Counted from the first letter of the stretch, positions 1-64,000 are shown. The stretch is 64,000 nucleotides of DNA from Candidatus Micrarchaeota archaeon (GCA_003660975.1 QMVG01000004.1:23836-87835); one strand, 5' to 3'. Notes: a model not told the origin generated them from the sequence alone. Numbers and translations: made by a program.

Positions 1-19
1 GTAAACAACCCAACCCTCA

Positions 20-1201
20 TCACAAAACACCCCTTAAATAATCAAAATAATACGACTCCATTCTCTTTGTTATCTTTTCCCAGTCAAAATATCTCTCTGC
101 CCTTTTTCTGCCTTTTTTGCCCTCTCTTCTCGCCAGTTTTTTGTCGCTGAAATATTTTATCACCTCCTTTGCCACTGCTTTCTCGTTTTTTGGTGGTATT
201 AGAGAACCAACCTCTCCAATAACTTCAGGAATTCCCCCAACAAATGTTCCTATGGGGACAGTTTCGCAAGACATTGCCTCTGTGAAGACAAGGCCAAATG
301 GCTCGTATAGGGAAGGGAGCACGAAAACATCTGCTGCTGAATAATAGGCTATTAGCTCTTTCTCACTTATGAAATGAGTGATAAATATGACCTTGTCCTC
401 CATATTTAATTCCTTAACCCTTCTTTTCAGCATGTGCTCTTCAGGACCTCTTCCTATGATAAGCGCCTTAAAATCTGGCTCTTCCTTTCTTATCTGTGGC
501 AGTGAGTCAATTACATATTTTATTCCTTTTTGCGGCTGGAATCTAGCAACGGTTAGCATAAGGTTCTCACAGCCCAGCTCTTCCTTCACCTTATTCCTGA
601 CTTTGCGATACTTCTTGGTGTCTATGCCATTGTACAAAACCCTTGTCCTTGATTCAGGAAAGCCTTCAGGCACTGTAATTTGCAGCGTATACTCGCTGTT
701 GCCTATTATCATATCAGCTGATTTCATGACTATCTTGCCTATGCTTTCGTCAAATAGTTGGCCAAGAGTATCTGTTATGAAATCTATTCCCACAGGTCTT
801 GCATTGTGGAGAGTCAGAAAAAGAGGTATCTTGTAAATCCTTTTCCAAAAGATAACAGAATCATAGGACAGGAAGAACCTATTATGCAGGTGAATAAAGT
901 CCGGCCTCTCTGATTTAAGTATTTTCCTTAACCTTCTCTGAAAGCCAAAAGGGATGTTGTATGGTGGAGGGAGAAAATATGGAAGTTTTCTTATCAGGAA
1001 GCTATTCAACCTATGGATATGGATGCCTTCAATCTCCTCTTCAAGAGGGTCATCTTCATTCCACTTTGATGCAATTATGTGAACATCGTGCTTTCTTGCC
1101 AATCTCCTGCTCAGCTCATACAAATATTTTTCAATACCTCCCATAAAAGGGTAGACAAAAGGGTCCACCATTAGTAAGGTTAACCTCTCCATATGCATCA
1201 C
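20..1201 (-). CDS. GT4 family (GT-B) glycosyltransferase
   Basis: N-terminal 'PFMGGIEKY' and C-terminal 'ADVFVLPSLYEPFGLVFTEAMSC' (E-x7-E) motifs. Confidence 0.9.
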   Translation of the reverse strand: MMHMERLTLLMVDPFVYPFMGGIEKYLYELSRRLARKHDVHIIASKWNEDDPLEEEIEGIHIHRLNSFLIRKLPYFLPPPYNIPFGFQRRLRKILKSERPDFIHLHNRFFLSYDSVIFWKRIYKIPLFLTLHNARPVGIDFITDTLGQLFDESIGKIVMKSADMIIGNSEYTLQITVPEGFPESRTRVLYNGIDTKKYRKVRNKVKEELGCENLMLTVARFQPQKGIKYVIDSLPQIRKEEPDFKALIIGRGPEEHMLKRRVKELNMEDKVIFITHFISEKELIAYYSAADVFVLPSLYEPFGLVFTEAMSCETVPIGTFVGGIPEVIGEVGSLIPPKNEKAVAKEVIKYFSDKKLARREGKKGRKRAERYFDWEKITKRMESYYFDYLRGVL

Positions 1202-2256
1202 AGTTTGAACTCCTCGTTCTCTATCAATGTCTCAAGCCCCATCTTCAGCGTTACTATTGCTCCCACAAAAACTATTAACCAATAAGATATTAATCTAAAT
1301 ATCGTTGTAAAGAGCGTTCCATCCACCAAGCCCGCTCCCATGGACATAAAGGATATCGACACTATTTCAAAAACACCTATGCCTCCTGGCAGTAAGCTGA
1401 GTAGGGAAGTCATCGTCACAGCGAGGTAGATAAACATGGCTGTGTAAACAGGAATGAAAATGCCAGAAGCTAGCATCACCATGAAAAAAGCCATTGAGAC
1501 AAAGAAGTGCTGGAAAGACATCAGCAGACCATTCACTATAATCTTTTTTTTGTGCAGCAACGGGATTACTGAGGTGTGAAAGTTCAAAACAGTTTTGTCA
1601 GCCCATGCTCCAAGCAGCTCTGGTTTGAAATTCTCTTTCTTTGTTATATAATAAGCTATCTTTGCTGCAAACCTAGCGCCTTTGACAACAAGTTTCCTGC
1701 ACATGTTTAGGTCTACTATAAGGTAAATAATGATGAGAAGAGAAAAAGCAAACAGGGCAAAGAGCACCATTATTATTACAAGGAGTGTGAAGTCATAAGC
1801 TCCTTTTATTACTACTGACAGAATCACAGTTATGGCAAATATGCTAAAACCGAAAAACCATGAAACTATCTGTGCCACGACTGTCGCAAATGCTTTTGAA
1901 TACTCTACGCCTGCCTTTTCGTGCATCAAGTAAGCAATAGTAAATTCGCCGCCAGGGGCAATGTTTGGCAATACGTTGTCCACGAAAAAGCCAGCTAATG
2001 TTATCTTAAACATTTTTAGAAAGGAAATCTTTCCGCCTAAAAAATGAAGCAGCAGTTTAAGGTTTAGAGCGTATATATATGGAGACATAAACACAAAAAA
2101 AACCGCTGCTAGCAGGAAGAAGGGATTTAAGTGCTCTATTTTTAACAAGGCCTCTCTGGCTCCTGAGAGAGACATGAAAAGGACCAGTGCCAATAGCCAC
2201 AGTGCGAACACTGCTGCCCACAGTTTCATTTTCTCTTTAAGCTTTCTTTCCTTCAT
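1198..2256 (-). CDS. Flippase-like / lysylphosphatidylglycerol synthase TM domain (UPF0104) membrane protein
   Basis: Multi-TM protein with 'NVLPNIAPGGE' and 'LPGGIGVFE...FRLISYW' motifs; 4-bp overlap with the glycosyltransferase. Confidence 0.8.
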   Translation of the reverse strand: MKERKLKEKMKLWAAVFALWLLALVLFMSLSGAREALLKIEHLNPFFLLAAVFFVFMSPYIYALNLKLLLHFLGGKISFLKMFKITLAGFFVDNVLPNIAPGGEFTIAYLMHEKAGVEYSKAFATVVAQIVSWFFGFSIFAITVILSVVIKGAYDFTLLVIIMVLFALFAFSLLIIIYLIVDLNMCRKLVVKGARFAAKIAYYITKKENFKPELLGAWADKTVLNFHTSVIPLLHKKKIIVNGLLMSFQHFFVSMAFFMVMLASGIFIPVYTAMFIYLAVTMTSLLSLLPGGIGVFEIVSISFMSMGAGLVDGTLFTTIFRLISYWLIVFVGAIVTLKMGLETLIENEEFKL

Positions 2257-2315
2257 GCTTAAATAAAAAGTAAAAGAATATAAAAAACAATAAGCCTATA
2301 ACATATGGGGTTTAC

Positions 2316-3191
2316 ATGCCAAGCTTAAAGTGGGCCATAATAATTACATTCTTTATACTGTCGCTTATGCTCTCAGCTATATTCTGGTTAGCCATGTTCT
2401 TCTTCAGAGTTACAGGGCCTACATTGGTGCTCTCTACGTTTGCCTTTGTGGCTTTTATGATTTTCTTTCAGTGGCTCGTGGGGCCTTCAGTAATTAAGAT
2501 GACAGCAAGGCTCAGGCCGTGTGAGGACAAAAAGATACTGCACATGGTTGAAAAGATTAGCAGGAAGACGGGAATTCCTATGCCAGATGTTTACATTGCT
2601 GACAGCAGAATACCAAATGCTTTTGCTTTTGGCAGGACCCAAAGCAGCTCTGCTATAGCTCTGCACAAGGGATTAATTGACAGCTTGAACGACAGCGAAC
2701 TGGAAGCAGTTATAGCACATGAAATAGGACATATAAAGCACAGGGATGTAATTGTAATGACTCTGGCCTCTGCTCTTCCGCTAATATTGTATTATTTGAT
2801 CTACTTTGGCAGTCTTTTTGCTTCTTCTAGAGACAATAGGGGAACTGTGAACTATCTTGGAGCTTGGTTAGGAGCAAGTGTGGCTCACTTTTTAGGCACC
2901 CTCATAGTGCTTTACCTTTCCAGAGTGAGAGAGTATTATGCTGACGAGCATTCTGCTTTGGTGACAAAGAGGCCTGATAGTCTCATATCTGCCCTTAGGA
3001 AAATAAGTCAAGGCATAAGAAGTAGCCCAGTTCCGAGAAGAGCAGGGAGAGAGGACATATTAAGAACATTCTACATAGAGAACCCTGCCATGGAGCTGTC
3101 TGGCTCCTCTCTCATGGAGTTGCTTATGACACATCCACCATTGGAAAAAAGGATAAAGGCATTGGAGAAGATAAAGAGAAAGCTTCTCTAA
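2316..3191 (+). CDS. htpX: M48 zinc metalloprotease HtpX
   Basis: PNAFAFG, AHEIGH (HExxH), SRVREYYAD, THPPLEKRI. Confidence 0.9.
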   Translation: MPSLKWAIIITFFILSLMLSAIFWLAMFFFRVTGPTLVLSTFAFVAFMIFFQWLVGPSVIKMTARLRPCEDKKILHMVEKISRKTGIPMPDVYIADSRIPNAFAFGRTQSSSAIALHKGLIDSLNDSELEAVIAHEIGHIKHRDVIVMTLASALPLILYYLIYFGSLFASSRDNRGTVNYLGAWLGASVAHFLGTLIVLYLSRVREYYADEHSALVTKRPDSLISALRKISQGIRSSPVPRRAGREDILRTFYIENPAMELSGSSLMELLMTHPPLEKRIKALEKIKRKLL

Positions 3192-4408
3192 TATGTTCTC
3201 AGCTCTCCTTCTATGAGCCTTTTGCTTACGCTTCTTATATTGTCTAATTCATCGTTCGCTATGTCAACAATCTCTTTTTCCAAGCTTTTGACCTTCACTC
3301 CTTCTTTCGGTGAGACTTTTACTGAAAGCTTTTTGGGTTGGTCTATGGGCCTTCCTATGCTTGACAATATGTCTACATATACCTCTTCTATGCCTTTTAC
3401 TTCAGAGTATATTCTGTTTGAAAGCTCATCAGCCAAAACATTGTAGATTTTTCCAACGTGGTTTATTGGGTTTTTTCCACAAGCAGCCTCCAAGCTCATT
3501 GGCCTGTTCGGCGTTATCAAACCATTGCTTCTGTTGCCTCTTCCTACCATTCCGTCATCGCCCATCTCAGCACTCAGGCCAGTAACTGTGATATAGACAC
3601 TGTCTGGATTGTCCTCATGGTCTGCAGTATTTATTGAAACCGATATGGAATCTGCCCTTTTCTTCTGCTCTTTATTTATTTCCTCACAGATGTTCAGCAC
3701 ATCTTCTTCTAGCTGTCTTTTCAGTGAAATGTATTCAGAAAGAGAAGAGACAAACTTGTCAACAAAAGCCACGCCCAAAGTAAATAAAAAGTCATTGCCA
3801 TCTCTTAGTCCCATGACTTTTACGTCTTCTCCAATCCATGGGTGCTCTATCCTGTATTTCGGGCTATTAAGCGTTTCAGTTACTTTCAAAACCATTTCTT
3901 CAAGTCGGGAGTATGGAGCGTATCCAACACCAAAAGAGGTATCATTTGCCAAAGGAATATCTTTTTTATTTCTCTCAAAACAGCTCACTAAGTCATTGGA
4001 ACCGTGAGAGAGATATGACTCTATTTCTATGTTCTCTACTTTTAGGTTGAACATATTGTTCTGCAAGTAATTCCTGCATGCTTTTATGGCGATTTCATCA
4101 ACAGGAATCTCTTCTCCCCTGTATTCGCTGCTTGCTCTCCCTATTAATATGATTTTTATGGGTTTCATTATCTCTCCACCGCCAAACTCCGGTTTTGAGG
4201 CACCTGCAGCCAGTGCGATTTTGTCAACGTTGTGGTGCAGTACTTCACCAAAGCGTTTTATGTATTCCTTTGAGAGGGCTTTGCTGATTTCCTCTGCGAG
4301 AGCATCGCATATGGTGTCTGGATGCCCTATGCCCTTTCTCTCCACCATTTCTATTTCGTAATCCTCTATTAGAGGCCTTCCTGAGTGCTCCACTGATATA
4401 TTTCTCAT
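3188..4408 (-). CDS. mat: Archaeal-type S-adenosylmethionine synthetase
   Basis: [49 protein letters not shown]. Confidence 0.95.
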
Positions 4409-4520
4409 CTTAACACCTATATTCTAATTAGAATATTATCAGCTAACATTATAATGAAGAGAATAGAGATATTTTGAAAAAGCTCTTTTTTATACTTTTT
4501 GTGGTTCTAACAAAAACAAA

Positions 4521-4772
4521 TCAGGCCGTGTGAAAAGCAATCTCTATGCGAACTTTATATCCTTTGGATTTTATTTCCTCTTCAATGCTGTTTTCTATGT
4601 AAGATTGCAGGTCCCTCATGTGGTGGGGCAAATGAATTAGCACATCTACAGCTTTTTCTTCCTCATTTACTTCTATTTGCTTTACTATTCCCAAGTCAAC
4701 TATGTTCTTTCCGGTCTCTGGGTCCACTATCTCCCTAAGACAATCGGCAAATGCTTTTTCTTCCATAGTCAT
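4521..4772 (-). CDS. DUF59/MIP18-like (Fe-S assembly) small protein
   Basis: 'LREIVDPETGKNIVDLGIV' DUF59 signature; the usual downstream Cys is absent. Confidence 0.7.
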   Translation of the reverse strand: MTMEEKAFADCLREIVDPETGKNIVDLGIVKQIEVNEEEKAVDVLIHLPHHMRDLQSYIENSIEEEIKSKGYKVRIEIAFHTA

Positions 4773-4797
4773 AAAAAAACAGCTGAGAATAAAAAGC

Positions 4798-6048
4798 TTA
4801 GAGGAAAAGCGTTATAATGCCAAGAACTATTGCAGCCCCAGCTAATAGGATTAATATCTTTATTACCTTTTCAGCCTCTTCTGTAGGAACTCCCAAGCCT
4901 CCCCCCAACTTGACCTTTGTTTTCTTTTCCTTCTTCTCCTTGCTTTCCTGCTTTATTCTTTTGAAGACTACCGGGGCCTCTCCTGTCTCTTTCTCTGCCT
5001 CCTTTTTCTTCGGAGCTTCCAGAGCTATGGCTTCCTCTTCTAAGTCCAAAGCCCTTTTTATCGCAGCTGGAACAAATTTTACTCCTCTGAGAGTGTCAAC
5101 TTGGGCAGATAGGCCCATTTCCTTTAAGCGTTCATACTCTTCGTCAGTAATTGCTATTAGCTTGCCTTCCTGCACTTTCTTTGCCACCTGCTTCTCATAG
5201 TCTTTCTTCAGCATTATTGCCCTTGGCTTTTCCTCTTTTTCTTCCTTTTTTTCCTCTGAAATTTCAGCTTTCTTCTTTTTAGCTTTGGAGCTGATCTTCA
5301 TAGGTCTTATGGTTCCTTTATCTCTCATCAATGCCAGGACGTCATCATAATACGCTTTACCCAGGGCCCTTTTTGAAGGTGGCAGTGGCAATCTTATTAT
5401 GGCTTTGCTTCCAAGGGCTGTTTCTACCTCACCTTCGCTAACCTCAATGCCCTTTATCTCTTTGTGCTTCTCCAAGAACTCTCTGGCCTTTTCAGGTCTC
5501 ACATACAGCTTTAAGTAGAGCTTCCCGTTTTTCTTGTATGCTATCTTGCTCGCAGCTCCCATCCAGTCCTCGCCCATAACGCTCTTTTTCAGCAGGTATC
5601 TGCTGTCCTCTGTTTCAAACTCCAACTTTGACCTTGACCTCTTTCTTGACCACTCCGAAGTACTTGACTTAAAGCGCTTGAACATGGCCCCAGTAGCATC
5701 TCCAAGGACGCCAAAGCGTTTTGCGATATCTCTTGTCGTGTATTTCCTTCCATCGCTTGTTTCAACCACTAGCATTTCATTTCCCTTTTCCTTGATTGTT
5801 TTGGCTGTCTTCTCATCTATTTCCACCATTTTCCTTTCCTTCACCAGTTTTTCTGTCCACTTGTCAACTATTTTCTTTTTTTCTTCCTCTGAGGCTTTTT
5901 CAAACTTTTCTAAAAATCGCCCCAGCTCTGTCTTCTTTTCTTTTGCTTTGCTCTGCTTCCTGGCGGGATGTTTATCTGTGTTTCTTTCTTTCCTTTCTTC
6001 CATTATTTTATTTATTCCCTTGCCGAGAGCAGCTTTTTTAGGCATCAT
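4798..6048 (-). CDS. Hypothetical Lys/Glu-rich protein with C-terminal membrane anchor
   Basis: 416-aa ORF with upstream AGGTGA SD-like site; hydrophobic C-terminus ILILLAGAAIVLGIITLFL. Confidence 0.7.
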   Translation of the reverse strand: MMPKKAALGKGINKIMEERKERNTDKHPARKQSKAKEKKTELGRFLEKFEKASEEEKKKIVDKWTEKLVKERKMVEIDEKTAKTIKEKGNEMLVVETSDGRKYTTRDIAKRFGVLGDATGAMFKRFKSSTSEWSRKRSRSKLEFETEDSRYLLKKSVMGEDWMGAASKIAYKKNGKLYLKLYVRPEKAREFLEKHKEIKGIEVSEGEVETALGSKAIIRLPLPPSKRALGKAYYDDVLALMRDKGTIRPMKISSKAKKKKAEISEEKKEEKEEKPRAIMLKKDYEKQVAKKVQEGKLIAITDEEYERLKEMGLSAQVDTLRGVKFVPAAIKRALDLEEEAIALEAPKKKEAEKETGEAPVVFKRIKQESKEKKEKKTKVKLGGGLGVPTEEAEKVIKILILLAGAAIVLGIITLFL

Positions 6049-6186
6049 CTCACCTGAAATATTATTGCAATCGCATATATATAAACATTCCTGAGACTAA
6101 AAAGGTTTGGGAAATATATAAAACTTGGCAAAGCGTCAGGAAAAGCTGATGAGTGAAATAAAGCCCCAAGGTTATGGTCTTCAACC

Positions 6187-6274
6187 TAAGCTTTTTTCTG
6201 TGAAAACTATGGAAAAAGCTTAAGCAAAAAAAGCAAAAATAAGCTTTTTTCTGTGATAACTGTGAAAAAAGCTT
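6187..6274. repeat. Two tandem copies of a palindromic element 3' of tRNA-Ile
   Basis: taagcttttttctgtgaaaactatggaaaaagctta and taagcttttttctgtgataactgtgaaaaaagctt; first copy nearly identical to 32719-32764. Confidence 0.8.
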
Positions 6275-6281
6275 GCAAAAA

Positions 6282-6356
6282 TGGGCCAGGAGGGATTTGA
6301 ACCCTCGACCTCCCGGTTATCAGCCGGGTGCTCCAACCAGACTAAGCTACTGGCCC
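6282..6356 (-). tRNA. tRNA-Ile(GAU)
   Basis: Reverse complement GGGCCAG...CCCGG CT GAT AA CCGGG...GTTCAAAT...CTGGCCCA folds to a full cloverleaf; CCA not encoded. Confidence 0.95.
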
Positions 6357-6406
6357 TGAAAATATGGAAGATATTAGGCAGCAGTAGTTATTTAAACCTA
6401 ACCCAA

Positions 6407-9400
6407 TCAAACAATGTTGAAATCATCGTCCCTTGGTGCTTTTTTCTTCTTGCCTATTTTATAAGAAAACAATGTTTTCTCTTCGTCTGCCTCGTACTCT
6501 GCTAAAACCTTTCCTGACTTTGTCCTTATTTTTGGGGCAGCCTTCCTTTTTCTCTTTGGCAGTTTTGGAAGTGAAAAGCTTTTGAAAGGTGATTTCGAGG
6601 AAGCCTTGCTTATAGGATACTTACTTCTACCAAAGAGAGCCTTGATTTTGTTCAAAAATTCCTTTACGCTGTCAAGCACGTCCATTAGCAAGGCCCTCTT
6701 AAAGAAGTACAGCAGCACGATTACTACTGCAAACGAAGCAATGCCCCCAGCTGCAACGTATATGGTGGAATCACCAGCTGCCTTTTCTTTCTGTGCAGGC
6801 GTGTAGCAGCTGCAGTCACTTATGTTTAACACCTGCTCTTCTGGACAGACGGTGTCCAGACACTTAAAGACGCATTCGCAGTTTTCATTGACCTCGTATC
6901 CTTCTGGGCACTCCACGTCGCAAGCTGCTGTTGTCTCTTCAATGCTTTCCGTGGATACAACAGAGGGTTGGCTTTCATCCATAAATTCATCCTTGTCTTC
7001 TACCAAGTTCACAGTGTAATTTACCTCTGCCTTTGATTTGGCTTTGACATCCAATGTCCACTCCAGCACAGGGTCGGCTTCAATCACTGTTGGCACGTTG
7101 TTGTCAAAAACAATATAACTAACATTGGGAGCTATGTCTTTCGGCACAGTCTCGCGTATCTTTGTTCTCTTTGTTGTGGAAAGAGGGTTGTAAACAGAGA
7201 GCGAGACGATTGTTTTATTGCTAGGAGTATCAAGGAAGTACCTTCTCACAGAAACCTTATTGCTCGGGCGCGGTTTCTCCTTAACCTCTATTGTTATCTC
7301 CTTATCAAAGTATATCTTATCCTTGTTGTTATTTGCCCCCCTTATAATCACAGTGTAATTGCCAGGTCTTGTGTATTCATCTGTCGTGTAATTAAATGAG
7401 TACTGCTTTACTTCTCCTCCGGATACAGAAACACTCCTTTTCCCTTGGAATACTTTTATTATATTATAGTCCTGCTCAACAAAGATATAAACAGCCCTGC
7501 CTGTGCTTAGGGTGTTTTCTATTGTTAGAGAGATTGTCTTGTTTTTACCTGCTTCTGCCACCACCTTGCTTACGCCAACAGCAGATATGCCAGGCACTTG
7601 CTCAGAACCGCTGCTTTCACTGCTGCCAGCAGAGCTAGAACTGCTACCTGTGTTGTCATTCGTGCTTGACTCGCTTATGGTAAATTTATTTGTGAAGTTT
7701 TTGCTTCCAACAAGGCCCCAAACACCATCCACATCAACCATGGCATCATATGTTCCAGCATCAGGTATCGAGCAGCTGGTGAGTGTCTTTGAAGAGCTGC
7801 CGCTTATGCTTCCCGCGCATGCACTGTAACCTATTTCATAATAAACAGTGACTGTGCCATAGACATAAGCATTAACAGAGGAGCCATTGCAACTTATGTT
7901 ATATCTTATCCCACTAACTGTCGTGCTAAAGCTTTCTCCCTCCGTGGCTGAAGCAGATGACACGCTTCCTATGACAATATTGCTTTCCAATGTGCTGTTT
8001 CTGAGCACTGGAACCTTTGAGAGCTCGGTTATGCTTCCCTTCCTGCTCTGGTTATCTGTTAAGCTTATTGTAATATTATACAGGCCACCACCATTTACAC
8101 CATTTACATCAAGCTGGCTTGCGTTAAACTCGCAGTACATGGACGTGCTGCTGTTGTCAAAAACTCTGCTTGTTATACTTTTCAATACTCCCTTTCTCCA
8201 GGACAGCGTGCAATTGCTCTTGTTGACCGTGTGCTGCAGGCTGCTCCATGAGATATATCCAAATGTCATGACCCTTGCCTTGAAGAAAACCTTTAACTTG
8301 GCATCTTTATCCCCAAGGTCCCCACTGTAGTATGTCTCTGTTATCTTTCCTGTGTCAGGCCCCACATAGCTTATATTCAGCATGGGCTCATAGAAGTATA
8401 AGATAACAGCATCTGAATAAGACTGGTTCTTTGATGACTTCACGCTTATGTTAACAGTTGTGTTCCCAGAATACGAGGATGAGACACTTATATTTACTGT
8501 GATGTTTTTACTTTCGCTTTTGTTTAACCGGATAGACACAGTGCTTGTGTTTGAGCTTAAACCAGCGCCAGGGCTTACTGACAGCGTATAGGAAGAAGCG
8601 TTATTTCCAACATTGCTCACAGTCAAAAGCACGGAAATATTTGCTTGGGGTATGCTGAAGTTTTTGTAGACCGTCTTGTTTGCAGAGACGCTAACATTGT
8701 ACTCCTCCTTCATAGTAAGAGAAAATGAACTGCTGTTCGTGCTTGGATCGTAGCTTATTGGCAGCTTGTTAGAGCCACTCAAATAGCTGAAGTTCAGAAG
8801 CACGAGAGTGCTGTTTCCTCCGCCAATACTGCTGTTTAGGTGGCCATCCACGTAGAAATACCTTGAATTATGTGCCTGCAGTTCAAATGTTATACTGGTT
8901 CCCCAGCCACTGCTGTCGTTTAGGTAGATTGGCCAGTCATCCGTATTTCTTAACTCGACCGTTACATTGTAATTGACATTGCCTGTATTGTTTATTAAAA
9001 CAGGGTGGTGTAGGTAGCCCATTGGCACATTGGCATTGTTGGCAGTTATGCTGACATTTGATTGTGCTCTCACATATACATTGATAACGGTACTCGTTCC
9101 TTGGTGTTTGTAGCTGTCATTTGCCTTTACTGTTATGTTATAGTACCCTGGGTGCTCTTTTGAGGTGTCCCAGTCATATGAACATGTTAAGTTCCATATA
9201 TGAACGTTGTGTGAACAGTCCTCACTGGCGTCTATTAATTGCCAGCCAGTACCAAAGTTAATCATTATCGTATCGTTAAGAAGATTATAATCACTCACTG
9301 TGAAGTTTACCTTGCTGCTTATGCCGGAGACATTGCTGCCATTGCCAGGTGCTGTTATGTTCACTGCTGGGGCATCATTGTCAATTGTGATGTTTGTTGT

Positions 9401-10558
9401 GTTGAACACTGGACCATTGCCTGCTTTGTCTTTTTTTACCCATATGCTTATATTGTAGCAGCCGTCGTCAAATTCAGTTGTGTCTATGGTTTTATAGAAA
9501 ATATTGGCGCTGTCATTTGACATGTTAAGGTGAGAGCCGTAATTTGAGTAATAATATTGGTCGCTTGCATTATCGCATGGTGTTACATCCATCTGAACAT
9601 TGTCTTCATTGCTTGGTAGCCCTGAGAGGTTTTCTGATATTCTCACAGTTACGTTATATGTTCCATTTATGTGGCTGCCAGCAGTCGGCTGCTGGAAAAT
9701 TATGATTGGGTCTTTGTTGTCAATGCCTATAAACCACGTTACGAATGCCCTATTGCTTGAAGCGTCCGTGACAGTTATATTAAAGTAATAACTGCCATCG
9801 CTAACACTCTGCGTGATTGGATATGCATTCCACTTTCCATTATTGTTGTCACCACTGTACCTGTTCATCCCAAAGCTTTGCAGTTCATCTGCAGGATTGC
9901 TGCCATTTGCGATGTAAAGCACTGCAGAGCTTATGCCGTAGCCCACATCAGTCAGGCTCACGTTTACCGTGACTCCGTCTGATATATACGTGAAATTATT
10001 ATACCAAACAGTTAGGTTGTATAGGGTTTGAGCATATGTCATAAACAGCGTGCCTGTGTTTATCTCTGGAGCTTTGGTGTCAAGGACATCTATGCTGAAG
10101 TTCTTGAACACAGACGAACCGTTCGTATCATAGTCAAAGTAGCTAAGGTTATAGTCGTGGTGATATTCTCCTATGTAAACTTTGAACACCACTGTAACAC
10201 TCTTATTTGGTGCCAATCCCAGCAAGGTGGTATTGCTGGATGCGTTTACAGTGCAGTTCATAGCAGGCATATCCCTGAACATTCCAATATCGCAGCTGAC
10301 ATTTTCACTGCTTGGGCCAGCCAGAAATTCAGAAAAATTACACTCATTTGGATTGCTGAAATTCGCCAATGTAAGGTTAAACTTAGTTATGTTATCATCA
10401 GAGCTTGCGTTATTCTCAATAGTGATTTGCAAGGTGTGAAATCCTGTGTCGTTTACAGTGCTTTGGTTTAGGGTTACAATAGCAACATGTGAAGATACGG
10501 TGCTTTGGGCTATAAAAACAAAAAAGAGAGCTATAAGGAAAATATACTTAATTTTCAT
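6407..10558 (-). CDS. Large cell-surface / S-layer-like glycoprotein with Ig-like repeats
   Basis: Signal peptide, many N-x-S/T sequons, 'D-x-x-x-P-x-I/V' Ig-like boundaries, Ser-rich linker, Cys-rich segment, TM helix and basic tail. Confidence 0.8.
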   Translation of the reverse strand: MKIKYIFLIALFFVFIAQSTVSSHVAIVTLNQSTVNDTGFHTLQITIENNASSDDNITKFNLTLANFSNPNECNFSEFLAGPSSENVSCDIGMFRDMPAMNCTVNASSNTTLLGLAPNKSVTVVFKVYIGEYHHDYNLSYFDYDTNGSSVFKNFSIDVLDTKAPEINTGTLFMTYAQTLYNLTVWYNNFTYISDGVTVNVSLTDVGYGISSAVLYIANGSNPADELQSFGMNRYSGDNNNGKWNAYPITQSVSDGSYYFNITVTDASSNRAFVTWFIGIDNKDPIIIFQQPTAGSHINGTYNVTVRISENLSGLPSNEDNVQMDVTPCDNASDQYYYSNYGSHLNMSNDSANIFYKTIDTTEFDDGCYNISIWVKKDKAGNGPVFNTTNITIDNDAPAVNITAPGNGSNVSGISSKVNFTVSDYNLLNDTIMINFGTGWQLIDASEDCSHNVHIWNLTCSYDWDTSKEHPGYYNITVKANDSYKHQGTSTVINVYVRAQSNVSITANNANVPMGYLHHPVLINNTGNVNYNVTVELRNTDDWPIYLNDSSGWGTSITFELQAHNSRYFYVDGHLNSSIGGGNSTLVLLNFSYLSGSNKLPISYDPSTNSSSFSLTMKEEYNVSVSANKTVYKNFSIPQANISVLLTVSNVGNNASSYTLSVSPGAGLSSNTSTVSIRLNKSESKNITVNISVSSSYSGNTTVNISVKSSKNQSYSDAVILYFYEPMLNISYVGPDTGKITETYYSGDLGDKDAKLKVFFKARVMTFGYISWSSLQHTVNKSNCTLSWRKGVLKSITSRVFDNSSTSMYCEFNASQLDVNGVNGGGLYNITISLTDNQSRKGSITELSKVPVLRNSTLESNIVIGSVSSASATEGESFSTTVSGIRYNISCNGSSVNAYVYGTVTVYYEIGYSACAGSISGSSSKTLTSCSIPDAGTYDAMVDVDGVWGLVGSKNFTNKFTISESSTNDNTGSSSSSAGSSESSGSEQVPGISAVGVSKVVAEAGKNKTISLTIENTLSTGRAVYIFVEQDYNIIKVFQGKRSVSVSGGEVKQYSFNYTTDEYTRPGNYTVIIRGANNNKDKIYFDKEITIEVKEKPRPSNKVSVRRYFLDTPSNKTIVSLSVYNPLSTTKRTKIRETVPKDIAPNVSYIVFDNNVPTVIEADPVLEWTLDVKAKSKAEVNYTVNLVEDKDEFMDESQPSVVSTESIEETTAACDVECPEGYEVNENCECVFKCLDTVCPEEQVLNISDCSCYTPAQKEKAAGDSTIYVAAGGIASFAVVIVLLYFFKRALLMDVLDSVKEFLNKIKALFGRSKYPISKASSKSPFKSFSLPKLPKRKRKAAPKIRTKSGKVLAEYEADEEKTLFSYKIGKKKKAPRDDDFNIV

Positions 10559-10665
10559 ATATATCGCCTTTATATATGCTGTTCATTTATTTATAATTTT
10601 CTAAAATAGACTGCCAATATCTTTTTATTCACATACTGTTTTTATGAGCTGTGAGGGATAGGTGA

Positions 10666-13600
10666 ATGACGAAATTAGAGAAGATTAAGCTAAAGAACTT
10701 CAAGTCCTTCCGAAATGTAAGCATACCTCTGGCCATGGGCCATACAACAATTGTTGGACCCAATGGCTCTGGAAAAAGCAATATCCTTGATGCGATTTGC
10801 TTTGTTCTTGGAACTACTTCTATGAAAGCATTAAGGGCAACGCGCTTGACAGATTTAGTAAATCACAATTCTAAGGATGGCACAGCCGAGGTTACGATAA
10901 GCATAAGAGACGACGGGGGAGAGAGATTTGATATAACTCGCATCATAGACAAGGGAGGAAGTAGCATCTTCAAGGTTAACGGAAAGAGGACAACTATGAA
11001 AGATGTTGAAGAGTTGCTGTCAAGGATGGGCATACATCCTGATGGGCATAACATCATTATGCAGGGAGATGTGACAAGGTTCATAAAGATGACCCCACTC
11101 CAGAGAAGGCAAATAATAGATGAAATAAGCGGTATAGCAGAATATGAGGAGAAAAAGCAGGAGGCTATGAAGGAGCTGGAGAAGGTTCAAACAAAGATAA
11201 AGGAAGCTGAAATAGTGTTAAGCGAAAGGAAATCGTACCTAAGAATCCTTGAGAGCGAGAGGCGGGAAGCCAAAAGGTATCAGGACTTGCAAGAGAAAAG
11301 AAAAGTGTACAAGGCCAGCATTTTGAGGATAGAAGTTGAAAAAGCTGAAAAAAGGTTTAAGAGAATTATAGAGAAAATCAGCAAGCTGGAGGGGGAGATT
11401 TCTGCCATAGATGAAAAGAAAAAAGCTTTAACTGAGAAGTTAAAGCAGTTAGAGGAGGAATACAATAAGATAACAGACCAGATTTTTAAGGAGGGAGACA
11501 AGAGACAAGCAGATGTGTCAGCAGAAATAGAGCAGATAAAAGGCAGCATAGCAATGTTAGACGGCAGGATAAGAGCCATAAGGGAAAGCTTGGAAAATGA
11601 GCAGGCAAGGAAGGAGAAGCTTTTGTCTGAATATTCTTCTCTGGGAAACCAGCTGGCAGCTAAAGAGAAGGAAATTGAAAAGATAATATTAGAGATAGAT
11701 GAAGTGACAAGGGACTTAAACGAGTGTAAAAAAGAGCTTGAAGAGTTGGGTGAAGCTGAAGATTTATCAAAGCTGATTGATAATGTTTACTCTGAGATTG
11801 ACAAGCTTAATGCGGAGATAGAGAAGAAAAAAGAAGCCTTATATAAAACTGAGATAGCAGTGAAGACCATAACAGAGAGGATAAAGCTTAAAAAAGCTAT
11901 TCTGGAAGATTATAACGCTAAGGACAGCAGAAAAAAACTGGCTGAAATTGAGGACAGGATAAGAAAGTACTCAAAAACAAAGGAAGAATGTAAGAAAGAC
12001 ATTTTATCTTTTGAAAACAAATTAAAGGAGCTTTACAGCGAGGAGAAGGAGCTTGATAAGGAGCTTAAGCAAAAAGAAAGCAAGCTTTCAGAGCTAATAC
12101 AAAAAAAGGCAGCTCTTGAGAGCAAGATATCTGTTCTTAAGAATATTAGCGGTCTCTCCCAGACAGCAGAGGAGATAAAAAAAGCAGGCTTAAAAGGCAT
12201 ATTGGGCACCATTGCAGAGTTGTGTAATTACGGCACTAAATACAGTAAGGCAATAGAAACTGCGGCAGGGCCGAGAATGTTTTACATTGTCACGCAGAGC
12301 ACAGAAGATGCAATAAATGCTGTTAAATACCTCAAATCAAAAAAATTGGGAAGGGCCACCTTTATCCCTCTTGACAAAATAAAAGCAAGAGACATGCATT
12401 CTTCTGTTAAAAGCCTGCTCAAGCACCCAAAGGCCCTTGACCTGGCAGTCAAGCTTATTACTTATGACAAAAAATATGAAAACGCAATGAAATATGTTTT
12501 TGGGGACACTCTTGTTGTTAAAGACATAGAGGCAGTTAAAGAGATCGGCCTGGGAAAGATCCGCATGGTGACACTTGATGGAGACCTTGCGTCAGAGCAA
12601 GGAGTCATAAGCGGAGGCTTTAGCAAGGGCTTGGGTATCTCTGATGTGAAGCAGCTGGATGATTTGAAGGCTCTGATAAAAGATTATGAAAATGCAAAGA
12701 AGCTTCTGATGAGGCGCTTGGAGGAGCTTAGGGAGAAGCAGTCAGAACTTCGCTCCAAAAAGAGCTCCTCTGAGTTAAAGATGAAGGAAGCTGACGTTAT
12801 GCTGAAGGAGTGGCAGAGGCGCTTTAGCGAGCAGAGCAAGGTTCTCAAGTCAGGAGAAAGGCAAAGCATGAGCATTCTAAAAGAGCTTAAGGGCATGGAG
12901 GAGGCTTTAATTGAAAAGGAAAGGCAAAAAGGCGAGATTGAAAAAGAGTTAGACGAGCTTATTGAGAAAAGAAACGCTATGAAGCAGGAGCTCAGCTCGT
13001 ACGAAAAGTCTGAGGAAGCAGAAAGAGTGAAGCAATTAAAACAAAGATATGAGGAATTAAAAAATAAGAAAACAGAACTTGAGCTGCAGAAAAAAAGCAT
13101 TGAGACCGAAGCAGAAAGGGTGCTTTTGAAAAGCAGGGAGGAAGTCAAACTGCAGATCTCGGAGATAGATGAGAGGATAAAGAAAATGACAGAGGAATTG
13201 GAGAGAAACAGCAAAGAGCGCAATGACCTTATAAGAGTACAGAAGGAAAAGGAAATAATCGCAAGGAAGCTTGCCAGCTCCATGACCGAGCTTTACGAAG
13301 CGAGGAGCAAGATTGAAACTGAGAGGTCTAAGCTAAATGAGGAGATGATAAGGTTAGAAAGCAAACGGGAGAGCTTATCTGAAAAGCTGAGCGAAGCTAA
13401 GGTCAATAAGGCAAACATTGAAACTGAGTACTTTAATCTTAAAAACCAGCTGTCTTCATATAAGGACGTAGAGTTTATCACAGACAAGAAAGAGGAGCAG
13501 CTGCAGAGACAGTTGATTGTCATTGAAAGGGAAATGTCCGAGATGGGCTATGTTAACATGAAGGCAATTGAGAAGTACGAAGAGTACGCAAGAGAGGTTA

Positions 13601-14181
13601 AGGAGATAGAAGAAAAAGCGAAAAAATTGAGGGAGGAAAAAGACAGCATCTTAAAGCTGATGAATGAGATAGAAAAGAGAAAGATTGATGCTTTCATGAA
13701 AGCCTTTGAAGCACTCAACAAGAATTTCAACAGGTACTTTAAGGAATTTTATCCAGAAAAAGGCTCATACGCAAGCATCGAGCTAGACAACAAGGAGAAG
13801 CCCTTGGAGAGCGGGCTGCTTCTCTCTGCATCCCCGGCTGGAAAGAAGATGAAGCACATAGAGGCCATGAGTGGTGGGGAAAAGACAGTAACGGCGTTGG
13901 CATTTCTTTTTGCTATTCAGGCATATAACCCATCACCTTTCTATGTTCTGGACGAGGCAGACGCAGCACTGGACCCAGCCAACAGCCAGAGAGTGGCCAG
14001 GATGATAAAGAAATTCTCGCGTGAAACCCAGATAATAACAATAACACATAACAGGTACATAATTGAAGAGGCCGACCAGATAATAGGCGTTCACATGAGC
14101 AAGGACGGCTCAAGTTTGATAGAGCTTGACATGAAAGCGTATGTAGGGGATGCTAAGGAGAAAAGCACTGAAGCAACATAA
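10666..14181 (+). CDS. smc: Chromosome segregation protein SMC
   Basis: Walker A GPNGSGKS, coiled coils, hinge GRATFIPL, signature MSGGEK, Walker B LDEADAALD. Confidence 0.97.
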   Translation: MTKLEKIKLKNFKSFRNVSIPLAMGHTTIVGPNGSGKSNILDAICFVLGTTSMKALRATRLTDLVNHNSKDGTAEVTISIRDDGGERFDITRIIDKGGSSIFKVNGKRTTMKDVEELLSRMGIHPDGHNIIMQGDVTRFIKMTPLQRRQIIDEISGIAEYEEKKQEAMKELEKVQTKIKEAEIVLSERKSYLRILESERREAKRYQDLQEKRKVYKASILRIEVEKAEKRFKRIIEKISKLEGEISAIDEKKKALTEKLKQLEEEYNKITDQIFKEGDKRQADVSAEIEQIKGSIAMLDGRIRAIRESLENEQARKEKLLSEYSSLGNQLAAKEKEIEKIILEIDEVTRDLNECKKELEELGEAEDLSKLIDNVYSEIDKLNAEIEKKKEALYKTEIAVKTITERIKLKKAILEDYNAKDSRKKLAEIEDRIRKYSKTKEECKKDILSFENKLKELYSEEKELDKELKQKESKLSELIQKKAALESKISVLKNISGLSQTAEEIKKAGLKGILGTIAELCNYGTKYSKAIETAAGPRMFYIVTQSTEDAINAVKYLKSKKLGRATFIPLDKIKARDMHSSVKSLLKHPKALDLAVKLITYDKKYENAMKYVFGDTLVVKDIEAVKEIGLGKIRMVTLDGDLASEQGVISGGFSKGLGISDVKQLDDLKALIKDYENAKKLLMRRLEELREKQSELRSKKSSSELKMKEADVMLKEWQRRFSEQSKVLKSGERQSMSILKELKGMEEALIEKERQKGEIEKELDELIEKRNAMKQELSSYEKSEEAERVKQLKQRYEELKNKKTELELQKKSIETEAERVLLKSREEVKLQISEIDERIKKMTEELERNSKERNDLIRVQKEKEIIARKLASSMTELYEARSKIETERSKLNEEMIRLESKRESLSEKLSEAKVNKANIETEYFNLKNQLSSYKDVEFITDKKEEQLQRQLIVIEREMSEMGYVNMKAIEKYEEYAREVKEIEEKAKKLREEKDSILKLMNEIEKRKIDAFMKAFEALNKNFNRYFKEFYPEKGSYASIELDNKEKPLESGLLLSASPAGKKMKHIEAMSGGEKTVTALAFLFAIQAYNPSPFYVLDEADAALDPANSQRVARMIKKFSRETQIITITHNRYIIEEADQIIGVHMSKDGSSLIELDMKAYVGDAKEKSTEAT

Positions 14182-14221
14182 ATCTTAAATATGTATAACC
14201 TGTTATAGAAGTGGTGGTATC

Positions 14222-14701
14222 TTGCAGCTCTTTGATTTTGAAAGCAAATATGCATCTGATGTTGCCGAGATGATAAACACAGCCAGGTGGAAGGAAAGGC
14301 TATTTACAAACCCGCAGTATCATGTTACTCCTGACAGCTTGGTAGAGTACATAAAAGACAAGAAAAAGAACTGCAAGCAGTATTGGATGCTCATTGCCAT
14401 AGAAAAAGGAAAGGTTATAGGCTACATTGACTTTGAAATTACAAATAATAACGAAGGCCTATTGAGAGGCATATATCTGAAGCACAACTACAGGAACAAA
14501 GGAATAGGCAGAAAGATGATTGCAGAGGCAGAGAGATTGCTGAAAAACAATGGTTGCAATGTTATTTACGCTTATATCTTTGAGGATAATGCTGATGCCA
14601 TACGCTTCCTGGAGAGGCAAGGCTATCTTTATCAGAAAGCAGAGAAACACAGCTCAAGGAATAAGAAATACATAGTTATGAAAAAAGAAATAATTTACTG
14701 A
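14222..14701 (+). CDS. GNAT family N-acetyltransferase
   Basis: YRNKGIGRKM acetyl-CoA motif; N-x-x-A-x-x-F-x-E-x-x-G-Y motif; TTG start after GGTGGT SD. Confidence 0.85.
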   Translation: MQLFDFESKYASDVAEMINTARWKERLFTNPQYHVTPDSLVEYIKDKKKNCKQYWMLIAIEKGKVIGYIDFEITNNNEGLLRGIYLKHNYRNKGIGRKMIAEAERLLKNNGCNVIYAYIFEDNADAIRFLERQGYLYQKAEKHSSRNKKYIVMKKEIIY

Positions 14702-14710
14702 GGCGAGTTG

Positions 14711-16051
14711 ATGGACTACAATATTATTATAATAGGAGGAGGACCTGCTGGCATCACTACTGCCCTCACAGCAAAACTGTACTACAAAGACAAAAGAATA
14801 TTGCTCATAAAAAGCATTGAAAAGGGAGTAATTCCATGTGCAATTCCATACACATTTAAAACAATAAAGCCAGATGAAGATGCTCTTAGTACAGAAGGTC
14901 TTGAAAAAGAGGGAATAGATGTTCTGGTTGACGAGGTGGTTCATGTTGACCGTGAGAGGAAGGAAGTTATAACCAAGGCAGATAGGCATTTTACATATGA
15001 CAAGCTTGTTCTTGCAACTGGCTCAAAGGCAGCGAAATTACCAATAGAGGGAATAGAGAAAGAAGGCATATTTACAATAAGAAAAGACATGGATTACCTT
15101 AAGATGCTCCGTGAGGAGGTATACAAGGCAAACGATGTAGTTATAATAGGTGGAGGTTTCATAGGCGTTGAGATGGCTGATGAGCTATCCCACCTAGATG
15201 GCTTAAACGTGACTATCGTAGAGCTGCTTCCTGAAATTTTGCCCCTTTCATTTGACTCAGAGTTTTCAAGAGTGGCGCATGAGATACTCAGCTCCCAGGG
15301 AGTAAACATAATAACAGGCAGCTCTGCAAAACGTTTCAATGGAGGAGAGAGGGTTGAGTCAGTGCTGCTTTCTGATGGCAGGGAGATTCCAGCACAGGTG
15401 GTTATCATAGGGGTTGGAGCTAGACCAAATGCAGATTTGGCCAAAGACATAGGACTCAATGTAAACAAGGGCATAGTGGTGGACAAGTATATGAGAAGCT
15501 CTGATAAAGACATATTTGCCGTCGGAGACTGCGCAGAAAAAAAGGACTTTTTGACAGGAAAGACGCTGAACGTGCTTCTGGCGTCTACTGCCTGTGCAGA
15601 AGCCAGGATAGCTGCTGCTAACCTCTTTGCAGTAAAAGCTTTGAGAGAGAATAAAGGAACTGTTGCTGCTTATTCGACAAAGATAGGAGACAAAACCTTT
15701 GCAGCTGCAGGCCTGATAGAGAAGCTTGCAGAGAAACAAAACATAGACATTGTTGTCGGGAAGGCAGAGGTTTTTAATAGGCATCCTTCCAAGTTGCCAG
15801 GCAGTTCAAAGACAGTGCTAAAACTTTTGTTCTCAAAGCAATCAGCTGACTTGCTGGGAGCAGAGCTTATGGGAGATTCAAGCGCAGCTGAATTAATAAA
15901 CATCCTGAGCTTGGCAATACAAAGATCGGTTAAGCTATATGACCTAGAGAGAATGCAGTTTGCGACACATCCAAAGTTAACTGCCTCTCCAGTGGCTTAT
16001 CCAATAGTGAAGGCCGCTCAAGACGCTTTGGCAAAGCTTAATAGTTCCTGA
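14711..16051 (+). CDS. NADH oxidase / CoA-disulfide reductase family flavoprotein
   Basis: GGGPAG (FAD), PCAIPY redox Cys, GGGFIG (NAD), IFAVGDC. Confidence 0.9.
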   Translation: MDYNIIIIGGGPAGITTALTAKLYYKDKRILLIKSIEKGVIPCAIPYTFKTIKPDEDALSTEGLEKEGIDVLVDEVVHVDRERKEVITKADRHFTYDKLVLATGSKAAKLPIEGIEKEGIFTIRKDMDYLKMLREEVYKANDVVIIGGGFIGVEMADELSHLDGLNVTIVELLPEILPLSFDSEFSRVAHEILSSQGVNIITGSSAKRFNGGERVESVLLSDGREIPAQVVIIGVGARPNADLAKDIGLNVNKGIVVDKYMRSSDKDIFAVGDCAEKKDFLTGKTLNVLLASTACAEARIAAANLFAVKALRENKGTVAAYSTKIGDKTFAAAGLIEKLAEKQNIDIVVGKAEVFNRHPSKLPGSSKTVLKLLFSKQSADLLGAELMGDSSAAELINILSLAIQRSVKLYDLERMQFATHPKLTASPVAYPIVKAAQDALAKLNSS

Positions 16052-16367
16052 ACATCAGTTCAAATTTCTTTTCAATCCTTCTCTTTGTGATGCCAGAGAC
16101 ACCAAAGAGTGCAAACCCTCCGATTATAATCAATATGAAAACTAGCTTTATGCTTTCATATCCTCCGAGAGGCGTTTCAGTGCTGAAATTCGGTATGATG
16201 TCTATGAGAACAAAAAGAAAGAGCGAGCTTATAATCAGTATCAAGTAAGTGATTTCATTGCTTATCTCTTTTAAATACTCTACAAGAAGGTATTCGTAAG
16301 CTTCAACCTCTTTTACTTCTTTCTCAAGCTTTTGTATTTTGCTTTCTTTCTTAATAGCTCTCACCAT
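16038..16367 (-). CDS. Hypothetical two-TM membrane protein
   Basis: ORF fills the gap; two hydrophobic segments. Confidence 0.6.
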   Translation of the reverse strand: MVRAIKKESKIQKLEKEVKEVEAYEYLLVEYLKEISNEITYLILIISSLFLFVLIDIIPNFSTETPLGGYESIKLVFILIIIGGFALFGVSGITKRRIEKKFELMFRNY

Positions 16368-16406
16368 ACACTTAGCTAAGGCGCTACGGATATAAAAATG
16401 TGGGGG

Positions 16407-16709
16407 TTAGCCGAAGAGGCTTGCAAGACCCCCTGCTGCTTCCTCTTCAGTTTTTTCCTCTTTCTTTTCCTCTTTCTTCTCAGCTTTGCTCTCTGCTGGG
16501 CTTGCAGGAGCTGCTGCAGGAGCGCTTGCCACTGGCACTCCTTTTTCTATTGCCTCGTCTATGTTTACTCCCTCAAGAGCAGCTATGAGTGCTTTGACTC
16601 TTGCCTCGTCAACTTTTATTCCCGCGCCTTCCAAAACCTTCTTAACATTTTCTTCTGTTATGTCTTTTTTCGCAGAGTGCAAAAGCAATGCTGCATACAC
16701 ATACTCCAT
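16407..16709 (-). CDS. rpl12: Ribosomal stalk protein P1 (aL12)
   Basis: [11 protein letters not shown] start, Ala-rich hinge, [14 protein letters not shown]-terminus; start trimmed from 16730. Confidence 0.97.
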
Positions 16710-16729
16710 TTCAAATACCTCCGTTAACA

Positions 16730-17605
16730 TTATTTTCCATATCCTTTGCTCTCAAGCAGGCTCATCAGCGCCTTTCCCCTGCTGCCGTATTTACTGAGTA
16801 TTGCTTCCATACTCTGTTTGGTAAATATCTCTGCGTTTATGGCTAATGAGAGCGCTTTGCTGTGGGCCTGTGTGAGCATAATCTCAACAACATCTTTTGT
16901 TGGATATCCTATGTTAAATGCCAAGCTGAGTGCCTCTTTATATGCTTTTGTTACATCATTGAAGAGTTTTTCCTCATCTATATCCAGCACCTCAGCTGGA
17001 TAAACAACGCCATCTTGATAAAAGGCCTTAACATGTAACCATATTTCGACAGGCTTTATTCCCAGCTTATTTAGCGCGTTTGCCACCTCTTTGCTTATAA
17101 CATCACCTGCCTTTGCTACAGTGCTGTCTTTTGTTATCACTATCTTTCCTTTGTCAAGCTTTACATCTATTTTTGCCATCTTTAGCTCTGTTAGTGCTGG
17201 TCCAGCAGGTATGTCTGTTTCGCCAGCAGGCACCACTATGTCCTTCTCTGCTATCATGCCTTCCTTAGCAGATGCCCTGCTCTTGTTTTCTTTGAGGGAC
17301 CTAGACAACTTAAACGGGTCCTCGGAAGAAAAGATCAGGCCAACAGGGCCCTCCACATATCTCTCAAATTCCTTGTTTTTGTCAATCCCACTCTCTTCAA
17401 TTGCTCTTTGAATAATGCTTTTTTTAGTAACAACTATCTCTGCCTTGCCTCTGAGCTTCTTTCTTATCTCCTGAAACTGCTGGCTGGGCAATTTTTTTAT
17501 GTCAATTATTCCAACAACAGGGCTGTTTCTTATTTTTTCCGCTATCTCTTTCACCTTATCTTTCTTCCACTGCTTTACGTGGTCATCTCCATCTCTTTTA
17601 ACCAT
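16730..17605 (-). CDS. rpl10: Ribosomal protein uL10 (P0)
   Basis: WKKDKV...[23 protein letters not shown]; operon position. Confidence 0.95.
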
Positions 17606-18241
17606 TTACTCCACCTTCACGCTTGGTCCCATGCTGGTTTTTACATATATGCTTCTTATGTTTCCCTCTTTATTCGGAAGTTTTTCTTTTATTGCGTTTA
17701 TCACAGTCATAGCATTCTCGCCCAAATCCTCATCAGACATCTCCTCGCTTCCTATGACTGTATGAATAGTAGGCAAGTATTTGCCTTTGCTTTTTATTCT
17801 AACAGTTTTTCTCATCCTTTCAATTATCCCCTCTAACTTTGCATTTGGAGGCACTGGCTTGGGCATCTTGTTTCTCGGTCCTAAAACCTGCCCTAAGCTC
17901 CTGCCCACAAGAGGCATCAGCTTTGCAGAAGCAATAAAGAATTTATACTTACTGGCAAGCTTTTTTGCCTCTCTTTTGTTTTTGCCCAATTTCTCCAGCT
18001 CTGCCTGAGTTATCACTTTATCTGCATGCTTTTTTGCTTCAGGCAATAAGTCATCGTCAGCGATTACCACACCCTCAACTTTCTTGCCCAAGCCCTTTGG
18101 CAACACTATTTCCAGGTTCAACCTGTTTTCAACCTTACTGAAGTCTATGCCCTTAAAGTTTATTATCAAGTCTATGGACTGAACGAAGTTTCTTTTCTTA
18201 GACTTCTCTTTCGCCTCTTTAATTGCTTTGATAATATCCAT
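17606..18241 (-). CDS. rpl1: Ribosomal protein uL1
   Basis: KKRNFVQSIDLIINFK, LGPRNKMP, VKTSMGP; start after GGAGGGG SD. Confidence 0.96.
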   Translation of the reverse strand: MDIIKAIKEAKEKSKKRNFVQSIDLIINFKGIDFSKVENRLNLEIVLPKGLGKKVEGVVIADDDLLPEAKKHADKVITQAELEKLGKNKREAKKLASKYKFFIASAKLMPLVGRSLGQVLGPRNKMPKPVPPNAKLEGIIERMRKTVRIKSKGKYLPTIHTVIGSEEMSDEDLGENAMTVINAIKEKLPNKEGNIRSIYVKTSMGPSVKVE

Positions 18242-18323
18242 AAAAGCCCCTCCTACCAAGGTGCGATGCACCCAGGTAGTGCTTGGGAGATGTAAATATT
18301 CTCCTTCAGCTCATATTTAAACT

Positions 18324-18917
18324 TTACCTCTTTTTCTTCTTTTCCTTTTTTTCCTCTGCTTCCTCTTTCTTTTCTTTTACATACTTAGACATCCTTGCCT
18401 TTTTCTCCTCTTCACTCAGCTCTTTTAGAGCTTCTTTTCCCTCTAATTTTGCATCATACTTGCCTTCATCAACTTCCTTCTGCACCTCTCTTGGGTCTTT
18501 TCCGTCTACTAAGATTCCCATCGTAACGCAGGTTCCTATCACTTCCTTGAGCCTCGCCCTTGCGCTTTTCCCGTGAAGCGCGTCTTTTTTCATGAAGCTT
18601 ATCTTTATCAGCTCGTCAATGCTTATGTCTCCAACCTTTTCATCCTTTGCTTTTCCAGAGCCTTTTTCTATGCCAAGCTCTTTCTTTATGAGGGCACTTG
18701 TTGGAGGCGTTCCAACCTCAATTCGGAATGTTTTTTTCACAGTGTCAACAATAATCTTGACAGGCACCGTAACACCTGCGAAGCTCGCAGTTTTTTTATT
18801 TATTTCCGCAACTACCTCGCCTGCATTTATGCCTAACGGGCCTAATGCAGGTCCTATTGGTGGTCCTGCACTTGCCTTGCCTCCTTCAATAAGTGCATTT
18901 ATTATCTTTTCAGTCAT
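18324..18917 (-). CDS. rpl11: Ribosomal protein uL11
   Basis: GGKASAGPPIGPALGPLG, GTCVTMG; extra charged C-terminal tail. Confidence 0.96.
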   Translation of the reverse strand: MTEKIINALIEGGKASAGPPIGPALGPLGINAGEVVAEINKKTASFAGVTVPVKIIVDTVKKTFRIEVGTPPTSALIKKELGIEKGSGKAKDEKVGDISIDELIKISFMKKDALHGKSARARLKEVIGTCVTMGILVDGKDPREVQKEVDEGKYDAKLEGKEALKELSEEEKKARMSKYVKEKKEEAEEKKEKKKKR

Positions 18918-19369
18918 TTTTCCTCCTCCTTTTCAGAACTCGCTATTAGCCTCACATTTGAAGCATCAACCGTTATTGGGATAGGCACAGCTGCTTCTAT
19001 TATCTCAACAGTAACTTTTTCCTTTCCTTCATCAACGCGTATTACCTTTGCCTTTTCACCTTTGAAAGCGCCTGATGTTAGTTCTACAATGTCTCCCCTT
19101 TCAATGCCTTTGGTAAGTGATTTTGTTTCAAAGAAATGCTCTAATTCCTCTGACTTTATTGCTCCTGCGATTACCCCCTTTATGTGAGGCACCCTGTATG
19201 TCAATTTTCTGACCTCTGCTTCATTGGCAGCCTCGACAATTATATATCCCCTAAGGCCGTCTATAATGCTTATTGAGTAAATGTCCTCCTTTTCCTTTTT
19301 CATCTTCGTTTTTAGCGCTTCTGCTACTACCTTCTCCTGCCCTATTGTTACTCTAACACCAAATAACAT
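18914..19369 (-). CDS. spt5: Transcription elongation factor Spt5 (NusG)
   Basis: NGN 'VTIGQE...LRGYIIVEA' plus KOW 'GDIVELTSGAFKGEKAKV'. Confidence 0.95.
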   Translation of the reverse strand: MLFGVRVTIGQEKVVAEALKTKMKKEKEDIYSISIIDGLRGYIIVEAANEAEVRKLTYRVPHIKGVIAGAIKSEELEHFFETKSLTKGIERGDIVELTSGAFKGEKAKVIRVDEGKEKVTVEIIEAAVPIPITVDASNVRLIASSEKEEEK

Positions 19370-19379
19370 GGCTCTCCTC

Positions 19380-19568
19380 TCACATGAATACTTTAATGGA
19401 CTGTATGATGTACCCAATTATTCCCAGAAGGATTATTCCAAGACCCGTTACCTTGGCTACAAACCAGTACTCCTCTTTCTTTGGTTTTTTTAGCAATCTC
19501 AATAATCTAAGCACATCATTGATGAAAGCTTTTACCTTAAAACTAAAACGAGACGCGCTAAATTTCAT
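19380..19568 (-). CDS. secE: Protein translocase SecE / Sec61-gamma
   Basis: 'LLKKPKKEEYWFVAKVTGLGIILLGIIGYII'; conserved ftsZ-secE-spt5 synteny. Confidence 0.9.
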   Translation of the reverse strand: MKFSASRFSFKVKAFINDVLRLLRLLKKPKKEEYWFVAKVTGLGIILLGIIGYIIQSIKVFM

Positions 19569-19574
19569 CTGCTA

Positions 19575-20726
19575 TCACTTTTTGATGTATTTTATATCTA
19601 AGTCAGGCCCTTCTCCTTCTGCATAGTTTGCTTCTAAGTAAGGAATATGCCCTCCGGATATTAATATCATTGCTTGTATGCTGTTTTTAGGTAGTTCTTC
19701 GTTTATCATTGCCCCCCAAATTATGTGCGCATTTTTGTGTATCTTGCTGGCAACAGCTTCACAGATGATTTCAGCTTCTTTCAATGTCATGTCAGGGCCA
19801 CCAACAACGTTGACCAATGCCCTTTTTGCCTCTGAGATATCCACATCAAGCAGCGGAGAGTTCAAAGCCTCCTCTACTGCCTCCAAAGCTCTTGCCTCAC
19901 CTGTGCTGCCGCTCTCTGATTCTCCAAGGCCTATCATAGCTGCACCGCCGTTTGAGAGTATTGTCCTCACATCTGCAAAGTCAAGGTTCACAAGACCTGG
20001 CTTTGTTATCATTTCTGTTATCCCCTTAACTGCGTTTGTTAGCACCTCATCCGCTACCTTGAAAGCAGCGTTCAGTGGAAGCTCTGGCACTATTTCAAGT
20101 AATTTGTCATTAGGGATTACTATAACTGTGTCTGCCTCTTTCTTCAAGCTCTGCAGGCCCTCAAGTGCGTTTTCCATCCTCTGTCTTCCCTCAACAGAGA
20201 ATGGAAGCGTGACAACACCAACCGTTAAGGCACCGTTTTCCTTTGCTATTTGCGCAATCACAGGAGCGCTTCCTGTGCCAGTTCCGCCTCCTAGACCGCA
20301 TGTGATAAACACCATATTGCTTCCTCTGACTATCTCCTCTATATCCTCTGTGCTCTCCTTAGCAGCTGCCTCTCCTATCTGTGGATCGCTGCCAGCTCCC
20401 AAGCCCTTTGTCAACTGCTTTCCTATTAACAGTTTTTTGTCAGCTTTTGTTATTAGCAAGTGCTGTGCATCAGTGTTTACAGCAATAAGTTCAGCGCCTT
20501 GTATGCCTACCTCGCTCATCCGCTGCAGCGTGTTGTTTCCAGAACCGCCAGTTCCTATCACCTTTATTTTTGCCTGGCCTTCCTTAAGCATTTCCATTAG
20601 CTCTTCATCAGTCATTATGCCTTTCTTTCCTTTTAGGTTTATGAAGCCTGCATCACTATTGGTTTTCTTTATTTGCTTTTTTTCTTTGCTCATGTTTTCG
20701 AGTGATTTCTTTACTATGGTCTTCAA
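19575..20726 (-). CDS. ftsZ: Cell division protein FtsZ (FtsZ1-type context)
   Basis: GGGTGTG tubulin signature, NTDAQHL, NLDFAD; start could be 20693. Confidence 0.97.
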   Translation of the reverse strand: MKTIVKKSLENMSKEKKQIKKTNSDAGFINLKGKKGIMTDEELMEMLKEGQAKIKVIGTGGSGNNTLQRMSEVGIQGAELIAVNTDAQHLLITKADKKLLIGKQLTKGLGAGSDPQIGEAAAKESTEDIEEIVRGSNMVFITCGLGGGTGTGSAPVIAQIAKENGALTVGVVTLPFSVEGRQRMENALEGLQSLKKEADTVIVIPNDKLLEIVPELPLNAAFKVADEVLTNAVKGITEMITKPGLVNLDFADVRTILSNGGAAMIGLGESESGSTGEARALEAVEEALNSPLLDVDISEAKRALVNVVGGPDMTLKEAEIICEAVASKIHKNAHIIWGAMINEELPKNSIQAMILISGGHIPYLEANYAEGEGPDLDIKYIKK

Positions 20727-20853
20727 ACAAAAGCCCCCTAAAATTTAGTAAAAACGCTGCTTATTATGTAATTTTTATAGTATATAAATACTACGCTGTT
20801 CTAAAGAGCAACGTTTAAAATAATATGTGCAGAAAGATATAAATATATATGAA

Positions 20854-20935
20854 GCTGGAGTGGCAGAGTGGCAATGCGCTGGTCTCGAAAACCAGTGCCC
20901 TTCGGGGCTTGTGGGTTCGAATCCCACCTCCAGCG
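20854..20935 (+). tRNA. tRNA-Ser(CGA)
   Basis: GCTGGAG/CTCCAGC acceptor, CTGGT-CT-CGA-AA-ACCAG anticodon arm, long variable arm, GTTCGAAT. Confidence 0.95.
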
Positions 20936-20937
20936 CT

Positions 20938-21789
20938 ATGCGCAGAAAACACTCGCTCAGAAGAGCAGAACTCTTTGAGGAGCTGCAGGCAATCAAGAAG
21001 CTGAAAAAGATAGAAGATGCTGAGAGAAAAAAGGCAAAGTCAGAGTGGAGAAAAAAGTGGGACAGAAAATCAAGAGGCAAGAAGAAAAAGATATTTGTTC
21101 TCGTTTTCCCGCTGATGCACTCTGGGAAGCACAGCAGGGCTGAAAGAGATTGGATGAGAAAAGTCTATGAGAGCGATGTCAAAAAAGTGCTTAATGACAA
21201 GAATGCGCGTTTGCTGCTTTTAGTTGAACCAGAAAACTTGAAGCAGTTTTCTGGCAAAAGCAAGCGAATGCTTTTGGAATTAGAAAAAGAAGGGAGGTTA
21301 TTTTTCCTGCGTGAACCGCTGCCAAAAGATTTGATGGAGGGGGACAGGAAGCTGATAGTTAGGGGCGAAAGGGCAGATTTATGCGCACCAAACATTGCAG
21401 GGCACTTGACCAGGAGGCTTGGTCTTAAGCTGGAGGATGTCAGGATAGAATTGGAAGACAGCTTCCTATTTGACGAGTCAAGGAAAGACCACAAGGTAAC
21501 TATTGACTCAGATACTGCTCTCTCATCCTTTTTAGAGGGTTACAGGCCAGGTAAATATATCTTTGGGTATAATGAGGAAAAGGACAAAGCATTATATGCT
21601 GCTCATTATGACAAGAGGGCAAAGAGGAGGTTTTTGAGATTTAACTTTGTTTTAAGGGAAGAGCTTGACAAGGACGTTAAGGAATTAAGGCCACTGTGGC
21701 GCAAGATTTTTAAGTTGTCAAAAGAGAAGAAGCGCTTGAAAATGGAAGAGCATAAAGAAAAGCTCTGGGAAGCAAGCGAGAAGCAATAA
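20938..21789 (+). CDS. Hypothetical basic protein
   Basis: In-frame ATG just after tRNA-Ser; the longer track ORF runs through the tRNA. Confidence 0.6.
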   Translation: MRRKHSLRRAELFEELQAIKKLKKIEDAERKKAKSEWRKKWDRKSRGKKKKIFVLVFPLMHSGKHSRAERDWMRKVYESDVKKVLNDKNARLLLLVEPENLKQFSGKSKRMLLELEKEGRLFFLREPLPKDLMEGDRKLIVRGERADLCAPNIAGHLTRRLGLKLEDVRIELEDSFLFDESRKDHKVTIDSDTALSSFLEGYRPGKYIFGYNEEKDKALYAAHYDKRAKRRFLRFNFVLREELDKDVKELRPLWRKIFKLSKEKKRLKMEEHKEKLWEASEKQ

Positions 21790-21823
21790 TCATATTAAAG
21801 TAGAAGGCTTTTTAGAATGGGGT

Positions 21824-22396
21824 GTGTCTGTGGGCAGGGTTCTAGAGCTGGGAATCTTTGCAATAGTTGTGGTGGTGGTTGCGCTCTTCACTTCATTTGT
21901 ATTTATAACCATGCCTGAGAAAAATGTCAGCAGCTCTGGCAGGACTCTTTACATGTCTCCATATAAGTACAGCATAAATTACCCAAAGCGCTGGCAAGTG
22001 GTAAACAAATCCCTTGCTAATTTGACAGGAGGAGAAATAGAACTGCTTCTGGCCCCAAAAAACAGCTCCAATATCTTTCTCTGCCTGTTCAGGCCAAAAG
22101 CAGCAAACGGCGTTAAAGCAGTTGAATACCTGATGGGCTTCGAGAAGGAGAGATATAAGGCAGACCCCTTTTTTACTGCAATGATATACAAGAGCCTTTT
22201 CTCTGAAGACGAGGAAGCTGAGGAGATGTTCTACAAGACATATTCCACTGCTTTATCAACAGACATATATCACAAAAAGGTGGTGATAATAAAAAATGAT
22301 ACGCTTTATGAAATGGAATATTTTGCCCCTTCTGACAAGTATAGGTTATTTGAGACGGATGCCGATTCTATCTTCACCTCCTTTAAAAAGGAATAA
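21824..22396 (+). CDS. Membrane-anchored PsbP/DcrB-like protein
   Basis: N-terminal TM, 'YSINYPKRW' and C-terminal 'LYEMEYFAP...IFTSFK' pattern. Confidence 0.55.
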   Translation: MSVGRVLELGIFAIVVVVVALFTSFVFITMPEKNVSSSGRTLYMSPYKYSINYPKRWQVVNKSLANLTGGEIELLLAPKNSSNIFLCLFRPKAANGVKAVEYLMGFEKERYKADPFFTAMIYKSLFSEDEEAEEMFYKTYSTALSTDIYHKKVVIIKNDTLYEMEYFAPSDKYRLFETDADSIFTSFKKE

Positions 22397-22477
22397 GCTT
22401 TTCACTAAATAGTGTAAGATATCGCAAAAAAGCGACAATCATTAAATTTTTATAAGAGCTTGCACAGAAGTATTAAC

Positions 22478-22608
22478 GCGGAGGATGGCGGCGCGTCCAG
22501 CGTCAACCATCGTGCCTAGCGCACCACGGGTTCCCGGTAGTAGCTCGCCTTGTGCAGCGAAGCGGGATAAGAATTTCTCCGAGAAGGAGAAATCACCCGT
22601 GCTCGCCC
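22478..22608 (+). ncRNA. Unidentified GC-rich structured non-coding RNA candidate
   Basis: Intergenic between convergent genes, TTTTATAA box about 25 nt upstream, several stems, T-tract downstream. Confidence 0.5.
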
Positions 22609-22644
22609 TTTCTTTTTTGTTTTTGTTGCTCTGTCTTAGGCCTT

Positions 22645-24327
22645 TCACTTGTTTCTTGCTTGAAGGCAGGCTTTCACGAAAGCATCAAAAATAGGGCTTG
22701 GTTTTAAAGGCCTGCTCGTGAACTCTGGATGAAATTGAGTTGCTAAGAAAAAGGGATGGTCAGTCCTTTCCAAAATTTGCATAATCCTTTTTCCAGGAGC
22801 ATAACCTGAGAATATTAATCCTTTTTCCTGCAGCCTATCTACAAAGTCAGGATTGCATTCGTACCTATGCCTAAACCTTTCCCTCACCTTTTCCTTTTTG
22901 TATATCTCGTATGCTTTTGTCCCTTTTTCTATTATCACATCTTGACCGCCCAGCCTCATAGTTCCTCCTGCGTCTTTTATTCTCTTTTGCTCAGGCAATA
23001 AGTCAATGACAGGAAACTCTGTATAAGGATCTACTTCTGTTGTATGCGCTGATTTCATTCCTAATAAATGCCTTGCATGTTCTATGACTGCCATTTGAAA
23101 GCCATAACATAGGCCCAAAAATGGGATTTTCTTCTCTCTCGCGTGCTTCACTGCCTCTATCTTTCCCTCAACGCCTCTTGAGCCAAATCCACCAGGCACT
23201 ATCAAACCATCTACGCCTTCTAACTGTTTTTCAACCCCCTCAACCTGCGTTGTCTCAATCCACTTAAGCCTAACCTTGCAGTTATTCTTGGCAGATGCAT
23301 GGCTTAGCGCTTCTATTATGCTTGCGTATGAATCATGGAGCTGCGTGTATTTCCCTGCCATGCCAACTGTTACTTCTTTACCTGCATTTACTATTTTGCT
23401 GACAAAGTTACGCCACGCTTCTAGGTCTATTTTTTTCGTTTTTAATCCAAAGTGCTGCAACACTATTTCATCAACATTTTGGCTTTTTAGGTTCAAGACC
23501 AATTCATATATTGTCTTCACATTGTGCGCATCTATCACGTTTTTCAGAGGCACATTGGCTGCAATGCTTATTTTCTGCTTGACCTTTTCCTCTATTATGT
23601 CCTCTGCCCTGCACACTATTATATTTGGCCTCAATCCCATCCCCATAAGCGTCCTTATGCCCAGCTGCGCTGCTTTGCTTTTCTGCTCCCCCAGGGTTGA
23701 GGGTTTCATGATATAAACCAGTGCAACTACCATTATGTTTTCCATGCCTTCCTCGTACTGCATTTGCCTTATAGCTTCTATAAAGTAAGAGTTTTCAATG
23801 TCTCCTATTGTTCCACCAACCTCAACCATCACTATGTCAGCATCTGTTTTCATGCCCAAGTCCCTAAGCAGGTATTTTATTTCACCTGTCACGTGCGGTA
23901 TGAACTGGACATCTCTTCCAAGGTACTCCCCTTTTCTCTCTTTTTCCAATATCTTCTTGAACAGCTTTCCAGCTGTCAGGTAATTTATTGAAGACAGGTT
24001 TTCGTCCAGGAATCTCTCATAAGTTCCTAAGTCCATATCGCACTCTGTTCCGTCATCAAGGACAAAAACCTCCCCGTGCCTGAAAGGATTCAGCGTTCCT
24101 GCGTCTACATTCAAATAGCCGTCAAACTTTATGGGGCTCACCTTGAAGCCGTTCTCTTTCAGCAATCTCGCGAGAGCAGCCATAGCTACGCCCTTGCCAA
24201 GACCAGAGATAACAGTGCCAACAAAGACGATGTATTTTATCTTGCCTGGCTTGTAGCCTTTTGGGGCAGAGGTAAAAAACTCGCCACCAGACCTGTTTGC
24301 AAACATGTCAAAATAGTTTCTGCTCAC
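22645..24327 (-). CDS. pyrG: CTP synthase
   Basis: SGLGKG, DGYLNVDAGTLNPFRHGEVFV, GLCYG, QFHPEF; start moved to a GTG after GGTGGT (uncertain). Confidence 0.96.
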   Translation of the reverse strand: MSRNYFDMFANRSGGEFFTSAPKGYKPGKIKYIVFVGTVISGLGKGVAMAALARLLKENGFKVSPIKFDGYLNVDAGTLNPFRHGEVFVLDDGTECDMDLGTYERFLDENLSSINYLTAGKLFKKILEKERKGEYLGRDVQFIPHVTGEIKYLLRDLGMKTDADIVMVEVGGTIGDIENSYFIEAIRQMQYEEGMENIMVVALVYIMKPSTLGEQKSKAAQLGIRTLMGMGLRPNIIVCRAEDIIEEKVKQKISIAANVPLKNVIDAHNVKTIYELVLNLKSQNVDEIVLQHFGLKTKKIDLEAWRNFVSKIVNAGKEVTVGMAGKYTQLHDSYASIIEALSHASAKNNCKVRLKWIETTQVEGVEKQLEGVDGLIVPGGFGSRGVEGKIEAVKHAREKKIPFLGLCYGFQMAVIEHARHLLGMKSAHTTEVDPYTEFPVIDLLPEQKRIKDAGGTMRLGGQDVIIEKGTKAYEIYKKEKVRERFRHRYECNPDFVDRLQEKGLIFSGYAPGKRIMQILERTDHPFFLATQFHPEFTSRPLKPSPIFDAFVKACLQARNK

Positions 24328-24417
24328 CTTACCACCCTGCCTGACGCAGTAATAAAGAGCTTTCATTTTAATAAAGCTTACTACAAGCTTTAATATCTTG
24401 AAAATACTAATAATAGC

Positions 24418-25128
24418 ATGGCAAATCTGCTCGATTTTTTTGAAGACTATGAAAGGAAATACAGGGACAAAGGCATGAAGGACTTTCACAAGTTGAAGGC
24501 AGTTTATGACAAGAGCAGTGAAAAAAAAGATTACTCTGAGATGGAGTTTCAGCTTCACTGCATCATGAAGTTCTGCGAGGCCTTTAAGCCAAAGGCCATG
24601 CAGGTAAGCATAGAGGAGAGCTATATCCTACCAAAGGAGCTTGAGTTTAACCCAACACTTTCTTGGCCAAACATAGAGATGAAGGACTATCTGGGAAGAG
24701 AGTATAGTATATGGTACAAGCCAAGGATATACGCCCCTTCACAGGACGGCGTAAGGGAGCTGCTGCCTGATTTTATAGTTATGAGAGGCCATTACGACTC
24801 TCCTTACAAGCTGGACCCTGCTTTTCTTGACAAGATAAAGAAAGAGCCTTTTCTAAACAAGGTTTTGCTGAGGGAGTTCAGCCTTGGCCTTCTGGCAAGG
24901 CTGAGGCCTGTCCAGTTCCTAATAATTGCCAGGAGGAAGATTATGAAGTCATACATAAACGAGATAAAGCATATGCAGTTTTACCTGAAGCCGAGCAAGA
25001 CACTTGTTATATCGCAGTCCACACTGGACAATGAGATAAAGCTAAACCTTCCTGTTGGGGCTCAGTTCATAGAGAATGTTGATATAAATCTTTCAAAGGT
25101 TTCAGATGAAATAAAAAAGATGATTTAG
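24418..25128 (+). CDS. Hypothetical protein
   Basis: 236-aa ORF filling the gap; 'LLPDFIV' weakly suggests a PD-(D/E)xK fold. Confidence 0.6.
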   Translation: MANLLDFFEDYERKYRDKGMKDFHKLKAVYDKSSEKKDYSEMEFQLHCIMKFCEAFKPKAMQVSIEESYILPKELEFNPTLSWPNIEMKDYLGREYSIWYKPRIYAPSQDGVRELLPDFIVMRGHYDSPYKLDPAFLDKIKKEPFLNKVLLREFSLGLLARLRPVQFLIIARRKIMKSYINEIKHMQFYLKPSKTLVISQSTLDNEIKLNLPVGAQFIENVDINLSKVSDEIKKMI

Positions 25129-25835
25129 CCCTGAATGAATTCCTTCTCCAACCTGTTTCTTATCTCGTCAAGGGAGAGTATTGTGGAGACAATAGGGATT
25201 TTTTCTATTTCACTTATCTTTAACGCGAGCTTGTCAATGTCAAGAAGGTTGTGCATTACCACTAAGTTTGGCTTTAGCTTGGTTACTCTTATTGCCACCA
25301 TTGGGCTTCTGCCCATTGAAACATGCGTGAATATCAGAGCTCTCTGGGTGGTAGCTCCGTATATCTTTATGAAATCGTCAGCAGGTATCTCTAACATTGC
25401 GCGCACTGAATCTATTATCGTATAACCGTAAAGCTTTCCTGCCTCAATAAGCTCTTTATTCGTGATCACCTTTGCCTCTATCTTCTTGCAGAACTCCTTG
25501 CTGCTTATGGGCTTTCCAAATTCGATGACTTCAAATATCTTATCCATGTCCTTATTTACCTGCAGTTTTTTCAGCACCCATCCTCCTTTTCTCTGGTCTA
25601 TCTCGCATATTGCCCTCGTAAATCTCTTTACGATATTTACCCCTGGGCTTTTTCTTCTGTTTGCCTCGTAATCGCTTATGGTAGAAGGCGTGACCTTTAG
25701 GTATCTGGCCAGTTCTGTTTGGGTTATTCCAAAAATCTCTCTCCATTTCTTTAAGCTTGCCCCTGGGTTATCGCTTAATGCTATTTCCCCTGCTATTTTT
25801 TCCATTAGTTCCTTCATCATAAGGTATTTGTGCAA
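25125..25835 (-). CDS. Conserved archaeal XRE-type HTH regulator (COG1709-like)
   Basis: KIAGEIALSDNPG..LKKWREIF.ITQTELA...ISDYE; STxRALIFTxVSxGRSPMVAIRV-type motif. Confidence 0.88.
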   Translation of the reverse strand: MHKYLMMKELMEKIAGEIALSDNPGASLKKWREIFGITQTELARYLKVTPSTISDYEANRRKSPGVNIVKRFTRAICEIDQRKGGWVLKKLQVNKDMDKIFEVIEFGKPISSKEFCKKIEAKVITNKELIEAGKLYGYTIIDSVRAMLEIPADDFIKIYGATTQRALIFTHVSMGRSPMVAIRVTKLKPNLVVMHNLLDIDKLALKISEIEKIPIVSTILSLDEIRNRLEKEFIQG

Positions 25836-25870
25836 TTAACTTTAAAAACTTAACGATTGTCGTAATAATT

Positions 25871-27004
25871 TTAGTCAGACCACGTTGAGCCCTCTAGGTA
25901 CGCTCTAGTGCTGTCGTTTGTTGATGGGTAATGCCTTTGCAGCGTGAAGAGCACCGAGCCTTTTTTCTCCACGATTTCCTTCACAGTTACTCTTGCTCCC
26001 AGGTGGTTTAGGTGCTCTACAAAAGCCTCTCCAAAAGCCCTGTCAGGCACCACTATCTCAAATTCCTCAACAGCTTCCTTTCCATTGTCAATATCCCTTA
26101 TTGTCTCTATAATTGGCTTCAATATGCTTCTTCCAAGCTCTGAGGATGCTTTTTCAATGTCTAATTCTCTTTCATAGCACTGAAAAGCTTCTCTTATAAG
26201 CCTTCTGAAAAAGAAGGCCTGCCCGTAGTCCGACCAGAATTTAAATGCATATCTTAAATCATTGTTGGTGCTTTTATTGCCAGTGTATTTCAGCACAGTT
26301 TTCATGTCCAGGGACTTTATAACAATGCCTTCCCTGCTTTCCTGCTCCAGCTTTTCAATAATTTTCATCACCTTTTCGCTATCATCTGCTGAAAATTCCC
26401 CCAATTCCCTAACAGAAGGCAGGTGATATTCGCTTAGGAGCTTTCTCTTTTCCTCTATAGTCAATGGCAAAGCGTCTCTTTTTCTCCTTATGTCAAAAAC
26501 ATAATAACCAAAATCTTTTGATTCAGGATATCCTTTCTCCTGGTAGGGGTTCCTGAGACCTATAACCTCACCGCACAACATCAGTTCTTCATGCTCATCA
26601 AAAAAGCTGTTGCTTCCAATAATCTTTTCTATTCTATATGTGGTGTATGGGCATACTATGCCTCCTCTTGTTACTGCCACTAAATTGCCCCAGACCTTGG
26701 CAACCCTGACGTTATAGCCGTCTAGCTTCTCCTCAACTACAAAGCGTGAGCTTAGATTTTTCTTAATGCCTTGCTTCAGCATGAGTATTCTTTTTATCTT
26801 CGGGTAGCCAGCCATTAATTCCGTTTGATCTCCTTTCAGGAAAACAACGGTTCCCTTCTCAAAGCCCAGCTCTTTGTGCCTAAACCTGTAATAGGGATAA
26901 AGAAAACTGCCAACCTTGTGAATGCTGTCTTTATCAACAGCTTTTTTGAATGCTTCCTTTTTGACGCCCAGGGCCCTTGCAACTAGCGATAGCTCTTCTT
27001 CCAT
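25871..27004 (-). CDS. Archaeal RNA ligase, Rnl3/Pab1020 family
   Basis: GYPKIKR, motif I EEKLDGYNVR, TRGGIVCPYTT, REGIVIK, LKY. Confidence 0.9.
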   Translation of the reverse strand: MEEELSLVARALGVKKEAFKKAVDKDSIHKVGSFLYPYYRFRHKELGFEKGTVVFLKGDQTELMAGYPKIKRILMLKQGIKKNLSSRFVVEEKLDGYNVRVAKVWGNLVAVTRGGIVCPYTTYRIEKIIGSNSFFDEHEELMLCGEVIGLRNPYQEKGYPESKDFGYYVFDIRRKRDALPLTIEEKRKLLSEYHLPSVRELGEFSADDSEKVMKIIEKLEQESREGIVIKSLDMKTVLKYTGNKSTNNDLRYAFKFWSDYGQAFFFRRLIREAFQCYERELDIEKASSELGRSILKPIIETIRDIDNGKEAVEEFEIVVPDRAFGEAFVEHLNHLGARVTVKEIVEKKGSVLFTLQRHYPSTNDSTRAYLEGSTWSD

Positions 27005-27153
27005 CTTTTACCTCCCCTAGATGCACATAAACTGCACAGCCCTGTTTTGCTGTCGTAATGCTCAGCGCAAACCCTTGCTCCACAGCGCCAGCAAGTATAT
27101 AAAGTTAGAGATGGCTTATTACATATACTGCAAATGCCCACAAGGCCATCCAT
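26983..27153 (-). CDS. Small zinc-finger protein
   Basis: CSIC...CWRC...CAEH...CSLC; overlaps the RNA ligase start. Confidence 0.7.
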   Translation of the reverse strand: MDGLVGICSICNKPSLTLYTCWRCGARVCAEHYDSKTGLCSLCASRGGKRWKKSYR

Positions 27154-27169
27154 GGTGTTATTAGTGTCC

Positions 27170-28219
27170 ATGTCCTATAAAATATTGAGCATAAAGGGAA
27201 TAGATATAGAGCTGCACCTGTTTTTCATAATATTCATTTTGAGCCTTCTTATCTTAGACCCACTTACATCCTTTTTTCTGATAATTATTTTCGTTTTTGT
27301 TGCTTTGCATGAGTTAAGCCACTCTTTAGTTGCCATGAGAAATGGGATAAAGGTTAAGAAAATAGTTCTCCTGCCCATAGGCGGAGTTGCCATGATAGAC
27401 AATGTGGAGATGAAGCCCCTTTCTGAAATAAAGATGGCATTGGCAGGGCCGCTCTTTAATTTTCTGGTTGTTTATCTGCTCTTATTCCTTGCCTATATCT
27501 TCCAGCTGCCTCTTGTTGAGTGGATAAAAGCTTTTTCATCAGGAAACATTTCCCTGCTCCAGATGTTATATGTCTATGTTTTGTATGCTAACCTAATACT
27601 TGGCGCTTTTAACCTCTTTGTGCCTGCATTTCCCCTTGATGGCGGGAGGATACTAAGGGCAGTTTTGGCATTGAAAATGGATTACTTGAAGGCCACTGAT
27701 TACGCGAGAAAGATAAGCCTTATAATAGCTGCTATAATGTTTGTTCTGGCCTTCCACTTTGGAGACCTTTGGATAATGATAATAACCTTTTTCATAGCTC
27801 TTGGTGCAGTCGGAGAGTATGAGGCAACGCTTATTCAGCACTCCTTGAAAAGCAGGAAAGTTTCAGAGCTGCTGACTAGTGATTTTATCTTGTTGAAAGC
27901 GTCAGACCCTGTAGCCACTGCTCTTTATTACATGATAATGAGAGACAAGAAGAGCTGCCTTGTCAGGTATTACAACAGGTTTTTTGTGCTTGAGATAAAG
28001 GATGTGCTTAGGGTTCCAAGAAGCAGGTGGCTCTCAACAGCTGTTGTGAACGTGGCAAAGCCTGCATTTATTTTGTACGAAAAAAGCAGTTTTGAGGAGT
28101 CATTGAGGCATTTCAAGAAAACAGGGCTCTCTATGTTGCCTGTTCTTAGGGATGATGGAAGCTTGTCTGCACTTTATTTTAGTGACTTACAGTCGTCTCT
28201 GGAGAAGGTGAAGGGATGA
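27170..28219 (+). CDS. Site-2 protease (M50) with CBS-like C-terminus
   Basis: HELSH, ALAGP, FNLFVPAFPLDGGR. Confidence 0.9.
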   Translation: MSYKILSIKGIDIELHLFFIIFILSLLILDPLTSFFLIIIFVFVALHELSHSLVAMRNGIKVKKIVLLPIGGVAMIDNVEMKPLSEIKMALAGPLFNFLVVYLLLFLAYIFQLPLVEWIKAFSSGNISLLQMLYVYVLYANLILGAFNLFVPAFPLDGGRILRAVLALKMDYLKATDYARKISLIIAAIMFVLAFHFGDLWIMIITFFIALGAVGEYEATLIQHSLKSRKVSELLTSDFILLKASDPVATALYYMIMRDKKSCLVRYYNRFFVLEIKDVLRVPRSRWLSTAVVNVAKPAFILYEKSSFEESLRHFKKTGLSMLPVLRDDGSLSALYFSDLQSSLEKVKG

Positions 28220-28617
28220 GCTCAAAATTCAGCTTTGAATATGCACCAGATGTTCAGGTCTTGGTTGAAAGGCTGATAAGGGTTTTGGAGCTTGACTACA
28301 TAAAAAAGGAAAATGTTATTTGCATGAGGTCTTATGGAAGCACAGCAAATGCCTATGCGAGGATATGGGAGCTGCCCTCTATATGGCAAAAGGCCCTCAA
28401 CATAGAGCCTCATTACGTCATAGAGGTCTTGTCTCAGCACTACGACAAGCTGCCACAGGAGGAAAAAGAAAAAACTTTAATACACGAACTGCTTCATATT
28501 CCGAAAAGCTTCAGCGGTGCTACTGTCCCCCACAAGAACTTTGACAGGCGGATAGACGCGAGGACTGTTAACAGGCTTTACAAGAGATACAAGGAGAGGT
28601 TGATGGATTATGGATGA
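28216..28617 (+). CDS. Putative metallopeptidase (HExxH)
   Basis: AYARIW...YVIEV...LIHELLHIP. Confidence 0.75.
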   Translation: MSSKFSFEYAPDVQVLVERLIRVLELDYIKKENVICMRSYGSTANAYARIWELPSIWQKALNIEPHYVIEVLSQHYDKLPQEEKEKTLIHELLHIPKSFSGATVPHKNFDRRIDARTVNRLYKRYKERLMDYG

Positions 28618-29119
28618 TTTCTGGGATGAGGATGAGGAGTTCCTGCAGCGCAGCGATGGAAAATATAGAAAACTGGTTAGCTGTATTGTTTACTGGGGCA
28701 ATGCAGAGCAGTTTCTCTTGCTTCACAGGAAACTCAGGTGGCATGGTTATGAGTTTCCAAAAGGGGGGATAAAGAAAGGAGAGAGTTTGGAGGAAGCAGC
28801 CAGAAGAGAGCTGAGAGAGGAAGCAGGCATAGAAGACATAATTTCAATAAAAGACACGGGGATTGAGATTAAATACAAGTGGCCTCCTGAAATCGTGAAG
28901 CACCCAGGCAATAAGAACAAATACGATGGTGCAATACAACACTTTATGCTGGTAAAAGTTCCGTACAAAAAAGCAGAGGTAAAGAGCGATGAGCACGATG
29001 GCCTTCTCTGGGCAAGAGCAAATGTTGTGGATGAGTACCTTGCTTTTGAAAACCTGAGACAGGCCTTTAGAAAAGCATTAAAAATGATAGCAGAGGTAAA
29101 AGATAATAGGCCCCAGTAG
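28610..29119 (+). CDS. NUDIX hydrolase
   Basis: Nudix box GGIKKGESLEEAARRELREEAG; stop codon lies inside tRNA-Thr. Confidence 0.9.
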   Translation: MDDFWDEDEEFLQRSDGKYRKLVSCIVYWGNAEQFLLLHRKLRWHGYEFPKGGIKKGESLEEAARRELREEAGIEDIISIKDTGIEIKYKWPPEIVKHPGNKNKYDGAIQHFMLVKVPYKKAEVKSDEHDGLLWARANVVDEYLAFENLRQAFRKALKMIAEVKDNRPQ

Positions 29120-29224
29120 CTCAATGGCAGAGCGCTCGCCTCGTAGGCCTTTCAATGATGACTGCTAAAAAGCGCTGAGAGCCGAGAAAGCGAGAGGTTG
29201 AGGGTTCAAATCCCTCCTGGGGCT
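29110..29224 (+). tRNA. tRNA-Thr(CGU) with 43-nt intron at 37/38 (29146-29188)
   Basis: GCCCCAG/CTGGGGC-T acceptor; anticodon CGT 29142-29144; canonical bulge-helix-bulge (CTCG/CGAG helix, TAG and AAA bulges). Confidence 0.92.
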
Positions 29225-29251
29225 TTTATGGCCGTGAGCCAGAGGTTCTGC

Positions 29252-29387
29252 TTCGCTTAATCTTCCACATCTATCCCAGAAAAAGGCTTTTTCCTTTTTG
29301 CTTAGCTTTTTCCACAGCTTTCCCAGAAAAAGGCATATTTTTATTTTCGCTTAAGCCTTTTCCACATCTATCCCAGAAAAAGGCTTA
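29252..29387. repeat. Three tandem copies of the tRNA-linked palindromic element
   Basis: Units like ttcgcttaagccttttccacatctatcccagaaaaaggctta; resemble the reverse complement of 32719-32764. Confidence 0.8.
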
Positions 29388-30554
29388 CTTTCCAATTCTT
29401 CTGATTGTGCTTCCGTAGTGTTTTATCACGTATATCAAAAGCGCAGGGCTAATCAGAGTTGCAAGCACGGATGATGAGACAATCGCAGTAAAGAGTATTG
29501 AGTCTATGATTTTGTTGACGAAGAGGAATTGGGCAACAGCAAGCTCGGTAGAGAACCTTATGGACAGGGCTATGCCTGCAAAGAGGCCTCCAATGTCCTT
29601 GAACCTCTTTTTCATAAACGCCCAGCTGACAGCCACCTTTGTGGCCATAGGTATGACATAGAATGCTATCGTAAGCATTGGGAATATCAGTATTGAATGA
29701 ATGTCTAAGCTCATCCCAACCCATGCAAAGAACAAAGGGCCAAAGAGAGAGTAGCCAACGCTTCTTATGCCATAGTCTGCCATTTTTAATTCATTTGATG
29801 GAACTAGGTTTCTTAAAGCGATTCCTGCCAAGATTGCCCCAATGCCCTCTGCTTTTGCAAAGTCACCCAAGGCCAGGAAAACGAAGAATATAGCAAAGCC
29901 AGCCAGCATCAGCTGTTCAATCTCAGGGAACCTGAACAGCCTTCTCTTGACCTTTTTTGTTTTTACAAAAATAAGCGTTGTAATAACCATAAGCCCTATT
30001 ATTACAAAAGACGCTAGAATGTTAAAGAGCGAAGAAAAGCCAACCTTTGTTACTATCAAACCAGCAATAAGCAGCGCGGCCACCTCAAAAACATCATCCA
30101 AGACTCCAATACCTATGACAGCAGCCCCTATCTTTGTGTTCAGCAGCTTGAACTCATCAAGGATTGGCACTAAGACCGCCTCCCCTACACAGTGTGCGGT
30201 TAGGCCTATCACAAGAGCAACAGAGAAGGGATAGCCAAAAGCCATTAATACTAATGTCCACACAGCTGTTGACAAAACCTGGATGCCTAAGGTTGTTTTC
30301 ACCACAACATCTGATATCTCTCTTAGCTTCTCCGTGCTCAGGTTAAAGCCAACCAGAAAAAGCATAAAGTACATGCCAAGACTGCCTAACAGCTCATAGT
30401 CAGAAAAACCAGAAAAAGATTCATTAAGCCCTAGGAGATTAAACGCTATCCCAACGAGCAGAGCAGCGAACAGCCATGGAATCCTGAGCTTTTCAAATAA
30501 GTGCCCTAAAATCAGCGTCACTAAGAATATAATTGCTATAATGTACAGTAGCAT
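29385..30554 (-). CDS. Cation:proton antiporter (CPA2/Kef-like)
   Basis: About 12 TM helices; 'GIGVLDDV' motif; PLFFAWVG. Confidence 0.85.
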   Translation of the reverse strand: MLLYIIAIIFLVTLILGHLFEKLRIPWLFAALLVGIAFNLLGLNESFSGFSDYELLGSLGMYFMLFLVGFNLSTEKLREISDVVVKTTLGIQVLSTAVWTLVLMAFGYPFSVALVIGLTAHCVGEAVLVPILDEFKLLNTKIGAAVIGIGVLDDVFEVAALLIAGLIVTKVGFSSLFNILASFVIIGLMVITTLIFVKTKKVKRRLFRFPEIEQLMLAGFAIFFVFLALGDFAKAEGIGAILAGIALRNLVPSNELKMADYGIRSVGYSLFGPLFFAWVGMSLDIHSILIFPMLTIAFYVIPMATKVAVSWAFMKKRFKDIGGLFAGIALSIRFSTELAVAQFLFVNKIIDSILFTAIVSSSVLATLISPALLIYVIKHYGSTIRRIGK

Positions 30555-30586
30555 ATTGCCTATTAAGGAATTGTTATATTAAATGT

Positions 30587-30829
30587 TTATTCCTTATAGA
30601 CCCTCACGTTTTCGTGAACCTTCTGCTCAACCTTCATGCCTATGTCATCGCCTGGCTTTGCCTCTTCTATGTTTTCATGCTCTATCTGCATTGACTCAAC
30701 CTTTTGGCTGAAATCAACATTCGCTCCCTTGAAGTGGACAGTGTCTCCTACTTTTATGTTTCCTGTTACCTTTATTACTGCTACTCCTATCTTATTGAAG
30801 TAATGAGTGACAACTCCAACCTCTTCCAT
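30587..30829 (-). CDS. Translation elongation factor-like (EF-Tu domain 2 beta-barrel) protein
   Basis: VGVVTHYFNKIGVA...VGDTVHFKG...QKVESMQIEH. Confidence 0.8.
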   Translation of the reverse strand: MEEVGVVTHYFNKIGVAVIKVTGNIKVGDTVHFKGANVDFSQKVESMQIEHENIEEAKPGDDIGMKVEQKVHENVRVYKE

Positions 30830-30861
30830 GTTAAAAATTGCTGCGTAAATAGAATATAAAT

Positions 30862-31053
30862 TTAATGTATTGATAGGGATGATATTATGTCATCTATTTC
30901 CTCTAAATGCTCTGTTTTCTGCTGCCATAAAAACTTAAACTCCCTAATTATATTTTCCTCTATACAGTCGTTTATTATTCTTTCATAGCCTTGCTTTACC
31001 TCTTCCTCAGATCTCCTTATTTTCTCCATTAGCTCAAGCAGCTCAGAAGACAT
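30862..31053 (-). CDS. Small ferritin-like helix-pair protein
   Basis: 'EEEVKQGY...FKFLWQQKTEH' pattern; start overlaps the upstream stop. Confidence 0.5.
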   Translation of the reverse strand: MSSELLELMEKIRRSEEEVKQGYERIINDCIEENIIREFKFLWQQKTEHLEEIDDIISSLSIH

Positions 31054-31285
31054 GCGCATCACTCTTTTCAATAGCTTCCAGAACCTTCTCCAACCTGTCC
31101 TTGTGCTCTTCTGCCTCCTTTCCCATTTGGACAAGCAGCACGAAGACTCTCTTTCCAGAGTCAGAGCCGTCTGACCTTATTATTTCAGATGCCTGCTGGT
31201 AGAGGTCTCGCAGCGCTTCTTCATCTTTTATTAGTTTCTCTATCTCCCTGCCCAGGGCCTGCTTTTCCATGCTGTGATAAGGCAT
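31043..31285 (-). CDS. Small ferritin/rubrerythrin-like helix-pair protein
   Basis: 'EEALRDLY...MGKEAEEHKDRLE' E...ExxH-type pattern. Confidence 0.6.
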   Translation of the reverse strand: MPYHSMEKQALGREIEKLIKDEEALRDLYQQASEIIRSDGSDSGKRVFVLLVQMGKEAEEHKDRLEKVLEAIEKSDAHVF

Positions 31286-31377
31286 TACTCATATAAAACA
31301 GTGCTTTCGTCTATTGCCTGCAAAAAGTTTATATATTAGTTTATTAACTTTAATATGCCACGCAAAGAGGGAGTTAT

Positions 31378-31491
31378 ATGCAAATACCAGAAGAGGAGTT
31401 CCCTGACGAGGACTGGGACTGGGACGATGAGGATGACTTGGACATCCCTTGGGACGAGGATGACGAGTTCCTGGAGGATGAGGAGGAATAA
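31378..31491 (+). CDS. 37-aa ultra-acidic peptide
   Basis: MQIPEEEFPDEDWDWDDEDDLDIPWDEDDEFLEDEEE*; GAGGGAG SD-like and TTTATATA box upstream. Confidence 0.6.
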   Translation: MQIPEEEFPDEDWDWDDEDDLDIPWDEDDEFLEDEEE

Positions 31492-32430
31492 TTAAAGCAC
31501 TGCCTTACTGCTCAGGAAGAGCAGGTATAAGGCAAGTAGGAAGATAAAGCTTATTGCTTCCCATTTTTCAAACCTGTTTCTTATGATGCTTATTGTCATC
31601 AAGATCGAGAACGCAAGCATTATGTAAAAGTCAAGAACGTTTTTAGCAAATGAGAGAGGCAGGGCTTTTAACATTGAGGCAGTGCCAAGCACTAATAAAA
31701 TATTGCTTACATTGCTTCCTATTATGGTTCCTACTGAAACATCTCCGTAATTCTTTTTAAAGGCTGTTAATATAGTTGTAAACTCAGGAAGGCTTGTCCC
31801 AAAAGCCACTATGCCTGCACTCATTGCCCACTTGCTTATGCCAAGCAGGTAAAAAATGCTCACAACAGCATATATCACTAATCTTGCTCCAAAGTATAGG
31901 GAAAAAAGGGCAATAACCACCAATGCCACGTCCTTTACGTTTAGCTTTTCCCTTTTCACTACGTTATTAGACCTGAATATCTTTTCTTCCTTGTACAGCG
32001 TTTTTAGGTATATAAAATACAGAAGCACCATGAAGAAGCCAATTATTGATGGAATGTATCCATAAAAGCCGAGCGCGAATAGCATCAAAGCGCTTACTAA
32101 CAGCCAAACAGCGTCCCTGTCAAGCACCTTTTTTTCAAAGACCCTATATTTTTTTGCTATAAGGCCTGCAGCTATTATGAAAATGCTTATGTTGAAAATA
32201 TTGCTTCCAACGATGTTTCCAACGCTTATGCTGGCCTCTGCTTGCCAGCTTGCCAAACTGCTGACAGCCAGCTCTGGCAAGCTTGTGCCGATTGCCATTA
32301 CTGTTAGCCCAATAAAGAGCCTGCTTATGCCCAAAGCCTTTGCAATCCTGACAGCTGCGTCTACCCCGTAATCAGCGCCTTTTGCGAGCAAAGCTATTCC
32401 GATAAGCAATGTTAAAAACTCTAAAAGCAT
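31492..32430 (-). CDS. Ca2+/Na+ antiporter (CaCA, YrbG-like)
   Basis: Two alpha repeats GTSLPE...GNIVGSN and GTSLPE...GTIIGSN. Confidence 0.92.
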   Translation of the reverse strand: MLLEFLTLLIGIALLAKGADYGVDAAVRIAKALGISRLFIGLTVMAIGTSLPELAVSSLASWQAEASISVGNIVGSNIFNISIFIIAAGLIAKKYRVFEKKVLDRDAVWLLVSALMLFALGFYGYIPSIIGFFMVLLYFIYLKTLYKEEKIFRSNNVVKREKLNVKDVALVVIALFSLYFGARLVIYAVVSIFYLLGISKWAMSAGIVAFGTSLPEFTTILTAFKKNYGDVSVGTIIGSNVSNILLVLGTASMLKALPLSFAKNVLDFYIMLAFSILMTISIIRNRFEKWEAISFIFLLALYLLFLSSKAVL

Positions 32431-32542
32431 CCAATCTCCTTGGCCACTGTCTCTCAGCTTACAGCTCATTTTTAGCAGCTATTCTTATAAATAGCTTTCT
32501 ATCAAATCTTTTTATACCTGTAAGCAGATAAAAAACAACATC

Positions 32543-32626
32543 GCAGGGGTGCCGGAGTGGCCAAACGGGATGGACTCAAGATCCATTGGCTTAGTGCCTT
32601 CGAGGGTTCGAATCCCTCCCCCTGCA
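32543..32626 (+). tRNA. tRNA-Leu(CAA)
   Basis: GCAGGGG/CCCCTGC-A acceptor, ATGGA-CT-CAA-GA-TCCAT, long variable arm. Confidence 0.95.
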
Positions 32627-32912
32627 CTAGGGACCGAAGGTCCCTATTGGGGGCTTCAGTTTCGCTTAAGCCTTTAACATCGGAATAACAGGAAAGGCTT
32701 AAATCCCTCCCCCTGCACTAAGCTTTTTCCTATGAAAACTGTGGAAAAAGCTTAAGCAAAAAAGAGGGGGAGGGAAGTTTTGATGAAACTTTTGCTAAAA
32801 GTTTCAATCCCTCCCCCTGCATTGCAACGCAGCTCGTTGCATCCGCAGGCGATCTTCGATCGCCTTTGCTTAAGCCTTTGACACAGAAAGGATAGGAAAG
32901 GCTTAAATCCCT
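32627..32912. repeat. Hairpin-rich tract with repeated tRNA-Leu 3' ends and palindromic elements
   Basis: aatccctccccctgca at 32702-32717 and 32806-32821 (equals tRNA 32611-32626); palindromes at ~32664-32700, 32719-32764 and ~32868-32904. Confidence 0.85.
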
Positions 32913-32945
32913 GTGCTGTTAAAATACCAGTGAAGAGGTCAAGGC

Positions 32946-33206
32946 ATGAGGATTGAGAAGAAAATATGGCCGGAGTATTTTCAGAAAATAATTGATGGAG
33001 TCAAAACCTTTGAGTTAAGGCTGGCAGATTTTGAGTGCAGGCCTGGTGACATACTGGTTTTGAGGGAATGGGACCCAAGAACAAAAGAGTACACGGGCAG
33101 AGTTATTGAAAAGAAGGTCACTTACGTGGCCAAAAGCAAAGACATGAGGTCCTGGCCTGACGAGGACATAAGGAAATATGGGTTTCTGGTTATTGGGTTT
33201 AAATGA
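32946..33206 (+). CDS. ASCH/PUA-like (DUF3850-type) protein
   Basis: KIWPEYF..IIDGVKTFELR..D....GDILVLREW motif. Confidence 0.85.
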   Translation: MRIEKKIWPEYFQKIIDGVKTFELRLADFECRPGDILVLREWDPRTKEYTGRVIEKKVTYVAKSKDMRSWPDEDIRKYGFLVIGFK

Positions 33207-33269
33207 GCGGCGGTTGATATGTTTTCAATGGTGGCCATATGATTAGATAATCGACAAACATGCGAATCC

Positions 33270-33278
33270 TTTTTATAT
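33270..33278 (+). promoter_or_regulatory. Probable TATA box for a leaderless cas12f transcript
   Basis: TTTTTATAT ending 22 nt upstream of ATG 33300. Confidence 0.45.
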
Positions 33279-33299
33279 GTGAAAACAAGAAATAAAACG

Positions 33300-35060
33300 A
33301 TGCCATCCGAAACATACATTACGAAAACCTTGTCATTAAAACTCATTCCATCAGATGAAGAAAAGCAGGCGTTAGAAAACTATTTTATAACATTCCAGAG
33401 GGCCGTGAATTTTGCTATAGATAGAATAGTAGATATAAGAAGCTCCTTTAGATATCTAAACAAAAATGAACAATTTCCAGCCGTGTGTGATTGCTGTGGT
33501 AAGAAAGAAAAGATAATGTATGTGAATATATCCAATAAAACCTTTAAGTTTAAACCATCAAGAAATCAGAAGGATAGATACACGAAGGACATTTATACAA
33601 TCAAGCCCAATGCCCACATATGTAAGACATGCTACAGTGGCGTTGCAGGAAATATGTTTATACGCAAACAAATGTATCCGAACGATAAAGAAGGGTGGAA
33701 AGTTTCGCGTTCATACAATATCAAAGTTAATGCCCCTGGACTGACTGGAACCGAATATGCTATGGCCATACGGAAGGCAATAAGTATATTAAGATCTTTT
33801 GAAAAGCGACGAAGAAATGCTGAAAGAAGAATCATAGAGTATGAAAAGTCCAAAAAAGAGTATTTAGAATTGATTGATGATGTTGAAAAAGGAAAGACAA
33901 ATAAAATAGTGGTTCTTGAGAAAGAAGGCCATCAGCGAGTGAAAAGATATAAACACAAGAATTGGCCTGAGAAATGGCAAGGTATTTCTTTAAATAAAGC
34001 AAAAAGTAAGGTTAAAGATATTGAGAAAAGAATAAAAAAGCTCAAGGAGTGGAAACACCCTACACTAAATCGACCATATGTCGAGTTACACAAAAATAAT
34101 GTTAGGATAGTGGGTTATGAAACAGTGGAACTTAAATTAGGAAACAAAATGTACACCATACATTTTGCTAGCATATCTAATTTACGAAAACCATTTAGAA
34201 AACAAAAGAAAAAGTCCATAGAATATCTGAAACATCTCCTAACCCTAGCGTTAAAAAGAAATCTTGAAACATACCCCAGCATAATAAAAAGAGGTAAGAA
34301 TTTCTTTTTGCAGTATCCTGTGCGAGTGACAGTTAAAGTGCCTAAGCTGACAAAAAATTTTAAAGCTTTTGGCATCGATAGAGGCGTAAATAGGCTTGCA
34401 GTAGGTTGTATAATCTCAAAAGATGGAAAACTTACCAATAAAAATATTTTTTTCTTCCATGGAAAGGAAGCGTGGGCCAAGGAAAACAGATACAAGAAGA
34501 TTAGGGACAGATTATACGCTATGGCCAAGAAGTTGAGAGGAGATAAAACCAAGAAAATAAGGCTTTATCATGAGATTAGGAAGAAATTTAGACATAAAGT
34601 CAAATATTTCAGGAGAAACTATCTGCATAATATCTCTAAGCAAATTGTTGAGATTGCAAAGGAAAATACACCGACTGTCATCGTATTAGAAGATTTACGG
34701 TACTTGAGAGAAAGGACATATAGAGGAAAAGGAAGAAGCAAAAAGGCGAAAAAAACAAATTATAAATTAAATACTTTTACTTACAGAATGCTTATAGATA
34801 TGATAAAATACAAGGCAGAAGAAGCGGGAGTTCCTGTAATGATTATTGACCCAAGAAACACATCACGAAAATGTTCTAAGTGTGGTTATGTTGACGAAAA
34901 TAATAGAAAACAAGCCTCGTTTAAGTGCCTTAAGTGTGGTTATAGTCTTAATGCAGACTTAAATGCAGCTGTCAATATAGCAAAAGCTTTTTATGAATGC
35001 CCCACGTTTAGATGGGAAGAAAAATTGCATGCATATGTTTGTTCAGAGCCCGATAAATAG
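33300..35060 (+). CDS. cas12f: Type V-F CRISPR effector Cas12f (Cas14; Cas12f2/Cas14b-like), 586 aa
   Basis: RuvC-I FGIDRG, RuvC-II IVLEDL, Zn ribbon CSKC/CLKC, RuvC-III NADLNAAVNI; adjacent to anti-repeat, array and cas1/2/4; no tnpA. Confidence 0.93.
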   Translation: MPSETYITKTLSLKLIPSDEEKQALENYFITFQRAVNFAIDRIVDIRSSFRYLNKNEQFPAVCDCCGKKEKIMYVNISNKTFKFKPSRNQKDRYTKDIYTIKPNAHICKTCYSGVAGNMFIRKQMYPNDKEGWKVSRSYNIKVNAPGLTGTEYAMAIRKAISILRSFEKRRRNAERRIIEYEKSKKEYLELIDDVEKGKTNKIVVLEKEGHQRVKRYKHKNWPEKWQGISLNKAKSKVKDIEKRIKKLKEWKHPTLNRPYVELHKNNVRIVGYETVELKLGNKMYTIHFASISNLRKPFRKQKKKSIEYLKHLLTLALKRNLETYPSIIKRGKNFFLQYPVRVTVKVPKLTKNFKAFGIDRGVNRLAVGCIISKDGKLTNKNIFFFHGKEAWAKENRYKKIRDRLYAMAKKLRGDKTKKIRLYHEIRKKFRHKVKYFRRNYLHNISKQIVEIAKENTPTVIVLEDLRYLRERTYRGKGRSKKAKKTNYKLNTFTYRMLIDMIKYKAEEAGVPVMIIDPRNTSRKCSKCGYVDENNRKQASFKCLKCGYSLNADLNAAVNIAKAFYECPTFRWEEKLHAYVCSEPDK

Positions 35061-35194
35061 CAAATTTACTTATTCGGAGCCTGTTTAAGCCATTAGAAAA
35101 AGATAAATATTAAGAAGCACATAATTTATTTTGGTTACATATCACTGGATAATGAGAACAGCTGTAGATTAAGCTGTTTGATGTATTGTATTAT

Positions 35195-35311
35195 GCTCCA
35201 CTTTAATAAGTGGTGCCTTCCAAAGCTATATGCTGAGGGAGGATGGGCGCTGTTGCAGCGTCTGCCCACCTCAGAGTGGGTATCCTTACCTATTTTGAAA
35301 GGTTCTGTAAG
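35195..35311 (+). ncRNA. Putative tracrRNA (5' end uncertain, may start near 35140)
   Basis: Anti-repeat tccttacctattttgaaaggttctgtaa at 35283-35310; GTTGCA at 35252-35257 complementary to the repeat 3' end; several hairpins. Confidence 0.8.
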
Positions 35312-35402
35312 TGTTTATAAATCCGATTGCAATTTTGCAACTTACCTATTTTTAAGTTTCAGATATCTCGATAGACGCAGCAATACTCAAAAATTGTCTG
35401 CC
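35312..35402 (+). promoter_or_regulatory. CRISPR leader
   Basis: AT-rich, TTTATAAA at 35314-35321, next to the first intact repeat and opposite the degenerate last repeat. Confidence 0.6.
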
Positions 35403-36501
35403 ATTGCAGAACCCAAAGTAATAGGTCAAGGAATGCAACTGACTAAACAAAGTTTCGCTAAACTAGAAGAACAGGCCAATTGCAGAACCCAAAGTAATAG
35501 GTCAAGGAATGCAACTCAATATCAGACGCTTTATTCACTCTAGGAGCTACCCTTATTGCAGAACCCAAAGTAATAGGTCAAGGAATGCAACATTATATTT
35601 ATTGTTATGTTATCATATCTCCCAAACAAAAGTATTGCAGAACCCAAAGTAATAGGTCAAGGAATGCAACTAGGTGTTGTTAAGCGACACGGTTAGAAGG
35701 TAATCTTGATTATTGCAGAACCCAAAGTAATAGGTCAAGGAATGCAACTCGGCCTTTTTCCAGCCAAGGGCTTTTACTATTGCCCTATTGCAGAACCCAA
35801 AGTAATAGGTCAAGGAATGCAACCAAGCGAAAAGTATTTATATAACATAGGTTTGTTTCATTGCAGAACCCAAAGTAATAGGTCAAGGAATGCAACTATT
35901 CTTCCAAATTCAACACCTCCAAAATATTTATAATTGCAGAACCCAAAGTAATAGGTCAAGGAATGCAACTTGACAGCCAAGCTAGAAAGTTGTTAAACAG
36001 CTTTAATTGCAGAACCCAAAGTAATAGGTCAAGGAATGCAACTATGTTAAAATCGCTATCGGGCGTGGAAGGGGGTAGCGAATTGCAGAACCCAAAGTAA
36101 TAGGTCAAGGAATGCAACCATAGTATCCCTGCGTTTGCTCTGCAACCGCAGGTTGTCTATTGCAGAACCCAAAGTAATAGGTCAAGGAATGCAACTCTGG
36201 ATATCTGGTCCCTCCACGAAACCATCACCATCATTGCAGAACCCAAAGTAATAGGTCAAGGAATGCAACCACCTTTTGGTATAGCCCAGAAGCATCAAAA
36301 ACATGTGAAAAATTGCAGAACCCAAAGTAATAGGTCAAGGAATGCAACTCTTTTTAGCTTTTCTCGGCAGTTTATACCACATATCCTTATTGCAGAACCC
36401 AAAGTAATAGGTCAAGGAATGCAACGGTAATGTCAGCCCATCTGACGCAACGGCATTTGAGACAATTGCAGAACCCAAAGTAATAGGTCAAGGAATGCAT
36501 G
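35403..36501 (+). CRISPR. CRISPR array: 15 repeats of ATTGCAGAACCCAAAGTAATAGGTCAAGGAATGCAAC (37 bp), 14 spacers of 36-42 bp
   Basis: Repeats start at 35403, 35479, 35555, 35634, 35712, 35787, 35860, 35933, 36006, 36082, 36159, 36233, 36312, 36389, 36465; the last ends GCATG instead of GCAAC. Confidence 0.99.
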
Positions 36502-36543
36502 AGAACCACATAATTTTTAAATTGCAGGTACTTATCATTTTTT

Positions 36544-37533
36544 ATGATTTTAGTGATAAACGATTTTTCAACATTCCTGGGGAAGAAAGGGGACCGTTTT
36601 GTAATTAAAAAGGAAAATAAGCGTGAAGAATTTTCTACAAATAACGTTGAACAAATCATAATTGCTGCAGTCTCATCTATCTCCTATGGAGCTATTCGAT
36701 TGGCAATTAAACACTCTATTGATGTGGTTTTTTTAAGCAGAGGAGGTACTCCTTTAGGCAGGATATACCCCTGTAAACTCGGTGGAACAACCTTAACGAG
36801 AAAAAAACAATTAGAGGCTTATTATTCAACAGTTGGTACAAACATCGTAAAAAATCTCGTTAAAGCAAAGATTATGAACCAAGCCTATTTTTTGAAGTCT
36901 TTAGAAAAAACAAGAAAAGATATTAATTTCACTTCTGAAATTAACAGCATTGTTAATATTGCTAAAAAGATTCCAGGTCTCACAGGTCTAATAGATGATA
37001 TACGGGGAACTTTATTGGGATATGAAGGCATTGCAGCCAACAAATATTTTAGTTCCTTGTCTAACATACTACCATTTAAAGGAAGGGACAGAACAAGTAA
37101 TGATTACGTAAATATTGTATTGAATTATGGATATGGTGTTCTGTACACGGAAGCAGAGAAAGCGTGTATTCTAGCAGGTCTTGATCCATATTTCGGTTTT
37201 TTGCACAAAGATAGGTACAACAAACCTTCAATGGTATTGGACCTTGTGGAAATATTTAGACCAATCATAGTGGACAGGGCAGTTGTTACTTTGTTTTCCC
37301 AAAAACAGATAAATTCGAAGTGTTTTGAGAAAGAAACATATGGGGATGTTTTTTTAAGTAAAGAGGGTAGGGAAAAAATCTTATCTGCTCTTCTATCTCG
37401 CCTCAATCAGCAGATACGCTTTAAAGGTAAGAAAACAAGCTTTAAAAACATCATATTAGGAGAAAGCCGTTCTATAGCTCAATATGTTCTTGGTAATATA
37501 CCAGAATATGAGCCGTTTGTTTATAGGTGGTAA
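36544..37533 (+). CDS. cas1: CRISPR-associated integrase Cas1
   Basis: LLGYEGIAANKYF, NIVLNYGY, GLDPYFGFLH, LDLVEIFRPIIVD. Confidence 0.97.
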   Translation: MILVINDFSTFLGKKGDRFVIKKENKREEFSTNNVEQIIIAAVSSISYGAIRLAIKHSIDVVFLSRGGTPLGRIYPCKLGGTTLTRKKQLEAYYSTVGTNIVKNLVKAKIMNQAYFLKSLEKTRKDINFTSEINSIVNIAKKIPGLTGLIDDIRGTLLGYEGIAANKYFSSLSNILPFKGRDRTSNDYVNIVLNYGYGVLYTEAEKACILAGLDPYFGFLHKDRYNKPSMVLDLVEIFRPIIVDRAVVTLFSQKQINSKCFEKETYGDVFLSKEGREKILSALLSRLNQQIRFKGKKTSFKNIILGESRSIAQYVLGNIPEYEPFVYRW

Positions 37534-37535
37534 TT

Positions 37536-37820
37536 ATGATATATTGGGTGATTTATGACATCACAGACAATAAAGTTAGAAGCAAGGTTGCCGAGGAGTG
37601 CAAGAACTTGGGGTTACATCGAGTCCAAAAAAGTTCTTTTATTGGCATTCTCTCTAGAAATACAGCCGAGATGTTATATATTAAAATAGGGGATTTAATT
37701 GATAAAAGAGATTGTGTGTTCTTTATTCCACAATGTAACAAATGTTTTGCAGACAAACTTATTCTTGGCGATTTTGATGAAAGGACTGTAGAAGCAAAAG
37801 ATTTCATCGTGGTGCAATGA
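37536..37820 (+). CDS. cas2: CRISPR-associated Cas2
   Basis: VIYDITDNKVR...GLHRVQKSSF. Confidence 0.95.
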   Translation: MIYWVIYDITDNKVRSKVAEECKNLGLHRVQKSSFIGILSRNTAEMLYIKIGDLIDKRDCVFFIPQCNKCFADKLILGDFDERTVEAKDFIVVQ

Positions 37821-38410
37821 CAACGATGGATGGTTATTTAACTGCTAAGGATTTAATGAACTTTCATTATTGTAAAAGATTAATATATTTTGAGAATGTA
37901 TTGAAAATTAAACAAGCTACAACCACCAAAGAACTAAAAGGTCGCGCATTACACAACAGTTTTTCTGTATCATCAAAGAGAACCAAGATAATAAAGGAGT
38001 TTCCATATTGGCCTAAGATATATAATCTTAGATTAAAATCAGATTTTTTGCACCTTATAACTACATTAGACTGCTTGATTATAAACCAAACAGATAATGA
38101 GGCATTTCCGCTGGAATACAAATATTCCAAAAAACCACGCAAGATTTATAAAACCATGAAATTGCAACTGTCTCTTCAAGCCCTTCTCGTAAATGAACTT
38201 TTACATTATAGTGTGAAGTTTGGTTTCATAAAGTTTTCCAAAGACAATTCTTTGGCCAAAGTAAGCATAACAGATAGAGATTTAGAAGAAGTGAGAACGA
38301 CTATATCTGAGGTTAATACAATAGTAGAGAAGGAGATTTTACCTCCACCCACCGAATATAAAAAAAGATGTATTGACTGTTGCTATTTCAATATATGCAA
38401 AGGAATCTAA
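37817..38410 (+). CDS. cas4: CRISPR-associated Cas4
   Basis: YCKR...G..LH, D...EYK, QL, C-terminal CIDCCYFNIC Fe-S Cys cluster. Confidence 0.93.
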   Translation: MTTMDGYLTAKDLMNFHYCKRLIYFENVLKIKQATTTKELKGRALHNSFSVSSKRTKIIKEFPYWPKIYNLRLKSDFLHLITTLDCLIINQTDNEAFPLEYKYSKKPRKIYKTMKLQLSLQALLVNELLHYSVKFGFIKFSKDNSLAKVSITDRDLEEVRTTISEVNTIVEKEILPPPTEYKKRCIDCCYFNICKGI

Positions 38411-38418
38411 ACACCCTC

Positions 38419-40173
38419 TCACTTCACAGTCACACTCTTGGCCAGGTTTCTGGGCCTGTCGGGGTCTAGGCCTTTGAGGACGGCCAGTTGGTAGGCCAGT
38501 ATCTGGATTGGGATGATTTGGAGGATTGGGCCGAGCTCCTCGCTTTCAGGCGTTTTTATCCAGTAGTCAAAAATATCGTAATTTTTGTGAGAGACTCCGA
38601 TGACATAGGCCCCTCTTGTTTTTACCTCATTTGCGTTTGCTATGATGTCTTTGTCATCCTTGGAAACAAAGACAATAACAGGGCTTCCTTTTTTTATCAG
38701 AGCCAGGGGGCCATGCTTTAGCTCTCCTCCTGCAAAGGCCTCTGCGTGTATGTATGACACCTCCTTGATCTTTAGGGCAGCCTCCAGTGCTGTTGGATAC
38801 TGCAGGGACCTTCCTAGCACGTATATGTGTTCCTCATTTAAGAGGCGTTTGGCTAATGCCCTGAGCCTGTCTCTCATGTTCCTAGACGTCAGGTTGTATA
38901 TATCCATGTAAAGCTTTTTCAATTTTGCCATGCCCTCATCGTATCTTCCAGCGATTGTGTAGGCCAGCATTGCCATTAATGCCACCTGCGACGTGTATGT
39001 CTTGGTTGAGAGCACTGACAGTTCTGGCCCTGCGTTCATGAGAAGAGATTCGTGGCTCTCTCTTGTCAGAGATGAAGCAGCCCTGTTTACTATGCTTATA
39101 ATCTTACTCTGCTTTTCCTTAGCTGCTCTGACTGCCTCCAAAACATCAGCTGTTTCGCCTGACTGTGAGATAGCGATTATCATGCTTTCTTTCTTCAGGA
39201 AGTGCTTGTAATTCTTGAACTCAGAAGCCAAGACAGGGTTAACGTGCATTTTAGCTACTTTTGAAAATAAGTAACTGCCTGTCAAGCATGCGTGGTAGCT
39301 TGAGCCGCAGCCTATCAAGAAAACACCTCTAGCCTCTTTGAGCTGTTTTGCTATCCTCTCAACAAGCTCTCTTTTTTGCTGTATGGCTCTTCTTATTGTG
39401 TCGCTCTGCTCAACAATCTCCTTTAACATGTAGTGCTCAAAGCCATCCTTTTTTATCTGCTCAGCTTTCCACTCAACGCTGTCTATTGGCCTTGAAACAA
39501 AGCCGTCCTTGAGATTGTATATCTTTATCTCTTTTCCTGCCTCAACCACATCGTAGTCATGTAGGTAAATCACCTTTTTGGTCCAGTCAATAAATGAAGG
39601 TATGTCTGATGAAAAGAAAAAGGCATCACTAGAAACCCCAACTACTAAAGGAGAGCCTTTCCTAGCTGCCATGACCTTATTGCTCTTAGCCTCTATTGCT
39701 AACACAGCATAGCTTCCTTTGAGCTTTGATATTGCCTTTATGAAAGCTTTATCAAAAGGCAAATCTTTCATTTCCTCTTCAATTAAGTGAGCTATGACCT
39801 CTGAATCTGTTTCTGATTTGAAGCTATGGCCTTTCAGTTCCTTTTTAAGCTCTTCAAAGTTTTCTATTATGCCATTGTGCACCACTGCTATATTGCCAGA
39901 GCAGTCAAGGTGGGGGTGGGCGTTTACATCGTTTACCTTTCCGTGAGTGGCCCACCTGTTATGAGCTATGCCTATGTTGCCTTCAATGCTTGGGAAATCT
40001 ACCTTTTTATTTATCTCTTCAACCTTGCCAGCCCCTTTCTTGCAGATTATCCTCCCGCTGTCAATTACAGCCATGCCTGCAGAGTCATAGCCCCTGTACT
40101 CAAGGCTCTTTAATCCCTTTAGAAGAATGCCTGACGCACGCTCTGGTCCAATATATCCTATTATGCCGCACAT
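38419..40173 (-). CDS. glmS: Glutamine--fructose-6-phosphate aminotransferase
   Basis: MCGIIG N-terminus, YRGYDSAG, SQSGETAD, GELKHGP, PRNLAKSVTV. Confidence 0.97.
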   Translation of the reverse strand: MCGIIGYIGPERASGILLKGLKSLEYRGYDSAGMAVIDSGRIICKKGAGKVEEINKKVDFPSIEGNIGIAHNRWATHGKVNDVNAHPHLDCSGNIAVVHNGIIENFEELKKELKGHSFKSETDSEVIAHLIEEEMKDLPFDKAFIKAISKLKGSYAVLAIEAKSNKVMAARKGSPLVVGVSSDAFFFSSDIPSFIDWTKKVIYLHDYDVVEAGKEIKIYNLKDGFVSRPIDSVEWKAEQIKKDGFEHYMLKEIVEQSDTIRRAIQQKRELVERIAKQLKEARGVFLIGCGSSYHACLTGSYLFSKVAKMHVNPVLASEFKNYKHFLKKESMIIAISQSGETADVLEAVRAAKEKQSKIISIVNRAASSLTRESHESLLMNAGPELSVLSTKTYTSQVALMAMLAYTIAGRYDEGMAKLKKLYMDIYNLTSRNMRDRLRALAKRLLNEEHIYVLGRSLQYPTALEAALKIKEVSYIHAEAFAGGELKHGPLALIKKGSPVIVFVSKDDKDIIANANEVKTRGAYVIGVSHKNYDIFDYWIKTPESEELGPILQIIPIQILAYQLAVLKGLDPDRPRNLAKSVTVK

Positions 40174-40194
40174 AAGCAAAACTTCCGAAATCCT

Positions 40195-40524
40195 TTATTT
40201 TGTTATGATAGAGTCAGACGTAGATAGGGGAGGAGCTGCTATTATCAGAACCTTCATCCTGCCAACAGCCTTATGCCTTACCCTTGGCGGGATAACAACT
40301 AGATCAGAAGCTTCTACATCTATTTTATTGCCGTCTAAGTATACAGATCCTTTCCCCTCTAATATGTAATAATATTCTTTAGAGTTGTTGTGGTAATGCT
40401 CCTCTGCCTCTTCAATATCAACAATGTCAATGCTTATTCTCTCATCATCCAAAACATCGCGCACTTTACCGCAATGGCCTTCTCTCTGTCTAATTTTTTC
40501 TGTTTTTATCAAAAAGTTTTTCAT
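40195..40524 (-). CDS. Cupin domain protein
   Basis: HYH...EYYYILEGKG...VIPPRVRH. Confidence 0.85.
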   Translation of the reverse strand: MKNFLIKTEKIRQREGHCGKVRDVLDDERISIDIVDIEEAEEHYHNNSKEYYYILEGKGSVYLDGNKIDVEASDLVVIPPRVRHKAVGRMKVLIIAAPPLSTSDSIITK

Positions 40525-40577
40525 TACAGCACCAATTATATTTAGCAATCTTTTTATTTAACCCTTGTGTAAAGATA

Positions 40578-41666
40578 ATGGTTTGCATGGAAAAGGTTTC
40601 TATTATACAAGTTGGTTTCGGAAATGCTGCCAGGATTCACAGGGAAGCCTTCAAGAGACAGGGCATTCCAGTGGAAAATATAATTGTCATCGAAAAAGAC
40701 CCAGCAAAGATTATAGAAGCCAAGAAGCAGGGCTTTAGAGTGTTTAAAAGCCTTAATGAGCTCAACCCAAGGCTTCTTAAGAAAAGCATACTGGATATTT
40801 GTGTCCCCACCGCTGAGCATTACAGCGTTCTGAAAGAAGCTGTTAAATTGGGAGCAAAGAAGATTCTAGTAGAAAAACCTATGGTGTCCCCAGAAGACGT
40901 AAATAAGGTTAGAAAATTATTAAGGGAGTTTGATGGTCGTATTGTTGTAAATGAAAACTACAAATCATCTGTTGTTACAAAAGAAATAAAAAAACAGCTC
41001 AGGGGAAAGCTACCCGAGATTGTTGTTACCGAATTTTCTAAAAACAGAAGGCCTGATATAGAGCGCGGGCGTTTTATAGATAAAAAGTTGGGAGCAGCGG
41101 GTTATGAAGGGCCACACCAGGTCGTTGTTGCTTCTGAGCTTGCTGGCGCACCTATTGAAATTAAAGAGGTTAAATTTGAAGACATGCGATTGTCAGATGG
41201 CACTATATTACCTATGCAGGCCAGCGTTGAAATAGAGTACAGGAGCAAAAGAACGGACAATACAAAGCTTCTGTCCTCCATGGTGGGCGAGATTAAGCAC
41301 CCCACAAAACCATTTAAAGTGATGACTGCCTTAAACGATGTTAAAGACCCAAGACATAGATACAGGATTTTACATGTCAAAGCTGACAAAGGTATAGAGG
41401 TGATAGGCATATACGAGCCAATACCTGGGCAACCAAGGAGCAGGGCAAGCGTGTGGAAATTTGTTAAAGGGATTGCGGAGATCAGAGACAGGAGGCTGAT
41501 AGATGACTCAATGGGGGCCCACCTGCGGGAGTCTATTAAATTCCTGGCAGGGGAGAAGAAGAGAAACCCATATAACCCTGAGAAGGCGCTAAAAAATGTA
41601 GAGCTGCTTTACAGTGCTGTTAAGAAGGCACGTGAGTCAAGGCAGAGAGTCAGAAGGCGCAGGTAA
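40578..41666 (+). CDS. Gfo/Idh/MocA family oxidoreductase
   Basis: VGFGNAARIH, DICVPTAEH, ILVEKP. Confidence 0.8.
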   Translation: MVCMEKVSIIQVGFGNAARIHREAFKRQGIPVENIIVIEKDPAKIIEAKKQGFRVFKSLNELNPRLLKKSILDICVPTAEHYSVLKEAVKLGAKKILVEKPMVSPEDVNKVRKLLREFDGRIVVNENYKSSVVTKEIKKQLRGKLPEIVVTEFSKNRRPDIERGRFIDKKLGAAGYEGPHQVVVASELAGAPIEIKEVKFEDMRLSDGTILPMQASVEIEYRSKRTDNTKLLSSMVGEIKHPTKPFKVMTALNDVKDPRHRYRILHVKADKGIEVIGIYEPIPGQPRSRASVWKFVKGIAEIRDRRLIDDSMGAHLRESIKFLAGEKKRNPYNPEKALKNVELLYSAVKKARESRQRVRRRR

Positions 41667-41963
41667 TCTTTTACATTACTTTTTATAAAGTGCATGCTAT
41701 GATGACAGCCAGACCAGTTGCTTGACTCCTGAGACATTAAAAACAATATAAAAACAATAAAATGAAAGTGTATGGCGACAGTGAGAAATATGGGGGTGGC
41801 CAAGCACCACTGGTGAGACACGTGGATGAGACGAGGCAAGGAGATACCTTAGAAAACATATTTTATGATATGGTATCTGGGAGTTGAACCCATAGTTAAT
41901 AGAAGCAACAGTTAATAGAAGCAACATAGGGTACATTGTGCTGACAGCATAAGCAGGAAATAA

Positions 41964-42587
41964 CTATTCCTTAACTGCGAAGACGTTTATCCAGGTGTGT
42001 TTCTTGTTTTTCTCCTTTTCGACTATGAGCTTTAAAATTCTGAAATCACAAGCTTCAAGCAATTTTTTGATTTCATCTTTAGTGTAGAATGCGAAGAACC
42101 TTGCCTTTCCTTTGTATGCCTTTTTTTCAACCATCTTTTCGCCAGAGCCTTCCATAACAGATAGGTAAAGTAGCCCAGAAGGTTTCAGTACTTTTCTGAA
42201 ACCCCACAAAGTTCTTTTCGCATCTTCTTTTGGGATGTGCAAAAAAGAGGCAGAGGCCCAAATGCCATCAAAAAAATTTTCCGGAAAATTGAGAGCCCTA
42301 ATGTCCATTTGCACAAACCTGGCATTTGGCACATTTTGGGAGGCCACCTTTATGAAATTAGAGGCCAAGTCAATGCCGATTACTTCCAGGCCCTTATCTG
42401 TAAAATATCTTGCGTCCCTTCCTGGCCCACAGCCAGCATCTAAAACTCTCTTGCCCTTTAAATTCCGAACAAAGAAATCCGCAAAATTCTCTATTTTCTC
42501 AAGGTCATCAAAATGCCTTTTGCGATACTCTTCTGCAAATTCCTCATAGGTTTTTATTGTTTTTGTAACCACGTCGTCTGTGTTCAC
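41964..42587 (-). CDS. Class I SAM-dependent methyltransferase
   Basis: VLDAGCGPGRD, FDGIWASASFLH, LKPSG. Confidence 0.9.
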   Translation of the reverse strand: MNTDDVVTKTIKTYEEFAEEYRKRHFDDLEKIENFADFFVRNLKGKRVLDAGCGPGRDARYFTDKGLEVIGIDLASNFIKVASQNVPNARFVQMDIRALNFPENFFDGIWASASFLHIPKEDAKRTLWGFRKVLKPSGLLYLSVMEGSGEKMVEKKAYKGKARFFAFYTKDEIKKLLEACDFRILKLIVEKEKNKKHTWINVFAVKE

Positions 42588-42657
42588 GGACCTCCACCCT
42601 TCAGAGCGTTAATATTGTCTGTAATTCTATTTATATAAAAAAAGCTTTATTTTGCTT

Positions 42658-43635
42658 ATGAAGGTGGAGATACTTTCCATTGTTCTTATTACAATCCTGT
42701 TTTCTGCTTGCATCAGTAACCGCGAGCCATACAGAGAGACAGCCATGGAGCATAAGGCCCCTGAGCTTCAGACAAAGGTTTTCAGGCCGATCTATGATGA
42801 CAGCCAGGCCTGGTGGCCTGATTTGAACATCACATATCCCATGCTTTTGGAGAATCCCAGGTGGTACAGGATGCCGATTCCATACCACTTCGTTGTTCCA
42901 AATGACAGCAAGTTTATTGACAAGGACATGGAGATAGCAAGGTGGGCCATGAGGAAGTGGGAGGAAAGCACAGGTGGCCTGATATCATTTGTGGAGAGCA
43001 ATGACAGCAAAGGACTTTCAATAACCTGGTTTGACGTTCACTCAAAGAATTACGTTATAACTGCCACTGGCGAGGGAGGGCCAAGCAGGTATATCAGCAT
43101 AGGCCCCTATTCTCTGATATTGGAGGGGAAAGCGAGGATAGCCACCCTGAGGTCTTCTTTAAGCAATGGTTTTGGATACACGAACCACACGGCCTTGCAC
43201 GAGCTGGGCCATGCCATAGGTCTAGGCCATGCATCCAGCAGCAGGGATGTAATGTTTCCAAAGTCATATGGTGAGGCACACGAAAGGCAGATGAAAATAA
43301 GCGAAGCTTCTGTTAAAAACCTGACAAAAATTTACTCATTTCCAGCAAAAGCAGAGTTGATGTTTACTGACTACTCTGCGAAGCAGTACGGCCAGAGCGT
43401 TTTCATTGAGGTTGTGATAGGAAACCTCGGCTTGAAGAAGAGCAGTGACTTTGAGCTTGATGTCAAGTTTGGAGAATACCGCGAGATTAAGCACATAGCT
43501 GCCTTAGGCCCAGGAGAATATCAGAAATACGCCTGGCATGGAACTGTGAACTACAATATATCCAAAATAGAGATGAGGATAAAAAGCGAAGACAAGGAGT
43601 ACTCAAAGGAAAATAACATACTGCTACTTACTTGA
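42658..43635 (+). CDS. Matrixin (M10-like metzincin) lipoprotein with CARDB-like C-terminus
   Basis: Lipobox-like LFSAC; HELGHAIGLGH with Met-turn DVMFP. Confidence 0.85.
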   Translation: MKVEILSIVLITILFSACISNREPYRETAMEHKAPELQTKVFRPIYDDSQAWWPDLNITYPMLLENPRWYRMPIPYHFVVPNDSKFIDKDMEIARWAMRKWEESTGGLISFVESNDSKGLSITWFDVHSKNYVITATGEGGPSRYISIGPYSLILEGKARIATLRSSLSNGFGYTNHTALHELGHAIGLGHASSSRDVMFPKSYGEAHERQMKISEASVKNLTKIYSFPAKAELMFTDYSAKQYGQSVFIEVVIGNLGLKKSSDFELDVKFGEYREIKHIAALGPGEYQKYAWHGTVNYNISKIEMRIKSEDKEYSKENNILLLT

Positions 43636-44440
43636 TGCCTAGCTTTTCTGCAAACGTTGGCTTTTTAACCTGATAGAAAATGCCCATGGCTATCTTTGAT
43701 TTCGGGTCTAATGAATAATCCCACTCAGCAGCTATCTTATAAGCTTCCTCAAAGCTCTGCTTATTGTTTCCCTCTACCCAGTACAAGTGCTGCTTAATGA
43801 AATCTCTTGTGTCATGGAAGGTCAGGCAAGGCTGCATTACCTCTACGACAGAAGCGCCCTCGTGCTTTACTGCTTCTTTGAGTATCTCTTTTGTTTTCTG
43901 GATGTCAAGAGCATACGTCCTGGCCACGAAGGTAGCGCCTGATGACAATGCCAACGTCAGAGGGTTTATTGGATTCTCGTAGTTGCCTTGCGGCGTTGTT
44001 TTTCCCTTAAATCCTCTCTCTGTTGTGGGCGTTGCCTGGCCTGTTGTCAAAGCAAAGACCTGGTTGTCGTGGATTACCATGGTCATGTCAGTGTTGTGCC
44101 TGCAAGCGTATATGTAGTGAGACACCCCTTCTGCCAAGGCGTCTCCGTCTCCAGCAAAGACAATTGGCTTCAGCTTTGGGTTCGCTATTCTAAGGCCAAC
44201 ACCAATGGGAATTGCCCTGCCGTGCAGGGAGTAAAAGCCGTTAATGTTTAGGTAATCAAAGATTTTAGCATGACATCCTATGCCAGTGACCTGCACTATG
44301 TTCTTTCTCTCAACAGCCTTTTCATTCACAAGCTCTGCAATGGCCTGCTTGGTGGCTGTCAGGATAGCGAAATTTGTGCAACCAGGACACCAAGTTATTG
44401 GCTCTTTTGTTGAAAGCTCATTAACAGTAAGTTCAGGCAT
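43628..44440 (-). CDS. 2-oxoacid:ferredoxin oxidoreductase beta subunit
   Basis: WCPGC, GIGC, LHGRA, GDGD...DNQ TPP motif. Confidence 0.95.
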   Translation of the reverse strand: MPELTVNELSTKEPITWCPGCTNFAILTATKQAIAELVNEKAVERKNIVQVTGIGCHAKIFDYLNINGFYSLHGRAIPIGVGLRIANPKLKPIVFAGDGDALAEGVSHYIYACRHNTDMTMVIHDNQVFALTTGQATPTTERGFKGKTTPQGNYENPINPLTLALSSGATFVARTYALDIQKTKEILKEAVKHEGASVVEVMQPCLTFHDTRDFIKQHLYWVEGNNKQSFEEAYKIAAEWDYSLDPKSKIAMGIFYQVKKPTFAEKLGIK

Positions 44441-46040
44441 GTTTTACTCCCTCCACAATCTCCTTGGCAGAGAAAGGCCTTGCATCGTATTTCAAAACCT
44501 TCTTCTTTACGATTATCCCTGTTTTCTCAGCTATGATGTCTGCTAGCTGGCCTGTCACATTGTTCTCTACATCTACAATCTCATCTGCCTTCTCCAATAC
44601 TTCCTTAACCACCTTAGACGGGAACGGCGACAGGTATCTTATTTGAAGGTATGAGTATCCATCAAGTTCTCTCAAGGCATCTAATATTGCCCCTTTGGTA
44701 GAGCCCCATCCAACTATGACCTTACTCCCATTTCCATACATCTTTACAGGCTCTAATTGCATTACCTCTTTTTCCAAAGTCTTCATCTTCCTCATTCTCT
44801 TGTCGTTCATCTTGACAGTCATCTCTGGGTCTTCTGTAGTGTTCGAATACTCGTCGTGCTCATAGCTAGTTGCCTTAACCACCACATTGTCATCTTCACC
44901 TGGTATTGCTCTTGGGCTCAAGCCGTCTTCAGTAATTTTGTAGTGAGCGTAATTTTTATCTGCCTTAATGATAAACTTTTCTGGTTTTCTCTTTGGCTTT
45001 ACAAACTCTTCAATAGTGAACTGGCTTTCCGCAACGTGCTTGTCTGTTAGAATGATAGCCAATGTCCTGTATTTGTATGCCAAGTAAAACGCTTCCTGAG
45101 TCAATTCGTATATCTCATCAGGCAGGCCTGGAGCAACAACTATTCTCGGAAATTCTCCATGCCCTATGTTCAGAGCCATCTTCAGGTCAGCCTGAGCTGT
45201 ATACGTAGGCAGGCCAGTTGCAGGCCCTGTTCTCTGGGCCAGGTTTATCACCAGAGGAGTTTCAGATATGCCTGCCAAGGAACAAGCTTCTCCCATGAGC
45301 GCTAAACCACCGCTGCTCGTAGCTGCCATTGCCATCTTACCAGCGTATGAGGCAGCAATAACCCCGTGCACTACTGCTATCTCATTTTCCATCTGCACTG
45401 CCTTCAGCTTTTCATTTTGATGAGCTGCTATGTAATGAAAAACAGGAGTCGCAGGCGTCATTGGATATCCTATGAACCTCTCAAGGCCAGCATCTATGGC
45501 TGCCTTGCCAAGCGTTTGGCTTCCGCTTATTATGAAGGCATTAAGCTCTTTTCCATTGTCTATGCTAAACACGGTTTCAGCAGCATCATAGCCTCTTGAA
45601 GCTATCTCAAGCTGCTTCTCTCCAAGGCTCTCCTTTACTACAGACAGAATTACCTCTTTCTTCATTCCGATTGTCTTTGCAAGCACGCCCACAAAGAAGC
45701 TGTTTTTTGAGATAGGAGGTAAGTTGAGCTCTTTTATTGCCTCGTCTGCCTGGGGATAATCCTTATACAAGATAACTATGCCACCACTTTTCAAATGGCT
45801 CTTGTGCTTTTCAGCTGTCTCATCGTTGAGGGCAAGTATAACATCATATTCCCACTCGTTTGAGAATACTTTTTCCTTTGAGAAGCTTATCACGTTGAAA
45901 TTGTGCCCTCCTCTTATCAGGGATTGGTAATCCCTATAGTTGAAGGAGTAATAACCTATTCTCCTCAAAGCTTCTGTTACTATTTCAGAAGCCTTTTCAA
46001 CGCCTTGGCCTGCTTGGCCTCCAATCAGAATTGATTTCAT
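44433..46040 (-). CDS. 2-oxoacid:ferredoxin oxidoreductase alpha subunit (gamma-alpha fusion)
   Basis: GGQAGQG, IRGGHN, YPMTPAT, QRTGPATGLPT. Confidence 0.95.
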   Translation of the reverse strand: MKSILIGGQAGQGVEKASEIVTEALRRIGYYSFNYRDYQSLIRGGHNFNVISFSKEKVFSNEWEYDVILALNDETAEKHKSHLKSGGIVILYKDYPQADEAIKELNLPPISKNSFFVGVLAKTIGMKKEVILSVVKESLGEKQLEIASRGYDAAETVFSIDNGKELNAFIISGSQTLGKAAIDAGLERFIGYPMTPATPVFHYIAAHQNEKLKAVQMENEIAVVHGVIAASYAGKMAMAATSSGGLALMGEACSLAGISETPLVINLAQRTGPATGLPTYTAQADLKMALNIGHGEFPRIVVAPGLPDEIYELTQEAFYLAYKYRTLAIILTDKHVAESQFTIEEFVKPKRKPEKFIIKADKNYAHYKITEDGLSPRAIPGEDDNVVVKATSYEHDEYSNTTEDPEMTVKMNDKRMRKMKTLEKEVMQLEPVKMYGNGSKVIVGWGSTKGAILDALRELDGYSYLQIRYLSPFPSKVVKEVLEKADEIVDVENNVTGQLADIIAEKTGIIVKKKVLKYDARPFSAKEIVEGVKHA

Positions 46041-46171
46041 ACATATCCTCATTTTAATAGAAGCAATTGAAGGTAATTTAAGTTTTTACACCTTAATAAA
46101 TCTTTCAGAAGCATTTTTGCACCAAAATATTTATATGCTTCAAGTTCATATTCTACTACGACGGTGATCTG

Positions 46172-46987
46172 ATGTCAGTGATTATCGCAGGCCTCATGGT
46201 TCTATCCAGCATACTCATTCTATTGCTCGTTATGTACCGAAAGATGACCCAGCTGACAGTTGAGATGATACCTCAGGCAGAGCCAGAGGCAGAGCTAGAG
46301 GATGAAGAGGAGATCAGAAGGTTAAACGAGTTGATAGCTGAGTACATAAGGCAGAGGAACAGCGAGGAAGCCAAGAAGATTGAGGAAACGATAAAGGCAG
46401 AGGCCGATAAAGAGCTTGAGAAGCTGGGCATCATAGAAAAGCCAAAGAAAAAGGCAGTGGCAGTTGCCACGACTAAGGGGAGTGCCTCAGTGTCTGCGGA
46501 TTCATCGCCCAAGAGAGTAAAAGCAAAAAGCGTTAAGGTCAAGGCTCCCAAGAGAGTGGCAAAGAAGACAAGGAAGAAGAGCAGCGTTAAGAAAGCAAAG
46601 CCTAAAAAAGCAGCGAAAGGCAAGAAATCTGCCAAAAAAGCTGTTAAGAAGAGCAAGGCCAAAAAAGAGTTTCACCTGAGCGATGTTCTGCTTCCCGTGG
46701 ACAAGGCCTTTTACTTTAAGCACCCTGAAACAGGAGTCACCATGTACGCCCGCTCTCTTGACGAGTTCCTTTACGCTCTTCAGAATTTGCCGCAGGAAAG
46801 CTTTGACTTTCACCTGAGGGAGGACCAGAACGATTTTGCTAATTGGCTGAAGCACGTGCTTCACGAACACAAATTAGCAAATGAAATAGAGAAGATAAAG
46901 ATGAAGCACGGTGCTGACAGGGAGAAAATCATAAAAGCAGTGGAGAACAGGGTTTCCCAGATAAGGAAAGTAGACTTCATACACTAA
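46172..46987 (+). CDS. Membrane-anchored protein with Lys/Ala-rich region and DUF5752-like C-terminal domain
   Basis: N-terminal TM; KKAKPKKAAK tract; 'FYF...ARSLDEF...FHL...NDFANWL'. Confidence 0.7.
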   Translation: MSVIIAGLMVLSSILILLLVMYRKMTQLTVEMIPQAEPEAELEDEEEIRRLNELIAEYIRQRNSEEAKKIEETIKAEADKELEKLGIIEKPKKKAVAVATTKGSASVSADSSPKRVKAKSVKVKAPKRVAKKTRKKSSVKKAKPKKAAKGKKSAKKAVKKSKAKKEFHLSDVLLPVDKAFYFKHPETGVTMYARSLDEFLYALQNLPQESFDFHLREDQNDFANWLKHVLHEHKLANEIEKIKMKHGADREKIIKAVENRVSQIRKVDFIH

Positions 46988-47185
46988 TTATATTTTTACA
47001 AAGCCAAATATTACTAAAAATGCTGCAATGCCAACAGCAGCTATGAAATACTTATTGTTGCTGTATGCCTTAGCAATCATCACAATTATCAGCACTGCTG
47101 CCAGGTTCATCAAAATGCCTATGTACTCAAAGCCAGGTATGTGCTTGGCTATAAACCTCTTCACAAACCACTCGCTCAGGCCCAT
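46988..47185 (-). CDS. Small two-TM membrane protein
   Basis: 65-aa hydrophobic ORF filling the gap. Confidence 0.5.
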   Translation of the reverse strand: MGLSEWFVKRFIAKHIPGFEYIGILMNLAAVLIIVMIAKAYSNNKYFIAAVGIAAFLVIFGFVKI

Positions 47186-47278
47186 ATTCTTCTTAGAAAG
47201 AGCTAGTTTTAAAACCTAACGCTTTTAAAAATAAATTTAACAAAAGGAAGCTTGCGCTTCCTTTCTTGGTTTCTGGGC

Positions 47279-47893
47279 CTATGGGAATATTGTTTCGTAT
47301 AGACCTGTGTACGCGCTTGGCGTTGATGTTGGTATTGTCTCTGGTATTCCCTTCTGCGGCACAATGCTTATTGTGAACTGCGTTGATGGTGGCAATCCAT
47401 TTGCAGTTCCCAGCTTGTACCATATCTCTATCGTCTCATCTGCATCCACCGAAGCCCTGTTTGTGTTGGAGTAATCGCTTGGCTTACCTAGGAAAACTGC
47501 AGAGTAGGTCTTTCCTGGCAATGTTGACTGCTTTGCGCTTGTTACTGTGTTTGAAGCAGACATGTTGTAGTATATTCCAGAGACCTGGGTGTTCTTGGCT
47601 GTAAAGCCAAGGAGCGTCTCGTTGAGGTCTATGCTGTCACTTCCAGGAGCCAGTCTTGCTGTTATCCTCAAATACGTTATGTTGGATGGGTTGCTGGCAT
47701 CGTTTGTTTCTCCTGTTATTGACATGATTCTCAGCTTTGATGAGACCTCTGCTGTTGATTCCTTTCCCGTTTGCAGTGCCTGCCCTTCTAGTGAACCGAC
47801 TGTCTGCAGGAGTACCATTGCCGCCACTGCTGCCACTAGTATCATGGCAATGAATATTATCAGTACTCCTATACCGGATATACCTCTCTTCAT
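47279..47893 (-). CDS. flaB: Archaellin
   Basis: Class III signal MKRG|ISGIGVLIIFIAMILVAAVAAMVLLQT; LAPGSDSIDL; GAGGTGA SD. Confidence 0.92.
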   Translation of the reverse strand: MKRGISGIGVLIIFIAMILVAAVAAMVLLQTVGSLEGQALQTGKESTAEVSSKLRIMSITGETNDASNPSNITYLRITARLAPGSDSIDLNETLLGFTAKNTQVSGIYYNMSASNTVTSAKQSTLPGKTYSAVFLGKPSDYSNTNRASVDADETIEIWYKLGTANGLPPSTQFTISIVPQKGIPETIPTSTPSAYTGLYETIFP

Positions 47894-47969
47894 TAAACTT
47901 CACCTCATAAGTATTCCACTAAATAAGCTAATAATGAGCTTTGGATTTATAAATCATTAGGTTTGAAAA

Positions 47970-48302
47970 CTAGAGTTCCTTTAAGTATCCTTTGCTTTTT
48001 AGCCAGCTCACTTCTGCCTCTCTGTACTTCCAAATTATATCTCCTTTTTTTTCAGATTCCACTTCCCAAGGCTTCACGATAACGTAATCATCCAGTCTCA
48101 CCCAGACCCTTTTCATCCTTCCAGGTATCCTGCACATTCTCACTCTCCCGTCCGAGCACTTCACTGACATCCTCTTTCCGCCGTGCAGCGCGTCAACCCT
48201 GCCAAATAGCTCACCGTTCTTTGGCAATCTGACTCTAAACTCCTCTCCCTCGTTTTTAATCATCTTTTTCTGAGTTTTTCTGTGGCTTGAATACTTTCTC
48301 AT
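47970..48302 (-). CDS. eif1a: Translation initiation factor aIF-1A
   Basis: RVRLP...CSDGRVRMCRIPGRMKRVW...KGDIIWKY. Confidence 0.95.
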   Translation of the reverse strand: MRKYSSHRKTQKKMIKNEGEEFRVRLPKNGELFGRVDALHGGKRMSVKCSDGRVRMCRIPGRMKRVWVRLDDYVIVKPWEVESEKKGDIIWKYREAEVSWLKSKGYLKEL

Positions 48303-48311
48303 AATTATCCT

Positions 48312-48587
48312 CTATATCTTTATTATAATAGCATACGGCACGGCTTCAATGCTCTTCGTGGCCTTTACCAATCCTTCCTCAACAGCAATTCTAACTGCCT
48401 CTTTCCCTATGATGTTTATGTTGTCGCTCTCTCTCAGCAATTCCCTGAAGCCTGATTCGTCAACCAATTCTTCCGCATAGAACGACTTCTTAACCTGCAT
48501 ACATAACTCGCCTTCTTCAAAGATTTCATCTAATATGCTCTCGTCACAAGCTGCTAACACTTCACCGTGCTTTTTTACCCATATCAT
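48312..48587 (-). CDS. DUF424 family protein
   Basis: VLAACDESIL...FY...NIIGKEAV. Confidence 0.85.
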   Translation of the reverse strand: MIWVKKHGEVLAACDESILDEIFEEGELCMQVKKSFYAEELVDESGFRELLRESDNINIIGKEAVRIAVEEGLVKATKSIEAVPYAIIIKI

Positions 48588-48591
48588 GATA

Positions 48592-48996
48592 TCACAGCTT
48601 TTTGACAGGAGACCTGGCACCGCAGACCTCGCACCTCTTGTAAGGCGCTCCCTCAAATGTTATCAGCGTTGTGTCCGGCTTGTGGCACTCAGTGCACAGC
48701 ACGTACTCTTTTATGTATGAGCTCAATCTTGCGTTTAGCTGCTTGTCCGTAAACCTGCCTTGCAGTATTATCCTTCCGTTGTCGTAATTTCCAGACGTGG
48801 CCAGCTCTTTTATGAAAAACTTCATTATGTGCTGGACATCTCTTCTGAGCTTGTTTGCGATTTCGTTTGCGTTCCTTATTACTGTCTGGTTCCCCTGCTG
48901 GTAGGACTCCACAACAGGAGGCTCCCATCTCTCCTTGGCATGAACCTTGTCAGGTATTGATTTGTATGCCTTTTCCAACAGCGTTTCGTAGTCCAT
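48592..48996 (-). CDS. eif2b: Translation initiation factor aIF-2 beta
   Basis: MDYETLL, KELATSG, YVLCTECHKPDT...CEVCGA. Confidence 0.95.
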   Translation of the reverse strand: MDYETLLEKAYKSIPDKVHAKERWEPPVVESYQQGNQTVIRNANEIANKLRRDVQHIMKFFIKELATSGNYDNGRIILQGRFTDKQLNARLSSYIKEYVLCTECHKPDTTLITFEGAPYKRCEVCGARSPVKKL

Positions 48997-49002
48997 AAGA
49001 AG

Positions 49003-49326
49003 TCAACCTTCATTGCACTTGATTTCCAATTGCCGCAATACCTGATATTTGGGGTTATATACCTTTTTAATGATTTCTCCAACCAGCTCGTCTCCCTCAA
49101 CCTTTCCTATGACTATGGCGAGGTCTCCTTCTTTTATCTCCTTTGCCATCAGCCGAGTCCAGCCAGTAAACTTGGCCTTCACAGAAGCGGACTCGTCCTC
49201 TAAGCTTATGCCAACAATATCGTCTCCCTCTATGCTTCTGACCTTGCCTAGAACATTTACTCGAGAATGTCTCTTTACGTCAGCGAGCCTGCACTTCACT
49301 GCTGCCTCTCTCATCATAATCATTTT
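49003..49326 (-). CDS. OB-fold protein (RPA subunit-like)
   Basis: SRVNVLGKV...LEDES...GDLAIVIGKV...EIIKK; start uncertain. Confidence 0.7.
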   Translation of the reverse strand, partial: KMIMMREAAVKCRLADVKRHSRVNVLGKVRSIEGDDIVGISLEDESASVKAKFTGWTRLMAKEIKEGDLAIVIGKVEGDELVGEIIKKVYNPKYQVLRQLEIKCNEG

Positions 49327-49351
49327 ATCCTTTAAGTCATTAAATAACTTT

Positions 49352-49939
49352 ATGCGCATTATGGAATTGTATAACTATTTATTCTCTCTTTTGGGAAGGC
49401 AGGCCTGGTGGCCTGCGGATAGCCCTTTTGAGGTTGCTGTTGGAGCAGTCCTGACCCAGAACGTCTCCTGGAAGAATGTTGAGAAGTCAATTGAAACTTT
49501 GAAGAGGAAAAGAATGATGAGCCCGCAGGCCATAGCAAAGGCCAAGCTTTCTCATTTAGAGAGCTTGATAAAAGCTTCTGGCTTTTACAGGAGGAAAGCC
49601 AGGACATTAAAAGAGCTTTCCAAGCTTTTTATCTCGTCAGGAGGCGTTGGGGAGTTTTTTGAAGGAGAAACAGCAGAGCTAAGGAAGAAATTGCTCTCAA
49701 TAAAAGGCATAGGGCCAGAAACAGCAGATTCGATACTGCTTTATGCAGGTGGGCATCTCATCTTTCCTGTGGACAACTACACGAGAAGGCTCTCCAAAAA
49801 ATTTGGCATATGCAGTTCTCAAAATTACGAAGCAATCAGGCAGTGCTTTGAGATGGAGCTTCCGAAAGACGTTGAGGTCTACAAAGAGATGCACGCTTTG
49901 ATAGTTGAGTTTTGCAAGCGCTTCAAATCAGAGTGCTGA
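49352..49939 (+). CDS. HhH-GPD (endonuclease III-related) DNA glycosylase
   Basis: WWPADSPFEV.VGAVLTQN, LLSIKGIGPETADSILLYA, FPVDNY. Confidence 0.9.
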   Translation: MRIMELYNYLFSLLGRQAWWPADSPFEVAVGAVLTQNVSWKNVEKSIETLKRKRMMSPQAIAKAKLSHLESLIKASGFYRRKARTLKELSKLFISSGGVGEFFEGETAELRKKLLSIKGIGPETADSILLYAGGHLIFPVDNYTRRLSKKFGICSSQNYEAIRQCFEMELPKDVEVYKEMHALIVEFCKRFKSEC

Positions 49940-50750
49940 TTAAAAGCCCAAGGCAGGCAGCTGCTGATATTGGAGGCAGGGCAGGAAGCGCTTTTCCCTT
50001 TTTTCCCATAACAAACTCAAACAGCAGAAGCAGGCCAAAAAGGGAAAACACCATGACAAAGTACGCTGCTTTTGGGCCGTAATGTATTAATGAAGACACT
50101 GCCAGCGTTAAAGGCACTACCAGGTCTCCCCCTCCCAATTGGTAAGCATACGCTTTTCTCTTTCCCTTTCCCACAGCAGTTGGAAGGGAAGCTGTGAAAG
50201 CAGTTGGCCTTTCAGTCATTGCCTTTGCCATATAAACCATGTGCTTGGTGTAGAACACTGAGATAAAGTCATAGGCAGACAAAAGGAGCATGAAAAACAC
50301 TATTGCCAGGGGCGAGAAAGAAATGCCTATAATGGCTCCTGCCCCTGCTGTTGAGAAGATAAGGGCAGTGTTTTGCGTTAAGATATTTGGTTTCAGCATC
50401 TTGGCAGCCGTTAGCAGTATTGCCATCACTGTTCCAATGGGGATAACGTTAAAAACCACAAAGGGAAATAGGAGCTCAAAAACAATATCGCTCATGAAAA
50501 ACACGGCAAGTGCCTCCAAGAGCAAGAGCATTTTCTTGAAGAGCTTTATCGTGATTATGATTATGAGGGTAACAGCCAAGATATAAATGAAAAGCTCAAT
50601 GACTGTTGATATGTCCGAGCCTCCTGTTATGGGGCTTTCCAGGCTGCCCTTCTCAATTGAAGCAATGTATCTGACAGCTGTTGCTATCCCTATTAACTGC
50701 ACGCTAACAAAGAGGATTATAATCGTAATTCTTAACATCTGCTTGTTCAT
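49923..50750 (-). CDS. Presenilin/SPP-like intramembrane aspartyl protease
   Basis: YD, LGGGD and PALP motifs in a multi-TM protein. Confidence 0.9.
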   Translation of the reverse strand: MNKQMLRITIIILFVSVQLIGIATAVRYIASIEKGSLESPITGGSDISTVIELFIYILAVTLIIIITIKLFKKMLLLLEALAVFFMSDIVFELLFPFVVFNVIPIGTVMAILLTAAKMLKPNILTQNTALIFSTAGAGAIIGISFSPLAIVFFMLLLSAYDFISVFYTKHMVYMAKAMTERPTAFTASLPTAVGKGKRKAYAYQLGGGDLVVPLTLAVSSLIHYGPKAAYFVMVFSLFGLLLLFEFVMGKKGKALPALPPISAAACLGLLISTLI

Positions 50751-50754
50751 GCTC

Positions 50755-52809
50755 TCACTTCATTTCTGTTGTCCTGTAGACGTCGTGCTTTGGCGAATAG
50801 ATGTCTCCCCTCTTCTTGAGATTGTGGAGAATCTCCTGCAATTCCTCTGCGTCTATTCTTATCTTCTCTGCTTCCTCAACCAGCATCTCATGGTTTACTT
50901 CGTCATATTCCTTCTCCAGCCGTTTTATCAGGTTGTAGATGCTCCTTATCTTGTCTGACTTTGACTTTGGCTGCCCTATTGCTATGATGTCTATGTCATA
51001 CTTGCCTGTCTCTGGGTCTATTCCTATTTTCTTCAGGCAGAAGGTAATGAGCCTTATAGCCCTTTCGGCATCTTCTATCTCAACTGTTTCGCTCAATCTC
51101 ACCTTGGCAGAGGCTTCAGCCAGCCTCACTATGGCCTCTAGCTGCCTTGCTGTTATAGGTATGCTTCCTTGGTTTTCCCCTATGCTCCTCAGGTTGACGT
51201 AAAAGTCCCTTATCTTTTCTATGGCTTCTTGGGATAGCACAGGCATTACGTGCTTCCTGCTGTAAGCGATGTACTTTTGAAGGAATTCTGGTTCTAAAGC
51301 AGGAGCTACCTTTTCCTCGCTCTCCTCTCCCTTTACACTCTGCGCAGCATACCTATGCGTCTTTAGAATGTACTCAGCCATCTCTGCATCTCTTTTCTTG
51401 TCAAGCACGTCCCTTACAGGGAAGATTAGGTCAAAGCGAGAGATTATTGTAGGGGGTATGTCAAACTGTTCAGCAGGCGCTGTGTTTGGGTCAAACCTTC
51501 CGTATTTCGGGTTGGCTGCTGCTAATATCGCTGTGTTGGCCTTGAATGTTGTTATTATGCCTGCCTTAGCCACGTGTATCTCCTGCGTTTCCATTGCCTC
51601 GTGCATTGCAGCCCTGTCCTCTGGAGACATCTTGTCAAACTCATCTATCATTGCCATGCCGCCAGCTGCCAGCACAAGAGCGCCTGCTTTCAGCACCCAT
51701 GTGCCTTCCCCAAATTCCTCCTTTTCAGCAGTGGCAGTTAAACCAGCAGCACTTGAGCTTTTTCCAGAAACATATATGCCTTTCGGAGCAAGTGAGTTAA
51801 CATATTGAAGCAGCCTTGATTTAGCAGTGCCTGGGTCACCTATGAGAAGTATGTGCATATCAGGCCTTATTCTCATGCCATCAGGAGTCATCTTTCCAGG
51901 CGTTCCTCCAAATAGCTGTAATGCAATAGCCTCCTTTATCTCATCATGGCCGTATATGGAAGGCGCTATGCTCTTTACGATTTTCTTATAAACGTCAGGG
52001 TCTTGGGAGAGCTGTTTTATCTTTTGCATGTCCTCTGCACTCAATTCAATTTCCTCAAACTCTTTCTCCTTCTTCACAAAGTTGTTGACGTCTATAAACT
52101 TGTTGAATATGCTCCCCTTCCTTTTTGGAGCTTCCAGCCTCAGCACTCCTATTACCTCTATCTTGTCTCCTGGCACCAATCTGTTCGTCAAGTCATCTTC
52201 TAGCCACAGCGTGATGGTTTTTACCTGCTCTCCTCCTCTAAGCACTTCAAGAGGTTCCTGGATCTCTGCCTTTTGAGTGTCTATGAACTTTGACTCTTCA
52301 AGAATAAGCTCAAAACTCTTTCCTCCGCAAACACAAACAGTTGGCTCTGTTAGTTTCTCGCTCTGCTCCTCCTGCTTTACAGAGATTCTCCTCAAGCAGT
52401 TCTTGCACTCAAAAACAGCCTCAACTATCTTGGGCTTTACTTCTGTTACCTTTGTCACGACACCGTCCACGCTTATGAACTTATTTATGTGCTGGCTGCT
52501 GAGGTTTCTTAACAGCACCTTGTTTTCAGGTGGCAGGTTGTAGAATCTCACATGTGGCTTGAACTCCTCTCCTGTGCCTGAGAGTAAGCCCATTTGGATT
52601 ATGGCGTCTCTTGCTGCTCTTATCGTCTGATATGGCTTCTCTATAACGTCATCAGCCAATTTTATATCATATTTGTCTAGCTCTTGATAGTCTATCTCAA
52701 CACTTCTTTTTTCAGGAAATAACTGGGCTATCCTTGTAATCTCGTCTTTATATTTCTCATTTATGAACTCTTCGAACTGAGACACCTGAGGAGCAGAACT
52801 AGTTTCCAT
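50755..52809 (-). CDS. mcm: Replicative helicase MCM
   Basis: Zn finger, GDPGTAKS, IDEFDKM, SRFD; no intein seen. Confidence 0.97.
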   Translation of the reverse strand: METSSAPQVSQFEEFINEKYKDEITRIAQLFPEKRSVEIDYQELDKYDIKLADDVIEKPYQTIRAARDAIIQMGLLSGTGEEFKPHVRFYNLPPENKVLLRNLSSQHINKFISVDGVVTKVTEVKPKIVEAVFECKNCLRRISVKQEEQSEKLTEPTVCVCGGKSFELILEESKFIDTQKAEIQEPLEVLRGGEQVKTITLWLEDDLTNRLVPGDKIEVIGVLRLEAPKRKGSIFNKFIDVNNFVKKEKEFEEIELSAEDMQKIKQLSQDPDVYKKIVKSIAPSIYGHDEIKEAIALQLFGGTPGKMTPDGMRIRPDMHILLIGDPGTAKSRLLQYVNSLAPKGIYVSGKSSSAAGLTATAEKEEFGEGTWVLKAGALVLAAGGMAMIDEFDKMSPEDRAAMHEAMETQEIHVAKAGIITTFKANTAILAAANPKYGRFDPNTAPAEQFDIPPTIISRFDLIFPVRDVLDKKRDAEMAEYILKTHRYAAQSVKGEESEEKVAPALEPEFLQKYIAYSRKHVMPVLSQEAIEKIRDFYVNLRSIGENQGSIPITARQLEAIVRLAEASAKVRLSETVEIEDAERAIRLITFCLKKIGIDPETGKYDIDIIAIGQPKSKSDKIRSIYNLIKRLEKEYDEVNHEMLVEEAEKIRIDAEELQEILHNLKKRGDIYSPKHDVYRTTEMK

Positions 52810-52871
52810 CGAATATTTTTTCTTCAAAATACTATTTATAAACCCCCCACAGTTCCAGTATTTGTCGCGTG

Positions 52872-54203
52872 TCAGTTAAAATTATACGGAGACCAGGATG
52901 ATGGCTCTTCTTTCTTCTCTTCCTTCTTCTGGCCCTTGCTGTAATAGTAAATGGTTGTTATAACAGCAATGCCAATAATTACCGCGATTACGATGTTAAG
53001 CAAATTGCCCTCTTCCTTAACACACCTTCCATTGCTTTCCTTCATGCCAGATGGACATACGCATTTTTCTCCGTTCCAATACTTTCCCCCAGTGCATTTG
53101 GGAGGCCATTCTCCCACTCTTTCTTCCATGTCTGAGATATCCTCCTCCAAGCTCTCCGCCATTTGGTTTGCTTTTTGTAAGTTTTCCTTTTCTATGTAAT
53201 TCGCCAATGCCTCCAGGTCAGAGGCAATGTCTTCCAGGTCTCTTCTGTGCGCAGGGCTTATTTTGGCTATCTGCTTAACTATGCTTTCATACCTGTCATT
53301 CAGTTCCCTATACTTGTCCCAGAGCTCAGATTTTACCGTGTTGTTCTCTCTTTCAGCAATGCGCTGGTCTAGGACCCTGTAATATTCATCAACCGTGCTG
53401 TCCAGGGAAGAGAAAAAGGAATCAATGTTTTCTCTGTTTTCCTTGCTTTTGTCCTCCATGTCTATTATTGTTGACTCTATGCCAGAGATAAGGAATTCAG
53501 CAGACAAGCTTATGCCATATGATTCGTCAATCTCGTTGTTAGCGATCTTTGTATTTATTTCCTCTCTTACATCACTTGCCCTTTCCTTCAGCTCTCTAAG
53601 CGCATTTATCAATAGGCTCTCTTTTTGGAAAAAGCTGTTAAACAGTGACTGGCATTGGCTTATCTCCTCCACAGTGTCTATTGACTTTATCTTTGATTTT
53701 AGTTCCAGTGCAGTGTCCCTGAGCTCTTCAGCACTAGATACTGCAGTTGCTAATGCGTTTTCGTAAGCTGAGAGCGACGTTATGCTAACAGGCAGGGTTG
53801 GCTTTATGTCAGTGTTCAACCTGTCCAGCCTTGACTGAAAGTCTGCCTGCATTCTGGAAGCACTGTCCCTACTGCTGTCAATGAAGTCTTCTATCTGCTT
53901 TTCTGCGTAGAAGAAATTGGCTAAGTAATGCACTTTCTGCACAGCTTTTGCATTGTCTCCTTCTGCAATGCTGCCGTCTGAGACAGCTATGGGAATAATA
54001 GTGACTATCTTGTTTGTGGATGACACCAGTTCTATAGGCCAGTAAGCTTCCTCTCCGAGAGAAATTTGGTGCTGCGGCACTATGTTGGTGTGCTCCCCCA
54101 CATGCTTGTATTGGTTGGCTATTGCAACAGCAGAGTTTAGGTCTACTTCTTCAGCTACTGCGATGCTGATTAGAAGGAGCATCATAAGGATTGCTTTTCT
54201 CAT
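52872..54203 (-). CDS. Secreted/membrane coiled-coil protein with Cys-rich (EGF-like) segment
   Basis: Signal peptide, helical acidic body, CTGG..W....CVCP.......C, TM helix. Confidence 0.65.
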   Translation of the reverse strand: MRKAILMMLLLISIAVAEEVDLNSAVAIANQYKHVGEHTNIVPQHQISLGEEAYWPIELVSSTNKIVTIIPIAVSDGSIAEGDNAKAVQKVHYLANFFYAEKQIEDFIDSSRDSASRMQADFQSRLDRLNTDIKPTLPVSITSLSAYENALATAVSSAEELRDTALELKSKIKSIDTVEEISQCQSLFNSFFQKESLLINALRELKERASDVREEINTKIANNEIDESYGISLSAEFLISGIESTIIDMEDKSKENRENIDSFFSSLDSTVDEYYRVLDQRIAERENNTVKSELWDKYRELNDRYESIVKQIAKISPAHRRDLEDIASDLEALANYIEKENLQKANQMAESLEEDISDMEERVGEWPPKCTGGKYWNGEKCVCPSGMKESNGRCVKEEGNLLNIVIAVIIGIAVITTIYYYSKGQKKEEKKEEPSSWSPYNFN

Positions 54204-54241
54204 AGTATTGAAAAAAGAAGAAGCATATAAAAAGCTTTTCA

Positions 54242-55438
54242 CTAGCTCTGCTTTATCTTGTGAAGTGATTCAAGAAAAGGCCTTGCCTTCTTGCTCTTTA
54301 AAGCTCCTGCCTTGAACTCAAGCATTAGCAAGAGGGCTGCAGGCCCCCTGCTTTTCAGTATCCCGTCAGTTATTTCAGATTGTATAATTGTCCCTATGCC
54401 TATTGGCTTGTGCTTTAAGTCCTCCTCGCTCAGTCTTATGCCTGCTTTCTCTGCTTCCTTGGCTATGCTTTCTGATACCTTTACAACCTTTTCAAGCCTT
54501 TTTCTCTCTTTTTTGCTTAAGCTGGCCTTAAGCCTCTCGTCTTCTAAAATTGCTCTCCCTTCCCTGCTTATCCATCTGGCATAAGCCACGGCAGTCCTAG
54601 TATGCTCTGGATTTATGCCATTGAGAATTTTCAGAAGCCTCCTCGTTGCCTTCCTTCTGAAAACGCCTCCCTTTGAAATTTCTCTTAGCTCCTCTGCTTG
54701 CTTCTTTTTCTTCTCTTCCTCAAGCTTTCTTTGGAGCTCCATGTTGAGGGTTCTGGCCCCTTCATAAAGCTCTACAACGTAGTTGTCAGCGATCTTTGCC
54801 GCATCTCCGTTCCTTATTACAAGATACCTGTCCTTAGGAAGAGGCCTGCTGTACTTGCTTGATATCTCAATTGGGCTGGGAAAGCCAGTGTATGCTTCTA
54901 TTACCATGTCTTCCTTTCTCCTCCTCATTGCTGCTTCCATGCCTTTCTCTATGCCCTGCTCTATTGCCTTTTCTAATTCTTCTATTTCCTCCATTCTTTT
55001 CTTTCTCTCTATTTGCTTTTTTCTCAATGTGAACCACACAGGCCCCAAAAACATAACAGCAGTGGCTGTTTTATTATATCCCATTTCCGAAAGCTTGTCT
55101 GCCAAAGCAACAGCCCCTGCTTCCATAATGCCTGTTTCAATAGCTAGGTCCCTGTACTCTTTGATTCCCTTGATTGCCTTTTCCCTAAATTGCTCTGGAT
55201 TGCGCCAGTAATACCTGTATTTGTAATAAATGCTGCTTTCCTGCCTGAGCTTCCTCTCCTTTCCCTCTCTAATCATCTTGCCCCAATCTTCGGCAGCTGT
55301 TTTTACGGTGTAAAAGCCCTTTCTTCTCACCAGCCACTCTTTGAATTTCGGGTTTTTTTCCATAACGAGTTTTGCTGTCTCTCTTGCTAATCTCCCTTCC
55401 CCCAATCTTCCTGCTTTAACATTCCTTTTAATTTTCAT
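54242..55438 (-). CDS. Hypothetical basic helical protein
   Basis: Long ORF filling the gap; no motif recognised. Confidence 0.6.
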   Translation of the reverse strand: MKIKRNVKAGRLGEGRLARETAKLVMEKNPKFKEWLVRRKGFYTVKTAAEDWGKMIREGKERKLRQESSIYYKYRYYWRNPEQFREKAIKGIKEYRDLAIETGIMEAGAVALADKLSEMGYNKTATAVMFLGPVWFTLRKKQIERKKRMEEIEELEKAIEQGIEKGMEAAMRRRKEDMVIEAYTGFPSPIEISSKYSRPLPKDRYLVIRNGDAAKIADNYVVELYEGARTLNMELQRKLEEEKKKKQAEELREISKGGVFRRKATRRLLKILNGINPEHTRTAVAYARWISREGRAILEDERLKASLSKKERKRLEKVVKVSESIAKEAEKAGIRLSEEDLKHKPIGIGTIIQSEITDGILKSRGPAALLLMLEFKAGALKSKKARPFLESLHKIKQS

Positions 55439-55478
55439 CAATAAGATTAGAAACAATTACTTTAAAAATATTTTGCAA

Positions 55479-55667
55479 CTACTTTTTCTTTTCTTTCTTC
55501 TTTTTGAAGGCAGCGTTGTACAGCCCTACTGCTGCAAGAGGGTCTATTCCCTCCTCTTCTGCAATCTGCAATATCATTGCCTGAGTGAGCCTCTTTTCTT
55601 CCTCACGTGTCATCATCTTCTCCTTCACTGGCTTCCGCTTTGCTCTTCTCAAAGACAACCTTCCCAT
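55479..55667 (-). CDS. Small basic hypothetical protein
   Basis: Starts 1 nt after the alaS stop, GGAGTGA SD-like. Confidence 0.5.
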   Translation of the reverse strand: MGRLSLRRAKRKPVKEKMMTREEEKRLTQAMILQIAEEEGIDPLAAVGLYNAAFKKKKEKKK

Positions 55668-55668
55668 A

Positions 55669-58389
55669 TCACTCCCCCAAAATCTTCCTCACTTGATTAA
55701 ATGCCTCTTTGTATTTATTCTTTTCAGGTCCTCCGCCTTTCCATTCGTTTCCCTTTCCTCCTGCCTTGCCTCCCATAATTTCAGCAGCTTTCTCCACTGC
55801 TTCCTTCACAGGCTTGCCACTCTTGTTGTCAACTCCTATCACTTGGCCAGGAGCAAGCACGACGCAGTAGGCTTTCTTCTTGGCCACTTTTCTTGCAATC
55901 TCCTGCATGAGTTTCATATCTGCCACATCTATTATCTGCACGGTTTCCTCAGACAATTCAGAAGCCTTTCTTTTCTTTTCCTTTTCAAGCTCCTTTGAAA
56001 GCTGCTTCCATATCTTGATAATGCTGTCCAAATCCTTGCCCTCTACATCAATTCTTTCCTTTTTTCCAGTAAGCATTTCTTTCTCAGCAATAAGAAGCTC
56101 TACCCTTTTCAGCCACGCGGCTTTTTCCTTATCTTTTTCTTCCTTCATTCTCTTCATAAGCTTGGCTATCATTTCCTTGCCAGCACTAAACTCTATCCTT
56201 ATCACGCCGTCCTGGATTTTCTTTACCTTCCATATCTTTATTTCTTCCACATATTTCGTGTTGCTGAAGTGCGTGCCTCCACAGGCCTCAACGTCAAAAC
56301 CTTTTATATTGACAACCCTTATCATTTTTCCAGGCACTGCCCCTCCCTGGTACAGCCTAAAACCGTATTTCTGCTCTGCTTCTGTCCTTGGCATAAATCT
56401 TCTCTCTATCGGTATTGCCTTCCTTATGACCTCGTTTGCTAACTTTTCAATTCTGCTTATTTCCTCTGCTGTTGGAATTTCATAGTGGGTTATATCTAAC
56501 CTTGCTTTCTCATAGTTTTTCTCAGCGCCGGCCTGCCATATGTGATTTCCCAGAATTTCTCTGGCAGCTCCGTTAAGTATGTGGGCCCCAGTGTGCTGTC
56601 TTGTCAGCTGCAGTCTTCTTTCCCAGTCAATCACGCCATGCACCTGTTTTTTTCCAAGCTTTCTGTCAGTCTCGTGTATAACAATATTTCCCTGCTTTAT
56701 GACAGCCACGACATGAGCGCCATCCAATTTTCCCTTATCTGAGGCCTGCCCTCCACCCAGCGGATAAAAAGCTGTCCTGTCAAGCACTACGTAATGCTTA
56801 CCTTTCTCTTCCCATTCCTTTAACACCTCTGCGTCAAATTCCTTCACGTCATCCTCGTAATACAGCTTCTCAGTTTCAGCTATGCCTTTTAAGTCAAATT
56901 CTTTCTCCACTTCCCTTTTTCTTTCCGGCCTTTCTCTTGTTATGAGTGCATAGAAGTTCTCAGGCAAGGAGACATTTACGTTGAGAGTATTTTCAGCCAC
57001 TTCTCTTATCAGTTCAGGCGTTATGCCATAAGATTCGTAAAGAAGGCGTAGCTCATCAGCGGATATGTTTCGTTTTTTCTTTAATATTTTGACCACCATC
57101 TTCTTGGTTCTCTGCCTTGCGTTTCTGTACTTCTTTTTCTCAATGTCCAGGATTTTCATTACGTCATCAATGTTCTCATTCAGCTCAGGAAAAAGCGGCC
57201 TCAAGTACGCAGCGTGCCACTCTGCAACCTCCTGTAGGGAGAAGGGCCAGCCGTATTTGTCTATAAATGACATTGCTCTTCTTGCTATCACCCTTAGGTT
57301 ATATCCGCCACCCACGTTTGAAGGTAGCATGCCATCACTTAAAGCAACAAGCAAGGATTGGCTGTGATCAGCTACTGAGAAAAGAGCAGCCAAAGGCATA
57401 ACCTCTTTCTTCAACTCCTCCTTGCTCACAGACAGTTTCTCAGCTATTTTCTGCCAGCTCTTTTCTATATCCTTGTTTTCCTCAACATTCAGCTCTCCTG
57501 CAAAAGGCATAAAGTCTCTAAACATGTCGCTGAGCTCCAGGCCTGTCTTTTCAAAAAGCTTCTTTATAACATCAGGATAATCTGACTCATATTGGGTTGC
57601 GCTTCCCTGTGTTACCCACACAGTTCTACCAAGCCCCATGCCCATGTCAAGAACGCGAATGGGAAGCTCTTCATATCCTGCATCTGAAACCTTGTATATC
57701 ATATATACCTGGTTTTCTATCTCCAGTCCCCTTACAAAAGCTTCCATACAGACGCCAAGGTTGCCCCCACCATACCACTGTTTTTCTATGTAGCTTATTT
57801 CTTCCTCTGGAATTTTCATTCCCACAGTCAGCCATTTGTGGATGTGCGATAAAAAGAGATTCTGGTCAAAATCCTTTGGAGGCAAAAAAGCATGCTGCCC
57901 CACCATAACAAAACCTGTTTTGTGCCTGCCTGTTATGCCCACGTTGTCTATGTCGTTAAACCTGAGGCAGTATTGAGGCACTACAAGAGGGTTTGCTGGA
58001 GGTTCTACTTCCCCTGAAACAACGTGCGGCTGAAAATCATATATAGAGGCCTGCACAAAGTCAGTGTCATCTCTCCACCTTGCCACTACTGGATACCTTT
58101 TTATTGGCGTATAGCCGAGCGATTTAAACATCTCTGAGAATTTATTCCAGGACTCGATATACTCTAATCGCTTTCCCACTGGCTTCCCTATAAATGAGTA
58201 ACCACCAACACAGTCAGGTTCCCCGCAGAATTCTCTCTCTGGGTCCTTGGTCCAAAACCTTGCCCCGCATTTCTTGCATGTCTTCCTTTCAAAGCCCCTC
58301 TGTTTCAAAAAGTCAACAGCGTAATATTTGTTTATGTTCTTTTCAACCTTCTTTTTTAGCTCTAGCTTTACTTTTTCTATGTCCATCAC
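55669..58389 (-). CDS. alaS: Alanine--tRNA ligase (archaeal type)
   Basis: YPVVARWRDD, DNVGITGRH, editing HTGAH...ACGGTH, GGKAGG. Confidence 0.96.
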   Translation of the reverse strand: MMDIEKVKLELKKKVEKNINKYYAVDFLKQRGFERKTCKKCGARFWTKDPEREFCGEPDCVGGYSFIGKPVGKRLEYIESWNKFSEMFKSLGYTPIKRYPVVARWRDDTDFVQASIYDFQPHVVSGEVEPPANPLVVPQYCLRFNDIDNVGITGRHKTGFVMVGQHAFLPPKDFDQNLFLSHIHKWLTVGMKIPEEEISYIEKQWYGGGNLGVCMEAFVRGLEIENQVYMIYKVSDAGYEELPIRVLDMGMGLGRTVWVTQGSATQYESDYPDVIKKLFEKTGLELSDMFRDFMPFAGELNVEENKDIEKSWQKIAEKLSVSKEELKKEVMPLAALFSVADHSQSLLVALSDGMLPSNVGGGYNLRVIARRAMSFIDKYGWPFSLQEVAEWHAAYLRPLFPELNENIDDVMKILDIEKKKYRNARQRTKKMVVKILKKKRNISADELRLLYESYGITPELIREVAENTLNVNVSLPENFYALITRERPERKREVEKEFDLKGIAETEKLYYEDDVKEFDAEVLKEWEEKGKHYVVLDRTAFYPLGGGQASDKGKLDGAHVVAVIKQGNIVIHETDRKLGKKQVHGVIDWERRLQLTRQHTGAHILNGAAREILGNHIWQAGAEKNYEKARLDITHYEIPTAEEISRIEKLANEVIRKAIPIERRFMPRTEAEQKYGFRLYQGGAVPGKMIRVVNIKGFDVEACGGTHFSNTKYVEEIKIWKVKKIQDGVIRIEFSAGKEMIAKLMKRMKEEKDKEKAAWLKRVELLIAEKEMLTGKKERIDVEGKDLDSIIKIWKQLSKELEKEKKRKASELSEETVQIIDVADMKLMQEIARKVAKKKAYCVVLAPGQVIGVDNKSGKPVKEAVEKAAEIMGGKAGGKGNEWKGGGPEKNKYKEAFNQVRKILGE

Positions 58390-58402
58390 TAGTCACCAGG
58401 GA

Positions 58403-59575
58403 TTATATGTAGAGCCTGTGTTCCTCTCCGCTTTCCTCTTCCCCCATAACCTTCTCTATTGCTTTTTCAAAGTCCTTTTTCAAAACTCTTGTTCTCCCTT
58501 CTCTTATTGCGAACATGCCTGCTTCTGTGCATATGGCTTTTATCTCAGCTCCGAGAGCGCCCTCTGTTTTCTCAGCGAGGTATTTTGCTTTGACAGAAGT
58601 ATTCATTTTTCTCATATGTATCTTGAAGATTTCTTCCCTCGCTTTTTCATCAGGCAGGGGAACCTCTATGATTCTGTCAAACCTCCCAGGCCTTAGAAGC
58701 GCTGGGTCTAAGATGTCTATCCTGTTTGTAGCAGCTATAATCTTGACGCCCTCTCTCTTTCCAAAGCCATCCATCTCTGACAGCAGTTGCATTAGTGTTC
58801 TGTTTACCTCCCTGTCCCCTCCTGTTGTTTCGTCCAGCCTCTTGGCCCCAACGGCATCTATCTCGTCAATGAAGATTATGGAAGGCGCTTTTTCCTTGGC
58901 CATCTCAAAAACGTTTTTGACAAGCTTGCTGCCTTCCCCTATAAACTTTTGCACAAGCTCGCTGCCAACCAGCTTTATGAAAGTGGCATCGCTCTCAGCT
59001 GCCACTGCCTTTGCCAGCAGGGTTTTGCCACAGCCAGGAGGACCATAGAGCAGGACACCAGATGGGGCCTCTATGCCTACTTTCTCAAAAAGCTCTGGAT
59101 TTTTCAGAGGCAGCTCAACGGTTTCTTTTATCTCCCTTACCTGCTCATCAAGGCCGCCTATGTCCTTAAAGCTGATTTTAGGCCTGTCTATTATCTCTAT
59201 TCCCCTGAGGATTACGTCCTTTTTCCTAGGAAGCGTTCTTACAACATTCAGGGTTTGCTGGTTCAGACCAACAGAAGAGCCAATATCTATCTCTTTTATT
59301 GTGTCTGGGTCACAGCTAACCAAAAATTCCATTCCATTTGAGTTTTTGACTATCAGCTTGTCATTCTCTATTTTCTCGACAACAGTTGCAACCATTAGAG
59401 GCAGTCTCCTCAGCCTAGCCAGCTCTTCTCTCAAAGAAGAAATTTGAGACCTCAAATATTCTGTGTTGTTTTCAAGCATCTTATTTTCTATCTGAAGCTC
59501 AGTTAATCTCTTTTCCAATTCGTAAAGATAGCTTAACGCGTCTTCTTTCTTATTCGCAGAGGTATTTGAAGGCAT
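58403..59575 (-). CDS. pan: Proteasome-activating nucleotidase
   Basis: Coiled coil plus [25 protein letters not shown]-terminal HbYX (LYI). Confidence 0.96.
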
Positions 59576-59610
59576 TTAAACCACTCTTATTAATAAGCAA
59601 AAAAAGTATT

Positions 59611-60084
59611 TTAAGATTCCTTTTCTTGATACATTCTTCTATATATAGCTTTATTTCTATTTAACAGCTCAACAAATTCGTCTGGATTCGGTGGAGACAG
59701 CACGTATTCTTTTGTCTTTCCCTTTCCTCTTACCCTTATCAATACCCTGTCCTTGAAATTCGTGCAATAATACCCAAAGCCAGTCAACGCATACTTATGT
59801 TTTCCGCCAACTTTTTCAGCACTCTCAAAATCAGCAAAGCTTATTTTACCAGGCCTGAAGTAATTTATTATCAGGTACTTGTCAGTTATCAAATAGAATG
59901 CATTGCTAAGAGGCCACACGATAAATGTTGTTGTTAGAGTCATCAGAATTAAAGAGATTCCCACCACAGTTCCATTGCTCCACAATATGCCAGAAGCAAG
60001 CAGGAAGACAGGTAGGAATACGGATAAAGAGAAGACCAGCTTTGCAGGCGTGTCCATTTTTGGTCTGAACAATTTGGTGGCCAT
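59611..60084 (-). CDS. Two-TM protein with bacterial PH-like domain
   Basis: TM pair then 'YLITDKYLII...YVLSPPNPDEFVELL'. Confidence 0.65.
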   Translation of the reverse strand: MATKLFRPKMDTPAKLVFSLSVFLPVFLLASGILWSNGTVVGISLILMTLTTTFIVWPLSNAFYLITDKYLIINYFRPGKISFADFESAEKVGGKHKYALTGFGYYCTNFKDRVLIRVRGKGKTKEYVLSPPNPDEFVELLNRNKAIYRRMYQEKES

Positions 60085-60138
60085 TGCTAAAATAAAACAG
60101 GGAGAGGTATTTAAGGGTTTCTGATGATAAATTATATC

Positions 60139-60963
60139 ATGCTAATCCTTAAGCACGCGGAACTCTTCACTAAGAGTGAGCAGGTTAGGAAGAGATTTTT
60201 GCGTAAGCTTGTCAGGAATATAAAATCAGCCCTGCCTGATGCCAAGGTGAATAACAGGAGAATGAGAATTTTCGTTTACGCTGGCAATGAGGAGAAAGCA
60301 GTAGAAATTCTAAGAAGGGTTTTCGGCATTTCCTCTGTGGCGATCGGCACAGAGATGCGATTTGATATGGAAGCAGTCAAGAGAAAAGCACTGGAAATTT
60401 CGAAAGCGTGGGATGGAAGCTTTGCAGTCAAGAGCCAGAGGTTGACAAAGGATATAGATATGACAAGCCAGCAGATTAGCAGCAGCATTGGAGCCTTCAT
60501 AAAAAAGCACAGAGGCCTTGAAGTTGACCTGAAAAATCCAAAACACGTGCTTTTCGTAGAGTATTTTGAGGGCAATGCCTATTTGTACACAAGGACCTTT
60601 CAAGCAGTTTCAGGCCTTCCTCTCTCAACAGCTGGTAAAATCATTGTTGAAAACAGCGACCCTTATTCTCTGCTTTCGGCGTGGCTTATGATGAGGAGAG
60701 GTGCGTCTATTATTTTAAGAGGCAGCAAGGACTTTTTGAGATACTGGGATTACGGGGCAGAAGTTGAGGAGCTTGCTGAGATAGGAGATCAGGAAATTCA
60801 GAGAGCAGATGGGATTGCCAGACCTTACATATCTGAAAGCAGCTTTGTTAATGGCCTTCCTGTTTTTTACCCACTTGCAGCTCTGGACAAAAAGACCTGC
60901 AACAAGCTGCTGTCTTTTATCAGCAAGGGGGAGCTTCCTCCCTCTTTTGATTTGCTTCTATAA
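60139..60963 (+). CDS. ThiI-like THUMP domain protein with degenerate catalytic domain
   Basis: ELFTKS..VR..F, RVFGISS, THUMP VDLKNP, GLPLST.GK, AWLMMRRG; PP-loop SGGxDS missing. Confidence 0.8.
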   Translation: MLILKHAELFTKSEQVRKRFLRKLVRNIKSALPDAKVNNRRMRIFVYAGNEEKAVEILRRVFGISSVAIGTEMRFDMEAVKRKALEISKAWDGSFAVKSQRLTKDIDMTSQQISSSIGAFIKKHRGLEVDLKNPKHVLFVEYFEGNAYLYTRTFQAVSGLPLSTAGKIIVENSDPYSLLSAWLMMRRGASIILRGSKDFLRYWDYGAEVEELAEIGDQEIQRADGIARPYISESSFVNGLPVFYPLAALDKKTCNKLLSFISKGELPPSFDLLL

Positions 60964-60978
60964 AAATAAATACTAGTA

Positions 60979-63225
60979 ATGACTTTTTTACTTGGGGTTG
61001 CTGTGAAAAAGAAGGCATCGCTCATTGTTTTCTTATTGGTTATGCTTAGTGTTTCAGCTTATGCTTCCTGGGGCTCTTCCCAGTTTTTGGGCTATGGTAT
61101 AGCCTCTGTGAACCACAACGACAGCCTGCCAGACGTTTACTGCATCTCCTGGCACAACTGCATGGCTGTTTGGAGGGGCCAGCTGAACCCAGGAGACAGT
61201 ATAGGCATTGTGTACTCGATATGGGATGGTGTTTCGTGGTCCAGTCCTTCTGTGATCCTGCCAAGACAGAATTCGCCTTACAACTCTTTCTATAAGCCGC
61301 GGGTTTCAGGTGCTGAAAACAGCAGCCATTTCTTTTACAGGATTGTGTGGCAGGCGTACAGGCAAACATCATATCAGGTCTATTCCAATGAGGAGATATT
61401 AACAGCCAGTTTTGACAATGTCTCTGGCATTTCAGATTACTACAACCTTACGAACGACGAAAACGATGACGAGCACCCATCTGTTTCCTGCTTCCTGAAC
61501 CCCGCTTCTGGCGCATCCGATATACGCTGCGTTGTTGTTTGGGATTCTTATGGGCCAAACGGTTTTTCAAGCAGGGAGATAAAATACAAAGACATAGGCA
61601 AATACGCCTCTTCTGGAAGCTTTGTTACCAATAACGATACAAATGAGTCAATGCCTGATATTGACTGTCCTTACAACCCCTCTGTGAGCGACTACTGCAT
61701 TCTTTCTTATCAGTCATTAAACGATTATGGAAATTGGGACATTCACTCAGCTGTTTTCACTTTTGGCCTCACTGGTGCTTCTTGGTCAAATTACACAGCA
61801 GTGCATCCAGCAAATGCTGTGGATGATAGGAGGCCAAGAGTGTCATATTTTAGTGGCAATGGCAAGTTAATATGGTATAATTGGAGTTCTTATCAAAACA
61901 ATTATGAAATAGCCACAGCAGAGTGGACTGGGAATGGTTGGACTAATCTAAATCAGAGAACAGCCAATGGGCAAGATGACCTGTATCCTGATTTGAGCTG
62001 TCACACTACTGGCACTTTGTGCAGGGCAGCGTGGTCCTATTACAGCAGTGACTACAACCTACTCTATGCTGACTGGGACATCGGATTGTGGAATAGCAAT
62101 AACATTCCGACAGACAGTTATGATGACATGACCCCTTCTATCCACTGTCCTGAAGATGGCTACTGTAAGCTTGTGTGGACCTCTGGCCGTATTTCCAGCC
62201 CTGACCTCATTTTTGAAAAAACGTTTAATACAAATCCAGCGCCTCGCCTCTTTACTGCCAATGATTCAAACGCTGTGAGGATAAAGAAAGAATCAAATGT
62301 TACTTTCTGGGGCAATTGGACAGACCAGGACAGCGATGAGAATGATTTTCTTGTGACTACTAATAAGAGTTTCTACAAGTGCAATCGGCTTCAAAAAAGC
62401 GGTTGCATTTGTTATGAAGCTGGCCAGACAGACGGCCTTGGCAGGTGTTTGTTTAACACATCATCGCAGAACAAGTCTGGGAAGGTTGTAAACGTTACTT
62501 GGTATGCGAGGGCTTGCGACAGCAAAAATAGCTGTACCAATATAGTTAACGACAGCTACCTGATTGACAGCAAAGCACCAATAATAAGTAACATTGATGC
62601 TTCTGAACTGAGCAATGTAAGGGTTAAGATAAGCTGGGACACAGATGAGAGCGCCAACTCAACTGTTGATTACGGCACAACGCTCTCACTTGGCTCCAGG
62701 AACAGTTCATCAAGTTTCGTAGAGAGTCATGCAATATGGCTTACAGGCCTGTCTCCAGACACGCTTTACCACTTCAACGTTACATCTTGCGATCAGTATG
62801 AGAACTGCAATGAAAGCTCAGGAGGTAGTTTCCGCACATCTCCAAGCACCGGATGGCTGAACGGCAGCGTTTACGATGCTTTCCATAACCCCATTCCAAA
62901 CGCGCGAGTAAATGCGTCAAACAGGGATTACGGCAGCTACGAGACATATACAGACAGCGAGGGCAATTTCTCTATTATAGTGGGGGTTGATGCAAGGGCA
63001 TTTTACAATGTGACTGCTTCAAAAAGAGCGTACTCTCAAAACAGCAGTTACAACCTTCTCATAAGAGCAACAAGAGGGAATAAGACAAAAATAAGAATAA
63101 TTTACATTGGCACTGATTTAGGTAGTATGGGAAGGGTCTCTGCTCCAGGCATGGATATATATGTGCTTTTCCTTGTCTTTGTAGCAGCTTTGCTGTATTA
63201 TGCTCTTAAGGAGAGGGGCAAATGA
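60979..63225 (+). CDS. Secreted surface protein (propeller-like repeats, FN3-like and carboxypeptidase-regulatory-like domains, PGF-CTERM-like tail)
   Basis: Signal peptide; 'ISWDTDESANSTVDYG...LSPDTLYHF'; C-terminal APGM + TM + basic residues. Confidence 0.7.
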   Translation: MTFLLGVAVKKKASLIVFLLVMLSVSAYASWGSSQFLGYGIASVNHNDSLPDVYCISWHNCMAVWRGQLNPGDSIGIVYSIWDGVSWSSPSVILPRQNSPYNSFYKPRVSGAENSSHFFYRIVWQAYRQTSYQVYSNEEILTASFDNVSGISDYYNLTNDENDDEHPSVSCFLNPASGASDIRCVVVWDSYGPNGFSSREIKYKDIGKYASSGSFVTNNDTNESMPDIDCPYNPSVSDYCILSYQSLNDYGNWDIHSAVFTFGLTGASWSNYTAVHPANAVDDRRPRVSYFSGNGKLIWYNWSSYQNNYEIATAEWTGNGWTNLNQRTANGQDDLYPDLSCHTTGTLCRAAWSYYSSDYNLLYADWDIGLWNSNNIPTDSYDDMTPSIHCPEDGYCKLVWTSGRISSPDLIFEKTFNTNPAPRLFTANDSNAVRIKKESNVTFWGNWTDQDSDENDFLVTTNKSFYKCNRLQKSGCICYEAGQTDGLGRCLFNTSSQNKSGKVVNVTWYARACDSKNSCTNIVNDSYLIDSKAPIISNIDASELSNVRVKISWDTDESANSTVDYGTTLSLGSRNSSSSFVESHAIWLTGLSPDTLYHFNVTSCDQYENCNESSGGSFRTSPSTGWLNGSVYDAFHNPIPNARVNASNRDYGSYETYTDSEGNFSIIVGVDARAFYNVTASKRAYSQNSSYNLLIRATRGNKTKIRIIYIGTDLGSMGRVSAPGMDIYVLFLVFVAALLYYALKERGK

Positions 63226-63854
63226 TATACATAGAAGACATAAGAGACTTTGTCTCAAAGTTATCAGATAAGGCTTGGACTATACTGTCTTCAGTGATTG
63301 GCAGAGATGATGAGGAAAAAGCATTGCTTTTCTTTGCCTTCGCTTATCTTGCTGAGCAGTATACTGCTATCTCAGAGGAACTGCTCAGACAAAAAAAGAG
63401 CGCAGAAGCAAGCTATTATTCAGCTAAGGCAGTGGTTGTCAGGAGGCTCTGCCATGAGATTTTTGAAGAGGTGCCTGAAAAAGATTACTATACAGAGCTG
63501 TTTCACCTGCCCCCGTCCACGAGAAAGATGGAAGACGAGGAGCTTGTTTATTTGCACAAGCTGGCCCAGTTCTGTGTTGAGAAGATAGAGCCAGACAAGG
63601 AGATGCTCTCTGATATCTCACATTTATATGCTAACCTAAAGAGTTTAATAAAATCAATAAAAGGAGGCCCAACAATATCAAATGCCAAAAGGGTTTTGCT
63701 GAAGGAAACAAGGCATTACAAAGACAGGCCTTCAAAATTGCAGACAATTTATGAAGTTGTGCTGCTTGTCATGAATGTCTCTGCTGTTATTGAAGCCCTC
63801 ACAAGAGAAAAGACAGAGAAAAGGGAGGAAAAGCTCCCTGGTTTTAAGGTTTAA
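63222..63854 (+). CDS. Hypothetical helical protein
   Basis: ATGA overlap with the upstream gene, GGAGAGG SD. Confidence 0.6.
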   Translation: MIYIEDIRDFVSKLSDKAWTILSSVIGRDDEEKALLFFAFAYLAEQYTAISEELLRQKKSAEASYYSAKAVVVRRLCHEIFEEVPEKDYYTELFHLPPSTRKMEDEELVYLHKLAQFCVEKIEPDKEMLSDISHLYANLKSLIKSIKGGPTISNAKRVLLKETRHYKDRPSKLQTIYEVVLLVMNVSAVIEALTREKTEKREEKLPGFKV

Positions 63855-63865
63855 TTTTTTAAGGT

Positions 63866-64000
63866 TTAATTTTTTATGCAGTGCTTTATATTCTCATAGG
63901 CCTTATTTATTGCCTTTCCAACCTCTGCCTCTGATTTTGCTCCAGTGCATATTAGCTTTCCGTTCTTGAAAAGAAGCAAGCTTGTTTTTGGATTCTTCAG
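63866..64000 (-). CDS. tbp: TATA-box binding protein, 3' fragment (runs off the window)
   Basis: Minus strand reads LKNPKTSLLLFKNGKLICTGAKSEAEVGKAINKAYENIKHCIKN*, a TBP repeat motif. Confidence 0.8.
   Translation of the reverse strand: MKNPKTSLLLFKNGKLICTGAKSEAEVGKAINKAYENIKHCIKN

Follow-up and report, generated by a model that had tools for sequence, protein, structure and literature searches.

The closest described systems are built around miniature type V-F nucleases. In the main text of Karvelis et al. 2020 (PMC7229846), Mi1Cas12f2 (= Cas14b4), Mi2Cas12f2 and AuCas12f2 cleave double-stranded DNA that carries a 5′ T-rich PAM, 5′-TTAT in the case of Mi1Cas12f2; the cut is placed after protospacer position 21 in Mi1Cas12f2 and in Cas12f2 as a group, as against position 24 in Cas12f1, and the ten nucleases tested there span 422-603 aa. 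The minimal V-F2 loci presented in the same text have a putative tracrRNA situated between the gene for the nuclease and the repeats. Further away stand Un1Cas12f1 (Cas14a1) of type V-F1, and the IS200/IS605 TnpB proteins (ISDra2 TnpB, PDB 8exa/8h1j), which belong to the same superfamily and share its catalytic core.

Here we describe a locus on the + strand (33300-38410) of a 64,000-nt stretch of archaeal DNA (the window), which comprises an effector gene, a 342-nt non-coding stretch, a CRISPR array and cas1-cas2-cas4, in that order. We estimate a probability of roughly 0.88 that this is a chromosomal CRISPR-Cas adaptive immune system of type V-F2 (Cas12f2, formerly Cas14b) belonging to a small-genome archaeon. 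The initial annotation had called a type V-F (Cas14/Cas12f) system with a 586-aa effector, an anti-repeat, a 14-spacer array and cas1-cas2-cas4 on one strand; each part was recovered where it had been placed, and the call can be sharpened to V-F2 because the effector scores above a curated HMM cut-off, falls in a clade with array-linked effectors, is accompanied by a repeat, tracrRNA position and adaptation module typical of the family, and bears no sign of an insertion sequence. The parts list, the effector's family membership and the complementarity between intergenic RNA and repeat are directly observed, and the same design is conserved in relatives.

Results

The effector gene, cas12f2 (Cas14b-type), runs from an ATG at 33300 to 35060 (+) and was delimited from its ORF, its matches to NF049972 and Cas12f1-like_TNB, an alignment of 22 family members and its tree clade. 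An alternative GTG start at 33279 would give 593 aa instead of 586; the N-termini of relatives line up with the ATG form, which makes 586 aa the likely product. A candidate TATA-like box, TTTTTATAT, was spotted by eye at 33270..33278 (+), and the alternative GTG directly abuts it. The spacing of ~26 nt between this box and the ATG suggests a leaderless or near-leaderless mRNA.

Against the NCBI curated Cas12f2 HMM (NF049972.1), the protein scores 501.6 bits (cut-off 450), with profile positions 2-523 of 524 matched by residues 18-575 of the 593-aa form. Three of ten relatives also lie above this cut-off (548, 574 and 580 bits), and seven lie below it (327-401 bits). The C-terminal TNB domain matches PF07282 (Cas12f1-like_TNB) at 4.2e-23, and the translation contains GIDRG, VLEDL, NADLN and CSKCG...CLKCG, bearing out the RuvC acidic residues and zinc ribbon first read from this gene. 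Indeed, these residues are conserved across the 22 aligned sequences: D360 and E464 of the D-E-D triad in the tri-split RuvC domain are invariant, with D553 present in at least 90%, and within the C-terminal zinc ribbon C525 and C543 are invariant, with C528 and C546 in at least 90%. A second CxxC...CxxC motif lies in the N-terminal part (C63/C66/C108/C111), and both motifs are kept in the alignment of 22; a ~30-aa insertion placed between the halves of the N-terminal finger is common only to this effector and one other protein, P0016.

Like Un1Cas12f1, the effector is a miniature RuvC and zinc-ribbon nuclease, but its sequence similarity to Cas12f1 is confined to the C-terminal part. As a single sequence, Un1Cas12f1 matches residues 336-569 (E 6.6e-9), and against the family profile it matches positions 252-521 (~1e-28 to 1e-30). 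Solved Cas12f1 chains match residues 401-568 (best E 5.9e-20); the family profile covers at most positions 140-516 of any solved chain, and for profile positions 1-139 sequence comparison gives no solved relative. Membership in V-F1 (Cas12f1/Cas14a, V-U3) was considered and set aside on this C-terminal-only match to the solved chains.

In a 43-row tree, the effector belongs to a clade (SH-aLRT 99) made up of 25 full-length proteins, among them all five array-linked effectors, and 15 short TnpB-like rows form a separate clade (SH-aLRT 99). The HMM and phylogeny checks proposed at the outset agree: the Cas12f2 profile is passed, and the effector groups with array-linked effectors, apart from the short TnpBs. 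It sits on a long, loosely placed end branch (1.14) in no starred subclade of this quick tree, and among 1.84 billion 50%-identity cluster representatives the nearest is 37-39% identical to it. By these sequence comparisons, the effector is a deep singleton lineage.

Amongst the full-length relatives in species genomes, five of six are followed on the same strand by an array whose 37-nt repeats end in GGAATGCAAC, the 3′ end also found here. In all five of these, cas1-cas2-cas4, or cas4 at a contig end, adjoins the effector, the order being cas1-cas2-cas4-effector-array in L002, L003 and L006, and cas4-effector-array in L004 and L009. Our locus resembles the described V-F2 systems in passing the Cas12f2 cut-off, in the size class of its effector and in the presence of cas1, cas2 and cas4, and it differs from all five of these relatives in gene order: its adaptation genes lie 3′ of the array, theirs before the effector.

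According to the initial annotation, a 586-aa Micrarchaeota Cas12f2 has been characterised before, so that this may be a known protein. That suggestion stands in so far as the exact 586-aa sequence is already in NCBI, JGI/IMG, ENA and Logan. Could the effector then be one of the Cas14b/Cas12f2 nucleases of Harrington 2018 or Karvelis 2020 (e.g. Mi1 or Mi2), with nothing new about it? We consider this unlikely, although it deserves to be taken seriously. Its length fits the range given for the Karvelis nucleases in that paper's main text, and its score just over the curated cut-off, with seven of ten relatives below, could mean (speculatively) that the curators had counted it as a member. Against this, its N-terminal peptide and repeat are not printed in the main texts searched; those main texts that name Mi1Cas12f2, Mi2Cas12f2, AuCas12f2 or Cas14b4 give no per-protein lengths or sequences; and its nearest relatives bearing a name in public records are labelled plain TnpB. 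In either case, this kind of system (Cas12f2/Cas14b) is already known, since cleavage of double-stranded DNA with a T-rich PAM has been demonstrated for three Cas12f2 enzymes and this exact protein is in public databases; the locus is a divergent further example, complete and intact-looking.

The stretch between effector gene and array is predicted to encode the tracrRNA. Its region at 35251-35311 (+) forms a duplex with the repeat at -30.7 kcal/mol, beyond the best of 300 shuffles (-18.6 +/- 2.5, best -26.4), as against only -17.1 kcal/mol for the minus strand of the same stretch, so the anti-repeat RNA region noted earlier is real and lies on the + strand. The anti-repeat proper (35283..35311, +), which would be the 3′ part of the tracrRNA, pairs with repeat positions ~2-30 and ends 91 nt before the first repeat; here and in four of five relatives the end of the best + strand duplex lies 91-104 nt ahead of the array, and in L003 the best repeat duplex is located elsewhere. 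This complementarity is the strongest among the six loci (z -5.1), followed by L006 (-3.8) and L009 (-3.1), also strong, and by L002 (-2.7) and L004 (-1.0), both weak. Both complementarity and position point, computationally, to a tracrRNA encoded between effector and array, as in the minimal V-F2 loci.

Upstream of the anti-repeat, the putative tracrRNA core would comprise a stem-loop with a UAUAU apex (35216..35242, +; window fold -24.8 kcal/mol, z -2.78) and a hairpin (35245..35263, +) holding the sole GTTGCA of the intergenic region. A similar two-hairpin fold was observed in four of six loci, L006 and L009 not adopting it when folded alone. Homologous GCTATATGC / GGTATACC stretches were seen as well. 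Exactly one GTTGCA occurs in each of the six intergenic regions, and within its hairpin 94.4% of 36 cells are paired, with compensatory change in two of six pairs; covariation is 0.411 vs 0.121, the former reached in 0 of 500 shuffles, for a structure derived from the same six sequences. As the motif is complementary to UGCAAC at the repeat 3′ end, this hairpin is a possible pseudoknot partner. A short hairpin predicted by co-folding (35264..35281, +) separates it from the anti-repeat, and this intervening module is ~65-95 nt shorter than in relatives, with the GTTGCA lying 151 nt from the array here vs 216-247 nt in the five relatives.

The likeness to the Un1Cas12f1 repeat that had been claimed for this locus is borne out at both ends, where the two have TTGCAGAACCC (5′) and AAGGAATGCAAC (3′) in common, as far as the engineered guide scaffold printed in bioRxiv 10.1101/2022.10.20.513037 represents that repeat. 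The pairing also looks alike, with a 3′ anti-repeat and an internal UUGCA-type hairpin, the hairpin half being our reading of the printed scaffold. Unlike a TnpB, whose reRNA derives from the element end, this effector would take its guide from a CRISPR array and a tracrRNA.

The array itself (35403..36501, +) begins 342 nt after the gene and holds 15 repeats, each 37 nt long (ATTGCAGAACCC...GGAATGCAAC), with 14 spacers of 36-42 nt, all of them unique. Fourteen of the repeats are identical, and the last, at the cas1-proximal end, deviates in its final two bases. The leader (35312..35402, +) contains a TATA-like box, GTTTATAAAT (35313-35322, +), likely the pre-crRNA promoter and aligned with a box in archaeal relatives. 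At this position the L002 locus carries TTGACA. The leader also holds a degenerate copy of the anti-repeat core (35341-35360, +; 18/21 identity to the original), whose pairing with the repeat does not surpass that of shuffles. No self-targets of the 14 spacers were found, nor a protospacer for any spacer tried, so that no PAM can be read for this effector.

A further TATA-like box, TTTTTAAAT (36516..36524, +), proposed by eye, lies ~24 nt before the ATG of cas1. The three adaptation genes are tightly packed: cas1 (36544..37533, +; 329 aa; PF01867 2.3e-77, TIGR00287 275.8 bits) overlaps cas2 (37527..37820, +; 97 aa; PF09827 5.7e-19, TIGR01573 49.9 bits) by 7 nt, which in turn overlaps cas4 (37817..38410, +; 197 aa; PF01930 1.1e-17, TIGR00372 91.7 bits, cut-off 65) by 4 nt. 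All three match Pfam and NCBIfam models over their full length, and the cas4 translation shows, by eye, a C-terminal Cys cluster and a D...EYK motif. This cas1 is 45-51% identical to those of three related loci and is the sole cas1 match in the assembly. The earlier description of the system as adaptation-competent is an expectation drawn from intact genes.

Considering the absence of protospacers for the spacers tried, it is worth asking whether the locus is a decaying or silent relic, with genes that look intact and interference or acquisition lost, for example through the moved adaptation genes or the shortened tracrRNA. The gene order unlike that of five relatives and the much shorter module between GTTGCA hairpin and anti-repeat would fit such a loss, and the class 1 system in the same assembly, with its 71-repeat array, could bear the defence load. 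However, no frameshift or stop interrupts any of the four genes, each of which has a full-length HMM match; the catalytic and zinc residues are retained, all but one of the 15 repeats are identical, none of the 14 spacers recurs, the anti-repeat complementarity surpasses that of every other locus compared, and TATA-like boxes (by eye) precede each unit. We regard a relic as improbable.

That the gene is instead an IS200/IS605-type TnpB lying beside an unrelated array and adaptation module is hardly credible: it scores above the cut-off of the general guided_TnpB model (135 vs 100 bits), its named relatives and nearest large atlas clusters are TnpB, and L001 (Woykebacteria), a close family member, has no array or cas1/2/4 within 8 kb of its effector, but the protein is ~180 aa longer, with an N-terminal half missing from short TnpBs, clades apart from these with array-linked effectors, and is flanked by RNA complementary to the neighbouring repeat at the same position as in relatives, and the 1.33-Mb assembly (89.7% complete) holds one TnpB-family gene (one guided_TnpB match) and no Y1 transposase (0 PF01797 matches). 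Neither the tnpA linkage nor the several copies that would mark IS200/IS605 membership are therefore seen, and the initial annotation's statement that tnpA is absent extends to this whole assembly. Its companion statement, that cas3/5/7/9/10 are absent, holds for the ORFs around the locus (30000-42000) and fails genome-wide, as contig C9 of the same assembly carries a class 1 operon.

Discussion

For the V-F2 system that we favour, we propose the following mechanism. The cas12f2 gene would be transcribed from its own TATA box, and the + strand of the following 342-nt stretch would yield a tracrRNA. The 3′ anti-repeat of this RNA (35283-35311) would pair with the initial ~30 nt of every 37-nt repeat, and the conserved GUUGCA hairpin (35245-35263) could pair with the last six bases of the repeat. 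The array would be transcribed from the leader promoter (~35313-35322), and the transcript processed into crRNAs, each with its 5′ part derived from the repeat and its 3′ end formed by the spacer. By analogy with the solved dimeric Cas12f1 enzymes compared here (PDB 7c7l, 7l48, 7wju, 8dzj, 8j12 and 8hr5), the 586-aa protein would bind the tracrRNA:crRNA, probably as a homodimer: among the 13 best solved relatives, every entry has two chains of identical sequence, and the abstract of PMC8053092 describes an asymmetric Cas12f dimer on one sgRNA. As has been shown for three other Cas12f2 enzymes, it would locate double-stranded DNA targets bearing a 5′ T-rich PAM and cut them with a single RuvC site (D360, E464, D553). 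Lastly, Cas1-Cas2-Cas4 would insert new spacers at the tracr-proximal (leader) end, with which the degenerate repeat at the far array end is consistent.

Could the peculiarities of this locus have a meaning of their own? We tentatively raise the idea, which is more likely wrong than right, that the effector represents an uncharacterised deep-branching Cas12f2 sublineage, in which the short tracrRNA core and the relocation of the adaptation module would accompany guide-RNA or PAM needs of its own, and whose Cas1-Cas2-Cas4 may also serve the class 1 system on contig C9. Such sharing is suggested by the assembly, which holds three different arrays and this adaptation module only, so that the module may load spacers for the class 1 system too. 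If this were true, the effector would be an orthogonal miniature nuclease.

The locus had also been described as visibly more AT-rich than its flanks and as horizontally acquired. The first point is upheld: its G+C is 35.3% vs a mean of 41% for genome windows of 5.1 kb, and merely 0.6% of 846 such windows, the locus's own included, are as low. The second is not proven: neither an att-like right border nor an island-free form or contig was found, and synteny is conserved in only one of five relatives, with the tRNA there in the other orientation. Horizontal transfer nevertheless remains plausible, given the low G+C, the patchy distribution, with one of 31 genomes of the host phylum passing the Cas12f2 cut-off, and the scatter of relatives over distant phyla (Woykebacteria, a Gammaproteobacteria bin, Pacearchaeota, Nanoarchaeota and Hadarchaeales). 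The host is archaeal, and the small genomes of its phylum (0.3-1.3 Mb across the 31 species genomes examined) are consistent with DPANN.

A complete type V-F2 locus

All elements of the locus lie on the forward strand, between 33270 and 38410. An effector ORF that begins at either a GTG (33279) or an ATG (33300) and ends at 35060 (593 or 586 aa) is followed by a CRISPR array at 35403-36501 (+), with 15 repeats of 37 nt and 14 spacers, and then by cas1 (36544-37533, +, 329 aa), cas2 (37527-37820, +, 97 aa) and cas4 (37817-38410, +, 197 aa). Each of the three adaptation genes is matched over its full length by Pfam (2.3e-77, 5.7e-19 and 1.1e-17, respectively) and by NCBIfam (275.8, 49.9 and 91.7 bits); the motifs in the 197-aa product that we take to be those of Cas4 were assigned by our own reading. 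Fourteen of the 15 repeats are identical, with the last deviating at its final two bases, and the 14 spacers are all different and 36-42 nt long. The G+C content of the locus is 35.3%, against 41-45% in the flanks, and equally low values occur in just 0.6% of 846 genome windows of 5.1 kb each, the locus's own windows included. The initial annotation had reported an AT-rich stretch with an effector, an array and cas1-cas2-cas4; the ORFs, HMM matches, array and G+C content confirm this observation in every particular. We conclude that the type V-F2 system is real and complete and looks intact.

With respect to targets, the whole array gave no match to phages or to plasmids (blastn, E up to 1), and the first 24 nt of five of the 14 spacers (1, 2, 4, 9 and 11) gave none in viral_contigs. 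No spacer matches elsewhere in the genome over more than 18 nt.

The effector belongs with array-linked Cas12f2 proteins

The effector passes both the curated NCBI model for Cas12f2 (NF049972; 501.6 bits over nearly the whole profile, cut-off 450) and the general guided_TnpB model; in Pfam, a Cas12f1-like TNB domain is found and OrfB_IS605 falls just under its cut-off (29.7 vs 30.5 bits). The protein was aligned with 21 hits of at least 510 aa, hand-picked from a list of 150 and matching most of the query. Across these 22 sequences D360 and E464 are invariant and D553 occurs in 90% or more, whilst both CxxC...CxxC pairs are kept, at the C-terminus (C525, C528, C543, C546) and at the N-terminus (C63, C66, C108, C111). 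Between the halves of the N-terminal zinc finger sits an insertion of ~30 aa that, within this alignment, is common to the window protein and P0016, its closest cluster representative, only. A product of 586 aa is likely, since the N-termini of relatives align with the ATG at 33300 and a TATA-like box stands, by eye, ~26 nt before it.

Searched exhaustively with HMMER, 1.84 billion cluster representatives yielded 11,024 relatives with an E-value of 0.001 or lower and 19 with 1e-30 or lower, of which P0016 is the closest at 37-39% identity; this search replaced a word-index search that had found just 12 distant relatives, at most 30% identical. The effector's own 90% cluster consists solely of two start-codon forms of one gene, on two contigs. 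Matches in the ESM Atlas are large TnpB clusters only, no relative was found in viral_contigs, and the best 80 of 594 stretches from metagenome_contigs held no full-length relative, the matches being ordinary TnpBs. Among 185,579 species genomes, at least 600 stretches matched and 502 were confirmed; the best 80 of these include six full-length relatives, defined by a match that starts no later than residue 7 and reaches at least residue 562.

Grouping with IS-borne TnpBs, which the initial annotation had named as the outcome that would speak against it, is not what we find. Our tree of 43 rows (the window protein, six named-locus effectors, 21 full-length hits and 15 hand-picked short hits of 375-443 aa, leaving out ~110 of the 150 listed hits) was built with a quick search. 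In it the window protein groups with all five array-linked effectors, in a clade (SH-aLRT 99) whose 25 members are all full-length, and the 15 short rows form a separate clade (SH-aLRT 99). Within its clade the window protein is a deep branch of poorly supported placement, with a long end branch (1.14). Neither another TnpB-family gene nor a Y1 transposase was found in the genome, whose assembly is 89.7% complete. Together, the Cas12f2 model and the clade shared with array-linked effectors support the type V-F reading.

In five of the six full-length relatives the effector gene is followed after 284-407 nt by a same-strand array whose 37-nt repeats end in GGAATGCAAC. Three of these loci (L002, L003 and L006) are ordered cas1-cas2-cas4-effector-tracr-array, and the other two (L004 and L009) read cas4-effector-tracr-array at a contig start, whereas in the window the adaptation genes come after the array. 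The sixth locus, L001 (MHCP01000019.1, a Woykebacteria MAG; gene 8001-9584), has no array and no cas1, cas2 or cas4 within 8 kb; either the array was lost or the protein is used on its own. Its full-length Cas12f2-family gene forms a subclade (SH-aLRT 100) with the array-linked effector of L002.

An anti-repeat and a conserved hairpin upstream of the array

The effector gene and the array are separated by 342 nt. Within this region, 35251-35311 (+) pairs with the whole repeat in a duplex of -30.7 kcal/mol, which exceeds all 300 shuffles (-18.6 +/- 2.5, best -26.4) and the opposite strand (-17.1), bearing out the earlier claim of an anti-repeat RNA region here. The best forward-strand duplex ends 91-104 nt ahead of the first repeat in the window and in L002, L004, L006 and L009, with z values (100 shuffles each) of -5.1, -2.7, -1.0, -3.8 and -3.1, respectively. 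In L003 the top duplex is located elsewhere, and a similar stretch, AATCCCGTTCTGA, occupies the same aligned columns as in L004 and L009.

Directly after the anti-repeat comes a TATA-like box, GTTTATAAAT (35313-35322, +), which is common to the archaeal loci, with TTGACA at its position in L002, from a bin labelled Gammaproteobacteria; we read this box as a putative promoter of the pre-crRNA within the leader. The leader also contains a degenerate copy of the anti-repeat core (35341-35360, 18 of 21 positions identical to 35285-35305). We rejected this copy as a second anti-repeat, its duplex with the repeat being no better than shuffles (72 of 300 as good).

A second conserved element is the motif GTTGCA, found exactly once in each of the six intergenic regions, atop a small hairpin (35245-35263 in the window). 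These regions were aligned by anchoring on the motif, as a whole-region MAFFT alignment misplaced the upstream half of the window's. In the anchored alignment 94.4% of 36 cells pair, against 11-61% in slid controls, and two of the six pairs are changed on both sides; covariation is 0.411, against 0.121 in shuffles (none of 500 as high), in a test that draws on six sequences only and on a structure derived from those same six. A further stem-loop directly upstream is predicted in four of the six loci when folded singly, with L006 and L009 folding otherwise. As GTTGCA is the complement of the repeat's last six bases, two contacts between tracrRNA and repeat are possible. The hairpin lies 151 nt from the array in the window, in contrast to 216-247 nt in the relatives, and the module between hairpin and anti-repeat is here a single short hairpin. 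The GUUGCA hairpin and the fixed spacing of 91-104 nt from anti-repeat to array provide a usable rule for finding Cas12f2 tracrRNAs.

In Cas12f1 structures, the UUGCAU loop of Un1Cas12f1 plays a pseudoknot role. The engineered Un1Cas12f1 guide scaffold, as printed in bioRxiv 10.1101/2022.10.20.513037, carries TTGCAT within a hairpin loop upstream of its repeat part; this repeat part shares TTGCAGAACCC and AAGGAATGCAAC with the window repeat, which supports the resemblance between the two repeats that the initial annotation had put forward.

A probable mechanism

Karvelis et al. (PMC7229846) studied Mi1 (= Cas14b4), Mi2 and Au Cas12f2 with minimal loci composed of the gene, a putative tracrRNA region and the array; the three enzymes recognise a 5' T-rich PAM (5'-TTAT for Mi1) and cut double-stranded DNA after protospacer position 21, with the effector as the sole nuclease required in the case of Mi1Cas12f2. 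Given its membership of V-F2 by model and tree, we infer the same mechanism for the window locus: the effector would be guided by a tracrRNA:crRNA pair and would perform PAM-dependent cutting with its single RuvC site, as in the Cas12f2 precedent, whilst Cas1, Cas2 and Cas4 would take up spacers at the leader end.

It is likely that the effector acts as a dimer, since all 13 of its best solved relatives have two identical chains per PDB entry and the abstract of PMC8053092 describes Cas12f as an asymmetric dimer bound to a single guide RNA. The PDB copy used (2026) holds no entry named Cas12f2, none matching the effector over its full length, and no relative by sequence for profile positions 1-139. 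A complex prediction with two copies of residues 1-345 scored 0.00, which speaks neither way.

A known subtype and an uncharacterised-looking member

Type V-F2 is a kind already known and biochemically studied, and the gene order, tracrRNA length, zinc-finger insertion and lone lineage described here are variations inside this known subtype; our understanding of how type V-F works is unchanged by the window locus. The exact effector sequence is already public in sequence databases, where records name its closest named relatives TnpB. Neither its N-terminus nor the array repeat was found printed in the main texts of the literature searched. In that literature, Mi1, Mi2 and Au Cas12f2 and Cas14b4 are named only in both versions of Karvelis et al., the main text of which gives no lengths. 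We put at about one in four the chance that the effector is one of the published Cas14b proteins, and regard it as a Cas12f2 member that is new or, at the least, looks uncharacterised.

Small delivery vectors have room for a Cas12f-type nuclease gene together with its guide, which makes these enzymes attractive for genome editing; only three Cas12f2 enzymes have been tested to date (Karvelis 2020, PMC7229846). The locus is natural and complete, its anti-repeat is well defined and its tracrRNA core is compact, so the system offers a practical start for a further orthogonal miniature nuclease. It also adds to the class 2 systems that are patchily distributed and apparently transferred, here in an archaeon with a small genome and a class 1 system as well.

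Host and origin of the locus

The SSU and LSU rRNA of the genome (1.33 Mb, 130 contigs) best match archaeal Rfam models, and the genome sizes in the host phylum (0.3-1.2 Mb in the other 30 genomes analysed) fit DPANN. Of the 31 species genomes in the phylum, the host alone exceeds the Cas12f2 cut-off, and seven others have partial, TnpB-like matches only. Among the matches listed, effector relatives are spread over Woykebacteria, a Gammaproteobacteria bin, Pacearchaeota, Nanoarchaeota and Hadarchaeales. The proposal that the locus was acquired horizontally is thus supported, though not proven: low G+C, patchy relatives and absence from phylum relatives favour it, whereas the locus has no right-hand att-like border and no contig in X1 or X2, the contig sets of two DNA runs, joins across the island. 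These two sets resemble near-duplicate data and cover the locus in pieces, with breaks both at the tRNA-end repeats and within the array; the differences in depth (33 vs 42-44) have no clear meaning.

On the left, the last 16 nt of tRNA-Leu(CAA) (32543-32627) recur exactly at 32702-32717 and 32806-32821, spaced by ~100 nt, and a fourth, more degenerate tRNA-end copy follows at 32897-32921. No copy of the tRNA 3' end was found to the right of the locus, and an att-flanked island was rejected on this ground. The stretch 32543-32921 looks like debris of tRNA halves or like what is left of repeated integration events at the tRNA. It also contains a 48-nt pair, 83% alike and 204 nt apart, and contigs of the two runs fork within it, with loose ends at 32631, 32701 and 32782.

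Beyond the locus, 38419-40179 is presumably a glmS-like gene, from its N-terminal MCGIIGY motif. In G017, a relative from the same order (L185, G017:C2, 1-1903), tRNA-Leu(CAA) follows the glmS-like gene by 54 nt and both point the same way, whereas in the window the two genes are convergent and the CRISPR locus falls within the 5.8 kb that separate them. Among five same-order relatives the two are adjacent in G017 only, with the other four having no shared neighbours. This synteny hints at a former adjacency, with the tRNA in the opposite orientation in G017.

Two 28-nt stretches (32508-32535 and 33269-33296) are 71% alike, both begin CTTTTTATA, and stand ~25-35 nt ahead of tRNA-Leu and of cas12f2; a similar archaeal promoter is likely present in both. 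Further upstream, a 115-nt tRNA at 29110-29224, detected by Rfam (61.2 bits) and not reported by ARAGORN, is probably an intron-containing archaeal tRNA.

Other arrays and repeats in the genome

A second CRISPR-Cas system occupies 556-19797 of contig C9. Its class 1 operon encodes Cas7/DevR, Cmr1-, Cmr6- and Cmr4-like RAMPs, Csx11/Cas10, Cas5, Cas3 with an HD domain and a weak Cas6 match. Behind the operon, an array of 71 repeats, whose 37-nt unit differs from that of the V-F locus, reaches the contig end. Contig C9 holds no adaptation genes, and the assembly's sole cas1 is that of the V-F locus. A third array opens contig C14 (28-457), where seven repeats of ~30 nt (ATTTCAATCCCTTATTCCTCAGGTCTAAAC) recur every 66-67 nt; the adjoining ORFs have weak helix-turn-helix matches only. 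Contig C74 carries a long run of 78-84-nt units (550-3160) that a k-mer screen flagged as a CRISPR array; we rejected this call, and since the unit length is a multiple of three, the run probably encodes a protein with repeats of ~27 aa.
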